DNA from: Bacteroidales bacterium | GTDB taxonomy: Bacteria; Bacteroidota; Bacteroidia; Bacteroidales; CAIWKO01 | Length of the DNA: 47,525 bases | Direction of reading: 5' to 3' | NCBI GenBank assembly: GCA_035389045.1 | Contig: DAOORA010000033.1 | Coordinates: 1 to 47,525, forward strand | Shown here: piece after piece, positions 1 through 47,525 of the stretch | Numbering within the stretch: position 1 is the stretch's first letter | Layout of the letters: each line of letters opens with the position of its first letter | The notes under the pieces: generated by a model | Databases searched by the model: none | What the model saw: only the letters and a program-made list of their open reading frames with translations | What the model was told of the DNA's origin: nothing | Program-made: the position numbers and the translations under genes

Positions 1-122
1 TTATTCTTAACGAACCTGAAAACTAACACAAAAATATCATTTAATACAAAACTTTTGTATTATATTTTTTTTCTATTGAAAAAAAGTAAGCAATCAGAAT
101 AACTTTAAAACACTTGACAAAA

Positions 123-3100
123 TCAGTGAACCAGTTTCAACACCCGGCATTTGGCATTGTTTGTACCTGTGAATTCCAGTTTGAACGTATACAAGCCGGC
201 CGGCAGTTCTTCTGGTGAGAACGCCACCGTATGCCTGCCGCTGTTCTGATGTTCATCTACAAGCACTGTCACCATCTCTCCCAAAGTATTGAACACTTTC
301 AGTTTTACGCTTCCGCTTTCAGGGATACTGTATGTCAGCGTTGTGTTATTGTAAAAAGGATTGGGATATCCGGAGAATTCGAATCCGGTTTCAGCGTTGT
401 TACCCAGAACAAGGATCTTTGGCATTAGCAGGTAGGTCTCGTCATTTTCTTCGCCGTATTGATCACCTATTACCCCTGTGCCGTTCAGGTAAAAACCGAT
501 TTCACCCTCCGGCAATGTTCTGACAGGCCGGAACCCAAGTCTGATCACTTCTTCATTATCTGCAACGTCGAAATGATTGGTTGTGGCGAATACAACCCTG
601 ATCACTCCGTTTTCATCGGTTACCAGCAGATCGTTATCGTCAGCGATAATTTCATCCAGCGTAGGATTGATCTCAGTCATCCCATTTTTATGAACTGTTT
701 TTGGCATAGTAACATTTATTAGTTTGTAATCCTCGTTTGGATAAATTAATTCCAGTCCTAATGCCGAAAGATCATTCATTTTTGTGCTGATCCGTAATGG
801 AATTTCAAAATAACCTGGATCTTCGGTAGTTATATATTCGTCTGAAGTAATAATGATGTTTTTGGGAAGTGATTTTGCAGAAGCCCATGATGTTAATGAG
901 TCGCGGTATTTACTGCTGGATGCATTGAAATCGCCGTAACAAATTGTTTTCAGCTGTAAATTCATATCGGCGCCGGCCATAGTGATCATGGTATCTGTTA
1001 GAGGCCAGTTCCCGGCAGGGAAGTTTTTGGTGACATTAAGGGGGGAACCCACTTTCCCTTTAATTCTGGCAATATCTACAGCGTTGATTGTTGAATTATT
1101 ATCAACATTGGCCGCTCTTTTGTAGATTTTTGAAAAATTCCGGGAAGGATCTGTAATGGTATCGGCTCCGATATAATATTTTACCATCGCTACATCAATG
1201 GCATTCAGATCGTTGCCGAGCAGCATCGTGTCCGGTGTGTATTTGTCATACGTCAGCAAATAGTTGCCATCCATAACATTGCTGAACTGATAAACACCAT
1301 AGTCGTTGCTTGTATCCCTTGCCAGTTCAACACCACCTGGAAAACTTTTCAATATCACTATTACATTGTCGATGCTGTATTTTATCGACGCATATGTCGG
1401 GGGGGTAGGGGCAGGATTGCCTGCATTTGCTTTGCCTGCATAAACGGTTTTACCGCTTAGGGTGTGTCCGTATGATGTCACAATATGCATTTCAATAACA
1501 TTTGATGTGTCTTTGTCTTTCAGGAGACAGGGATAATCAGAGGTCATCACCACATCATAAACAGCTCCGTCTGTTATGGCTGATGTCGCATACGTAGAAG
1601 CTGTCGCACCGTTTATCAGTGTGCCATTTACGCGCCACTGATAAGACGGTGATGTGCCGCCATTGACAGGTGTTGCGGAAAATGTCACCGTTTGACCGGG
1701 GGCTGCCGGATTATTATCTGCAACAATAGTGACAACAGGTGCAGCGTATGGATTAACAGTCACTGCAATAGAATTTGATGCTGCAGTGGCTGGTGTTACA
1801 CATGTCAGGCCGGAGGTCATATAGCACATTACTGAATCATTATTGTTCAGGCTTGAACTTGCATAGTTGCTGGCGCTTCCGACAGAAATGCCGTTTACTC
1901 TCCAGTCATAAACGGGAGCACTTCCTCCATTGGTTATATTGGATGAAAATGTTATTAGTGTACCTGCACATACAGCGCCGGCAGGAGTGGCAGTGATCGT
2001 AATATCCGACACCGCATTATTGGAAACCGTCATGGTGAGGGAGTTTGATGTGACCAGCGCCGGGGAAACACATGGTGCATCCGATATCATGGTACAGGTG
2101 AAAACATCGTTGTTTACAATGGCATTTGTTGTGTAGGAGTCTGTTGTGGCGCCGCTGATATTGGCACCGTTCTTTTTCCACTGGTATACCGGATTGGTGC
2201 CTCCGCCTGTAGTTGAGGAACCGAATGTTACGCTCTGTCCTGAACAAATGGATGTGTTTGCTGTGGAAATGTTGATTTCCGGGCTGACAACAGGTGTCAC
2301 ATCAAGTAGTGTTTTGTTTGACGTGGCCAATGGGCTTGTCACACACGAGATATTCGACGTCAGGATCACCCATACGGAATCGTGGTCATTCCAGCCTGAA
2401 GCATTGTAATTTGGGCTGTTGACGCCAACAGCCACGTTGTTTTTGATCCATTGATACGATGGTGTTCCGCCGTTTAAAGGTGTTGCTGTAAAGGTAACGC
2501 TGGTGTTCCCGCATATTGATCCTGTCGGGCTGTGCACAACACTTACGCCCGGAGTGACAGGATTATTTACGGTGATAGCAAGTGTCCTTGGCATGGATGT
2601 CCCGCACGTGTTGTTCGCGGTAACCTGTATGCTTCCGCTGCTGCCTGCTGCAACCGAATTTATGGAGGTTGAAGATGATTGTCCTGTCCATCCTGCCGGG
2701 GGCGTCCAGGTATAATTCAAGGCGCCGGCCACTGGTGAAATGGAATAAATGTTCGAAGAATTTGCACAAACAGACGTACTGCCCGTGATGCTTCCCGGCT
2801 GAGCAGGGACGCTGGAAACCGACACGGATAAATTCTGAGCTGTGGATGATCCGCATGAATTGTTTGCAATAACGCTGATGGTGCCGCCGGCGCTGCCCAC
2901 TGTGGTAACTATAGTATTGGTCGTTGAAGATCCTGTCCATCCGGATGGCAGGGTCCATGTATAGGAGCTGGCTCCGGCTACAGAAGTTATGCTGTATGTT
3001 TGCACAGTATTGGCGCATGGAGCTGTTGTACCTGTGATATTTCCCGGTTGCAACGGCAGACTTATCCCACTGGGTGTAATGGTGAGCGATGAACTGCTTC

Positions 3101-6100
3101 CTGATCCGCAGGAATTTAGGGCAAATACCTGTATCGGACCGGCGCTGTTTCCGATCATGACATTAATGGAATTTGTTGTGGAAGCGCCGCTGTAACCCGA
3201 AGGAAGCACCCATGAATAGGCCGTGGCTCCGCTCACTGCTGTGATACTGTATGTTTGAAAAATGCCGGAACAGGGAGCTGTAGGCCCGCTTATGGCGCCC
3301 GGCGTGGCGGGCAATGCGGTAACCGTAATCGTTTTGCCCGATGCCGTACTGCTGGAGCAACTGTTATTAGCTACTACTGAAATGTTTCCACCTGTGTTTC
3401 CCGAAACGGCATTGATCGTATTTGATGTTGAGGACCCTGTCCATCCTGCAGGCAATGTCCATGTATATGATGTCGCCCCGGGTACCAGGGCAATGGAATA
3501 GGTTTGCGATGATCCTTCACAGACTGCAGAATTGCCGGTGATGGTGCCGGGCGTAGCCAATGCTGCCAGCGAAAATGCCGCGTTGCTCTGATCAGCGACA
3601 GTCCCGTTAGCATGGTCTTTCACCCTGATCAGTCCCTGCAGGGTAGTTGCTGATGGTACGGTCCAGTTATAGATGCCGTTTGTGGAGGTATAATTGCTGA
3701 TTACCGTGCTCCAGGTGCTGCCATTGTTTGATGAATACTCGATATCGTAAGCCCCTGATGTTCCGTTGGCGCTCCAGGTGATGTCATGTGAAGAGCATAT
3801 TGTCCAGCTTTCGCCTCCGTTTGGGGAGGTGACGGTGATAGCAGCCGGAGCAGCAGCAATGGTAAAGGCAAGATCGTTTATATCCTGCTTGCAGGTGTTA
3901 TTATTGTCAGTTACACGAATATAGCAGTTTGTGGATGGCGCATTCGGAACATTCCAGTTATATGAATTTGTGGTTATATAAGAATTAAATACAATAGAAT
4001 TCCAGGTGCTTCCCCCGTTGGTAGAATAATCAATATTATAATAATTTGATACACCTTGTGCCGTCCAGGTAATGTTTAATGAAGAACCGACGGCAAAACT
4101 GCCTCCGTTGCCCGGGTTGGTCACAGCAATCGTTGAAGTAATACTGAAAACTTCATCGCTCTGGTCGACCTTACTGCTGTTACCGTTATTCTTTACTTTC
4201 ACCAGACAATAGTCCGATGGTGTATTGGGCAATGTCCAGTTATAGGAATAATTGGGGCCTCCTGAGAACGACTGGCTGACAATAGTGTTCCAGGTATTTC
4301 CACCGTTCAGGGAATATTGTAACTGGTAGCTTCCGGAGCTTCCTTCGCCCTGCCATGTGATAGTTGTTACCGTGCAGCCGCTGAGGTTTTCTCCGCCGTC
4401 AGGCGCGGTAACAACAACAGCAGGTTTTATAGTAAATGTCGCATTGCTGACATCAGAGGTAGCATTGTTGCCAACGTCGGTTACCCTTATCAGGGCTTTG
4501 GTTGTGGAGATACTCGGAACCGTCCATGAGTAAGATCCGTTGTTGCTGGTTGATCCGGTGATCTCCACCCATGTCGCACTGCTGTCGGCTGAATATTCAA
4601 TTTTCACATAAGCGGAAGAAAGATAGTCAGAGGACCAAGTAATAGAGGCCGTATTATATGCATACAGCGTTTGTCCGCCATTCGGTGAGGTTACTGTAAT
4701 GTATGGCGTTGGAGCGGTAATGGTCATTGGGGCGTCTGTGATATCGTATTTACAGGTGTTGTTGTAATCTTCAATTTTGATAAAGACATTATTGGAAGGA
4801 TTGTTGGGTATAGTCCAGACATATTGATTGGAGGTAATATACTGATTGGATATTATCGTGTTCCATGATGCTCCACCGTTGACAGAATAATAAATATTAT
4901 AGTAATTACTTACGCTGGCGCTGGCCCAGCTTATGGTTCTTGTTGCAGGATTATCCACCTGCCAGTTTTCGCCTCCGTTAGGAGTGTTGATAATAATATA
5001 GGTTTGCTGATTCAGCGTAAAGTTGGCATTGCTTACATCATTGACAGCGGTGTTGGAAACAAGACTCACTCGTACCAGGGCTTGTGTTGTAGAGATATTT
5101 GTCACCGGATTCCACGAAAAGGAAGAGGATGTGGTACTGGTGACAAGCGTTGTCCATGTATAACCATTATTTGTTGAATACTCAACCCTGTAAGGCCCTG
5201 AGCCTGTTCCGTATCCCGACCAGGTGATGCTTTGTGAAACGCAGCCATTCCAGGACTCCCCACCATTAGGTGAGGTTACGGTGATGTATGGAGCAACTAT
5301 GCTGAAAACAGCATTGCTGATATCATTTACAGAAGGATTTCCGTATTCGCTCACACGCACCAGGCACTGCGAAGATGGAGTGTTGGGTACGGACCAGCTT
5401 TCGCTGCCGTCGTTGTTTGTAGCGGTCAGTATCACATTCCATGTTGCGCCGTTGTCATTGGTATATTCCAGTTTTACGAAGGAAGAAGTCAGATATTGTG
5501 AAGACCAGCTAATGTTGTATGATGTACCGACATAAAACGTATTGCCGCCATTTGGCGCGGTGACCGTGATTACGGGTGTAGGAGCCAGTATGGTAAATAC
5601 CGCATCGCTTACATCAAACTTGCACGAATTATTATAATCCTCAACCTTGACGATTACCTGTGCGGAAGGGGCGTTGGGAATTGTCCAGGTGTATTGGGGT
5701 GAGGATGAACCGGAATAATAATTTGTAGTGATCGTTGTCCATGTGGAACCGTTGTTGGTGGAATAATAAAGGTTGTAATAATAACTTGTACCGCTGGCTG
5801 TCCAGGTAATGGTCCTGGTATTCGGATTGGCTACCTGCCAGTTTTCGCCGCCATTGGGCGAAGTTACAATAATGGCTGTGTTTTGGGTGATGGTGAAATT
5901 GGCATTGCTCACATCGGTCACTAAGGCATCGGCGGTTTTTGTAACTCTTACGGAACACTGCGTCGAAGGAGTGTTGGGAACAGGATTCCATGTATAGGAT
6001 GATGACGAAGTACTTGACGTCAGCGTGTTCCAGGTAGTTCCGTTATCGGCCGTATATTCCACTTTCCAGGGTCCGCTGGCGCCATAAGCAGACCATGTAA

Positions 6101-9100
6101 TACTCTGTGAAGAGCATCCGTTCCAGCTTTCTCCGCCATTAGGTGACGTAACTGCCACATAGGGATATTTGATGTTGAACACCGCATTGCTCACATCATA
6201 AACCGAAGCATTTCCGTATTCGCTGATACGTACCAGGCAATTTACAGAAGGGGTATTGGGTATGGTCCATGATTCGGAGCCGTCGTTGCTGGTTGAGGCA
6301 AATATTGTTGTCCAGGAAGCGCCGTTATTGACAGAGTACTCGATGGTTACAAAATTGGAGTTCAGATATCCTGAGCTCCACGTAATGGAATTAGTGCCGC
6401 CCACATATAAATTATTTCCTCCGTTGGGACTGTTAACCGTGATGTACGGCGTGGGAGAGGAGATGGTGAACACCGCGTCGCTTACATCATATTTACATGG
6501 ATTGTTATCATCTTCCACCCTGATAAGGCATTGCGTGGAAGGATTGTTGGGTAGGGTCCAGGAATACTGTCCGTTGGTGATATACTGATACGTGGCGATG
6601 GTGATCCATGTGGCGCCGTTGTTGATGGAGTAATACAGGTTGTAATAATTGCTTGTTCCTGACCAGGCCCATGTGATCAGTTGGGTTGCTCCGCCGACCT
6701 GCCAGTTTTCACCTCCGTTGGGCGTGTTAATCACTATGGCGGTATTCAGCGTTATGGTGAAGGTTGTATTGCTGATATCGGTAACGAGGGCATCCGTGGT
6801 TTTTGTGACCCTTATTAAGTACTGTGTGCCGGGATTGTTCGGAACAGGGTTCCACGAATAGGACGAAGATGATGTACTGTTCGTCAGGATGTTCCATAGA
6901 GCTCCGTTATCTGTCGAATACTCTACTTTCCATGATCCGTTGCCTGTGCCATATCCCGACCAGGTGATGGTCTGAGTCGAGCAGCCTGCCCAGCTTTCTC
7001 CTCCATTGGGAGCAGTGATCACCACGTAAGGGTAAACGATGGAAAACACAGCATTGCTGATATCATAGACCACGGCATTATTGAACTCACTCACACGGAC
7101 AAGGCATTGAGCCGATGGCGTGTTGGGAATGGTCCAGCTTTCGCTCCCGTCATTATTGGTAGAATTGATGATGGTTGTCCATGCACCGCCGTTGTTGATA
7201 GAATATTCAATTTTGACATATGGTGAGGTGAGATAGGCTGACGACCAGGTAATGTTATATGATGTACCAACATAATACGTATTACCGCCATTGGGTGCGG
7301 TTACCGTAATTACCGGTGTGGGCGCCTGTATAGTAAATACAGCATCGCTTACATCGAATTTGCATACATTATTATAATCCTCAACCCTGATGAGTACCTG
7401 TGCGGAAGGGGTGTTGGGAATTGTCCAGGTATATTGGGGCGTTGATGAAGAGGAATAAAAATATGTGGTGATCGCGGTCCATGTGGAACCGTTGTCAATG
7501 GAGTAGTATAGATTGTAATAATAACTTGTCCCGCTGGACGTCCAGGTAATGGTTCTTGTATTCGGATTGGCTACCTGCCAGTTTTCACCACCATTGGGCG
7601 AGGTTACAACGATGGCTGTGTTTTGTGTGATAGTGAAACTGGAATTGCTCATGTCAGTCACTAAGGCATCGGTGGTTTTTGTAACTCTTACGGAACATTG
7701 TGTCGAAGGAGTGTTTGGAACAGGATTCCATGTATATGATGATGACGAAGTACTTGACGTCAGGGTGTTCCAGGTAGTTCCGTTATCAGCGGTGTATTCC
7801 ACTTTCCATGGGCCGCTGGCGCCATAAGCCGACCAGGTGATGCTCTGCGATGAACATCCGTTCCAGCTTTCTCCGCCATTGGGAGAAGTGATTGACACAA
7901 AGGGATATTTGATATTGAACACCGCATTGCTGACATCGTAAACCGAAGGGTTTCCGTATTCGCTGATGCGTACCAGGCAATTTACCGAAGGGGTATTGGG
8001 TATGGTCCATGGTTCGCTGCCGTCATTGCCGGTTGAAGCAAACAGGGTTGTCCATGAGGCACCGTTATCAACCGAGTATTCAATGGTTACAAAATTTGAA
8101 CTCAGGTATGCGCTGTTCCATGTGATATTATTCGTGCCTCCCACATACAAGTTATTTCCCCCGTTGGGGCTGGTAACGGTGATGGTTGGTGTGGGAGCGG
8201 CAATGGTAAACACCGTGTCGCTAACATCATATTTACATGGATTGTTATCATCTTCCACTCTGACGAGGCATTGCGTGGAAGGGTTATTGGGTATGGTCCA
8301 TGAATATTGTCCGTTGGTGATATACTGGTAGGTGGCGATGGTGATCCATGTGGAGCCGTTGTTGATGGAGTAATACAGGTTATAATAATTACTTGTTCCT
8401 GACCAGGCCCATGTGATCAGCTGTGCTGTTCCGCCCACCTGCCAGCTTTCTCCTCCGTTCGGGGTGTTAACAACGATGGCTGTATTCAGAGTTATGTTGA
8501 ATGTGGCATTGGAGACGTCAGTGACCAGGGCGTCTGTAGTCTTTGTAACACGCACCAGGTATTGGGTTCCGGGAATATTCGGAACCGGGTTCCAGGTATA
8601 GGAAGATGAAGAAGTGCCGGATGTAAGAATATTCCAGCTGCTGCCGTTATTGTTTGAATATTCCACTTTCCACGGGCCTGAACCTGCACCATAGCCCGCC
8701 CAGGTAATCGTTTGTGATGAACAGCCCGCCCAGCTTTCGCCGCCATTGGGCGAGGTGATGGTGACATAGGGATATACAATACTGAAGACGGCATTGCTGA
8801 CATCGTAAACAGCAGGATTGCCGAATTCACTCACACGAATCAGGCATTGTAACGACGGAGTATTGGGTACAGACCATGTTTCGCTTCCGTCGTTGTTGGT
8901 TGAATTGGCGATTACCTGCCAGGTGGCGCCGTTATCCGTTGAATATTCCAGTTTTACAAAAGGTGAGGTCAGGTATGATGAAGTCCACGAAACAGTATAT
9001 GCTGAACCAATATAAAAGGTATTCCCTCCATTGGGCGAAGAAACTGTGATCACCGGGGTGGCAGGACTTATCGTGAACAAATTGTCACTGATGTCTGTTC

Positions 9101-10568
9101 TGCAGGAAGAGTTTTGATAGTCATACATCTGTATCAGGCAGTTAGCCGATGGTGTATTGGGAAGCGGGTTCCAGGTATACTGTCCGTTGGCTACGGTGAC
9201 CCCGCTTACAACGGTAGTCCAGTTGTTTCCTGCATCGGTCGAATAGCGGATGGTCCAATCATTTGACGCACCCGGTCCCTGTGTCCATGTGATGGTTTTT
9301 GAGGTTCCTCCCTGCCATGTTTCTCCCCCGTTGGGTGAAGTGATTACAAGAGCCGGTACAATGGTAAAGGCCGCATTGCTCGAATCCCTTATAGCGCTGT
9401 TATTATAGTCATAGATCCTTACCCGGGCCTGTGATGTGCTGACATTAGGCACGGTCCATGAAAAGGTACAGTTTCCCCCCGACTGATAATAGTTGGACGC
9501 AAGAGCGCTCCATGAAACTCCATTATTTATAGAGTAATCAATATTAAAATAATTGCTCGTTCCTGTCCTTGTCCACGTTATGGAATACGTATTGCAGCCG
9601 TTAAGGCTTTCCCCTCCGTTAGGAGCATTGACAGTGATGGCGCCAAGAGCAATAGTGAACACCGCATTACTGATATCATTGGTGGAAGGGTTGCCGACAT
9701 CAGAAATCCGGACCAGGCAGTTGGGGCTGGGTGTGTTGGGAATATTAGACCAGTTGTATGATCCTGTATTGTTTGTAGAACTGATAATAGTGGTCCATGC
9801 AGAACCGTTATTGACGGAGTATTCTATTTTCACAAAACTGCTGCTGAGGTAGGCCGACGACCAGGTTATGGTGTGCGATTGCCCTATATATAACGTATTC
9901 CCACCATTAGGGGAGTTAACGGTCAGTACAGGTGTTGCCGGGGCTATGGTAAACAGGTTGTCGCTTGCGTCAGTTTTGCATGAGGAGCCGTTATCGGTCA
10001 CCCTCACCAGGCATGCAGTGGACGGATTGTTAGGAATGGTCCATGCATAGGTGTATGTATTGCCGGAAGGTGAAAACGTAGTGTTTACGATGGAAGCCCA
10101 GGAACCTCCGGCATTTACTGAATATTCAAGCAGGAAAGAATTACTGGTGCCATATCCGTTCCAGACGATGTTCTGGGCGCTTCCGCCCACCTGCCAGCTT
10201 TCACCACCGTTGGGCGTACTGACAACCAATGCCGGCGTTATGGTGAAATTCAGATTACTCAGGTCTGAAACAGTATTGTTATTAAAATCATAAACCCTTA
10301 CCAATGCTTCTGACGTGCTGATATTTGGCACGGTCCAGTTCAGGGATGTACCGCTGTAATTGCTGGCCAGGACAGCCCAGGTACTTCCGTTATTGGTCGA
10401 ATATTCCACATTAAAATATCCTGATGTGCCTGATTGTGTCCATGTAATAGAATGATTTGTACAACCCGGCCAGGTTTCTCCTCCATTGGGAGATGTTATG
10501 GTAATGGACTGCGCCATCATGCCGATGCTCATGAGAAGAGCAAAAAGCAAAGTAAAAAAAGATTTCAT
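123..10568 (-). CDS. Giant T9SS-secreted surface protein/adhesin (3481 aa): 24 Ig-like SPNGG repeats, 4 PKD-like and 4 further Ig-like domains, dockerin-like and cohesin-like modules, T9SS type A CTD
   Basis: Signal peptide MKSFFTLLFALLMSIGMMA|Q. ~97-aa repeats (T-S-PNGGE-W...I-W...YS-NNG--W...W-IPN-PS--CLVRV--D-S---F-I). Four PG-I-G---C---Y--...YTWTLP-GWTG units. C-terminal YPNPF...GLY...LKLVH. Confidence 0.9.
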   Translation of the reverse strand: MKSFFTLLFALLMSIGMMAQSITITSPNGGETWPGCTNHSITWTQSGTSGYFNVEYSTNNGSTWAVLASNYSGTSLNWTVPNISTSEALVRVYDFNNNTVSDLSNLNFTITPALVVSTPNGGESWQVGGSAQNIVWNGYGTSNSFLLEYSVNAGGSWASIVNTTFSPSGNTYTYAWTIPNNPSTACLVRVTDNGSSCKTDASDNLFTIAPATPVLTVNSPNGGNTLYIGQSHTITWSSAYLSSSFVKIEYSVNNGSAWTTIISSTNNTGSYNWSNIPNTPSPNCLVRISDVGNPSTNDISNAVFTIALGAITVNAPNGGESLNGCNTYSITWTRTGTSNYFNIDYSINNGVSWSALASNYYQSGGNCTFSWTVPNVSTSQARVRIYDYNNSAIRDSSNAAFTIVPALVITSPNGGETWQGGTSKTITWTQGPGASNDWTIRYSTDAGNNWTTVVSGVTVANGQYTWNPLPNTPSANCLIQMYDYQNSSCRTDISDNLFTISPATPVITVSSPNGGNTFYIGSAYTVSWTSSYLTSPFVKLEYSTDNGATWQVIANSTNNDGSETWSVPNTPSLQCLIRVSEFGNPAVYDVSNAVFSIVYPYVTITSPNGGESWAGCSSQTITWAGYGAGSGPWKVEYSNNNGSSWNILTSGTSSSSYTWNPVPNIPGTQYLVRVTKTTDALVTDVSNATFNITLNTAIVVNTPNGGESWQVGGTAQLITWAWSGTSNYYNLYYSINNGSTWITIATYQYITNGQYSWTIPNNPSTQCLVRVEDDNNPCKYDVSDTVFTIAAPTPTITVTSPNGGNNLYVGGTNNITWNSAYLSSNFVTIEYSVDNGASWTTLFASTGNDGSEPWTIPNTPSVNCLVRISEYGNPSVYDVSNAVFNIKYPFVSITSPNGGESWNGCSSQSITWSAYGASGPWKVEYTADNGTTWNTLTSSTSSSSYTWNPVPNTPSTQCSVRVTKTTDALVTDMSNSSFTITQNTAIVVTSPNGGENWQVANPNTRTITWTSSGTSYYYNLYYSIDNGSTWTAITTYFYSSSSTPQYTWTIPNTPSAQVLIRVEDYNNVCKFDVSDAVFTIQAPTPVITVTAPNGGNTYYVGTSYNITWSSAYLTSPYVKIEYSINNGGAWTTIINSTNNDGSESWTIPNTPSAQCLVRVSEFNNAVVYDISNAVFSIVYPYVVITAPNGGESWAGCSTQTITWSGYGTGNGSWKVEYSTDNGALWNILTNSTSSSSYSWNPVPNNPGTQYLIRVTKTTDALVTDISNTTFTITLNTAIVINTPNGGENWQVGGATQLITWAWSGTSNYYNLYYSINNGATWITIATYQYITNGQYSWTLPNNPSTQCLIRVEDDNNPCKYDVSDAVFTISSPTPYITVNSPNGGNNLYVGGTNSITWSSGYLNSNFVTIEYSVNNGASWTTIFASTSNDGSESWTIPNTPSVNCLVRISEYGNASVYDVSNAVFNIKYPYVAVTSPNGGESWNGCSSQSITWSAYGASGPWKVEYTADNGTTWNTLTSSTSSSSYTWNPVPNTPSTQCSVRVTKTADALVTDVSNANFTITQNTAIIVTSPNGGENWQVANPNTRTITWTASGTSYYYNLYYSTNNGSTWTTITTNYYSGSSSPQYTWTIPNAPSAQVIVKVEDYNNSCKFDVSDAVFTILAPTPVITVTAPNGGNTFYVGTSYNISWSSQYLTSSFVKLEYTNDNGATWNVILTATNNDGSESWSVPNTPSSQCLVRVSEYGNPSVNDISNAVFSIVAPYITVTSPNGGESWNGCVSQSITWSGYGTGSGPYRVEYSTNNGYTWTTLVTSTTSSSFSWNPVTNISTTQALVRVSLVSNTAVNDVSNANFTLNQQTYIIINTPNGGENWQVDNPATRTISWASASVSNYYNIYYSVNGGASWNTIISNQYITSNQYVWTIPNNPSNNVFIKIEDYNNTCKYDITDAPMTITAPTPYITVTSPNGGQTLYAYNTASITWSSDYLSSAYVKIEYSADSSATWVEITGSTSNNGSYSWTVPSISTTKALIRVTDVGNNATSDVSNATFTIKPAVVVTAPDGGENLSGCTVTTITWQGEGSSGSYQLQYSLNGGNTWNTIVSQSFSGGPNYSYNWTLPNTPSDYCLVKVKNNGNSSKVDQSDEVFSITSTIAVTNPGNGGSFAVGSSLNITWTAQGVSNYYNIDYSTNGGSTWNSIVFNSYITTNSYNWNVPNAPSTNCYIRVTDNNNTCKQDINDLAFTIAAAPAAITVTSPNGGESWTICSSHDITWSANGTSGAYDIEYSSNNGSTWSTVISNYTSTNGIYNWTVPSATTLQGLIRVKDHANGTVADQSNAAFSLAALATPGTITGNSAVCEGSSQTYSIALVPGATSYTWTLPAGWTGSSTSNTINAVSGNTGGNISVVANNSCSSSTASGKTITVTALPATPGAISGPTAPCSGIFQTYSITAVSGATAYSWVLPSGYSGASTTNSINVMIGNSAGPIQVFALNSCGSGSSSSLTITPSGISLPLQPGNITGTTAPCANTVQTYSITSVAGASSYTWTLPSGWTGSSTTNTIVTTVGSAGGTISVIANNSCGSSTAQNLSVSVSSVPAQPGSITGSTSVCANSSNIYSISPVAGALNYTWTPPAGWTGQSSSTSINSVAAGSSGSIQVTANNTCGTSMPRTLAITVNNPVTPGVSVVHSPTGSICGNTSVTFTATPLNGGTPSYQWIKNNVAVGVNSPNYNASGWNDHDSVWVILTSNISCVTSPLATSNKTLLDVTPVVSPEINISTANTSICSGQSVTFGSSTTGGGTNPVYQWKKNGANISGATTDSYTTNAIVNNDVFTCTMISDAPCVSPALVTSNSLTMTVSNNAVSDITITATPAGAVCAGTLITFSSNITNGGSAPVYDWRVNGISVGSASNYASSSLNNNDSVMCYMTSGLTCVTPATAASNSIAVTVNPYAAPVVTIVADNNPAAPGQTVTFSATPVNGGTSPSYQWRVNGTLINGATASTYATSAITDGAVYDVVMTSDYPCLLKDKDTSNVIEMHIVTSYGHTLSGKTVYAGKANAGNPAPTPPTYASIKYSIDNVIVILKSFPGGVELARDTSNDYGVYQFSNVMDGNYLLTYDKYTPDTMLLGNDLNAIDVAMVKYYIGADTITDPSRNFSKIYKRAANVDNNSTINAVDIARIKGKVGSPLNVTKNFPAGNWPLTDTMITMAGADMNLQLKTICYGDFNASSSKYRDSLTSWASAKSLPKNIIITSDEYITTEDPGYFEIPLRISTKMNDLSALGLELIYPNEDYKLINVTMPKTVHKNGMTEINPTLDEIIADDNDLLVTDENGVIRVVFATTNHFDVADNEEVIRLGFRPVRTLPEGEIGFYLNGTGVIGDQYGEENDETYLLMPKILVLGNNAETGFEFSGYPNPFYNNTTLTYSIPESGSVKLKVFNTLGEMVTVLVDEHQNSGRHTVAFSPEELPAGLYTFKLEFTGTNNAKCRVLKLVH
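5340..9060 (-). repeat. 1740-bp (580-aa, six-domain) tandem super-repeat inside the giant gene
   Basis: Near-identical DNA at offset 1740: 5821 TTCGGATTGGCTACCTGCCAGTTTTC vs 7561, 6481 vs 8221, 5521 vs 7261. Boundaries are approximate. Confidence 0.85.
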
Positions 10569-10606
10569 TATTTGTTGATTTTAAAATACTTGTGATAGTA
10601 AGGCGA

Positions 10607-10614
10607 CAAATTTA
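10607..10614 (-). promoter_or_regulatory. Bacteroidota -7 promoter element (TAAATTTG) for the giant gene
   Basis: Matches TAnnTTTG on the minus strand, ~40 bp upstream of the ATG at 10568. Confidence 0.5.
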
Positions 10615-10761
10615 ACGATTTTTTGGGTTTAAATATGAAAATCGGGGAAAAAGCAAAAGTACGAAATAATGCACAATATTTCAACCGGAATTCACAATAG
10701 TGTTTTTCACTCCTGATCAAAAACATTTTGCCATAAGAAAACAAAGCTGTGCACACATAGT

Positions 10762-13700
10762 TCAGCATTTCTTTCTTGTTGTTCTTAATTTCAGATAGGG
10801 AATGATGATGTCATTTTTTTGTGCGGTGGTTCCGTCGTATTCGATAGTAACTACGGGTATCCCGGTCACTTTTTCTATTTTTGATGTCATAGCTTCGGTA
10901 ACGAGCGATGGGCAGCAATAGGCAGGATTGGTCTGGACAAAAAGATCAAGATCGGGATGGTTTCTGAAAAGACATTGTATTTTAAGGATGTTTTCTATAG
11001 ACTCGCCACGGTGAAAATGAGTCAGTCCGAATTGTTTGAGCCATTCATCGGTTTCTTCATTTTTTATTGGAATCAGGGGAGGGGCAATACGATAAAAGTA
11101 CTTTGTGTACTTATTTTCCACCAAAGGAATGAGGGATTTCAAAAAAGCATTTCTGGCATATCTCAGATAATGACCTTCTTTATATAATCGGTCCATAAGG
11201 GGATCTATGATGATTTTGATGTAGTCGCTGTACGATGTGGTAATGGCTTCTCCGCCATTTTCTTCAATGGTGCTGATAAGATCCTGATTCATCATTTCGT
11301 TGTCGCGCACGTACATATCTCCGAAAATGGCCACTTTCGCACGTTTCTTTTTTTCGGCAGGGATGGTCTCAAACGCTCGAACGATCTGTTCAACAGCTGG
11401 TTCACGCGGGCTGTCTTCAAGGAGCACTTTGTACAGTAAATTCATAGCCCATGATATCACCCGGTCTGTTGCTCCTTTTTCTTTTTCATAGGGGCGTATC
11501 ATGCACCCGATCTTACGCACATATCCGCCAAACAGGTAAGCAAGGTAGGCATTGATAGCCGTTTGAAGCGAGAAGTCATAAAATATGATATCTCCCAGGT
11601 ATACTGAAACCTGATCCATATTTTTACCATGATCATTAAGCAGTTTTTTTATGAAATATGGAAACATACTTAAGTTGCATGGCAGATCAGAGTTGATACT
11701 CCAGACCACGGTATTAGCCGGTTCCAGGTTGTTTTCATTGATGTAATCTATGGCATTCTGAACGATAATGTTCAGTGGTATGCATTGCCCGGTGTTCTGA
11801 CTCAGGCTTTTTACCATGGACTCCTGTGTACTTGTCAGTAAGCGGGCATCAAATCCGGCGTTTTTCAGAACGGCTTCGAGCAGTAGCCCCACATACTGAT
11901 CCCATGCAGGCAACAGCAGCGTCTTGTTTTTAAGCCCTGATGCCCGGAAGATGTACTCGCCGGAATCAACTTTAGGTGTTTTAAAGGATTTAAGGCTGTT
12001 ACTGAGGTTTTTGATATCGTCAGGATGCATTTTGAGTATCCTTCCGGCCTCCTGAGTCAGTGTCCTGAAATAACTGCTTAATCCTTGTTTTTCAGCGGTA
12101 TCCTTTTTGACTTCCAGAAATGGGTCCTGTGTGATTTGTCTTGCATTGACTGTCGTCAGGCTGTTTCGCTGATGATTTCTGAAAGACCTGATCCCGGCTT
12201 CGATCCGGGTTTCGTAACCGACCGCAGAGTCATGTTCATCAAGTTGAAGGACCAGGTAAGGTTTTTTATGGGCGTCGAGTATCTCCTTGAAATATTCAAT
12301 GACAAACGAATCCGGGGTGCATTTGAAGGAGGTGACAAATATAGGATAGCAATTGGAGGTTTTTGCAACAATTTCAGCGGTGTAAATAATTTTTGCAGCA
12401 AACTTCCACCGGATCTTTTTCAGCAACCCGATTGTATCCGGGCTCAGTGGCAGCCCGCCGGGTATCATATCCATAAAAAATGTCTTTACACCATTCTTTT
12501 CAATCAGTTCAGGGATATTGTTGTTCATAACCGGAGACATCACGGTATAAGGTCTGCCCAGCAGCATCACATATATGTCGTGGAGTTCATCGGTTTCCCC
12601 GGTATATATTTTTCTCCATTTTTTACGCAGTTGTCCAATAAACTTGTTTGCATCCGCATAGGCCTGTATGATCTGCGGCATGCTGATTTCTTCCCGGCCG
12701 ATTCCTTTCAGCATGTTATATAATTCATTCATGACAAAAGTTCCACCCCGTCGCGTCCTCAATATGGGTTGTAATATTTTCTCTGCCTGTTCAAAATTTT
12801 TACGGATTGAGATTACTGATGTAACAAACTGTGTGTAATAGCAATAGTGCTTGTTTCCATTGATTTTACTGCCTTCTTCAAGGTAAACAGGCAGGAAGAT
12901 ATAATCTGCTTTATCCATCAGGTAATTCACATGCCCGTGCATAGCCGCCACAGGGGAGCAGAATTCCGCGCTGCAAATGGTTTTGCCTTCCTTTACAGCT
13001 TTGGTGTGACCTTCGCTGGAGATTGTGTTGATGTCGAGCAGGTCGAAAAATTTCCTCCAGAAGGTCATTTCGTCGTGCAGGTACAGCCCGTCAGGAATAC
13101 CAATGACAAAATCTGTCCGGACAACCTGTGGCCGGAAACAAAAAATCTCTTTTCTTTTTTTGATGAGCTGAAATCCTGAGTTTTGATTCCTGACAAATTT
13201 TTGTGTGGCATAATCTCTTCCGCACAGGAACCCGTATGCTTCGATCTCCCCGTCAATACTGGCGACTTTGAGTTTACAATGGTTGGTGCAGATTCCGCAG
13301 GTTTCAGAAACAACAGGGATGTTTTTCAGGCAAAGATCAAGGCCCCGGAAACCGGTACGGGTAATTTGTTTATCATGCAGTTCGAGGGCAGCGCCTAATG
13401 CACCGGTGAGGTGACAAAACTTTGAAACCATGACGGGCTTTTTCAGTTTCATCTCGAAAGCAGCCACCAGCGCTTCATTTTTGGCGGTAGCGCCCTGAAA
13501 GAGGATATTTTTGCCGATACTCCCTGAAACTGCCACTTTGGACAGGTAGTTCTCACGTGTTGAATGCAGCACAGAAGCAAGTATTTCATCAACAGAATAA
13601 CCGTTGTTCAGGAAATGATTCAGGTCGCGCTCCATAAAAACCGTACAGCGGTCGCTGGACAAGGGTGCGCCTGTCCGGCCTGCACGGTCGGAGTATTCCG

Positions 13701-15117
13701 TAAGCGGGCAGTTAAGTTTTTTAGCCTGCTCTTCAATGAAACTGCCTGTTCCGGCGGCACAAACATTGTTCATCACCGAGAATGTCACCATGCCATGCCT
13801 CATCACCGTAAATTTTGAATCCTGGCCGCCGATTTCTATGATGGTGTCTGTTTCGGGATTCAACTCATAGGCGGCGCGTGCATGTGCGGTTATTTCGTCC
13901 AGGATGCTGTCGGCACCGATTATTCTGCCCATGAATTTCCTCCCCGAGCCGGTGGTCGCAGTTCCTCTGACATCAAAACGGATCTGGTACGCCGCTTCCA
14001 AGTCGAGGACTGCCTCAAAAAGGCACTGAACAGCCTGTAAGGGGCGTCCGGCGGTTCGTGTGTAAAATCCTGCAACCACCGATTTATTCAAATCCATCAG
14101 GACAGCCTTGGTGCTGGTTGAACCGATATCTATCCCGAGGTAAACCTCCGTACTTGTTTTGGGTTCCTGGTAAAGGTCAATTTCTACTGGTTTCATTTCC
14201 GGAAACAGCCTGCTTTGAAATTCATATTGTTTATGATCGCTGAAATCCGGATATTCAGAATACATCAGTTTCAGCGGAGGATAGTAAAGATTTTTGTTTT
14301 GTTTTTCAAACGAGAGGATGTCTGCTATTGATTTTGATGGAAATTCTTCCTGAGGGTTTTCATCAGCACAGCATAAGGCGGCTCCTATCGCACCATACAA
14401 ATGTGACATCTTATCAACGACGATCGTAACAGCGGCAAGGCTTTCGATGTGCCTTATCACCGCCTTGTTTAATGCTACCCCCCCGGCTGCCACCAGTGAA
14501 GAAAAAGAATTTTCCGGCAAAACGGCATCAACAATATTTCTTGCAAGACCATAAGATAATCCGTCACAGATCTCAGCCAGGCAATAGCCTTCCTGCTGTG
14601 CATGTATCAGATCGGTCTTGGCAAATACGGCACAACGCGAAGCTATCAGAGGAATTGCACCGTGGTTTTCGTATGCCAGGCGGCTGAAATCCATGATGCT
14701 TGAAAGATTCAGCCGTTCAACCTGCTGGTCGAGGAAATTACCGGTACCTGCGGCGCATGAGGTGTTGGATTTATAATTCAGATAATCTCCGTTCTCATTA
14801 AAAGTAACCAGTCCGAATTTTTCAGCGCCGATGATCAGCAAGCCATCCAGCGTAGGATGAAAATGTCTGGCTGCCCTGATGTAAGCAACGCGCGAATCAG
14901 TCTGCAGCCCATGTTTCAGGATAGGTGGCGTTGACGATGTATAGCCGGCCGCCCTGATCTCACCAAGATTAACTCTTTCAAGACCTTTTTCTAATTGTTG
15001 GGCAATCTGGCCTTTGTGGAACGCATAATACGTATGTACAGCTTTCATTTGTTCATTCAGTACTACCATGGAGACAGCAACCGAACCAATATCAATTCCG
15101 AGAAATTTATTGCGCAA
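10762..15117 (-). CDS. Fused acyl-CoA dehydratase activase / CoA-substrate-specific enzyme activase (two BadF/BadG/BcrA/BcrD ASKHA ATPase domains plus DUF2229/dehydratase-like regions)
   Basis: Two GIDIGS phosphate loops, two CAAGTG-F motifs, RCAVF/RCTVF Cys ligands, EITAHARAA, EIGGQDSK, CGICTNHC, SFKCTPDSF, LDEHDS. TTG start. Confidence 0.88.
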   Translation of the reverse strand: MRNKFLGIDIGSVAVSMVVLNEQMKAVHTYYAFHKGQIAQQLEKGLERVNLGEIRAAGYTSSTPPILKHGLQTDSRVAYIRAARHFHPTLDGLLIIGAEKFGLVTFNENGDYLNYKSNTSCAAGTGNFLDQQVERLNLSSIMDFSRLAYENHGAIPLIASRCAVFAKTDLIHAQQEGYCLAEICDGLSYGLARNIVDAVLPENSFSSLVAAGGVALNKAVIRHIESLAAVTIVVDKMSHLYGAIGAALCCADENPQEEFPSKSIADILSFEKQNKNLYYPPLKLMYSEYPDFSDHKQYEFQSRLFPEMKPVEIDLYQEPKTSTEVYLGIDIGSTSTKAVLMDLNKSVVAGFYTRTAGRPLQAVQCLFEAVLDLEAAYQIRFDVRGTATTGSGRKFMGRIIGADSILDEITAHARAAYELNPETDTIIEIGGQDSKFTVMRHGMVTFSVMNNVCAAGTGSFIEEQAKKLNCPLTEYSDRAGRTGAPLSSDRCTVFMERDLNHFLNNGYSVDEILASVLHSTRENYLSKVAVSGSIGKNILFQGATAKNEALVAAFEMKLKKPVMVSKFCHLTGALGAALELHDKQITRTGFRGLDLCLKNIPVVSETCGICTNHCKLKVASIDGEIEAYGFLCGRDYATQKFVRNQNSGFQLIKKRKEIFCFRPQVVRTDFVIGIPDGLYLHDEMTFWRKFFDLLDINTISSEGHTKAVKEGKTICSAEFCSPVAAMHGHVNYLMDKADYIFLPVYLEEGSKINGNKHYCYYTQFVTSVISIRKNFEQAEKILQPILRTRRGGTFVMNELYNMLKGIGREEISMPQIIQAYADANKFIGQLRKKWRKIYTGETDELHDIYVMLLGRPYTVMSPVMNNNIPELIEKNGVKTFFMDMIPGGLPLSPDTIGLLKKIRWKFAAKIIYTAEIVAKTSNCYPIFVTSFKCTPDSFVIEYFKEILDAHKKPYLVLQLDEHDSAVGYETRIEAGIRSFRNHQRNSLTTVNARQITQDPFLEVKKDTAEKQGLSSYFRTLTQEAGRILKMHPDDIKNLSNSLKSFKTPKVDSGEYIFRASGLKNKTLLLPAWDQYVGLLLEAVLKNAGFDARLLTSTQESMVKSLSQNTGQCIPLNIIVQNAIDYINENNLEPANTVVWSINSDLPCNLSMFPYFIKKLLNDHGKNMDQVSVYLGDIIFYDFSLQTAINAYLAYLFGGYVRKIGCMIRPYEKEKGATDRVISWAMNLLYKVLLEDSPREPAVEQIVRAFETIPAEKKKRAKVAIFGDMYVRDNEMMNQDLISTIEENGGEAITTSYSDYIKIIIDPLMDRLYKEGHYLRYARNAFLKSLIPLVENKYTKYFYRIAPPLIPIKNEETDEWLKQFGLTHFHRGESIENILKIQCLFRNHPDLDLFVQTNPAYCCPSLVTEAMTSKIEKVTGIPVVTIEYDGTTAQKNDIIIPYLKLRTTRKKC

Positions 15118-15139
15118 CGTTTATCAGATTATGATTATG

Positions 15140-15147
15140 CAAAAATA
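15140..15147 (-). promoter_or_regulatory. -7 promoter element (TATTTTTG) for the activase gene
   Basis: TAnnTTTG on the minus strand, 23 bp upstream of the TTG start. Confidence 0.45.
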
Positions 15148-15330
15148 ATTCTTTAAATGATTATTGATGGAATGAACATTACGGTATGAATTTAATTGAA
15201 TCAAATCAATTAATTAGAATTAAATCAAAATGTTTAGCGGGTATTTCATGATATTGTTTTTTGTTATATTTTTGACTTATATTTTTTGGTTTAAATAGAA
15301 GCAGTAAAAAAGTAAATTTTTCCTGAACGT

Positions 15331-16782
15331 ATGAATTGGCTTACATTGCTGGAAATTGCTTATACGATAATCCTTGTGCTGGCCTGTTACAGGATCATTT
15401 ATGACACACACAGTTCAAGCAAAACACTGGCATATTTGTTACTCGCTGTCTTCGTACCTGTTGCAGGCATATTGTTTTATTTTATTTTCGGTGTCAACTA
15501 CCGTAAGGAGTTTATTTTCAGCAAAAAGTTAATTGCTGATGAGAAAAGGCTCAGGGAACTGAACGAACAAATAGTTTCACCGGCTGAAAAGAATTTCAGA
15601 TTGAATACAGATGCGCCTGGCGATGAGGATGCGCTGGTAAAGTTGTTGCTTCATGATAACCAAAGCCCGCTCACCAATGGAAATTCCGTAAAACTCTTAA
15701 TAAATGGTGAAGAAAAATTCCCGGAAATCATTAAAGCGCTGGATGCTGCACGGAATCATATTCATATGGAATATTTCATTTATGAAGATGACAAGATTGG
15801 AAATATTATCAAGGAAATTTTAATAAAGAAGGCGGGTGAGGGCGTCATGGTGCGGTTGATCTATGATGATTACGGGAGCCGTTCTATCAGGAAAGAACTG
15901 GTGAACGAGCTCAGGAGCGGTGGGGTTGAAGCATACCCTTTCAACAGCATCAGTCTTCCTTTTTTTGCTAACAGAGTAAATTACCGAAACCACCGGAAAA
16001 TAATTATCATTGACGGACAGACTGGTTTCACAGGCGGTATCAATATCAGCGACAGGTATATCAATGAAGACCGGAATAATAATAAATTGTTCTGGCGCGA
16101 CACCCATCTGAGGATTGATGGCCCGGGAGTGTTCATTCTTCAGCATATTTTTCTCTGTGACTGGAATTTTTGCTCAAAACAGAAAATTGAAGCCGAAAAG
16201 ATTTATTTCAACCCGGTACCATCGTCAGGCCATAATGTCAGGGTACAGATCGCTGCCAGCGGCCCCGATTCCCCGAATTCAACCATCAAACTATCATTAC
16301 TGAAGGCTTTTACAATGTCCAAAAAGGAAATTCTTGTCACCACACCTTATTTTATTCCCAGCGGTTCTATTATGGATGTATTGAAAATAGCTGCACTCGG
16401 AGGGGTTTCGGTAAAGATGCTGTTGCCCGGAATTTCTGATTCAAAAATGGTCAATACTGCAGCCCATTCATATTACGGAGAACTGATGAGGGCGGGCGTG
16501 GAAATTTATTTGTACCATAAAGGTTTTATACATGCCAAAACCGTAGTTATTGATAATTTATTTGCTATTATCGGAACAGCCAACCTGAATCACCGGAGTT
16601 TTAATTTTGATTTTGAGGTGAATGCCCATATTTACAATGCTGATTTCTCGGAAAAAGTGCGGGAGGTTTTTTATGCCGACATTCGCGATGCCAAACGGCT
16701 TTGTTATGAGACATGGAAGACCCGGCCGGTTTATGTTAAAGCAGCGGAGCGGGTAGCACGACTGTTCAGTCCAGTATTTTAA
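15331..16782 (+). CDS. cls: Cardiolipin synthase (phospholipase D superfamily)
   Basis: Two N-terminal TM helices, two HKD motifs (RNHRKIIIID...GGINI and HAKTVVID...GTANL), WRDTH, SGPDS, TPYFIP. Confidence 0.93.
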   Translation: MNWLTLLEIAYTIILVLACYRIIYDTHSSSKTLAYLLLAVFVPVAGILFYFIFGVNYRKEFIFSKKLIADEKRLRELNEQIVSPAEKNFRLNTDAPGDEDALVKLLLHDNQSPLTNGNSVKLLINGEEKFPEIIKALDAARNHIHMEYFIYEDDKIGNIIKEILIKKAGEGVMVRLIYDDYGSRSIRKELVNELRSGGVEAYPFNSISLPFFANRVNYRNHRKIIIIDGQTGFTGGINISDRYINEDRNNNKLFWRDTHLRIDGPGVFILQHIFLCDWNFCSKQKIEAEKIYFNPVPSSGHNVRVQIAASGPDSPNSTIKLSLLKAFTMSKKEILVTTPYFIPSGSIMDVLKIAALGGVSVKMLLPGISDSKMVNTAAHSYYGELMRAGVEIYLYHKGFIHAKTVVIDNLFAIIGTANLNHRSFNFDFEVNAHIYNADFSEKVREVFYADIRDAKRLCYETWKTRPVYVKAAERVARLFSPVF

Positions 16783-16842
16783 GGGATAATAGTGCTTTTT
16801 TATTCCGGGCTGGAATCATATTTCGTTAATTTTGTTTTCCGT

Positions 16843-18090
16843 ATGGATGATAATGAAACTTCGGGCACAATGAAAGCCGGTAAGGCACATGGAAGCAGGA
16901 TATTTGGTTTCAGCAGGAATATTTTTTTTACCGGGATAACCAGTTTTCTGACAGACACTTCTGTAAAGATGTTATATGCTGTTATGCCTATGTTCCTGCT
17001 TTCCATAGGGGCTTCAAAAACCAGCCTGTCATTAATTGAAGGAATAGCAGAAAGCACTGCATCCCTGGTTAAGGCGATGTCGGGCTTCTGGAGTGACAGG
17101 ACAGGCAGGAATAAGCCCTTTATACTTTCAGGCTACGGCCTTTCGGCGTTGATAATACCGCTTTATGTTTTTGTCTGTACCCCATTTCATGTACTGGTAC
17201 TTCGTTTTATTGAACGATTTGGCAAAGGTGTCAGGACAGCGCCCCGTGACAGCCTCATTGCTGGTTCTGTAATAAACGGGGAGACTGGTAAAAGTTTTGG
17301 ACTGCAGAAAGCGATGGACAACAGCGGTGCAATACTCGGGCCACTGCTCGCATTCGGATTGTTATCACTTTTTTCCGGGACAGACACACCTGAACTCCGC
17401 GACTATAAAATCATTTTCCTGTTGGCCGGGATTCCTGCCATACTGGCAATATTTGTCATTATTTTTGGGATAAAAGAAGCCAGGAAGCCTAAAAACGAGC
17501 GTTTTACCCGCTTTCATCTCGGGGATTTTTCACCGAAATATTATTTTTTTCTGGCAATAATTTTTATATTTACCCTGGGAAATTCAACCGATGCACTGTT
17601 GATGGTGAAGGCCAATGAGGTGGGGGTGAAAGTTGCATATATACCTCTTGTGTATCTTATTACCAATCTGGTTTCTGTTTTTTTCGCCATCCCGATAGGT
17701 AAATTATCCGACAGGATTGGTAAAGAACGGGTTTTGATCGCAGGTTTCCTTTTATATGCCCTGGTTTATTTCGGGTTCGGAATTTCGGGTTCTATCGGGG
17801 CTATTGTGCCGTTGTTTGCGTTGTATGGGTTTTATTCCGCCTGTACCGACGGAATTCAGAAAGCATTTGTTTCGGATCTGGTTGATAAAAACAAGAAAGG
17901 AACGGGGCTTGGAATTTATAATGCACTTCTTGGCATCACCTTATTGCCTGCAAGTCTGATAGCGGGAGCGCTATATGATAAAGTGAATTCATCGCTGCCT
18001 TTTTATTTCGGAGCAGCGACAGCGATAACAGCAACCACCATGATGATAATTTTTATACTAAGATATACAGGATATGCAAAATGTAAATAA
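16843..18090 (+). CDS. Major facilitator superfamily transporter
   Basis: About 12 hydrophobic segments and MFS motif A twice (GFWSDRTGRNK, GKLSDRIGKER). Start moved from GTG 16792 to ATG 16843 (or 16870) because a TAATTTTG -7 element lies at 16827-16834. Confidence 0.88.
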   Translation: MDDNETSGTMKAGKAHGSRIFGFSRNIFFTGITSFLTDTSVKMLYAVMPMFLLSIGASKTSLSLIEGIAESTASLVKAMSGFWSDRTGRNKPFILSGYGLSALIIPLYVFVCTPFHVLVLRFIERFGKGVRTAPRDSLIAGSVINGETGKSFGLQKAMDNSGAILGPLLAFGLLSLFSGTDTPELRDYKIIFLLAGIPAILAIFVIIFGIKEARKPKNERFTRFHLGDFSPKYYFFLAIIFIFTLGNSTDALLMVKANEVGVKVAYIPLVYLITNLVSVFFAIPIGKLSDRIGKERVLIAGFLLYALVYFGFGISGSIGAIVPLFALYGFYSACTDGIQKAFVSDLVDKNKKGTGLGIYNALLGITLLPASLIAGALYDKVNSSLPFYFGAATAITATTMMIIFILRYTGYAKCK

Positions 18091-18229
18091 TGCTGTAGGG
18101 AAGTTGATTTTATGTTAAGATTCATCATGCGAGAGAAACATAAAAGGCAATAGGAATATAATCAATATGAATTTATAGAATAGAATTCAATTTGCTTAGA
18201 GTTTTGTGCTATTTTATCTGCTATAATCT

Positions 18230-18261
18230 TTTGCCGGGATAAAAAAATAGTAGTACATTTG
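18230..18261 (+). promoter_or_regulatory. Bacteroidota sigma-A promoter of tRNA-Ala
   Basis: TTTG (18230-18233), 20-nt spacer, TACATTTG (18254-18261), 12 bp upstream of the tRNA. Confidence 0.75.
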
Positions 18262-18273
18262 CTTTCTCAATTT

Positions 18274-18346
18274 GGGGCGTTAGTTCAGTTGGCAGAACGC
18301 TAGGTTCGCAATCTAGAGATCACGGGTTCGACTCCCGTACGCTCCA
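18274..18346 (+). tRNA. tRNA-Ala(CGC), CCA not encoded
   Basis: Cloverleaf: acceptor GGGGCGT/ACGCTCC with the G3:U70 alanine determinant, D-arm GTTC/GAAC, anticodon arm CTAGG-TTCGCAA-TCTAG, T-arm ACGGG-TTCGACT-CCCGT, discriminator A. Confidence 0.96.
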
Positions 18347-18347
18347 C
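18335..18347 (+). repeat. attL core (tRNA 3' end, CCGTACGCTCCAC)
   Basis: Identical to 25777-25789 and contained within 25884-25900. Confidence 0.9.
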
Positions 18348-18350
18348 ACC

Positions 18351-18403
18351 AAAAACAAAAATAGCACTGTAAATCAAATGTTTGCAGTGCTTTTGTTTTT
18401 TTT
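18351..18403. terminator. Bidirectional intrinsic terminator after the tRNA, overlapping an IHF-like consensus
   Basis: Stem AGCACTGTAAA (18363-73)/TTTGCAGTGCT (18381-91), flanked by A-rich and T-rich runs. AATCAAATGTTTG (18372-84) fits WATCAANNNNTTR. Confidence 0.7.
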
Positions 18404-18454
18404 ACACTCCGATATAACACTCGGAAACGGTGTTTCACTAATTGTTTTTATAAA

Positions 18455-19000
18455 TTAAAAATCATTTTCAGATTTTGAATTCTTACTCATGAAATCTTTT
18501 AGATTTTGAATTAAGTTATCAATAATGATTAATGCTTGTTGTTGCATTTTTGCCCAGCATTTTTTTGAATGTAAGGTTCCCTGAAAATTTGGTTTTTCCT
18601 GATTAAAGGGGCCAAAATCATAGTACCGGATTCCGTTTGTTGGTGTTGTATGATAAACATTTGTCATCATGACATCAGTTGATGTAAAATCGGAAAAGGT
18701 ATATTTATACTTATTTTCTTTAACAATAATTGTAATGGTAAAGCTTAAACTCCCATGCAAATTTCCCAATGCAACCTTTCCTTTACCAAATAATTTGCCG
18801 GATTCCTTATCTGTAATTTCAAGTACATTTTTTGAATCATTAAAATTTTTTGCAAACCATGATTGTGCTGTACTGTAAAGAATATCTTTTGATACGGAAT
18901 CAATAGTTATAACTTCTGTTCTTTCATCAAATGAACTGGTTTGAGCATTTGTAATTATCGAACTTAATGCGATAAAAGATATAATAATAATTTTTTTCAT
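18455..19000 (-). CDS. DUF4468-like (TBP-like fold) secreted protein, copy 3
   Basis: Signal peptide ending NA|Q. SKDILYSTAQSWF..F...NVLEITDKESGKLFGKG...KENKYKYTFSDF pattern. Confidence 0.75.
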   Translation of the reverse strand: MKKIIIISFIALSSIITNAQTSSFDERTEVITIDSVSKDILYSTAQSWFAKNFNDSKNVLEITDKESGKLFGKGKVALGNLHGSLSFTITIIVKENKYKYTFSDFTSTDVMMTNVYHTTPTNGIRYYDFGPFNQEKPNFQGTLHSKKCWAKMQQQALIIIDNLIQNLKDFMSKNSKSENDF

Positions 19001-19067
19001 TTATACTCCTTTTAAAATAAATTTATAATTTTCATCATAAACAAATAAACAAATAAACAAATAAATT

Positions 19068-19586
19068 TTACCAATTTTCTATATTTGACGGTGATTTAAT
19101 GTATTTATCATAATCATTAATTATGTTTCCTAAATGAGCCTTTAAGCCATTCATAATTTCTTTTACTTGTTTTTTCACCATACAGCCAATTCTCGGGAAA
19201 TTATCACCTTCAAATGGTTCTATTTTTACACACATAGTACATTGCCCTCGATAGGAATCACAATGAACATTATCTATATTGATTTTATACCTGTTATCTT
19301 TCATTTTAAATGTTACAGTATAACCATAAAAATAAACAACATCAGGTGAAAAGAAATGCTTACTTTCAAAAAGTCCCTTAACCACAATATTGCCGGCCTC
19401 TTTGTCGTCATTTTGAATTACACTTTGAGCGGACTTCCATACATTGGCAATATACATTTTTGTATCAGAATAAATCTGTGCTTTGGTTTTAGCAATAGAA
19501 TCTGTTTTTTCCCATTTGAAATTTTCCTGTGCTTTTATGTTAATTGATATTAAAACACAAACAATAATAATAACTACTTTTCTCAT
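19068..19586 (-). CDS. DUF4468-like secreted protein, copy 2
   Basis: Probable start MRKVV at 19586. Signal peptide KA|Q. TKAQIYSDTKMYIANVWKSAQSVIQNDDKEAGNIVVKG...KDNRYKINI. Confidence 0.75.
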   Translation of the reverse strand: MRKVVIIIVCVLISINIKAQENFKWEKTDSIAKTKAQIYSDTKMYIANVWKSAQSVIQNDDKEAGNIVVKGLFESKHFFSPDVVYFYGYTVTFKMKDNRYKINIDNVHCDSYRGQCTMCVKIEPFEGDNFPRIGCMVKKQVKEIMNGLKAHLGNIINDYDKYIKSPSNIENW

Positions 19587-19597
19587 ATTTTTATTTA

Positions 19598-20107
19598 TTA
19601 CCAATTACTATTTACACCTTGATTCATTGCGGTTTCTAATGATTTTAGCATTGTTGTAACCTCTGAATTAATTGCGCTTTTAATATCAACAATATGTTTT
19701 CCAAAACCAGCTTTATTACAATCACCATCATTTACCAAACCATAACTCCACGCATCATTATATCCATAATGAATAAAATTTGAAAATTCATATTTATATT
19801 TTGCTTTTTTTAAATAAAGTTTGAAAATAAAAGTAATATGCCCTGTGAGATAAGCACTGAAACCACCATGTTTATATTTTATTGAGCCAGAGCCTTGTAT
19901 TATGCCGTTTTCTTTATCACTCATTTTAATAACATCACCTGGCGATTTAAATGTTTCAGATACCCATAAAACACCTCTTGAATATAGCTCATCTTTTGTT
20001 ATTGAGGTATCCTTTGTTGAAACTACACCTGTATATGATAGTGTTTGAGCCATCATGATTGGTGAAAGCAATATTAAAATGATGCTAATAATAATTACTT
20101 TTTTCAT
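19598..20107 (-). CDS. DUF4468-like secreted protein, copy 1
   Basis: Signal peptide MA|Q. TKDELYSRGVLWVSETFKSPGDVIKMSDKENGIIQGSG...KKAKYKYEFSNF. Confidence 0.78.
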   Translation of the reverse strand: MKKVIIISIILILLSPIMMAQTLSYTGVVSTKDTSITKDELYSRGVLWVSETFKSPGDVIKMSDKENGIIQGSGSIKYKHGGFSAYLTGHITFIFKLYLKKAKYKYEFSNFIHYGYNDAWSYGLVNDGDCNKAGFGKHIVDIKSAINSEVTTMLKSLETAMNQGVNSNW

Positions 20108-20170
20108 TTGATATTTTTATTACGACACTGCAATATACAAATAAATTATTTTTATACCGTATTTTTTTTA

Positions 20171-20488
20171 TTACAATTTTTCAATTATTGAAGGCATACA
20201 TTTATCCTCAACATTCGGATCAAGTACAAAATAAGCAATAAGAGTTCGTTTAAAATCATAAGTACCATCTATTCGTTCACTAATAACTAAATCAGTATAT
20301 CTGTGAACAGAATTTTTTATTTTCTCTTTAACCTCATCGTCAGTGTATATTATGCCGGTTTTCCTATCAACATACAAATCTTTTTCCTCATCAACAAGTT
20401 CATAACAAGTAACCGGCTCCAGTTCCTTTATTGATCTTTTACCGTTGGTTAAATCCTTTAAGAATTCAATCTTTTCTTTTCTGTTCAT
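20171..20488 (-). CDS. Hypothetical protein (105 aa)
   Basis: Overlaps the upstream gene in an operon-like arrangement. N-terminus MNRKEKIEFL is shared with the neighbour. Confidence 0.6.
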   Translation of the reverse strand: MNRKEKIEFLKDLTNGKRSIKELEPVTCYELVDEEKDLYVDRKTGIIYTDDEVKEKIKNSVHRYTDLVISERIDGTYDFKRTLIAYFVLDPNVEDKCMPSIIEKL

Positions 20489-20741
20489 CGTTGGTGTTTT
20501 TAGGTGCTGAATCTCTTAATTTTCTTAATCCTTCGATTGAAACGCCTGACCAGTCATATTTTATGTATTTATCTATTATCGGATCAGTTGTTTCATCAGT
20601 TATTGCTAATTCAATAGGTTTTCCATTAATAGTTATTGAGCCGTCAGGCTGTTCAACAATATACTGTATATTTAACCAGTCAGGATTGAATTTCCCCTCC
20701 CGGATCAGCATAAGCAATTCGATTTTATCTTTTCGATTCAT
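20466..20741 (-). CDS. Hypothetical protein (91 aa)
   Basis: Overlaps both neighbours. N-terminus MNRKDKIELL. C-terminal DWSGVSIEGLRKL motif. Confidence 0.6.
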   Translation of the reverse strand: MNRKDKIELLMLIREGKFNPDWLNIQYIVEQPDGSITINGKPIELAITDETTDPIIDKYIKYDWSGVSIEGLRKLRDSAPKNTNDEQKRKD

Positions 20742-21033
20742 TTGCTACACTGTTTTTAAGTTCATCAATAATATGATCCAGCTGTTCATCAGATAGCTTT
20801 TCATAATCCACGCTCAAACTGGTGGCCTGTAATGTAGGTACAGTATATTTGAGTAACTTTTCGATGAACAATAACCGATCTTTTGGCTCCAGTGCTTTTA
20901 TATCCGCCTCGATAGTATGCCAGTTGTTTTCTAAAACTTCATTGATCCGTTGCCGTAAATCAGCTGTTAATTTGTTCGGAGTTCCTGCCGGCCTCCCTGC
21001 CGGGTTGTTGGTTGTTCCTTTTTTTAATCCCAT
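20725..21033 (-). CDS. DUF5681-like / terminase small-subunit-like protein (102 aa)
   Basis: N-terminal KKGTTNNPAGRPAGTPNKLT motif, helical body, C-terminal DYEKLSDEQL. The TerS function is inferred. Confidence 0.55.
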   Translation of the reverse strand: MGLKKGTTNNPAGRPAGTPNKLTADLRQRINEVLENNWHTIEADIKALEPKDRLLFIEKLLKYTVPTLQATSLSVDYEKLSDEQLDHIIDELKNSVANESKR

Positions 21034-21130
21034 TACTTTAATATTTAAAATTTGTAAATCCTTGTTCTTTTCAAAAAATTCATCATTGCAACCATGAAAA
21101 TTTTCTTTTCATGTAAACTATTTTTTTATT

Positions 21131-21227
21131 TTTATTAAGTACCTTTATTAAGTACCTTTATTAAGAATATTATTTAAGCTGTTGTACTCCTGTCGTTGTT
21201 GGTGTCGTATTGCTGTCGTTGTTGGTG
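21131..21227. repeat. Iteron-like direct repeats (candidate origin)
   Basis: TTTATTAAGTACC x2 plus TTTATTAAG (21131-21165). CTGTCGTTGTTGGTG at 21190 and 21213. AT-rich stretch alongside. Confidence 0.55.
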
Positions 21228-21270
21228 CTGTTCGCTCCATGTTTCGATGGTATATTGATTGTTTCGGTGT

Positions 21271-21510
21271 TCATTGTTTGTTCAAGTAGTTGTTTACCGT
21301 TCCAACGGATATATTTAGACGCTTTGCGATCTGTCGCTGGCTCAATCCCTCCGCCCTCAAATCTTTAATTTGCATCTCGATAGTGTACTCACTTGCTTTC
21401 TTTTCCCAGTATGTTTTGATGTGCTGTTTAACTTTGTCCGGGTTTTTAAGTTTCCAGTTCTTTAGATACTCGTTTTTTAATTTTCTTGCTTTTTCTGATA
21501 AATTTTCCAT
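21271..21510 (-). CDS. Small helix-turn-helix DNA-binding protein (79 aa)
   Basis: C-terminal LRAEGLSQRQIAKRLNISVGTVNNYL HTH. Confidence 0.75.
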   Translation of the reverse strand: MENLSEKARKLKNEYLKNWKLKNPDKVKQHIKTYWEKKASEYTIEMQIKDLRAEGLSQRQIAKRLNISVGTVNNYLNKQ

Positions 21511-21539
21511 GTCATTAAATTTAAAGTTTATAAATATTT

Positions 21540-22517
21540 TTATTTAAGTTGCTGTTCTTTATTAAGCTGTTGTAATGCCCTTTGCCTCGCTTCAGCTTTC
21601 TTTTGTTTAAGTTGTTCAATCTGATATTTTCGTTTTTTGGTTTCCGCCAGCATGATTAAGTTTTCAAGTGTTATTTTTTTACTCAATCCAATGTACAGGC
21701 CTCGCATCTTATTATGTGAATAAACATGAATACCCCAGTTGTTTAACTGCATCGCCTCCAGCACTCGATCAGCATGATAACGGGTTTTATACTTTTTAAA
21801 CAGTTCTTTTATATCCGGGTGCATGGTGGCCGGGAGGTGCTTCACGCTGTTATATCCGAACGCCCGGCAAAGTATGTGTTCTTTATTTGTTTTGCTATAT
21901 GATTTTTTCCCCAGTATCGAACGAATACCAACGTAAAAAGCAAACTGCATCAAATCAAACTCGGTTTTATTATGATCCCGAAATTCAAATAATAAAGTTT
22001 TGTTAATGCTCGGATATGCTTCATTTGCCGGGATCGTTCGATCAATCTCTTTTCCACGCTTTAAACAGTAGTCAAAATCCCCATTAATGCCCAAAAAAGA
22101 ATATGCCTGTCGTATCTGATAAAATTCGATTGCTTTTTCCATGAAGTCAGTATCGGATTTGTTTACATTAATCTCATCGGTCATGACTTCATAACCAAAA
22201 ATATTTAGTATCTGATCGATTTGTGTTTCCGGGTTAAATTCTGTATCTGAAAATCCGTTATAATCCTCATCTAAATAGATTTTTTCACTGTCGATGTATC
22301 TTTGCATCATTTTATAAAGATCGTTCGTTAAATCGCCTTGTTTTCGATAATAACAATACATCATTTGCTTTGCTACATCGTAATATTCAAATTTTATTGT
22401 TTTCGCAAATCTGTAAATGCCATAACTGATAATTTCAGCGATGGTTTTTTGCCTGTCGATAAATAACTCCCGGAGCATGAACAAAGGAAACTGCAAATAT
22501 CTTTCATCGGTTCCCAT
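21540..22517 (-). CDS. Hypothetical protein, possible replication protein (325 aa)
   Basis: Probable start MGTDERYLQFP at 22517, overlapping the upstream gene. No catalytic motif recognised. The role is inferred from position only. Confidence 0.55.
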   Translation of the reverse strand: MGTDERYLQFPLFMLRELFIDRQKTIAEIISYGIYRFAKTIKFEYYDVAKQMMYCYYRKQGDLTNDLYKMMQRYIDSEKIYLDEDYNGFSDTEFNPETQIDQILNIFGYEVMTDEINVNKSDTDFMEKAIEFYQIRQAYSFLGINGDFDYCLKRGKEIDRTIPANEAYPSINKTLLFEFRDHNKTEFDLMQFAFYVGIRSILGKKSYSKTNKEHILCRAFGYNSVKHLPATMHPDIKELFKKYKTRYHADRVLEAMQLNNWGIHVYSHNKMRGLYIGLSKKITLENLIMLAETKKRKYQIEQLKQKKAEARQRALQQLNKEQQLK

Positions 22518-23043
22518 GCTCTGCCCTCCCAAAAGTCAAATAATACCACGTTATAAACTGCTCGAAGTCTTTAGCGATGAAGTACAGGCCTCCGCTGGCT
22601 TCGATGCTCCGCTGGTATTCCTTTTGTGCATCGCTTTGCTTATCGGCTCCGATCTTTACTTCAATCTTTACCGAACGGCCTTTGATGGTTGCCGATATAT
22701 CAGCGGTTCCACGTTGCCCGGCTGTCTTTATGTATTGAAGTGATCCGATGGTTCGCTGATGTCCCAGCACATCGGTACAGGTTTCCCGGCTGTCAATGAT
22801 CCGCCCGGTGCAGTTGATACGCTCGGCCTGGCCTCCAGTCAATCGAATATAATCTATTATGCACTTTGTTAATCCGTTCGCTGTCTTATCGGTGTATTTC
22901 GGAGCTGGGATATATTGCTTCGGCACGTTCGGATATTTTCGTGAGCTGTCATCGATATACAAATTTTTGAGTATCTGTATAGCTTTTTTCGTATCTTTGC
23001 CGGTGTCAGTCAACAAAGATTTTTTGGAGATGGTGTCTTTCAT
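22504..23043 (-). CDS. VRR-NUC-like PD-(D/E)xK nuclease (179 aa)
   Basis: GTADISATIKGRSVKIEVKIGADKQSDAQKEYQRSIEASGGLYFIAKDF motif. Start reassigned to ATG 23043 because the longer call overlaps the excisionase-like gene. Confidence 0.72.
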   Translation of the reverse strand: MKDTISKKSLLTDTGKDTKKAIQILKNLYIDDSSRKYPNVPKQYIPAPKYTDKTANGLTKCIIDYIRLTGGQAERINCTGRIIDSRETCTDVLGHQRTIGSLQYIKTAGQRGTADISATIKGRSVKIEVKIGADKQSDAQKEYQRSIEASGGLYFIAKDFEQFITWYYLTFGRAEHGNR

Positions 23044-23047
23044 GATG

Positions 23048-23344
23048 CTATCTCCTTTTATTTTTATGTGATAACGATTCCAGCACCTCCGATTTTCTGA
23101 ATATGATTGTACGCTCCGCCTGTGAGTAAGGTACACGCCCGGAGTTTTTAATCTTTTGTGCCGTCGGTGTACTAACTTGTAAAAATTCCGCCAGTCCTTT
23201 GATGCCATAAACGTATGGTTCGGGATCGGCTGGAGCTGGCTCCTGCGGAGGTGTTCCGATTAATGTTTCAATTTTCTGCAATAATGCCAGCATCTCGGAA
23301 ACTGCCAGCGGTAACTGTTCAAAGGATAAGATTTTTGTTTCCAT
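23048..23344 (-). CDS. DUF3853-like excisionase/winged-HTH protein
   Basis: YVYGIKGLAEFLQVSTPTAQKIKNSGRVPYSQAERTIIF pattern, and an LSFEQLPLAV N-terminus typical of Bacteroidota Xis-like proteins. Confidence 0.72.
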   Translation of the reverse strand: METKILSFEQLPLAVSEMLALLQKIETLIGTPPQEPAPADPEPYVYGIKGLAEFLQVSTPTAQKIKNSGRVPYSQAERTIIFRKSEVLESLSHKNKRR

Positions 23345-23396
23345 GTTATATTTGATTAAAAATAAAACAAAGATTTTATCCGTTTGAACATTGTAA

Positions 23397-23412
23397 ACCA
23401 GTTATAACTGGT
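23397..23412. promoter_or_regulatory. Perfect 16-bp palindrome ACCAGTTATAACTGGT upstream of the xis-like operon
   Basis: Exact self-complementary sequence in the 76-bp gap between two genes. Confidence 0.55.
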
Positions 23413-23420
23413 AACAAGTT

Positions 23421-24257
23421 TTATTCAAATTCACTTGCATAAGTTTCATTTAACTTTTGCAGGTCTTTTTCAGCTTGTTGTTTGCCTTTTTCCGATAAGT
23501 GTTGAATAACACTTTCAATTAAAGAAATTCGATTTTTTATTCTTTTTTGTGTGCATGGTGTCGGTTTTCCTGTTCTGTTTTGAACATCGGAAAAGCGAAT
23601 AAACTCCTGATATAACTTGTCGCCCGATGTAAGTCCGTATTTTGTAATAATGTTTTTTGCATTATCTCTTGTTATTACATCATATTCATAAACGTAAATT
23701 AAAGCGATCTGCTTTATTTTTAATTTTTCATGCAGTTTTTTATATTTACTTATGTCATCAGTCGTTTTTTCGGGTGCTTCATCGTGCTGATCTCCCATCA
23801 GAAAACATTGATATTTTATCATGTCAAAAACGTAAACAATACGAACAAATATCCCGGTGCTGATGGTGTCAAAGATCGTGTTCTTAATCATGAATTTATC
23901 AAAATATCTCTTTAGTATTTCATCTTTTGAGTAATTGAGCAATATAAACCCAGCGATATTGTCTATTATGATTTCGCTGTTTTCTATATTATAAAACGAA
24001 TAATCAATAAGTTTTTTTGTGCTTTTTTTTTCCATTTCAATAAATGCTGGTTTGCTCATGGTGTCTTTCATTCCAGCATAAAAACTTTTTTTTATGGACT
24101 CAAAACAAAATGTAGGTACTAAAGTTTCCTTTTTAAGTTCGGTTTCAATGAATGTAACCAGGTCGGAAAAATTATCTTTATTGTAATTTGAGTTATATTT
24201 TTCGTTACAATTTTCAGCGATTAAATCAAGTGCTTCATTTTGCATTATTTTCATCAT
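23421..24257 (-). CDS. Hypothetical protein (278 aa) coupled to the integrase
   Basis: ATGA overlap with the integrase stop codon. No recognised motif. Confidence 0.65.
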   Translation of the reverse strand: MMKIMQNEALDLIAENCNEKYNSNYNKDNFSDLVTFIETELKKETLVPTFCFESIKKSFYAGMKDTMSKPAFIEMEKKSTKKLIDYSFYNIENSEIIIDNIAGFILLNYSKDEILKRYFDKFMIKNTIFDTISTGIFVRIVYVFDMIKYQCFLMGDQHDEAPEKTTDDISKYKKLHEKLKIKQIALIYVYEYDVITRDNAKNIITKYGLTSGDKLYQEFIRFSDVQNRTGKPTPCTQKRIKNRISLIESVIQHLSEKGKQQAEKDLQKLNETYASEFE

Positions 24258-25606
24258 ATCTCATTAAATTTATTCATTGATAACTGCTTTTGCTTATTTA
24301 CAATTTTTGTATAAAAATCCATTGTCTTATGGTCTTTGTGGCCAGTCCACTTCATTATGATCTCCGCCGGGATATTCAAATACAGTGCATTAATGATGAA
24401 TGTTTTCCGGGCTGTATGGTGTGTAAGTAGCTGATATTTTTTATAAGTTGTTTCAATCCTTTTGTTGCCTTTGTATTCGATGTAGGTTTCATCGCTTTCA
24501 AATCCGGCCTCTTTTCCAGCATCTTTGATATACTTGTTAAACTTTTGGTTGCTCGGTACAGGAAACGCCCTGTTGTTCTTTAAATCGATATTCTTGTATT
24601 TTTCCCATATTGCTAAAGCATATTTATTGAGTTCGATAATCAGCTTGTCATCGGTTTTGATGGTCAAAATTTCAATATACTGGTTTCCGCTGTCATCGGC
24701 TTTGAAGTCGTTTTTCTTTAAATTGTGAACATCTGAAAATCTCAATCCTGTTAAACAACAAAAGCAATAAATATCTCTTATCTGCTCCAGTCGCTTGTTG
24801 CCGGAAAAATCAAAGTTGATGAAGTGCTGGAGTTCGCTCCATGATAAGAAAACAATATTTTTCTGAAAATCTGCAATGTCAGTACCTTTGAATTTATACT
24901 CAAATGTTTTGTACTCAAGATTTTTATTGTATTTCTTTTTTGTTGCCCAGTTCATAAACCATTTAAACAAGATCATGTACTTGTAATTTGTGGTGTTATT
25001 GAGCTTTTTTTCCTTTTGCAAGTATTCTATGTAGTTTTGAAAAAAGTCCTCTGTAATGTCAGGAAACTGCAAAATTCGGCCATATTTTAAACAATAATCC
25101 TCCACGTGAGATTTTAAAGTTTTGATTTTTTTGATAGTGCTTTCAGTCCAGTTTTTCCGCTTGCTTTCGGTGTCGATGAAAAGCTGAATATAATCCGGGA
25201 TTGATACTGGTCTATTTAATTCCGCTGTGGTTTCATCGATAATGCCCTCTTTTTTCTTTAGCTGTTTCGATAATTCACTCCACAAATAACGCTTCGTGAT
25301 TGTCAAATTCAATTTAACTGCATCATTGTATATTTCCGGCAAAAGTATATCAATATGGTTAATCCTCTTGTTGATGGTTCCGGCGGAGGTTCCATCGCTG
25401 TTGAAATTATTGTTCTTTACCCTCCCGGCTTCATCGTTCCATTTGTCGCTGTCGATCCTGTACCCTATCGGATAAATAACACGCTGGCCATCGAATTTAA
25501 ACTCGACAAGTATCGGTACATGGTCGGTTATAACCTGGCCTGTATTCTTGTCTTTGCGTTTTTCTAATTTGAAACGCTTAATCTCTAAACTTTTTCTTGC
25601 TTTCAT
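24254..25606 (-). CDS. int: Tyrosine recombinase/integrase (Bacteroidota type with arm-binding and SAM-like domains)
   Basis: Catalytic motifs TGLRFSDV, IKT, HHTARKTF, WTGHKD, FYTK. N-terminal IGYRIDSDKWN arm domain. Confidence 0.95.
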   Translation of the reverse strand: MKARKSLEIKRFKLEKRKDKNTGQVITDHVPILVEFKFDGQRVIYPIGYRIDSDKWNDEAGRVKNNNFNSDGTSAGTINKRINHIDILLPEIYNDAVKLNLTITKRYLWSELSKQLKKKEGIIDETTAELNRPVSIPDYIQLFIDTESKRKNWTESTIKKIKTLKSHVEDYCLKYGRILQFPDITEDFFQNYIEYLQKEKKLNNTTNYKYMILFKWFMNWATKKKYNKNLEYKTFEYKFKGTDIADFQKNIVFLSWSELQHFINFDFSGNKRLEQIRDIYCFCCLTGLRFSDVHNLKKNDFKADDSGNQYIEILTIKTDDKLIIELNKYALAIWEKYKNIDLKNNRAFPVPSNQKFNKYIKDAGKEAGFESDETYIEYKGNKRIETTYKKYQLLTHHTARKTFIINALYLNIPAEIIMKWTGHKDHKTMDFYTKIVNKQKQLSMNKFNEI

Positions 25607-25631
25607 GATGGAGTGTTTTCTTTTTACACTC

Positions 25632-25663
25632 CAAAATTACACTCTATTTTTGTTTTATGCAAA
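25632..25663 (-). promoter_or_regulatory. Integrase promoter
   Basis: Minus-strand TTTG (25663-25660), 20-nt spacer, TAATTTTG (25639-25632), 26 bp upstream of the ATG. Confidence 0.65.
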
Positions 25664-25776
25664 TTAATTTTAATTTATTTTGTTTTTTGTTGAAAACATT
25701 ATCTATCTTTGTGTTGGTGCAATATAGGGATATAATAAATTAAAATTTTATCTTTGATTAAATCATGTAAATAGAG

Positions 25777-25789
25777 CCGTACGCTCCAC
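25777..25789 (+). repeat. attR core (copy of the tRNA-Ala 3' end)
   Basis: CCGTACGCTCCAC, identical to 18335-18347. Confidence 0.9.
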
Positions 25790-25804
25790 GGAGTGGAGCG
25801 TACC

Positions 25805-25834
25805 AAGGCAGCGAAAGCTGCCTTTTTTGTTTTG
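25805..25834 (+). terminator. Intrinsic terminator
   Basis: AAGGCAGC-GAAA-GCTGCCTT followed by TTTTGTTTT. Confidence 0.8.
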
Positions 25835-25883
25835 CAAAACAAAAGGAGCCGAAGTTTATCCCGATGAGCCTGCTACATCGGGA

Positions 25884-25902
25884 ACTCCCGTACGCTCCAC
25901 CA
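25884..25902 (+). repeat. Third copy of the tRNA-Ala 3' end (17-bp match, followed by CCA)
   Basis: ACTCCCGTACGCTCCAC matches 18331-18347 and reads ...CTCC-A-CCA. Confidence 0.85.
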
Positions 25903-26418
25903 TAGTGGAACATGGCAAAATATGTTCCTCATTTTTTTTACCTTCTCTCGCCTTCCCCTTTCATTACTAATAATCCAGAACATCGCTTCATTCATTTACG
26001 GTGTTCGAACTGCTCCATCCTTAAAAATGATACCATTTGGGAAAATAGAAGCCATACCAGAATAAAACAACAAAATGTATCAAGCAGCGGGATGGCATTT
26101 CTTTGAATAGAATTCAAAGGACTAAAAAACTTTATATAATTGATAATATATACAAATTCAATATAATGCTGATTTTAAGCACCCGCCTTATCACTGAAGC
26201 GTTTTGAAAATCAATTTGCCCGCCGGAATTAAGGGCGAACAAATTGATTATCTCATCACACATTATTATTATTAAAATATTTAATCAAATTATTAGAGTT
26301 TCAAGACTTTGTGATTTTTTTAATCAAACAACATTATTTGTAAAATTTATTCAAAAATATTTGCTAATTAACGATTATTTTTATACTTTTATGTAAGTTT
26401 TTTATAAAATCTCACAAT

Positions 26419-29400
26419 ATGAAAAAAAATATCATCACACTGGCGACCATCCTTGTATTAACCGGATGGATTAATATGACATTTGCGCAAAATGTTTATA
26501 TTCCTGATATCAATTTTAAAGCGGTTTTGGTAAGCGATTCGAATATCAATACGAACCATGATGGAGAAATACAGTTTTCGGAGGCAAACTCTTTTCTTGG
26601 AACGCTGTACGTTTACAATTCCAACATTTCTGATCTTACAGGCATAGAGGCGTTTACTAATATCTCGGTTTTAAACTGCGCCATGAACAATTTGTCGAGT
26701 CTGGATCTGACTTACAATACCGCACTTGTTAATTTGTCGTGCAACAACAACCAGTTGACAAGTATTGATGTTTTACATTGTGCAGCCCTGACTTCAATTG
26801 ATTGTAATAATAATCTGTTGACAAGTTTGGATGTATCTGTTTGTACTGCACTCATGTTATTGAATTGCAGCAATAACCAGATAACGGCTCTTGATTTATC
26901 TGCCAATACGGCTCTTACTGTTTTAAGTGTTCATTTCAATCAGTTATCTGGTTTGAATGTGTCTTCCCATACGGCAATTACTAATTTATCCTGTAATAAC
27001 AATCTGCTGACAAGCATCGATATATCCGGTTGTTCTGCTCTTACTGCTTTGGAATGTGGTATCAATCAACTAACGAGTTTGGATGTTTCCACCAATACAG
27101 ACCTTATACAACTTTACTGCTACCAAAACCAAATAACAAGTTTAGATGTGTCAAATAATCCGTATCTTACCGAATTGGTCGCTTATGTGAATTATTTGAC
27201 AGCTTTGGATATCTCAGCCAATACCTCTGTTAATAATCTTTGGTGCTATTCCAATCATTTAACAAGTTTGAATGTAAAAAATGGAAACAATGACAATTTT
27301 ACATTTTTCAGAGCAGCCAACAACCCTAACCTGAAATGTATACAAGTAGATGATGCAGTCTGGGCAAATGCAAACTGGGCTAATTATAAAGACGCCGGAG
27401 CAATCTTTACAGAGTATCCCGCTTTAACAGCGAGTGTGAGTATTTCTGTCAACCCGCCAGCCACTGTATGTCCGGGAACTGATGTGACATTTACAGCAAC
27501 TCCAATAAACGGGGGGATATCGCCGACATTTCAGTGGCTGGTGAACGGTAATAATGTGGGCTCCAACAGTTCTGTTTATTCAGACTCTACACTTGAAAAT
27601 TATGATCAGGTGCGATGTATTATGTATTCAAGCGAAACTTGTCTGATTGCAAACCCTGTATATGATTCTGTTATTGTTTCGATTTTTCCATCTGTAGCAG
27701 TTAATCCGGGAACGTACGGTCCGGTATGCACTAATACAGCTCCATTTGAGTTGAACGGAATTCCTCCCGCCGGCATTTTCTATGGTCCGGGTGTAACAGA
27801 TAGTATGTTTTATCCTTTGTTAGCTCAGCCTGGTTCGCATAATATTTTGTATGAATATAACGACGGAAACTGCACATATACGGCATCTGCCAATATTATC
27901 GTCTATAATCCTCCGCTTGTCAGCGCAGGACAGGATATTACCATGGTTTGTACAGATAGCATAGCAATTCTGAACGGCTTTTCATCTGATTCCCTGGTAA
28001 ATTATTATTGGGTTGCAGAGGACACCAGTGCAATTATTTTAAATGCAAATACGCAAACGGCAACAGTTTACTCTCCGGGAAAATATATTCTGACTGTCTT
28101 AAATAATTTGACGGGCTGCTATGCTTGCGATACGGTACAGGTATTTCCTGACACATGCGGCATTCAGCCGTACTATCCACCTCCGCCCAATGGTAAAAAT
28201 GATTCTTTGATAGGCCCGGAATTAAGCCAGTTGTATCTGTACCCACAGAATATGGATAGTGTGGAAAATGTTTTTATGTTGGCCGGAGATTCCGTTTATA
28301 TTGAAGTAATTATAATACAAGGACAGGAAAATTCTGCCCGTACTATGCTTCAATCATTGGGTATGACCGATACCGTTCAACACGGAGATTCGACTTTAGT
28401 TGTCTCCGGAAAATTTCCGATAGGGAATTTGCCACAGCTTAATCAATACCCGGAACTTTTTGTTTATGCCCGGCCGATGTTTCCACCTATAGCATCAAGC
28501 GGAATAGCATATACGCTTGGAGATTCGTTTCAACATTCTGATATAGGCAGAAGTGCTTTTGGATTAGACGGACAGGGCGTGAAAGTGGGTGTGTTATCCG
28601 ATAGCTACAGAACTATTCCGGGCCGTCCTGACTCGACTGATGTGTTGAACGGTGACTTGCCGGGGTTTGGAAATCCGGATACTAATTTAGTGCCCGTGCA
28701 GATTCTAAAAGATTATCCTTATGGAAGAAGAACAGATGAAGGAAGAGCCATGCTGCAGATAATCCATGATATCGCTCCTAAGTCCACGCTCGCCTTCCGC
28801 ACAGGTTTTCTCACACCAGAAAATTTCGCTCTGGGTATCAGGGAACTGCAGGCTTCAGGCTGCAATATTATTTGCGACGACATCACATACATTACCGAGC
28901 CATTCTTTACAGACGGCGCTGTTGCTGAAGCAGTGAATGATGTCACAGCTCTGGGAGTTGCCTATTTCACTGCCGCAGGAAATTTTAATTCCAATTCATA
29001 TGAAGCCACATTCTCTCCTGTGTCCACACCATCAGGCATCACAGGATTCGCACATGATTTTGGCGGTGGAGATATTTTTCAAAGCGTTACACTTGCTCCG
29101 GGTAATTATACTATAGTTCTTCAGTGGGAAGATGATTTTTATTCCCTCTCCAAATCGGCAACCGGTGCTGCAAATGATTTTGATATTTATTTAACCGATG
29201 ATGCCGGCAAAATACTTTTGGGTTATAACAGAGTTAATATCGGCAACGATCCATACGAAGTATTACCGGTTTCGGTTAGATCATCGACCAATGCAAATAT
29301 TATGATCGTCAGAGCAAATCCGGTAGGAGCAAATGCCAGATTAAAATATATTGTTTACCGCGGTAATCTTACCCAGAATGAATATCTGACCGGAACATCC

Positions 29401-32400
29401 ACGGTGGTGGGGCAGGCAAATTCGGCCAGTGCCATTACCGTTGGGGCAGCTAATTTTTCTTACATGGATCCCGTAACTCATCAATGCCATGACACTCCTG
29501 TTTACACAGCGTCTTTTTCTTCAAGAGGAGGAACAGTTATGAACAGTGTGGACAGGCATAAACCAGACTTTGTAGCGCCAAACGGCTTCAAAACCACGGT
29601 CAATCTTGGAGGAATGAAATGTGCCGGTGATATCTCGTCTTCTTATAATTTCTATGGCACATCGGCTGCCGCCCCGCATGCAGCTGCCGTTGGGGCATTG
29701 CTGCAGCAGGCAAAAAAGAAATATTATGACCAGTCGTTTACTCCGGAGCAGATCCGTTCAATTCTTCAGAGTACCGCAGCGGATATGGATGCTCCCGGCT
29801 ATGATGTTAATTCTGGTTATGGACTTATTGATGCTTATGCAGCATTATCTGCTTTCGCAGCACCAACTCCCAACCTAATTTCACTTGACGTTCCTGCCGG
29901 TATCACCCCCGGAACGGTGTCATTTACTTTGACCGTAACCGGGCAATTCTTCACCAATAACAGCATAATTTATTTCCGCGATATTGCATTGACAACAACG
30001 TTCATTGATGACACTCATCTTTCTGCAGTCATTCCTGATTTTGTGGGCAATCCTCCAATAAAAGTTTTTAACCCTGCAATTACTCCGGATTCACTTGATG
30101 GCGGATTTTCCAATACACTTTATTTCTTTGCGCCGGTTCGTAAAAATGTGCTTATCAGAGCAGATAATAAGGTGAAAAAATTCGGAGAAGCGCTTCCGTT
30201 ATTCACAGCCACAGTGACTGTTGATGGTCATTCACCAGAAAATGAAGGACTGACGTTAAACGATTTAGATCTTGACACGATTCATTATACCCTTCCTGCA
30301 GGTATAAGTAGCATGAGCGATGTGGGGCAATATTTCATTGATCCCGGCGCTGGTCCTTTTGGTACTGAATTGACTGAACTTTACAATTATATTTTCATCA
30401 CACATTCAAATTACTATAATTACGGTTTTACTTCGCCCGGTTTGCTTACCATAAACAAAATGCCGCTTTTAATTACTCCAAATGACAAAACTGTTTTGTT
30501 TGGAGACAAGATAGACGGAACAGAATTTACGTATACATATTCATACGATACATCCGGTATTGCACAAGGAGATCTGGCCGGATTCCTGAATAACCTGAAG
30601 AATATTTACGAGCCATCTATTGCAAAGGAAATTGTATTGATCGATGACAGAGATCTATATAACGGTGCCACTTTAAGCGAGGCAGATCTTGCAAATCTTG
30701 CCTTCATATCAGGAAGTAGGGGTATCGCAAACGGGAGCAGAGGTATTGCAAACGGAAGCAGAGGCATTGCTAACGGTACTACACCTGATACTACTTACGT
30801 TGTGGACATCACTTATCAATCCCTGTTTGAGTATAATATAAACGACAGTGCTGCTTACTTATATGATTCTGTACTTATGATTAACGGTTCACGTGGAATA
30901 GTTAATGGTTCACGGGGAATCGTAAACAGCGAGTCTCTGGTGGACGGTAGCGCATTGATAAATGGCAGCCGTGGAATTGCAAATGGGTCAAGGGGAATTG
31001 CGAACGGTAGCCGCGGTATTGTTAATAACGAGGAGTTAGATGGTGTTAGCAACACAAATACGGCAGTTATTATTCATGAAGCTGACCTGGATACTCCTGA
31101 AAATCCTGATTCGGTATTCCAGTTGCTTTCAATAAGTGCTATAAGCGGCTTAACTTCAGGTGAACACTGGATTGTGCCCGGAGGATTTTTAAGTTCCAAT
31201 TTTGAAGTTCATTATGGGTTAGGCCATTTATTTATTGATCCTTATGAAATTAAAGTCCAGGTTAAAGATACATCTACATTATATGGCACAGCTCCTTCAT
31301 TTACATCAGTGATTTCGGGTTATCAATATGACGACAATGCATCAACTGTATTTACAGGTAATATTATATATACGCCACCAGGCAACACCCTGTTCACTGT
31401 TGGAACTCATACCATTACTCCGGGCGGATTAACATTGATACAACCCACAAATTATTACCTTATTTATGTGAATGGTATATTGAACGTAACTCCACTTACA
31501 GAATATTGCACTTACGGACAGGGCTTCTGGGGAAATGCAGGGAATATGGACTGTTCAGGCAATACTGTTACCACCATTATACCTGCCTTGTTAACTACAG
31601 CTTTAGTAAACGGCTGCGGTACACGAAAAATTACCATAGGCACTACTGAGGCGACATGTCTTATAGATAAACTTCCCTCTGGCGGGCCATCAGAGAAACT
31701 TCCTGTCGGAGATGTTAGTTGTGCAAATGCTACAGGTAACCAGTACCTTAAAAATGGCAGATTTAAGAGTAACCTTCTCGGTCAGGAAATGGCCCTGGCG
31801 TTATCAGTACGTCTGCAACCAGCACTGGGTTCATTGCGTATCACCGGTCAGTTTATTACAACCAGTGCTGCCTCTGCCTGTGTTAACGGGCTTCCTGTAC
31901 AAGGTACAAAACATACTTATGAACTAAAAAAATCAGTGATAAATTATCTCAGCACAAACAATACCGTTTGGGATCTCATAAAAATTGCCAACCAGGGACT
32001 TGGCGATGCTCTTCCCCCCCATGCTCCGTCACTTAATGACATTGGAAGCACGATCAATGCATTATTAAATGCCTTTGCCAACTGCAAAATCCTTGATGGA
32101 TTCTCGAATAAAAAAAGTTTGATGGCAGAAGTGGACGAAGCCACCGAAAGTTCTAACAATAGTTTGTTTATACATCCAAATCCGACTTCAGGCAACACAA
32201 CCATTTCCTTTTTAGCTGTTGATGGAAACGAGGCAACAATTGATATATATAGTGTCTGCGGCTCACATGTATCAAGGGTTCTGTGTGGCACTATTTCAGA
32301 AAACGGAATTTATTCTGTTGAAGTGGATTGTTCTTCCTTTTCCAAAGGATTATATTTTATACGACTTATGGTTGATGGAGAAACATCTGTTGGCAAATTG

Positions 32401-32415
32401 GTTATTATTCAATAA
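26419..32415 (+). CDS. T9SS-secreted multidomain subtilase (1998 aa): internalin-like LRRs, Ig-like domains, S8/S53-like protease, MBG-like domains, CTD
   Basis: Signal peptide FA|Q. LRRs (L-CNNNQLTSLDVS). VKVGVLSDS, DEGRAMLQIIHDIAP, IICDD, TAAGN, FSSRG, KPDFVAP, FYGTSAAAPH. C-terminal IHPNP...KGLYFIRL...KLVIIQ. Confidence 0.88.
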   Translation: MKKNIITLATILVLTGWINMTFAQNVYIPDINFKAVLVSDSNINTNHDGEIQFSEANSFLGTLYVYNSNISDLTGIEAFTNISVLNCAMNNLSSLDLTYNTALVNLSCNNNQLTSIDVLHCAALTSIDCNNNLLTSLDVSVCTALMLLNCSNNQITALDLSANTALTVLSVHFNQLSGLNVSSHTAITNLSCNNNLLTSIDISGCSALTALECGINQLTSLDVSTNTDLIQLYCYQNQITSLDVSNNPYLTELVAYVNYLTALDISANTSVNNLWCYSNHLTSLNVKNGNNDNFTFFRAANNPNLKCIQVDDAVWANANWANYKDAGAIFTEYPALTASVSISVNPPATVCPGTDVTFTATPINGGISPTFQWLVNGNNVGSNSSVYSDSTLENYDQVRCIMYSSETCLIANPVYDSVIVSIFPSVAVNPGTYGPVCTNTAPFELNGIPPAGIFYGPGVTDSMFYPLLAQPGSHNILYEYNDGNCTYTASANIIVYNPPLVSAGQDITMVCTDSIAILNGFSSDSLVNYYWVAEDTSAIILNANTQTATVYSPGKYILTVLNNLTGCYACDTVQVFPDTCGIQPYYPPPPNGKNDSLIGPELSQLYLYPQNMDSVENVFMLAGDSVYIEVIIIQGQENSARTMLQSLGMTDTVQHGDSTLVVSGKFPIGNLPQLNQYPELFVYARPMFPPIASSGIAYTLGDSFQHSDIGRSAFGLDGQGVKVGVLSDSYRTIPGRPDSTDVLNGDLPGFGNPDTNLVPVQILKDYPYGRRTDEGRAMLQIIHDIAPKSTLAFRTGFLTPENFALGIRELQASGCNIICDDITYITEPFFTDGAVAEAVNDVTALGVAYFTAAGNFNSNSYEATFSPVSTPSGITGFAHDFGGGDIFQSVTLAPGNYTIVLQWEDDFYSLSKSATGAANDFDIYLTDDAGKILLGYNRVNIGNDPYEVLPVSVRSSTNANIMIVRANPVGANARLKYIVYRGNLTQNEYLTGTSTVVGQANSASAITVGAANFSYMDPVTHQCHDTPVYTASFSSRGGTVMNSVDRHKPDFVAPNGFKTTVNLGGMKCAGDISSSYNFYGTSAAAPHAAAVGALLQQAKKKYYDQSFTPEQIRSILQSTAADMDAPGYDVNSGYGLIDAYAALSAFAAPTPNLISLDVPAGITPGTVSFTLTVTGQFFTNNSIIYFRDIALTTTFIDDTHLSAVIPDFVGNPPIKVFNPAITPDSLDGGFSNTLYFFAPVRKNVLIRADNKVKKFGEALPLFTATVTVDGHSPENEGLTLNDLDLDTIHYTLPAGISSMSDVGQYFIDPGAGPFGTELTELYNYIFITHSNYYNYGFTSPGLLTINKMPLLITPNDKTVLFGDKIDGTEFTYTYSYDTSGIAQGDLAGFLNNLKNIYEPSIAKEIVLIDDRDLYNGATLSEADLANLAFISGSRGIANGSRGIANGSRGIANGTTPDTTYVVDITYQSLFEYNINDSAAYLYDSVLMINGSRGIVNGSRGIVNSESLVDGSALINGSRGIANGSRGIANGSRGIVNNEELDGVSNTNTAVIIHEADLDTPENPDSVFQLLSISAISGLTSGEHWIVPGGFLSSNFEVHYGLGHLFIDPYEIKVQVKDTSTLYGTAPSFTSVISGYQYDDNASTVFTGNIIYTPPGNTLFTVGTHTITPGGLTLIQPTNYYLIYVNGILNVTPLTEYCTYGQGFWGNAGNMDCSGNTVTTIIPALLTTALVNGCGTRKITIGTTEATCLIDKLPSGGPSEKLPVGDVSCANATGNQYLKNGRFKSNLLGQEMALALSVRLQPALGSLRITGQFITTSAASACVNGLPVQGTKHTYELKKSVINYLSTNNTVWDLIKIANQGLGDALPPHAPSLNDIGSTINALLNAFANCKILDGFSNKKSLMAEVDEATESSNNSLFIHPNPTSGNTTISFLAVDGNEATIDIYSVCGSHVSRVLCGTISENGIYSVEVDCSSFSKGLYFIRLMVDGETSVGKLVIIQ

Positions 32416-32435
32416 TAACCTCAATTATTTTATCT

Positions 32436-34397
32436 ATGCATACAAAATCGGATAAGCCATTTTCCATGGTAATATTTAAAATTTTTTGGTGTATACCTAT
32501 CTTCTTTTATTATAGTATTTGCGTTGCACAGCAGAACCGTACTGACAGTTTGAAAAAAATAATCGCGACTGCAAAGGACGACACAAACAAAGTCAATACA
32601 CTGATCGATCTGAGCCAAAATTATCTGAATACCGACACTAAAACAGCGTTAATTTATGCTATGCAGGCAAAAGATCTGGCCGAAAAACTTAATTTCCAAA
32701 ACGGCAAAGGATGGGCTTTAAAGAAGATAGGGCAGGTTTATAATATACAGAGCGACTATGTAAATGCCTTACAGGCATGGAAAGAGGCACTGAAAATTTT
32801 TGAGGTAAGCGGGAACAAACTTGGCACTTCAAATATGCTCAACAATATCGGTGTTATTTACTACAATAAAAGCATGGAAGACAGCGCACAGGATTATTAT
32901 CTGAAATCGTTGAAGGTGGCCGAAGAAATAAAAGACACATTTAGAATTGCGACTGCTCTTACCAATGTAGGAGGTGTTTATAGTAATAAACCTGCCACTT
33001 ACGAAAAAGCGATGCAATTTCACCGCAATGCTTTATTGCTCAGCATTGCCATTGGCGACAGCGAACTGATCGGAAACAGCAACGGTAATATCGGTGAACT
33101 GTTTGTAAGTATGCAAAAACGTAACACGAGCAGTAACAGGTATTTGGATTCTGCTCTGGTTTATCTCAAAAGAGCGTGTAATTTTTATTCACATTCTATA
33201 AATCAATCTTATGCATTGGTTGTTATCGGAAAAGTTTATATGATAAAAAAAGATTTTGCCAATGCAGTTGACTATTTCAACCGGGGGTATGAAATGGCGA
33301 AAGTTTTTGATTCAAAACTTGATATGGCTCAGGCGCTTCTCGGTATTGCAGAAACCGACACCTGTAAAGGAGACTTCAAATCAGCCATAGATGTTTATAC
33401 CGAAGCTGAAGCAATGTTCAAAGATATAGGCCTGGAGGAAAGTTATGATCTGGAAAAAGTATACCAGGGACTTGCAACTTCTTACTTTTCATTAGGTGAT
33501 TTTAAAAATGCATATAAATATCAGTCTTTGCTTATTGATGTTAAGAAAGCCATCTATAATCTTGAGGTCGATAAAAAACTCGGAACTAAATTATTTGCAT
33601 ACGATATTGAAAAAAAACAGGGCGAAATTAATTTGCAGCAGGAAGTTATTTCGCGCCAGAAACTCATCCGCAACGGGTTCATAGGCGGTTTTGCCGTAGT
33701 GCTTTTATTTGCCGTAATATTTTTATCGCAACGCAACAAGATAAAAAAAGGCAAAAAACGCAGCGATGAACTGCTGCTTAATATTTTACCCGAAAAAGTA
33801 GCTGAAGAACTTAAAGTGAAAGGCAGCGCCGAAGCGAAACTGATCGATGAAGTATCGGTGTTGTTTACCGATTTTAAAGGTTTTACAGCTTATTCGGAAA
33901 AAATGACCCCGAAAGAACTGGTGAAGGATATTCATGAATGTTTCTCTGCTTTCGATCATATCATGGAGAAATACGGAATGGAAAAGATAAAAACCATAGG
34001 TGATTCGTATATGGCTGCCGGCGGATTGCCCACACCAAACAAAACACATGCTGAAGATGCTGTGAGAGCAGCGCTCGAAATAAGCCGGTTCATTGCAGAA
34101 GGTAAAGCCCGAAAAATTGAAATTGGTGCGCCTTACTTCGAAATACGTATCGGTATACATACCGGGCCTGTTGTTGCAGGCATCGTTGGCGTAAAGAAAT
34201 TCGCGTATGATATTTGGGGCGATACGGTAAATACTGCCAGCCGAATGGAAAGCAGCGGTGATGTGGGGCAGGTAAACATCAGCGGCGCCACTTATGAACT
34301 GGTGAAAGATAAATTCGCTTGTACATATAGGGGAAAAGTACAGGCAAAAGGCAAAGGCGAAATTGATATGTATTTTGTGGAAGGTATTTTATTGTGA
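32436..34397 (+). CDS. TPR-sensor, single-TM class III adenylate cyclase
   Basis: Signal-like N-terminus, TPR helices, TM segment, ELLLNILP, VLFTDFKGFT, EKIKTIGDSYM (Lys) and YDIWGDTVNTASRMES (Asp), the ATP-specifying residues. Confidence 0.9.
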   Translation: MHTKSDKPFSMVIFKIFWCIPIFFYYSICVAQQNRTDSLKKIIATAKDDTNKVNTLIDLSQNYLNTDTKTALIYAMQAKDLAEKLNFQNGKGWALKKIGQVYNIQSDYVNALQAWKEALKIFEVSGNKLGTSNMLNNIGVIYYNKSMEDSAQDYYLKSLKVAEEIKDTFRIATALTNVGGVYSNKPATYEKAMQFHRNALLLSIAIGDSELIGNSNGNIGELFVSMQKRNTSSNRYLDSALVYLKRACNFYSHSINQSYALVVIGKVYMIKKDFANAVDYFNRGYEMAKVFDSKLDMAQALLGIAETDTCKGDFKSAIDVYTEAEAMFKDIGLEESYDLEKVYQGLATSYFSLGDFKNAYKYQSLLIDVKKAIYNLEVDKKLGTKLFAYDIEKKQGEINLQQEVISRQKLIRNGFIGGFAVVLLFAVIFLSQRNKIKKGKKRSDELLLNILPEKVAEELKVKGSAEAKLIDEVSVLFTDFKGFTAYSEKMTPKELVKDIHECFSAFDHIMEKYGMEKIKTIGDSYMAAGGLPTPNKTHAEDAVRAALEISRFIAEGKARKIEIGAPYFEIRIGIHTGPVVAGIVGVKKFAYDIWGDTVNTASRMESSGDVGQVNISGATYELVKDKFACTYRGKVQAKGKGEIDMYFVEGILL

Positions 34398-34547
34398 ATA
34401 ATGCGTTCGATAATAGGCAAACCATTCAGAGTCAATTTTGAAATTCGGTACTGGCAATATTTCATCAGTCCCTTTTTCTCAGGGCATTTGCAAGCTCTGC
34501 TATTGATTTTGCGACTTTAATAAGTGAGTTCAAACATAACCCTCATT

Positions 34548-34620
34548 GCTCCACACAGAGGAGCGTATGAAAGCAGTGTTAGCTGCCTTTATTGTTTGCA
34601 AAAACAAAAAGAGTTGATGT
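34548..34620 (+). repeat. Decayed copy of the tRNA-Ala 3' end plus terminator trailer
   Basis: 56/73 ungapped identities to 25783-25855 by manual alignment. Confidence 0.8.
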
Positions 34621-34655
34621 ATTATTTCAGCGATGGCATTATTTGGGGTTTTTGC

Positions 34656-34663
34656 TACATTTG
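34656..34663 (+). promoter_or_regulatory. -7 promoter element (TACATTTG) of topB
   Basis: TAnnTTTG 23 bp upstream of the ATG. Confidence 0.55.
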
Positions 34664-34686
34664 TAATTTGAAAATCAGCATGAACA

Positions 34687-36852
34687 ATGAAGGTCTGTAT
34701 AGCCGAAAAACCCAGCGTAGCTAAGGAACTTGCCCGTATTTTGCAGGCCGGTACGCGAAAAGACGGATATTTTGAAGGAAATGGTTATCAGGTGACATGG
34801 ACCTTCGGACATTTGTGCATGCTCAAAAATCCCGATGATTACACTCCCGACTGGAAATTCTGGCGCATGAATGCCCTGCCCATGATCCCGCCGCGTTTTG
34901 GTATAAAACTCATTGAAAATGATGGCGTTAAAAAACAGTTCGGCGTCATTAAAAAACTTGTCACGGAATGTGCTGAAGTAATAAATTGTGGTGATGCCGG
35001 AATGGAAGGAGAACTCATACAACGCTGGGTGCTGACAAAAGCCGAATGCTCAAAACCAATGAAACGCCTATGGATATCTTCGATGACCGATGAGGCAATC
35101 AGAGAAGGTTTTGAAAAGCTCAGGGAGGGAAATGATTTCGATCGCCTGTACATGGCCGGTAATGCCCGTGCTATTTGCGACTGGCTGCTCGGGATGAACG
35201 CCAGCCGTTTGTACACTTTGAAGTATGCCGGCGGGAAGGGCGTATTATCCATAGGAAGAGTACAGACGCCGACACTGGCGCTGATCGTCCGCCGCTTTGA
35301 GGAGATTCAGAATTTTGTATCCAAACCTTATTGGGAAATAAAAACCAGGTACAGGGACGTAAATTTTACTTATACCAAAGGCCGTTTTGAAACGGTTGAG
35401 GAAGCCGCCCGCATCATCGAAGATATTAAACCCCATTTATTCGAAATAGTCTCTTTTGAACAGAAAAAAGGAAGTGAAGCACCACCCAGGTTGTTCGACC
35501 TGACAGCATTACAGGTTGAATGTAATAAAAAATTCAGTTTTACAGCCGAAGACACGTTAAAGTATATTCAAAACCTTTACGAAAAGAAAATGGTGTCCTA
35601 CCCGCGCGTGGACACCACTTTTCTGCCTGATGATATGTATCCCAAGATAAAAGATATTTTGAAAAATATGGAACCTTATGCCAATTTTATTGCGCCATTG
35701 CTTGAAAAGCCTATCAGAAAAACAAAAAAAGTTTTTGACAATGCCAAAGTTACCGATCACCATGCAATCATTCCTACAGGGATAAAGCCTTCAAGCCTTA
35801 TCTACGAGGAGAAAAGAGTTTATGACCTCATTGCACGCCGGTTTATAGCGGCCTTCTATCCCGACTGTATCGTATCAAACACTACCGTCACAGGAAAGGT
35901 TCTCGCTTATGAATTCAAAGCTACTGGCAAAGTCATTCTTGACGACGGCTGGCGCGTGCTGTATCCCAAAAAAGAAAACGAAAAAGACGCAGAAACAGAA
36001 ACAACCGATGACCAGATCATGCCGGTTTTTGTGAAGGGTGAACAGGGCGAACACATTCCTGAACTGATCGAAAAACAAACTCAGCCCCCTAAGATGCATA
36101 CGGAAGCCACCCTGCTCAGAGCCATGGAAACTGCAGGCAAACAGGTGGAAGATGAGGAGCTCAGGGAACTTATGAAAGTAAACGGCATCGGACGCCCTTC
36201 AACACGTGCTAATATCATTGAAACCTTGTTCAAAAGAAAATATATAATCCGCGAAAAGAAAAACCTTGTGCCAACACAAACCGGTATCGGGCTGATAAAC
36301 ACTATCCAGAATGAACTTCTGAAATCGGTGGAACTAACCGGACAGTGGGAAAGAAAACTTCGGCTGATTGAAAAAGGTGAATATGATCCAAAAAGTTTTC
36401 TTGAAGAAATGAAGGGTATGGTCAGGCTCTTGGTTGAAGAAGTGAAACGTGAAAATTACAAAACAATATATATTGAACAGGATGTAAAACCTGAAGAAAA
36501 TAATCCGGAAAAGGCAGAACCCCCCAAATTAGCTGAAAAAGAAAAAAACACGGCAAAAAAAGATAGTGATAAAAATACGGATTGGACTGCCGTATCCTGC
36601 CCGAAATGCGGAAAAGGCAAAATCCTGAAAGGGAAAACAGCTTATGGCTGCAGCGAATATAAAAACGGATGTGCCTTCAAAGTTTTGTTTGAACAATACG
36701 GGAAACAACTTACCGAAAAACAAATTTATGCTTTGATCCTCAAAGGTAAATCTCCTAAAATAAAAGGTTTGCATGTCAATGGGAAAATCATTGATTCGGT
36801 CTTGATTTGGGATAATATGTTTAATATAGTTCCCCATCCCCCCTTACCATGA
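34687..36852 (+). CDS. topB: DNA topoisomerase III (type IA)
   Basis: IAEKPSVA, TWTFGHL, CGDAGMEGELI, GRVQTPTL, catalytic SYPRVD, TDHHAIIPT, GIGRPSTRA, C-terminal CPKC...C...C zinc ribbon. Confidence 0.93.
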   Translation: MKVCIAEKPSVAKELARILQAGTRKDGYFEGNGYQVTWTFGHLCMLKNPDDYTPDWKFWRMNALPMIPPRFGIKLIENDGVKKQFGVIKKLVTECAEVINCGDAGMEGELIQRWVLTKAECSKPMKRLWISSMTDEAIREGFEKLREGNDFDRLYMAGNARAICDWLLGMNASRLYTLKYAGGKGVLSIGRVQTPTLALIVRRFEEIQNFVSKPYWEIKTRYRDVNFTYTKGRFETVEEAARIIEDIKPHLFEIVSFEQKKGSEAPPRLFDLTALQVECNKKFSFTAEDTLKYIQNLYEKKMVSYPRVDTTFLPDDMYPKIKDILKNMEPYANFIAPLLEKPIRKTKKVFDNAKVTDHHAIIPTGIKPSSLIYEEKRVYDLIARRFIAAFYPDCIVSNTTVTGKVLAYEFKATGKVILDDGWRVLYPKKENEKDAETETTDDQIMPVFVKGEQGEHIPELIEKQTQPPKMHTEATLLRAMETAGKQVEDEELRELMKVNGIGRPSTRANIIETLFKRKYIIREKKNLVPTQTGIGLINTIQNELLKSVELTGQWERKLRLIEKGEYDPKSFLEEMKGMVRLLVEEVKRENYKTIYIEQDVKPEENNPEKAEPPKLAEKEKNTAKKDSDKNTDWTAVSCPKCGKGKILKGKTAYGCSEYKNGCAFKVLFEQYGKQLTEKQIYALILKGKSPKIKGLHVNGKIIDSVLIWDNMFNIVPHPPLP

Positions 36853-36948
36853 TGCAGAATGACAATTTTTCTGATGGAAAACTAAGTTTTCTATTGATCT
36901 TACAAGGCTTTCATCTTTTCTGGTCCTTGATCAATCTGTGTTAATGAA

Positions 36949-38901
36949 ATGGATAAAACGAAAAAAAAACAGACATCTCCAATTAAACAACCTCAAAAGG
37001 AAACCAGGGGGGTATTCAGGCATCGTAAAATAATTACTGTCTCTCTTTCTGTCATTGTTTTATGTGTTATAACAGTCATGGTTTTCCAGCCGGGTTTCAA
37101 AGCCGGATTCACCAACTGGGACGACCCTGATTACGTACTTTCTAATACCTGCATACATAGTTTAAGTGCTGACCATATCCGTATCATGTTCACCGATGCT
37201 GTGGTTTTTAACTACCATCCGCTCACGCTTCTGTCCCTTGCCATTGACTTTTCCAGGGCTGGTATCAACAGCGCCACGGGCATGCCCGATCCTTATCCCT
37301 TTCATCAGACAAATATTATACTACATATTTTAAATACATTATTAGCTTTTTTATTGATTTTTAAACTGTCTGGCAGGAAAATTTTTGTGGCATTTTTTAC
37401 GGCTTTTCTTTTTGCTGTTCATCCTGTACATGTCGAATCTGTGGCCTGGATATCCGAAAGGAAAGATGTTCTATATGCCTTCTTTTTTCTCATTTCCTTA
37501 TTGTTTTACCTGCGTTATGCTGAAAATAATGAGGCACTGGCTTATGGACTCTCCTTGTTGTTCTTTATTTTATCATTGCTTTCCAAACCTGCTGCGGCGC
37601 CTGCCGGTCTGATCCTTTTTCTTATGGATTATTACCGCGGGCGCATTAAATTACCAGGTTTCAGAGTTTCAGAACATTTAAAACTTATTGTAGAAAAACT
37701 ACCTTTTATTCTTTTCGGCCTTGCTATTCTGTTACTTACTTTTAACATCCAGCAAAAGTCTGACACTGTGGCCGATTTCCGTTTTTTCAGCGTTCCGCAG
37801 CGCATATTTATTTCTTTTTACGGATTTTATATGTACCTGCAAAAACTCCTTATCCCAATCAATCTTTCTGCTTTCTATCCTTATCCCATCAAAGATATCC
37901 ATGACGGCATTCCGGTCAGTTTTTACATCACTTTTATTATGTCCCTGCTGATTCTGGCATTGACATTTATTTCTGTAAAAAAAACACGGGTTGTTTTTTT
38001 CGGGATACTGTTTTACCTGTTCATGCTGTTACCTGTGCTTCAGTTTGTTTCGGTCGGGAGTTCCATTATTTCGGAAAGATATACTTATGTTCCATATATC
38101 GGGATTTTTTTCATGGCTGGAATGGGATTGCACCATTTATGGAACAGCAGAAAAAAAATCATGCATAAACTCCATATACCTTTGATTATCATAATTGTAG
38201 CTTATCTTACGGTAATGGCAGTTTTAGCTGAAAGTCGGACTCATGTCTGGCATAACAGCGAAACATTATGGACGAATGTCCTTGAACAATTTCCTGATTT
38301 GCCTGCCGCATATAAAAATCGTGGTAATTACTATGCAAGCGAGGCCAATCAAGCAGATAAAGCGCTGAGCGACTATGAAAAATTTCTGAAACTTGACTCG
38401 ACCGACGCTTCGGCATATAGCAACCTGGGAAATATTTACTCTATGAAAGAAGAATACCAGAAAGCCATAAGCGTATATTCAAAATCTGTCTTTCTGGATA
38501 GTATTTCACAAAAACCGCCGCTGACCACCAGTTACAGTTTTAATAATTACTCCAACAGAGGCTTTTCGTACCTGAAAACCGGCCGCTACGTTCAGGCGTT
38601 AAAGGATTATTCTCTTTTGCTGCAGCGATTCCCCGATGATGAAAAGCTGCATTTTAACAGGGGGCTTGCACTGGCAAACACAGGTTCTTACAACGAAGCC
38701 GTGGCAGATTTTCTGGACTGTTTGCGTCTGGATGCGGACAGCCCCAATCATAGCGCTACCCTTTATAATTTGTCTTCCTGTTATTTTATGCTCGGTGATT
38801 TTACCCGTGCATCCGACTTTTTATTGCAGGCAAGATCAGCCGGTTATCCGGTTGATGATGCATATTTTAAACACGTTCAAAACAGGGCAGGGATAAAATA
38901 A
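36949..38901 (+). CDS. TMTC-like GT-C membrane glycosyltransferase with C-terminal TPRs (650 aa)
   Basis: First-loop NWDD, YHPLT, FAVHPVHVESVAWISERKD, LLSKP, SERYTY, W-NSETLW, followed by TPRs. Confidence 0.75.
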   Translation: MDKTKKKQTSPIKQPQKETRGVFRHRKIITVSLSVIVLCVITVMVFQPGFKAGFTNWDDPDYVLSNTCIHSLSADHIRIMFTDAVVFNYHPLTLLSLAIDFSRAGINSATGMPDPYPFHQTNIILHILNTLLAFLLIFKLSGRKIFVAFFTAFLFAVHPVHVESVAWISERKDVLYAFFFLISLLFYLRYAENNEALAYGLSLLFFILSLLSKPAAAPAGLILFLMDYYRGRIKLPGFRVSEHLKLIVEKLPFILFGLAILLLTFNIQQKSDTVADFRFFSVPQRIFISFYGFYMYLQKLLIPINLSAFYPYPIKDIHDGIPVSFYITFIMSLLILALTFISVKKTRVVFFGILFYLFMLLPVLQFVSVGSSIISERYTYVPYIGIFFMAGMGLHHLWNSRKKIMHKLHIPLIIIIVAYLTVMAVLAESRTHVWHNSETLWTNVLEQFPDLPAAYKNRGNYYASEANQADKALSDYEKFLKLDSTDASAYSNLGNIYSMKEEYQKAISVYSKSVFLDSISQKPPLTTSYSFNNYSNRGFSYLKTGRYVQALKDYSLLLQRFPDDEKLHFNRGLALANTGSYNEAVADFLDCLRLDADSPNHSATLYNLSSCYFMLGDFTRASDFLLQARSAGYPVDDAYFKHVQNRAGIK

Positions 38902-39067
38902 ACCTTTTTTATTCCGGAACCCTTTAAGCAACAGACTTTGGGCTATTTCCTGCTTTGTCTGTAAATGAAAGATGGTAAACACTGTACCCGGGCCGGCAGG
39001 CCGATGATGACTTCAAAGGAATCAGTCTGCCATGATGGCCGTTTCGTGCTGAAAAAATTAGTATCCG

Positions 39068-41662
39068 TTAATTTAGTGTAATTGCCTGATTTGAACTTTT
39101 ACAATATTGGTTCAGGGCATTTTTTGCCTGGTTATTTCCAAGTTGTGAAGCCTTCAGGTAATACTCACAGGAGATTAGATAATCCCCTTTTTTTCGTTTA
39201 AGTTCGCCCAACAGAAAAAGCGGTTCGGAGTTGCCGGGATCTCTGTTTTGAGCAATTTTAAAGAATTTTTCGGCTTTTTCGTATTCTTTAAATTCCATAT
39301 AAATCCAACCGGCATTGATATACGAAATGATGAGGGTTTGATCTAATTCAATGGATTTTTCATATGCATCGGCAGCATTTTTGTAATTTTTCATCTGCAT
39401 ATGGAACCAGGCAAGGTTTTGCCATACAAGGGCATTTTGTGGGTAAAGTTGCGTATTTAACACAAAATCATTTCCGGCTTTTCCTGCTTCATTATTATAA
39501 AAATAGGCATAGCCCCGGTTTGTCAGGGCGTTCATATTGCCGGGTTCTTTTGATAAAACATAAGAAAAATCCCGGATGGCGCTGTTATAATCTCTCAGCT
39601 GTGCATAGGCCCTTCCTCTTTTGATATAAGTCTGGATCATGGCGGGATTTATGGTGAGCACTTTGTTGAAATCCTTTACGGCTCCGGCCGCATCCCCGTT
39701 CATATATTTCACATATCCGCGGTTATCATAGGCAAGGCTATAATCCGGATTAAGTTCTATAGCATCAGTAAAACACTTCTGAGCCTCTTTTAATTTGCCC
39801 TCAGCCATCAACGTTAACCCTAAATTATTATATGAATCCGCCTGATAGGAATTTAACTCAATAGCTTTGCGAAAATCGCGGCGGGCATTTGCCAGATTTT
39901 TTTTATTTAAAAAATAAATGCCGCGGCTGTTGTATGCATTCGCCAGGGAAGAATCGGTTTGTATGGCCAGGTTAAAATAAAAAATTGCCACACTGTCGGC
40001 GCCTCTGTCCCCGTATATTTCTCCAATATGAGTGTATGCAAGTGATTTTAGTTTCTTGTCTTTGTTTAAACGGAGAAATGAATTAAAATCTTTTAGTGCA
40101 TCACCGTCATTCTTCTGTGCCATAAAGGCAAAAGCCCTGTTGAAATAAGCCCCCGGATCTTCAGGATCAAGTGCCAGGGCCTTATTAAAACAAATAATTG
40201 CGCTGTCGGCCTGTTGATGGCTCATGTATGACGCAGCCAGATTACAATAAGCAAAAGATACAGACGGATTCTTCTGTAAAACATCAGTAAAAAGGGTATC
40301 TGTGTTTTCCCACACCTGGCATCGCTTATATGTTGTAAAAGAAAGTGTCCCCATCAACAAAACAAAACAAACAATGAGTACTTTTTTTAATTTCTGTCTT
40401 TGAAATAAATAGTGCTCCCCGGCAGAGGCCACACAAAAAAACAGACCAAGATAGGCAAGGTAGCTATATCGGTCGGCAACGATCAGACGCCCTTCAATGG
40501 GAATTAAATGAAGCACTATCGAGATATTTGTTAAAAAGAAAAACCATCCGAAAAAAAACAAATCCGGGATTTTTTTTCTTTTTACGATCAGTAACACAGT
40601 TACAATAATGGTCAGGGCAAGTACAATCAACGTTACATAGTACACAGAGGGCAAGTCCCCTCCTGGAAGCCGCACCGGGTAGGGGTGAACGGCATTCATC
40701 GGAAACGGGAAAAAGAAACTCTTTATGTAAAACCATAACGCATAACCTGCAAAAAGCAAGCGTTCCGAAAAGAAATAGGGTTTTTGACTTCCTGCCATAT
40801 TGTCCCATAACCAGAGTTCATAGTGGGTAAAACCATAAATCAGAAAAACCAGCCCGGCCAGCCCGGTTAAACTAATTATTATACTGCTGACAGATTTTTT
40901 TACATCTGAGATTCTTTTTTTCAGCAATAAATATATCGTTACCAGAGCGGTTGATAATATTAAAACCTTTATCCCTAAAAAAAAGAAAAAAAAGAAAACA
41001 ATATATAGTAATACGATTTTCTCAAGTATCAGGTCAATACTGAGTTTTCTGTGGCAAAAAATATCAATCAGGACTAAAGAAAAGGGTACTATAATACCCT
41101 GAATTTTTGAGAAAGACGCCAAAATTGTCATCAATGCTGTCAAAATGAAGTAATAATACTTAAAATTGTTTTTTACATATCCGAAATAAAATGTAAAGGC
41201 AAGTAGTGAAAACATGGTGAATAACAGGTCTTTTATTTCAGATATCCATGCCACAGACTCGACACGCATGGGGTGTAATGCAAATAGTATTAAAACAAGG
41301 GCGACAGTGTAAATAGTATCAGAAAACCTTTTTATAAGTGCGGATAATAATATCAGATTTATTAAATGTAGTATAATACTTAACCAGTGAAAGGGTGCAG
41401 GATTATTGCCCCAAAGCTGATACAATACCGAATATACGGTCAGTGTGATAAATGTAAACCGTTCATGCAGGAAATTGTGACGAATGGAGTGCCAGTCCAT
41501 ATTTGTCACATAAACATTTTGGGTTATTTGAGCATCATCGTCCCATTGAAGAAAATCATATCCGGTAATTTGAAAATAAGAAAAAAAAGTAACAAACAAT
41601 AGTATAATGAGGATTATTGTTCGATACCCTGGTACTGAAGATTTTGCCTTGATCGTTATCAT
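39068..41662 (-). CDS. TMTC-like GT-C membrane glycosyltransferase with ~11 TPRs (864 aa)
   Basis: QWDD, FALHPMRVESVAWISEIKD, FSK, ADRYSY, VWENTDTLF, long TPR array (AY-NRG repeats). Confidence 0.75.
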   Translation of the reverse strand: MITIKAKSSVPGYRTIILIILLFVTFFSYFQITGYDFLQWDDDAQITQNVYVTNMDWHSIRHNFLHERFTFITLTVYSVLYQLWGNNPAPFHWLSIILHLINLILLSALIKRFSDTIYTVALVLILFALHPMRVESVAWISEIKDLLFTMFSLLAFTFYFGYVKNNFKYYYFILTALMTILASFSKIQGIIVPFSLVLIDIFCHRKLSIDLILEKIVLLYIVFFFFFFLGIKVLILSTALVTIYLLLKKRISDVKKSVSSIIISLTGLAGLVFLIYGFTHYELWLWDNMAGSQKPYFFSERLLFAGYALWFYIKSFFFPFPMNAVHPYPVRLPGGDLPSVYYVTLIVLALTIIVTVLLIVKRKKIPDLFFFGWFFFLTNISIVLHLIPIEGRLIVADRYSYLAYLGLFFCVASAGEHYLFQRQKLKKVLIVCFVLLMGTLSFTTYKRCQVWENTDTLFTDVLQKNPSVSFAYCNLAASYMSHQQADSAIICFNKALALDPEDPGAYFNRAFAFMAQKNDGDALKDFNSFLRLNKDKKLKSLAYTHIGEIYGDRGADSVAIFYFNLAIQTDSSLANAYNSRGIYFLNKKNLANARRDFRKAIELNSYQADSYNNLGLTLMAEGKLKEAQKCFTDAIELNPDYSLAYDNRGYVKYMNGDAAGAVKDFNKVLTINPAMIQTYIKRGRAYAQLRDYNSAIRDFSYVLSKEPGNMNALTNRGYAYFYNNEAGKAGNDFVLNTQLYPQNALVWQNLAWFHMQMKNYKNAADAYEKSIELDQTLIISYINAGWIYMEFKEYEKAEKFFKIAQNRDPGNSEPLFLLGELKRKKGDYLISCEYYLKASQLGNNQAKNALNQYCKSSNQAITLN

Positions 41663-42002
41663 TCCTTATCAATTCAATTTTAGAACTGTTTTGATTTTAT
41701 GTTACATAAGATTTATGATGGATTTTTTTGCGAAACGAGGCAGATTTTGCAGACATAATTCATCCTATGTCGAAAAATCTAACGAAGTTGCAGCAAAAAA
41801 GACGCATAAAGATATGAAAAGATAAAATCAAAACAATTTCTTACATTCAATAAAACAAAAATAAGTAAACTTTTGATTTTTGTATAGATTAATGTTATAT
41901 AAATATTTTTGTGATTGGCGGGATTTTTTATATTATTGGGATATGTGTTTATATTTGCAAACAAAAATTTTTCAGGCTATTCCGGTTTAACAGTTATTTT
42001 TT

Positions 42003-42010
42003 TATATTTG
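42003..42010 (+). promoter_or_regulatory. -7 promoter element (TATATTTG); a second copy lies at 41950-41957
   Basis: TAnnTTTG 16 bp upstream of ATG 42027. Confidence 0.5.
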
Positions 42011-42026
42011 TAAAAAATTATAGAAT

Positions 42027-42467
42027 ATGAAGATAAAATTTACAATTTTAAGTTTTTTGTTTTTTCTTCCGGTTTCATTATTATTGGCTCAGTCCGACTC
42101 TGAATGGAGCCCGGTTGGTTTGACAAGCAATGGTAGAAACGAGGCCTTTGGGGTTGAAGTATGGTATCAGCTTAATAAATGTAACGGTGAAGATGTGGTT
42201 TTTATTAAATTTATCAATCATAATAATAATAAGGTGACCGTTGAATGGAGCGATGCCGTTTTTACTAAGGATCTCACATGGATCAGCAACAAAAAGGATA
42301 ATGCCGTAAAAACTATTGTTCTAAAGGGAAATACTACCCTGGCCGGAGCATGTGAAGATGCAGATATGCAAACCTTGGTCGTAAAAATCCATGATTTTAT
42401 TGTTAATTCAGCAGACTTTAACCGTTTTAAAGTTGCTTCCTTTAAAGTGTCAGGCGATAAAAAATAA
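42027..42467 (+). CDS. Secreted hypothetical protein (146 aa)
   Basis: Signal peptide ending LA|Q, beta-rich, two Cys. Lies 38 bp upstream of the HYR gene. Confidence 0.7.
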   Translation: MKIKFTILSFLFFLPVSLLLAQSDSEWSPVGLTSNGRNEAFGVEVWYQLNKCNGEDVVFIKFINHNNNKVTVEWSDAVFTKDLTWISNKKDNAVKTIVLKGNTTLAGACEDADMQTLVVKIHDFIVNSADFNRFKVASFKVSGDKK

Positions 42468-42505
42468 AAAATATTTTTATTTGTTTACTTTTAAAAATCC
42501 ATCAA

Positions 42506-45500
42506 ATGAAAAACTTATACGTATCAGTTTTTTTGTTATTTATTTTTGTGACAGCAGGGAGCCTCCCTGTTGTTTCGCAGACAGCCACAGCCACCATAAC
42601 ATATAGTGGCTTTCAGGCTTGCGGCGGTTGCACGGTTTGCGGGGCAGATTATTGGTGTACCAATACCCCGGGAAGTTACTGCGGTGATACACCTCCCTGT
42701 ATCACAAGAACTTTTTTTGATCCGGTCCCTGCAGGAAACACGGTAACCAATATAACGATCAATTATTGGACCGCAAGCTGTGTAGGCGCCCTGATATATG
42801 GAACGCTTAACGGCTTTAATGTGCCTGTGGCCTATGATGGCGCTACCGGCTGTTTGTGCGATGACCTGCCCTGCTCCCTCACTACTTCTGTAACGGCTAA
42901 TTATCCCTGTGGCGTGCCCGGATATGTATATGGAGGAAATAATTCTTTTCAGTTATGTTCAAGTACCGATATGTGTATTAACAGGGCTGAATTCATAATA
43001 TCTTATTATCCTACCGAAGTTGTGATACCCAACATTACACCTGCCGGTCCGATTACCATATGCCCGGGGACCAGCCAAATACTGACAGCTAACTCCGGAT
43101 TCTCTGCATATCACTGGAATACAGGCGCCAATACACAATCAATTACTGTTTCAACAGGTGGAACATATACTGTTACAGTGACAGGTATTACAGGTTGTAC
43201 ATCAAATACGGCCTCCGTATTGGTGACTGTCGCTGATAATACCAACCCGGCCATTACATGTCCGGGTAATATCACCGTGAATAATACTTCGGGCTTATGC
43301 AGCGCAGTAGTAAACTATACCCCGCCATCCGGAACCGATAATTGTCCTGCCGCTACCACGGTGCAGACTGCTGGTTTAGGCAGCGGAGCAACTTATCCGG
43401 TCGGAACCACCACAAATTCATTCCGGGTGACTGATGTAACAGGTAAAACAGCCAACTGCAGTTTTACGGTTACCGTTAACGATAATCAAAACCCGACGAT
43501 CACCTGTCCGACAAATATAACAGTTAATAATACTGCCGGTGCGTGTGGCGCTGTTGTGAATTATACGGCTCCTGCAGGCACAGACAACTGCAGTGGGGCG
43601 ACAACGGTTAGGACGGCTGGATTGGCCAGCGGAGCTACGTTTCCTGTAGGAACTACCACGAATACATTCAGGGTTACAGATGCGGCCGGAAGAACAAATA
43701 ATTGCAGTTTTACGGTTACCGTAATTGACAACCAGGCGCCTGCTATTACCTGTCCGTCAAATATTACAGTGAATAATACAACCGGAGTTTGCGGAGCTGT
43801 AGTGAGCTACACAGCACCTACCGGAACCGATAACTGTTCCGGTGCAACCACAACCCAAACAGCTGGTTTGGCCAGCGGCGCTACGTTCCCGGTAGGTACA
43901 ACCACCAATACCTTCCGTGTGACTGATGCAACAGGTAAAACAAGTACCTGTAGTTTCACGGTGACGGTTAATGATAATCAGGCGCCGGCTATTACCTGTC
44001 CGGCCAATATTACGGTGAATAACACAACAGGTTTATGCGGTGCTGCAGTTACTTATACCGCACCCGTAGGTACAGATAACTGTACCGGAGCGACCACAAC
44101 CCAAACAGCCGGTCTGGCCAGCGGCGCTACCTTCCCGGTAGGCACAACTACCAATACCTTCAGGGTGACCGATGCAAGCGGTAAGACCAGCACTTGTAGT
44201 TTCACTGTCACCGTTAATGATAATCAGGCTCCATCAATTACATGCCCGTCAAATATCACCGTTAATAATACTTCCGGTTTATGTGGCGCCGCGGTTACTT
44301 ATACCACTCCTGTGGGAACAGATAACTGTACCGGTGCCACCACGACACAAACAGCAGGATTAGCCAGCGGGGCTACATTTCCAGTGGGAACCACTACAAA
44401 TACATTCAGGGTTACAGATGCCTCAGGAAAAACAAATAATTGCAGCTTTACGGTTACCGTAGTTGATAACCAGGCACCTTCCATTACCTGTCCGACAAAT
44501 ATAACCGTAAATAATACAACAGGTTTATGCGGTGCCACCGTGACCTATACCGCGCCAACCGGAACAGACAACTGTACCGGCGCAACAACAACACAAACAG
44601 CAGGATCGGCCAGCGGTGCCACATTCCCAGTTGGGACAACCACCAATACCTTCAGGGTGACCGATGCAACAGGGAAAACGAGCACCTGTAGCTTTACAGT
44701 TACCGTAAATGATAATCAGGCTCCAATTATCACATGTCCGTCCAATATTACGGTTAGCTCTACTCCCGGTGTGTGTGGTGCCGTTGTTAGTTTTACAGCA
44801 CCGACAGGAACAGACAACTGTCCCGGCGCTACCACAACACAAATCTCTGGATTGGCCAGCGGTGCGACCTTTCCTTTAGGTGTTACCACCAACACCTTCA
44901 GGGTCACGGATGCTACCGGAAAGACAAGTACCTGCAGTTTTACCGTTACTGTAGGCGACAATCAGCCACCCACTATTACTTGTCCTACGAATATAACCGT
45001 AAATAATACCTCTGGTTTGTGCGGCGCCATTGTCAACTATACCACACCGGTAGGAACAGATGATTGCCCCGGGGCTATTACCACGCAAACAGCAGGATTA
45101 GCCAGCGGAGCCACTTATCCGGTAGGCGTAACCACAAATGTGTTCAGAGTGACCGACGCCGCAGGAATGACCAGCACATGTAGTTTTACGGTGACAGTTA
45201 ATGATAATCAGGCCCCGGCCATCACGTGTCCTACCAATATCACGGTAAATAACACCTCGGGATTGTGCGGCGCAATAGTCAACTTCACAACGCCGGCAGG
45301 AACAGATAATTGCCCGGGTTCAACTACTACACAGACTGCCGGATTGGCCAGCGGAGCGACCTACCCGGTTGGGGTGACTACCAATACGTTCAGAGTGACC
45401 GACGCCTCAGGAAAAACAGCTACATGCAGTTTTACGGTGACGGTTAATGATAATCAGGCCCCGGCCATAACGTGTCCCACCAATATCACAGTCAATAATA

Positions 45501-47525
45501 CATCAGGATTGTGCAGCGCCGTTGTGAACTTTACAGCACCTGTGGGAACAGATAACTGTCCCGGCGCTACTACCACACAAACCTCAGGATTGACAAGTGG
45601 TTCTGCCTTCCCTGTCGGTACTACCACAAATTCTTTCAGGGTGACGGATGCCGCAGGAAATACCAAAACATGCAGCTTCACTGTCACTGTTAATGATAAC
45701 CAGGCTCCCGTTATCACATGCCCTACAAACATTACCGTGTATAATACATCCGGTTTGTGCGGTGCAATAGTTAACTTCACCACACCAACAGGAACAGACA
45801 ACTGCCCCGGCGCTACCACAACACAAACTGCAGGATTAGCCAGCGGATTAACATTTCCTGTAGGCGTAACCACCAACAGTTACAGGGTGACCGACGCCGT
45901 CGGAAATACAGGCATATGCAGTTTTACGGTTACCGTTAATGATAACCAGACTCCCACCATTACTTGTCCGACAAATATTATTGTTAATAGTACGTCGGGA
46001 TTATGCGGCGCAATTGTAAATTATACTGCACCAACAGGAACAGACAACTGTACCGGGGCAACAACCACGCAAACAGCAGGACTGGCAAGTGGTGCTACTT
46101 TTCCTGTGGGCGTTACCACTAATATTTTCAGGGTAACCGATGCAACAGGAAACTCCAGCACCTGCAGCTTCACGGTGACCGTAAACGATAATCAGGCGCC
46201 GGCCATTACCTGCCCAACAAATATCACTGTAAATAATACCTCAGGCTTATGCAGCGCCATTGTGAATTTTACAACTCCGGTTGGAACAGACAACTGCCCC
46301 GGAGCTACAACAACACAAATATCAGGGCTGAATAGCGGCTCAGCCTTCCCTGTTGGAACAACCACTAATATTTTCAGGGTAACGGATGCGGCAGGAAGTA
46401 CAAAAACATGCAGTTTTACTGTTACAGTCAATGATAATCAGGCGCCTGTGATTACCTGTCCGACAAATATTACTGTGAATAATACATCCGGAGTATGTGG
46501 CGCCATTGTGAACTTTACTGAACCGACAGGAACTGACAACTGTCCGGGTGCCACCACCATACAAACAGGAGGATTAGCCAGCGGATCAACATACCCTGTA
46601 GGCATTACAACCAATTCGTTCAGGGTGACCGATGCAGCCGGGAACACTGGTATTTGCAGTTTTACCGTGACGGTTAATGATAACCAGAATCCCGCAATTA
46701 CCTGTCCAACCAATGTTACGGTTAATAACACATCGGGATTATGCGGAGCAGTAGTTAACTTTACAGATCCGGAAGGAACTGACAATTGCACCGGTGCAAC
46801 AACAGCACAAACAGGCGGATTAGCCAGTGGTTCTCATTTTCCGGTGGGTGTTACAACCAATATTTTCACAGTAACCGATGCTGCCGGTAATACAAGCACT
46901 TGCAGTTTTACTGTAACCGTCAATGATAATGAGAACCCGGCGATTACCTGTCCGACAAATATTACGGTAAATAATACTTCAGGATTGTGTGGAGCAATGG
47001 TTTATTATACCGATCCGGCAGGAACGGACAATTGTCCCGGGGCAACAACAACACAAACGGCCGGATTGGCCAGCGGCTCCACATACCCTGTAGGCACAAC
47101 TACAAATTCATTTATGGTAACTGATGCCGCAGGAAATACAAATACGTGCAGCTTTACGGTTACTGTTCATGATAACCAGCCGCCGCTTATTACTTGTCCG
47201 GGAAATATTACAGAAACTAATACTTCCGGTTCCTGCGATGCAGTAATAAACTATTCTTCACCAACAGCTACTGATAATTGTCAAACGATAACAACCACCC
47301 AAACAGCGGGTTTACCCAGCGGCTCAGCCTTTCCGGTGGGTACAACGGTGAATACATTTCTTGTGACTGATGCTGCGGGTAACACCAGCGCCTGCAGTTT
47401 TACCGTCACCATCCATGATAATGAAGCGCCATTAATCAGCTGTCCATCTGATATCACGGTTAATACCGCAACAGGATTATGCGGCGCACCGGTGAACTAT
47501 ACTATGCCGGCAGGCACCGACAATT
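42506..47525 (+). CDS. Giant HYR-repeat surface protein, partial (runs off the window; not in the ORF track)
   Basis: ATG 42506, MKNLYVSVFLLFIFVTAGSLPVVS|Q. Cys-rich N-terminal domain, one Ig-like domain, then 82-aa repeats DNQAPAITCPTNITVNNTSGLCGAxVxYTxPxGTDNCxGATTTQTAGLASGATFPVGTTTNTFRVTDAxGxTxTCSFTVTVN. Confidence 0.92.
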   Translation, partial: MKNLYVSVFLLFIFVTAGSLPVVSQTATATITYSGFQACGGCTVCGADYWCTNTPGSYCGDTPPCITRTFFDPVPAGNTVTNITINYWTASCVGALIYGTLNGFNVPVAYDGATGCLCDDLPCSLTTSVTANYPCGVPGYVYGGNNSFQLCSSTDMCINRAEFIISYYPTEVVIPNITPAGPITICPGTSQILTANSGFSAYHWNTGANTQSITVSTGGTYTVTVTGITGCTSNTASVLVTVADNTNPAITCPGNITVNNTSGLCSAVVNYTPPSGTDNCPAATTVQTAGLGSGATYPVGTTTNSFRVTDVTGKTANCSFTVTVNDNQNPTITCPTNITVNNTAGACGAVVNYTAPAGTDNCSGATTVRTAGLASGATFPVGTTTNTFRVTDAAGRTNNCSFTVTVIDNQAPAITCPSNITVNNTTGVCGAVVSYTAPTGTDNCSGATTTQTAGLASGATFPVGTTTNTFRVTDATGKTSTCSFTVTVNDNQAPAITCPANITVNNTTGLCGAAVTYTAPVGTDNCTGATTTQTAGLASGATFPVGTTTNTFRVTDASGKTSTCSFTVTVNDNQAPSITCPSNITVNNTSGLCGAAVTYTTPVGTDNCTGATTTQTAGLASGATFPVGTTTNTFRVTDASGKTNNCSFTVTVVDNQAPSITCPTNITVNNTTGLCGATVTYTAPTGTDNCTGATTTQTAGSASGATFPVGTTTNTFRVTDATGKTSTCSFTVTVNDNQAPIITCPSNITVSSTPGVCGAVVSFTAPTGTDNCPGATTTQISGLASGATFPLGVTTNTFRVTDATGKTSTCSFTVTVGDNQPPTITCPTNITVNNTSGLCGAIVNYTTPVGTDDCPGAITTQTAGLASGATYPVGVTTNVFRVTDAAGMTSTCSFTVTVNDNQAPAITCPTNITVNNTSGLCGAIVNFTTPAGTDNCPGSTTTQTAGLASGATYPVGVTTNTFRVTDASGKTATCSFTVTVNDNQAPAITCPTNITVNNTSGLCSAVVNFTAPVGTDNCPGATTTQTSGLTSGSAFPVGTTTNSFRVTDAAGNTKTCSFTVTVNDNQAPVITCPTNITVYNTSGLCGAIVNFTTPTGTDNCPGATTTQTAGLASGLTFPVGVTTNSYRVTDAVGNTGICSFTVTVNDNQTPTITCPTNIIVNSTSGLCGAIVNYTAPTGTDNCTGATTTQTAGLASGATFPVGVTTNIFRVTDATGNSSTCSFTVTVNDNQAPAITCPTNITVNNTSGLCSAIVNFTTPVGTDNCPGATTTQISGLNSGSAFPVGTTTNIFRVTDAAGSTKTCSFTVTVNDNQAPVITCPTNITVNNTSGVCGAIVNFTEPTGTDNCPGATTIQTGGLASGSTYPVGITTNSFRVTDAAGNTGICSFTVTVNDNQNPAITCPTNVTVNNTSGLCGAVVNFTDPEGTDNCTGATTAQTGGLASGSHFPVGVTTNIFTVTDAAGNTSTCSFTVTVNDNENPAITCPTNITVNNTSGLCGAMVYYTDPAGTDNCPGATTTQTAGLASGSTYPVGTTTNSFMVTDAAGNTNTCSFTVTVHDNQPPLITCPGNITETNTSGSCDAVINYSSPTATDNCQTITTTQTAGLPSGSAFPVGTTVNTFLVTDAAGNTSACSFTVTIHDNEAPLISCPSDITVNTATGLCGAPVNYTMPAGTDN
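43235..47525 (+). repeat. Exact 246-bp-period HYR tandem array: 17 complete units plus a partial 18th
   Basis: Unit-start GAT/GAC codons at 43235, 43481, 43727 ... 47171, 47417, with no indels. Confidence 0.93.

Follow-up and report, generated by a model that had tools for sequence, protein, structure and literature searches.

A 7.4-kb element in a Bacteroidales chromosome, with all of its genes on one strand and a 13-nt direct repeat at its boundaries, is real and intact, and the reading that we hold with somewhat better than even confidence is that it is one of an unnamed family of small integrative, self-replicating elements and, most likely, acts as a minimalist phage satellite. It lies in a window (the whole stretch of DNA analysed) of 47,525 nt. 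Its boundaries, gene content, homologies, repeat architecture and family are documented below; it is probably able to excise and replicate, as judged from the genes that it carries, and its spread by helper-phage mobilisation, with a presumed helper, packaging and small-terminase (TerS) function, is plausible.

Boundaries and Integration Site

The direct repeat, CCGTACGCTCCAC, matches the 3' end of tRNA-Ala(CGC) exactly (Table 1). A first-pass annotation of this DNA had described exact att repeats, correctly as to the match but with a length of 14 nt instead of 13. Since a repeated 13-mer is expected about 0.6 times by chance within 9 kb (by arithmetic), the support for the att sites comes from their position, at the tRNA end and 171 nt upstream of the int start, and from its recurrence in all 10 related loci that hold a tRNA, where a tRNA-end repeat of 12–49 nt sits 135–225 nt upstream of int and 8 tRNA species are used. 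The two arm-type repeats are 85% identical and are candidate integrase arm-binding sites.

Beyond the element the tRNA end occurs a third time, as a 17-nt copy, and each of the three copies is followed by a terminator-like hairpin. In a related genome, tRNA-Ala stands directly before the homolog of the window from 25901 onward. The third copy is the displaced native tRNA end, so that foreign DNA reaches 25883 and the 94 nt between the element and this copy are the remnant of an earlier insertion.

Table 1. Features of the element and its integration site, with positions in the window.
Feature	Position	Strand	Evidence or remark
tRNA-Ala(CGC), integration target	18274..18347	+	ARAGORN; Rfam tRNA, 68 bits
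attL core	18335..18347		Last 13 nt of tRNA-Ala(CGC); repeat search
Terminator-like hairpin, element-supplied	18363..18391	+	Just behind tRNA
Left arm-type repeat	18396..18422		ACACTC motif pair 13 nt apart; repeat and motif search
Cargo 3, 181-aa secreted DUF4468 (TBP-like fold) protein	18455..19000	-	Pfam E 1e-14; phrog_4002 E 1e-21
Cargo 2, 178-aa DUF4468 protein	19068..19604	-	Pfam E 5e-10; phrog_4002 E 8e-15
Cargo 1, 169-aa DUF4468 protein	19598..20107	-	Pfam E 2e-10; phrog_4002 E 1e-19
105-aa small protein, paralog of 91-aa protein	20171..20488	-	ORF list
91-aa small protein, paralog of 105-aa protein	20466..20741	-	ORF list
102-aa DUF5681 protein	20725..21033	-	Pfam, model, hhalign
Origin-like (or pac-like) non-coding region	21034..21270		Tandem repeats and short palindrome
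79-aa HTH protein	21271..21510	-	Sigma-70 region 4/HTH_24-like
325-aa protein (p325)	21540..22517	-	Family-defining
179-aa PD-(D/E)XK nuclease, VRR-NUC/Hjc-like	22504..23043	-	phrog_824/93/5702
98-aa DUF3853/HTH_17 protein	23048..23344	-	Pfam DUF3853 E 1e-9, HTH_17 E 2e-4
278-aa protein	23421..24257	-	No family (Pfam, PHROGs, NCBIfam)
450-aa tyrosine integrase (int)	24254..25606	-	Pfam Arm-DNA-bind_5, Phage_int_SAM_5, Phage_integrase; phrog_1 E 8e-29
Right arm-type repeat	25618..25644		ACACTC pair
attR core	25777..25789		13-nt tRNA 3' end copy
Earlier-insertion remnant, 94 nt	25790..25883		Own terminator 25805..25824
Displaced native tRNA end, 17 nt	25884..25900		Third copy

Gene Content

The 12 ORFs, all open, sit close together on the minus strand and follow the order first listed. 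There is a 4-nt overlap between the start of the 278-aa gene and the int stop codon. What occupies this slot varies among family members, and a homolog is found in a single related locus (L016). The 98-aa protein is Xis/AlpA-like by sequence, a putative excision factor or activator whose relatives match HTH_17 and, in one case, Phage_AlpA in Pfam. In the nuclease, residues D115, E128 and K130 are invariant among 13 sequences, while VRR_NUC and Hjc matches are weak and confined to 3 of the 13; its gene overlaps the start of the p325 gene and most likely begins at 23043, in place of the 234-aa ORF listed earlier, since relatives measure 151–179 aa. The 79-aa HTH protein is accessory, being present only here and in L020. 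Neither the 91- nor the 105-aa ORF has a family match in Pfam, PHROGs or NCBIfam; in L023 the DUF5681 gene is followed by three tandem homologs of these two proteins. A homolog of cargo 1 occurs in L003. As in the first-pass annotation, no transfer or virion genes were found: searches of the 12 ORFs against Pfam, PHROGs and NCBIfam returned no capsid, portal, terminase (large terminase included), tail or relaxase family.

A Family of Related Elements

Related elements of 5.5–9.6 kb make up an unnamed family in Bacteroidales and other Bacteroidota that is real, satellite-like and probably new. The synteny search proposed at first pass found the order int, variable gene, HTH_17, nuclease, p325 and DUF5681 in 22 genome loci, within the limits set by the contig ends. 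As judged by sequence, the family core is the integrase, the HTH_17/DUF3853 protein, the PD-(D/E)XK nuclease, p325, the tandem-repeat origin-like region and the DUF5681 protein; the small ORFs are not conserved, and cargo differs from member to member. Mobility is supported by a patchy distribution (7 of 300 further genomes from the order, and none of the 400 others in the phylum sample) together with a GC content of ~0.28–0.40 within the element, below the 0.41–0.49 of the flanks.

p325 and the Replication Module

p325 has 1178 representative relatives, with no match in Pfam, PHROG or NCBIfam and no detectable sequence relative among solved structures. Its AlphaFold2 model (pLDDT 90.5) predicts a winged-helix domain at residues 184–282 (Z 6–7) and a long C-terminal helix. 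Foldseek against the PDB gave nothing below E 0.27; the best BFVD row, 'replication initiator protein', is not significant (E 0.03), and the nearest ESM Atlas clusters, which are unnamed, are labelled 52–78% 'Viruses' and serve as a lead only. The adjacent non-coding region, described earlier as a repeat-rich gap, contains a 23-nt repeat in two copies (21180–21225) and an AT-rich 13-nt repeat in 2.7 copies (21131–21165), and may act as a pac site, origin or operator. Immediately downstream of p325, 15 of the 17 family regions have tandem repeats with a period of 10–15, compared with 23 of 497 control windows. The same genome carries a second element of ~5.2 kb at tRNA-Met, in which a Phage_CRI rolling-circle Rep (E 6e-16) occupies the slot of p325, between HTH_17 and two DUF5681 genes. 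Gene position, the winged-helix domain and the origin-like repeats strengthen the case for p325 as a candidate replication initiator; the Rep call, named at first pass as a weak link, has gained on these counts.

The DUF5681 Protein

The 102-aa protein is a candidate small-terminase-like DNA-packaging specificity factor, a call strengthened by its homologs among phage genes that occupy the small-terminase position. In the model, four helices follow an N-terminal NNPxGRPxGxPNK arm, and the match to Pfam DUF5681 (E 9e-4, 20.2 bits) falls below the Pfam cut-off of 27.5. Element DUF5681 proteins align with phage proteins encoded directly upstream of TerL over 82 of 102 columns (hhalign 99.7%, E 4.5e-26). 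Relatives were located at 80 IMG/VR loci, which are uncultured viral contigs with many near-duplicates where gene position suggests TerS function; in 53 of them a TerL homolog begins on the same strand no more than 1.5 kb downstream (within 112 nt in 46 of these), and 18 have no TerL nearby. PHROGs confirmed the TerL and portal identities on sampled loci. The DUF5681 gene of Bacteroides phages BF1-TP2 and BKO1-TP3 adjoins the integrase in the lysogeny region, and in BF1-TP2, the one record read through, it lies 19 kb from the terminase-like gene. No named TerS family gave a convincing match: one of ten family DUF5681 proteins matched a TerS PHROG (E 7e-4), the other PHROGs matched being of unknown function, and none of the best 120 of 493 homologs bears the name 'terminase'. 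The monomer model (pLDDT 73) has no significant fold match in BFVD (best E 0.11) or VIA (best Z 4.0; one small terminase at Z 3.0, rank 33). The TerS call, the other weak link named at first pass, is firmer in homology.

Proposed Life Cycle and Alternative Explanations

In the proposed life cycle, the integrase and the HTH_17/DUF3853 Xis/AlpA-like protein would act on the 13-nt core at the 3' end of tRNA-Ala to excise the element, perhaps assisted by the int-overlapping 278-aa protein. p325, translationally coupled to the PD-(D/E)XK nuclease, would bind the short tandem repeats beside its gene and initiate replication, presumably by relying on host enzymes, as the element has no helicase or primase gene of its own. 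The DUF5681 protein may mark element DNA for the large terminase of a helper phage, multimers of the 7.4-kb unit would be packed into helper capsids, and the three secreted DUF4468 proteins would travel as cargo. Phage hijacking is a step that we infer, because BF1-TP2 and BKO1-TP3 have their DUF5681 gene next to the integrase, the assembled contigs of four runs contain the integrated form only (with no sign of excision, circles, packaging, an empty site or concatemers), and no TerS fold match is significant. Of the Bacteroidota satellite family first suggested, the anatomy and the family membership (shared synteny and tRNA-end repeats) hold, hijacking keeps its conditional standing, and the search for an excised form came back empty.

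Transfer might instead be independent of phages, which we consider unlikely, though a serious contender. The element would then be an integrative plasmid-like 'hitcher' that excises and replicates but depends for its transfer on conjugative elements that act in trans at an unrecognised oriT, on vesicles or on natural transformation, the DUF5681 protein serving as a small DNA-binding regulator or accessory factor. An Arm-DNA-bind_5 and SAM_5 integrase with a DUF3853/HTH_17 partner is what we take to be the chassis of Bacteroides mobilisable elements, and an oriT or operator would fit the repeat region equally well. The function of DUF5681 is putative, with the gene in the lysogeny region of two Bacteroides phages; no packaged form appears in the assembled contigs, and no resident helper is evident, as the 96%-complete host genome gave no large-terminase match to Pfam profiles PF03237 and PF03354. 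Against this, no relaxase/Mob family was found either among the 12 ORFs or among the 104 ORFs of 10 complete relatives, and neither p325 nor the DUF5681 protein has a tblastn match in 72,556 plasmid records. DUF5681 relatives, moreover, abound in viral contigs, directly before TerL in the 53 loci noted above, and two of the ten relatives encode homologs of virion structural proteins (phrog_15220, E 3e-47; phrog_23570, E 1e-11), one of them (L022) matching proteins of Polaribacter and Tenacibaculum phages.

It is improbable that the element is what remains of a decayed prophage or satellite, or a genomic island that has lost its mobility and kept an integrase. Small size and the lack of structural genes would suit such an origin, and the adjoining 94-nt piece indicates that decay occurs at this site, but the ORFs are all open and closely packed on one strand, the att core is exact, the catalytic residues of the nuclease are invariant, and the compact gene set recurs with intact att repeats at 8 other tRNA species. 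The 10 complete relatives likewise have no capsid, portal, terminase or relaxase match in Pfam, which argues against the deletion remnant considered at first pass, and p325 was missing from all 50,697 phage records searched with four different queries, which means that the module is no fragment of known phages. A shade more improbable still is an autonomous very small virus-like element, filamentous or of an unrecognised capsid type, with its structural proteins among the family-less 91-, 105- and 278-aa ORFs. The filamentous-phage gpII-type Phage_CRI Rep of the sister element and the viral label of the ESM Atlas clusters point that way, against which Pfam and PHROGs detect neither a coat-like gene nor a morphogenesis ATPase, the small ORFs lack conservation among family members, and the cargo varies.

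Relationship to Known Mobile Elements

NBU1/NBU2- and Tn4555-type elements are small and tRNA-targeting, with a tyrosine integrase and HTH_17/DUF3853-type partners; they encode a Mob relaxase and oriT and, as the name indicates, do not replicate. The element shares their size class, target type, phylum, integrase type and partner, but has no relaxase by Pfam, PHROGs or NCBIfam and instead carries a replication module and a TerS-like gene. Both types are named as integrative mobilisable elements of Bacteroides in excerpts of PMC11389934.

PICIs, including SaPIs, whose core components are listed by de Sousa et al. 2023 (PMC10085698, in excerpt), resemble the element in having an integrase at one end, an AlpA/Xis-type HTH, a replication module with adjacent origin, a TerS-like gene and then accessory genes, without tail or lysis genes. 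The element, by contrast, is half the usual PICI size with all genes on one strand, has a nuclease and an uncharacterised winged-helix protein in the slot of the primase-helicase, and has no recognised capsid-size or packaging-interference gene. In the excerpted survey text, >99.9% of PICIs are in Proteobacteria or Firmicutes and 'Bacteroid' does not occur, so none is reported there from the host phylum. PICMIs of Vibrionaceae share minimal gene content, with int, an AlpA-type HTH (PF12728) and a replication gene, and their iolg has a positional analogue, by position alone, in the 278-aa gene with its 4-nt int overlap (PMC10803314, in excerpt). As neither PICMIs nor the element have capsid remodelling genes, packaging as concatemers would be expected. 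PICMIs are defined by a DUF3987/DUF5906 primase and integration next to fis (excerpts of PMC10803314), both absent here; for want of a primase the element is neither PICI nor PICMI by published criteria. The family also differs in its TerS-like gene: 'terminase' has 0 occurrences in the excerpted PICMI text (PMC10803314), and PICMI mobilisation, according to an excerpted review, seems dependent only on a DNA motif.

VEIMEs of marine bacteria are likewise small, integrase-bearing and without capsid genes, and some encode AlpA, a plasmid-like Rep and homologs of the small terminase that most closely resemble those of phages occurring with them, or are integrated in Flavobacteria (PMC9618062, in excerpt). 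They are defined operationally, as concatemers found inside virions, whereas the element is known in its integrated form, and an overlap between VEIMEs and this family is possible. The habitats also differ, VEIMEs being marine and the runs that hold the element being labelled as sludge or digester metagenomes.

Boundaries and Gene Content of the Element

Right of the tRNA-Ala gene, which was the only feature reported by Rfam for the window, lie 12 closely packed ORFs, all on the minus strand (see the table below). The first-pass annotation had read these as an integrase, a hypothetical protein, a Xis-like protein, a nuclease, a 325-aa protein (here p325), an HTH protein, a DUF5681 protein, two small paralogs, and three secreted cargo proteins, and the same twelve ORFs were recovered in that sequence. 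GC content is ~0.28-0.40 within the element, against 0.41-0.49 outside. Searches of the 12 ORFs with Pfam, PHROGs, and NCBIfam gave no match to any family of capsid, portal, terminase, tail, lysis, or relaxase proteins, in agreement with the earlier statement that capsid, portal, large terminase (TerL), tail, and relaxase genes are absent. Nor was any capsid-morphogenesis or packaging-interference gene recognized by Pfam and PHROGs, the 91-, 105-, and 278-aa ORFs being without a family, and PADLOC identified no known defense system among 33 proteins, one of which gave two weak matches (E 3e-4 each).

The 98-aa protein is a candidate AlpA/Stl-type regulator on the basis of its family matches: it scores 38.5 bits against DUF3853 (above the cut-off of 22.1) and falls below the cut-off for HTH_17 (E 2e-4), while its relatives exceed the HTH_17 cut-off and one matches Phage_AlpA. 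Between the 278-aa gene and the stop codon of int there is a 4-nt overlap; L024 shows an overlap of equal length and L018 one of 7 nt, yet the proteins encoded in this slot are not conserved. The cargo consists of three DUF4468 paralogs whose PHROG has function unknown. Small paralogous genes encoding ~70-105 aa follow the DUF5681 gene, with two copies in the window and three in the relative L023 (11822-12482), and in neither case was a family matched.

Features of the element and its surroundings in the window, with the results of family searches
Feature	Position	Strand	Length	Matches and remarks
Element	18335-25789			
tRNA-Ala(cgc)	18274-18347	+		ARAGORN, sole tRNA in window; Rfam 68 bits
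Exact direct repeat, left copy	18335-18347		13 nt	
Terminator-like hairpin	18363-18391	+		
ACACTC-bearing repeat, left	18396-18422			
Three proteins with hydrophobic N-termini		-		DUF4468 / phrog_4002
91-aa and 105-aa proteins		-	91 and 105 aa	None
Two small paralogous genes	20171-20741	-		
102-aa protein	20725-21033	-	102 aa	Weak DUF5681, E 9e-4, below cut-off
79-aa protein		-	79 aa	HTH
p325	21540-22517	-	325/330 aa	None
Nuclease ORF		-		Weak PHROG matches: PD-(D/E)XK and Holliday-junction resolvase
98-aa protein		-	98 aa	DUF3853/HTH_17
278-aa protein		-	278 aa	None
Overlap of 278-aa gene and int	24254-24257		4 nt	
Integrase		-	450 aa	Arm-DNA-bind_5, Phage_int_SAM_5, and Phage_integrase, three Pfam domains above cut-off
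ACACTC-bearing repeat, right	25618-25644			
Exact direct repeat, right copy	25777-25789		13 nt	
Perfect 11-nt palindrome	25779-25803			
Putative remnant of earlier element	25790-25883		94 nt	
Terminator-like hairpin	25805-25824	+		
Outer copy of tRNA end	25884-25900		17 nt	
Terminator-like hairpin	25907-25928	+		
1998-aa secreted protein	26419-32415		1998 aa	

The exact direct repeat that bounds the element (CCGTACGCTCCAC) proved to lack, at either end, one base of the att repeat first described. By our own arithmetic, ~0.6 chance occurrences of a 13-mer repeat are expected in 9 kb, and its significance therefore lies in its position, one copy being the extreme 3' end of the tRNA and the second lying upstream of the integrase, 171 nt from its start. 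A third copy of the tRNA end is found farther right. In the sole informative locus of an empty-site search through relatives' genomes, that of a member of the same family as the host (G018), tRNA-Ala lies directly before a homolog of the window from 25901 onward, and homology extends to the DNA on the upstream side of the tRNA; the outer copy is therefore the displaced native tRNA end. The simplest reading of this compound right end is two successive insertions, in which the DNA between the attR core and the native tRNA end is a remnant of an earlier element and the present one sits within the left junction of its predecessor; because of the position of this remnant, the tRNA-Ala site would have been used at least two times. 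All three copies of the tRNA end have a plus-strand terminator-like hairpin behind them. Pairs of an ACACTC motif, 13 nt apart, occur inside both ends within repeats that are 85% identical, and are candidate arm sites for an integrase with an arm-binding domain.

A Family of Related Elements at tRNA Genes

A word-indexed protein search retrieved 65 homologs of p325, none of which has a Pfam domain, and the six named by organism belong to Bacteroidales, Paludibacter, and Salinivirgaceae, all of them MAGs. A full profile search extended this to 1178 representative clusters (E up to 1e-3), and a scan with a single genome for each species gave 22 loci, nearly all in Bacteroidota MAGs. BLAST and profile searches of the ORFs at these loci revealed a common order of int, a variable gene, HTH_17/DUF3853, nuclease, p325, and DUF5681; 14 of the 22 loci contain the nuclease and 10 contain the DUF5681 protein, with many contigs ending early. 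At all ten tRNA-bearing loci the tRNA is on the opposite strand at the cargo end, and its 3' end is repeated, over 12-49 nt, at a distance of 135-225 nt upstream of int. The relatives target eight different tRNA species and range from 5.5 to 9.6 kb in size, and Pfam searches of the 104 ORFs of ten complete relatives detected no capsid, portal, terminase, or relaxase.

With four family members as queries, p325 was not found in 50,697 phage records, and tblastn with p325 or the DUF5681 protein gave no match in 72,556 plasmid records. IMG/VR yielded one weak relative of p325 (21% identity) in a scan dependent on short conserved peptides. The first-pass annotation would have been refuted if such gene sets occurred only inside full prophages, in which case the element would be a deletion remnant. 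Since p325 was not found in the phage and plasmid records searched and an intact family occupies tRNA sites, the findings speak against this origin, and there is very little doubt that both the element and the family to which it belongs are real and intact. No description of the family was found in the literature searched; related elements might be present among published VEIME data.

The Candidate Replication Module and Its Repeats

The nuclease and p325 genes overlap at the start of p325 and are conserved as a pair. In the nuclease, residues D115, E128, and K130 of a D...E-x-K motif are invariant in 13 sequences, three of which give weak VRR_NUC or Hjc matches, all below cut-off, and comparison with the PDB gave 'Nuclease' 4qbo at E 1.3 only. 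No primase or helicase family was matched by any of the 12 window ORFs, this slot being filled by the PD-(D/E)XK nuclease and the winged-helix protein, and because neither a helicase nor a primase is encoded, replication would need host enzymes.

Sequence searches connected p325 with no known Rep family. Its predicted structure is of high quality (pLDDT 90.5, pTM 0.84) and includes a winged helix at residues 184-282, followed by a long helix at the C-terminus. In VIA-align this domain resembles kleisin, ORC/Cdc6, and CAP-type domains (Z 6-7), and only the winged-helix part was matched, the N-terminal 180 residues remaining without a match. The winged helix is a common fold. Foldseek found nothing in the PDB below E 0.27, the weak matches being ORC/Cdc6/Cdt1 winged helices, and nothing in BFVD below E 0.03, where the top row is a 'replication initiator protein'; the nearest clusters in the ESM Atlas are all unnamed. 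These matches of a predicted model are leads toward a replication initiator, not proof.

Stronger, independent lines of evidence for p325 as a Rep come from a sister element and from tandem repeats. The sister element (~5.2 kb, 13-nt core) lies at tRNA-Met on contig C53 of the same genome (locus L031, ~10436-15734) and encodes, in order, int, a 389-aa protein, HTH_17, a 149-aa protein, a 327-aa Phage_CRI rolling-circle Rep (E 6e-16), and two tandem DUF5681 proteins; a known Rep type thus occupies the exact slot of p325. No homology was detected between the 149-aa protein and the nuclease or between the 327-aa protein and p325. An ORF for a 586-aa serine recombinase abuts, and in part overlaps, the far att copy of the sister element. 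Just downstream of p325 lie short tandem repeats, with a period of 10-15 nt in 15/17 loci compared with 23/497 control windows (TRF score >=40, >=2 copies; controls were 450-nt windows elsewhere in the same loci). In eight of the 17 the repeats are two-tiered, with 11-12-nt units preceding AT-rich units of 12-13 nt (e.g., CTTAATAAAGGTA). Repeat sequences vary from one member of the family to another, as they should if each initiator has its own sites, and the region may serve as an origin, as a pac site, or in both roles.

The DUF5681 Protein and the Small-Terminase Position

The 102-aa protein scores 20.2 bits against DUF5681 (PF18932), below the cut-off of 27.5, which is exceeded by its counterparts in the relatives L023 (35.8 bits) and L010 (27.8 bits) and by a paralog on C53 (34.0 bits); a precomputed PF18932 match is present in most homologs among the matches listed. 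One of ten family proteins touches a small-terminase (TerS) PHROG (E 7e-4), the rest matching PHROGs with function unknown. The AlphaFold2 model, built from 57 sequences (pLDDT 73, pTM 0.34), has a disordered arm rich in Gly, Pro, and basic residues followed by four helices. It matched nothing in BFVD below E 0.11, and against 48,161 chains in VIA-align the best Z was 4.0, with small terminase 7joq at rank 33 (Z 3.0, not meaningful). A profile search of PDB sequences gave nothing relevant.

Genomic position in uncultured viruses is much more informative. A scan of IMG/VR found 133 DUF5681 relatives, and among the 80 loci kept, many of them on near-duplicate contigs, 53 have the start of a TerL homolog no more than 1.5 kb downstream on the same strand (within 112 nt in 46); 18 have no TerL nearby and 9 are too near a contig end for judgement. 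At sampled loci PHROGs confirm 'terminase large subunit' and then 'portal protein', with an HNH endonuclease between the two genes in one case. The adjacent TerL proteins are of distinct types (phrog_2/2472, phrog_3717, and phrog_38; 409-810 aa). Profiles of the element and phage proteins align with 99.7% probability in hhalign (E 4.5e-26, 82/102 columns), the match spanning the arm and three helices. Judged by gene order, the family of the element protein occupies the small-terminase position in many phages, and we infer that the 102-aa protein may act as a small terminase. In the literature, the sole mention of DUF5681 found was as an unexplained protein of a virion proteome.

The nearest relatives on viral contigs (37-44% identity; IMG/VR loci L032-L036) are not beside TerL; their neighbors are integrases, an 867-aa DNA polymerase/primase, and primase-like genes, and these contexts may represent additional lineages of small elements that share this frame. 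The temperate Bacteroides phages BF1-TP2 (PQ571263.1, 61091-61387) and BKO1-TP3 (PQ571269.1) have a DUF5681 gene beside an integrase. In both phages and at two IMG/VR loci (L062 and L092) it stands alone between the integrase and an operon for giant DarB-like proteins (~2000-5500 aa), and in BF1-TP2, the single record read through, it is 19 kb from a terminase-like gene. This location does not fit the classical small-terminase position.

Comparison With Known Systems

The criteria for PICIs are an integrase, an AlpA/Stl-type regulator, a primase-replicase, a small terminase homolog, a gene for capsid morphogenesis or interference with packaging, and induction and packaging by a helper phage (PMC10085698). 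The element resembles these satellites in its succession of integrase, AlpA/Xis-type HTH, candidate Rep with origin-like repeats, TerS-like gene, and accessory genes, and has both the integrase and a candidate AlpA-type regulator, but lacks the primase-replicase and is approximately half their size (PMC10085698). With PICMIs it shares minimal content and an integrase with an AlpA-type HTH (PF05930 or PF12728), and its 278-aa gene is reminiscent of the essential 'iolg' of PICMI115, which overlaps int by 4 nt; in contrast, the defining PICMI primase (DUF3987/PF13148, DUF5906/PF19263) is absent from the 12 ORFs, and the integration site is tRNA-Ala(CGC) instead of fis-adjacent (PMC10803314). VEIMEs are likewise capsid-less, some carry TerS, and some are integrated in Flavobacteria, but they are defined by concatemers from virion DNA, whereas the element is known from assembled contigs alone (PMC9618062). 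In the texts searched, well-defined satellite families belong with few exceptions to Proteobacteria and Firmicutes; a 2024 review names no satellite family of Bacteroidota (PMC11389934), and the large SatelliteFinder survey of 2023 reports no PICI in Bacteroidota and does not mention the phylum (PMC10085698).

Mode of Transfer

Phage satellites shape gene flow and phage resistance, and dependence on a helper phage is the best-supported mechanism for the element, which we consider somewhat probable. The position of DUF5681 relatives beside TerL in phages argues for it, as do homologs of virion structural proteins encoded after the DUF5681 gene in two of the ten complete relatives: a 721-aa protein in L022 (11227-13392; phrog_15220, E 3e-47) and a 618-aa protein in L023 (12487-14343; phrog_23570, E 1e-11). 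The C-terminal half of the L022 protein is 25-27% identical to Polaribacter phage proteins with a virion-structural annotation and to a Tenacibaculum phage protein, and these large genes may encode host-range or tail parts carried by a satellite. Bacteroides integrative mobilizable elements of the NBU/Tn4555 type have their own Mob relaxase and oriT; since no relaxase or Mob family was found in the element and its ten relatives (12 and 104 ORFs), it is not of this type, although an oriT could go unrecognized at the sequence level. The main rival is a replicative integrative element that is moved by other means, and profiles PF03237 and PF03354 detected no resident large terminase in the 96%-complete genome; given the terminase-linked and virion-related genes, we regard this rival as unlikely.

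In the most far-reaching reading, transfer of the element by a helper phage would involve a two-part initiator, in which the PD-(D/E)XK nuclease would nick or process the origin in concert with a winged-helix protein that binds the repeats. This pair would replace the usual primase-helicase and generate multimers, which would then be packed by a hijacked phage terminase, and sister lineages would use the same int-Xis-Rep-DUF5681 frame with rolling-circle or primase-type Reps. The joint reading, that DUF5681 is a widespread unrecognized small-terminase family, that the element represents the first Bacteroidales PICI-like satellite lineage, and that a new two-part initiator yields the multimers that are packed, is possible but doubtful as a whole. 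The family is nonetheless compact, with clear borders, a five-gene core, and many tRNA sites, and constitutes a testable candidate satellite lineage in an ecologically dominant phylum. It offers candidate functions for DUF5681 (small terminase) and for the large orphan p325 family of 1178 representative clusters (replication initiator). The signature of int, HTH_17, p325, and DUF5681 could serve as a search model, and would single out as candidate helpers those phages in which DUF5681 immediately precedes TerL.

Occurrence and Genomic Setting

Excision was examined by aligning Logan assembled contigs of four public metagenome runs (X1, X2, X3, and X5) to positions 17300-26800. No supported attP or empty-site junction was present in these contigs, which contain the integrated form only, and two 'skips' in X3 have a shorter side of just 20-22 nt; the lack of a junction says nothing against excision, because assembled contigs drop rare forms. 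Eight short whole contigs of relatives showed no terminal overlap suggestive of circles. One contig of X1, possibly the source sample, spans the entire integrated element, and the runs bearing it are labelled as sludge or digester metagenomes. Occurrence is patchy, with the element family found in 7 of 300 further genomes from this order and in none of 400 others in a phylum-wide sample.

In the window the element is flanked by an MFS-type transporter ORF and by the gene for the 1998-aa secreted protein. The latter, encoded immediately to the right of the site of insertion, shows N-terminal repeats that resemble leucine-rich repeats, a middle part that appears subtilase-like by eye, and GSRGIANGSRGI repeats.
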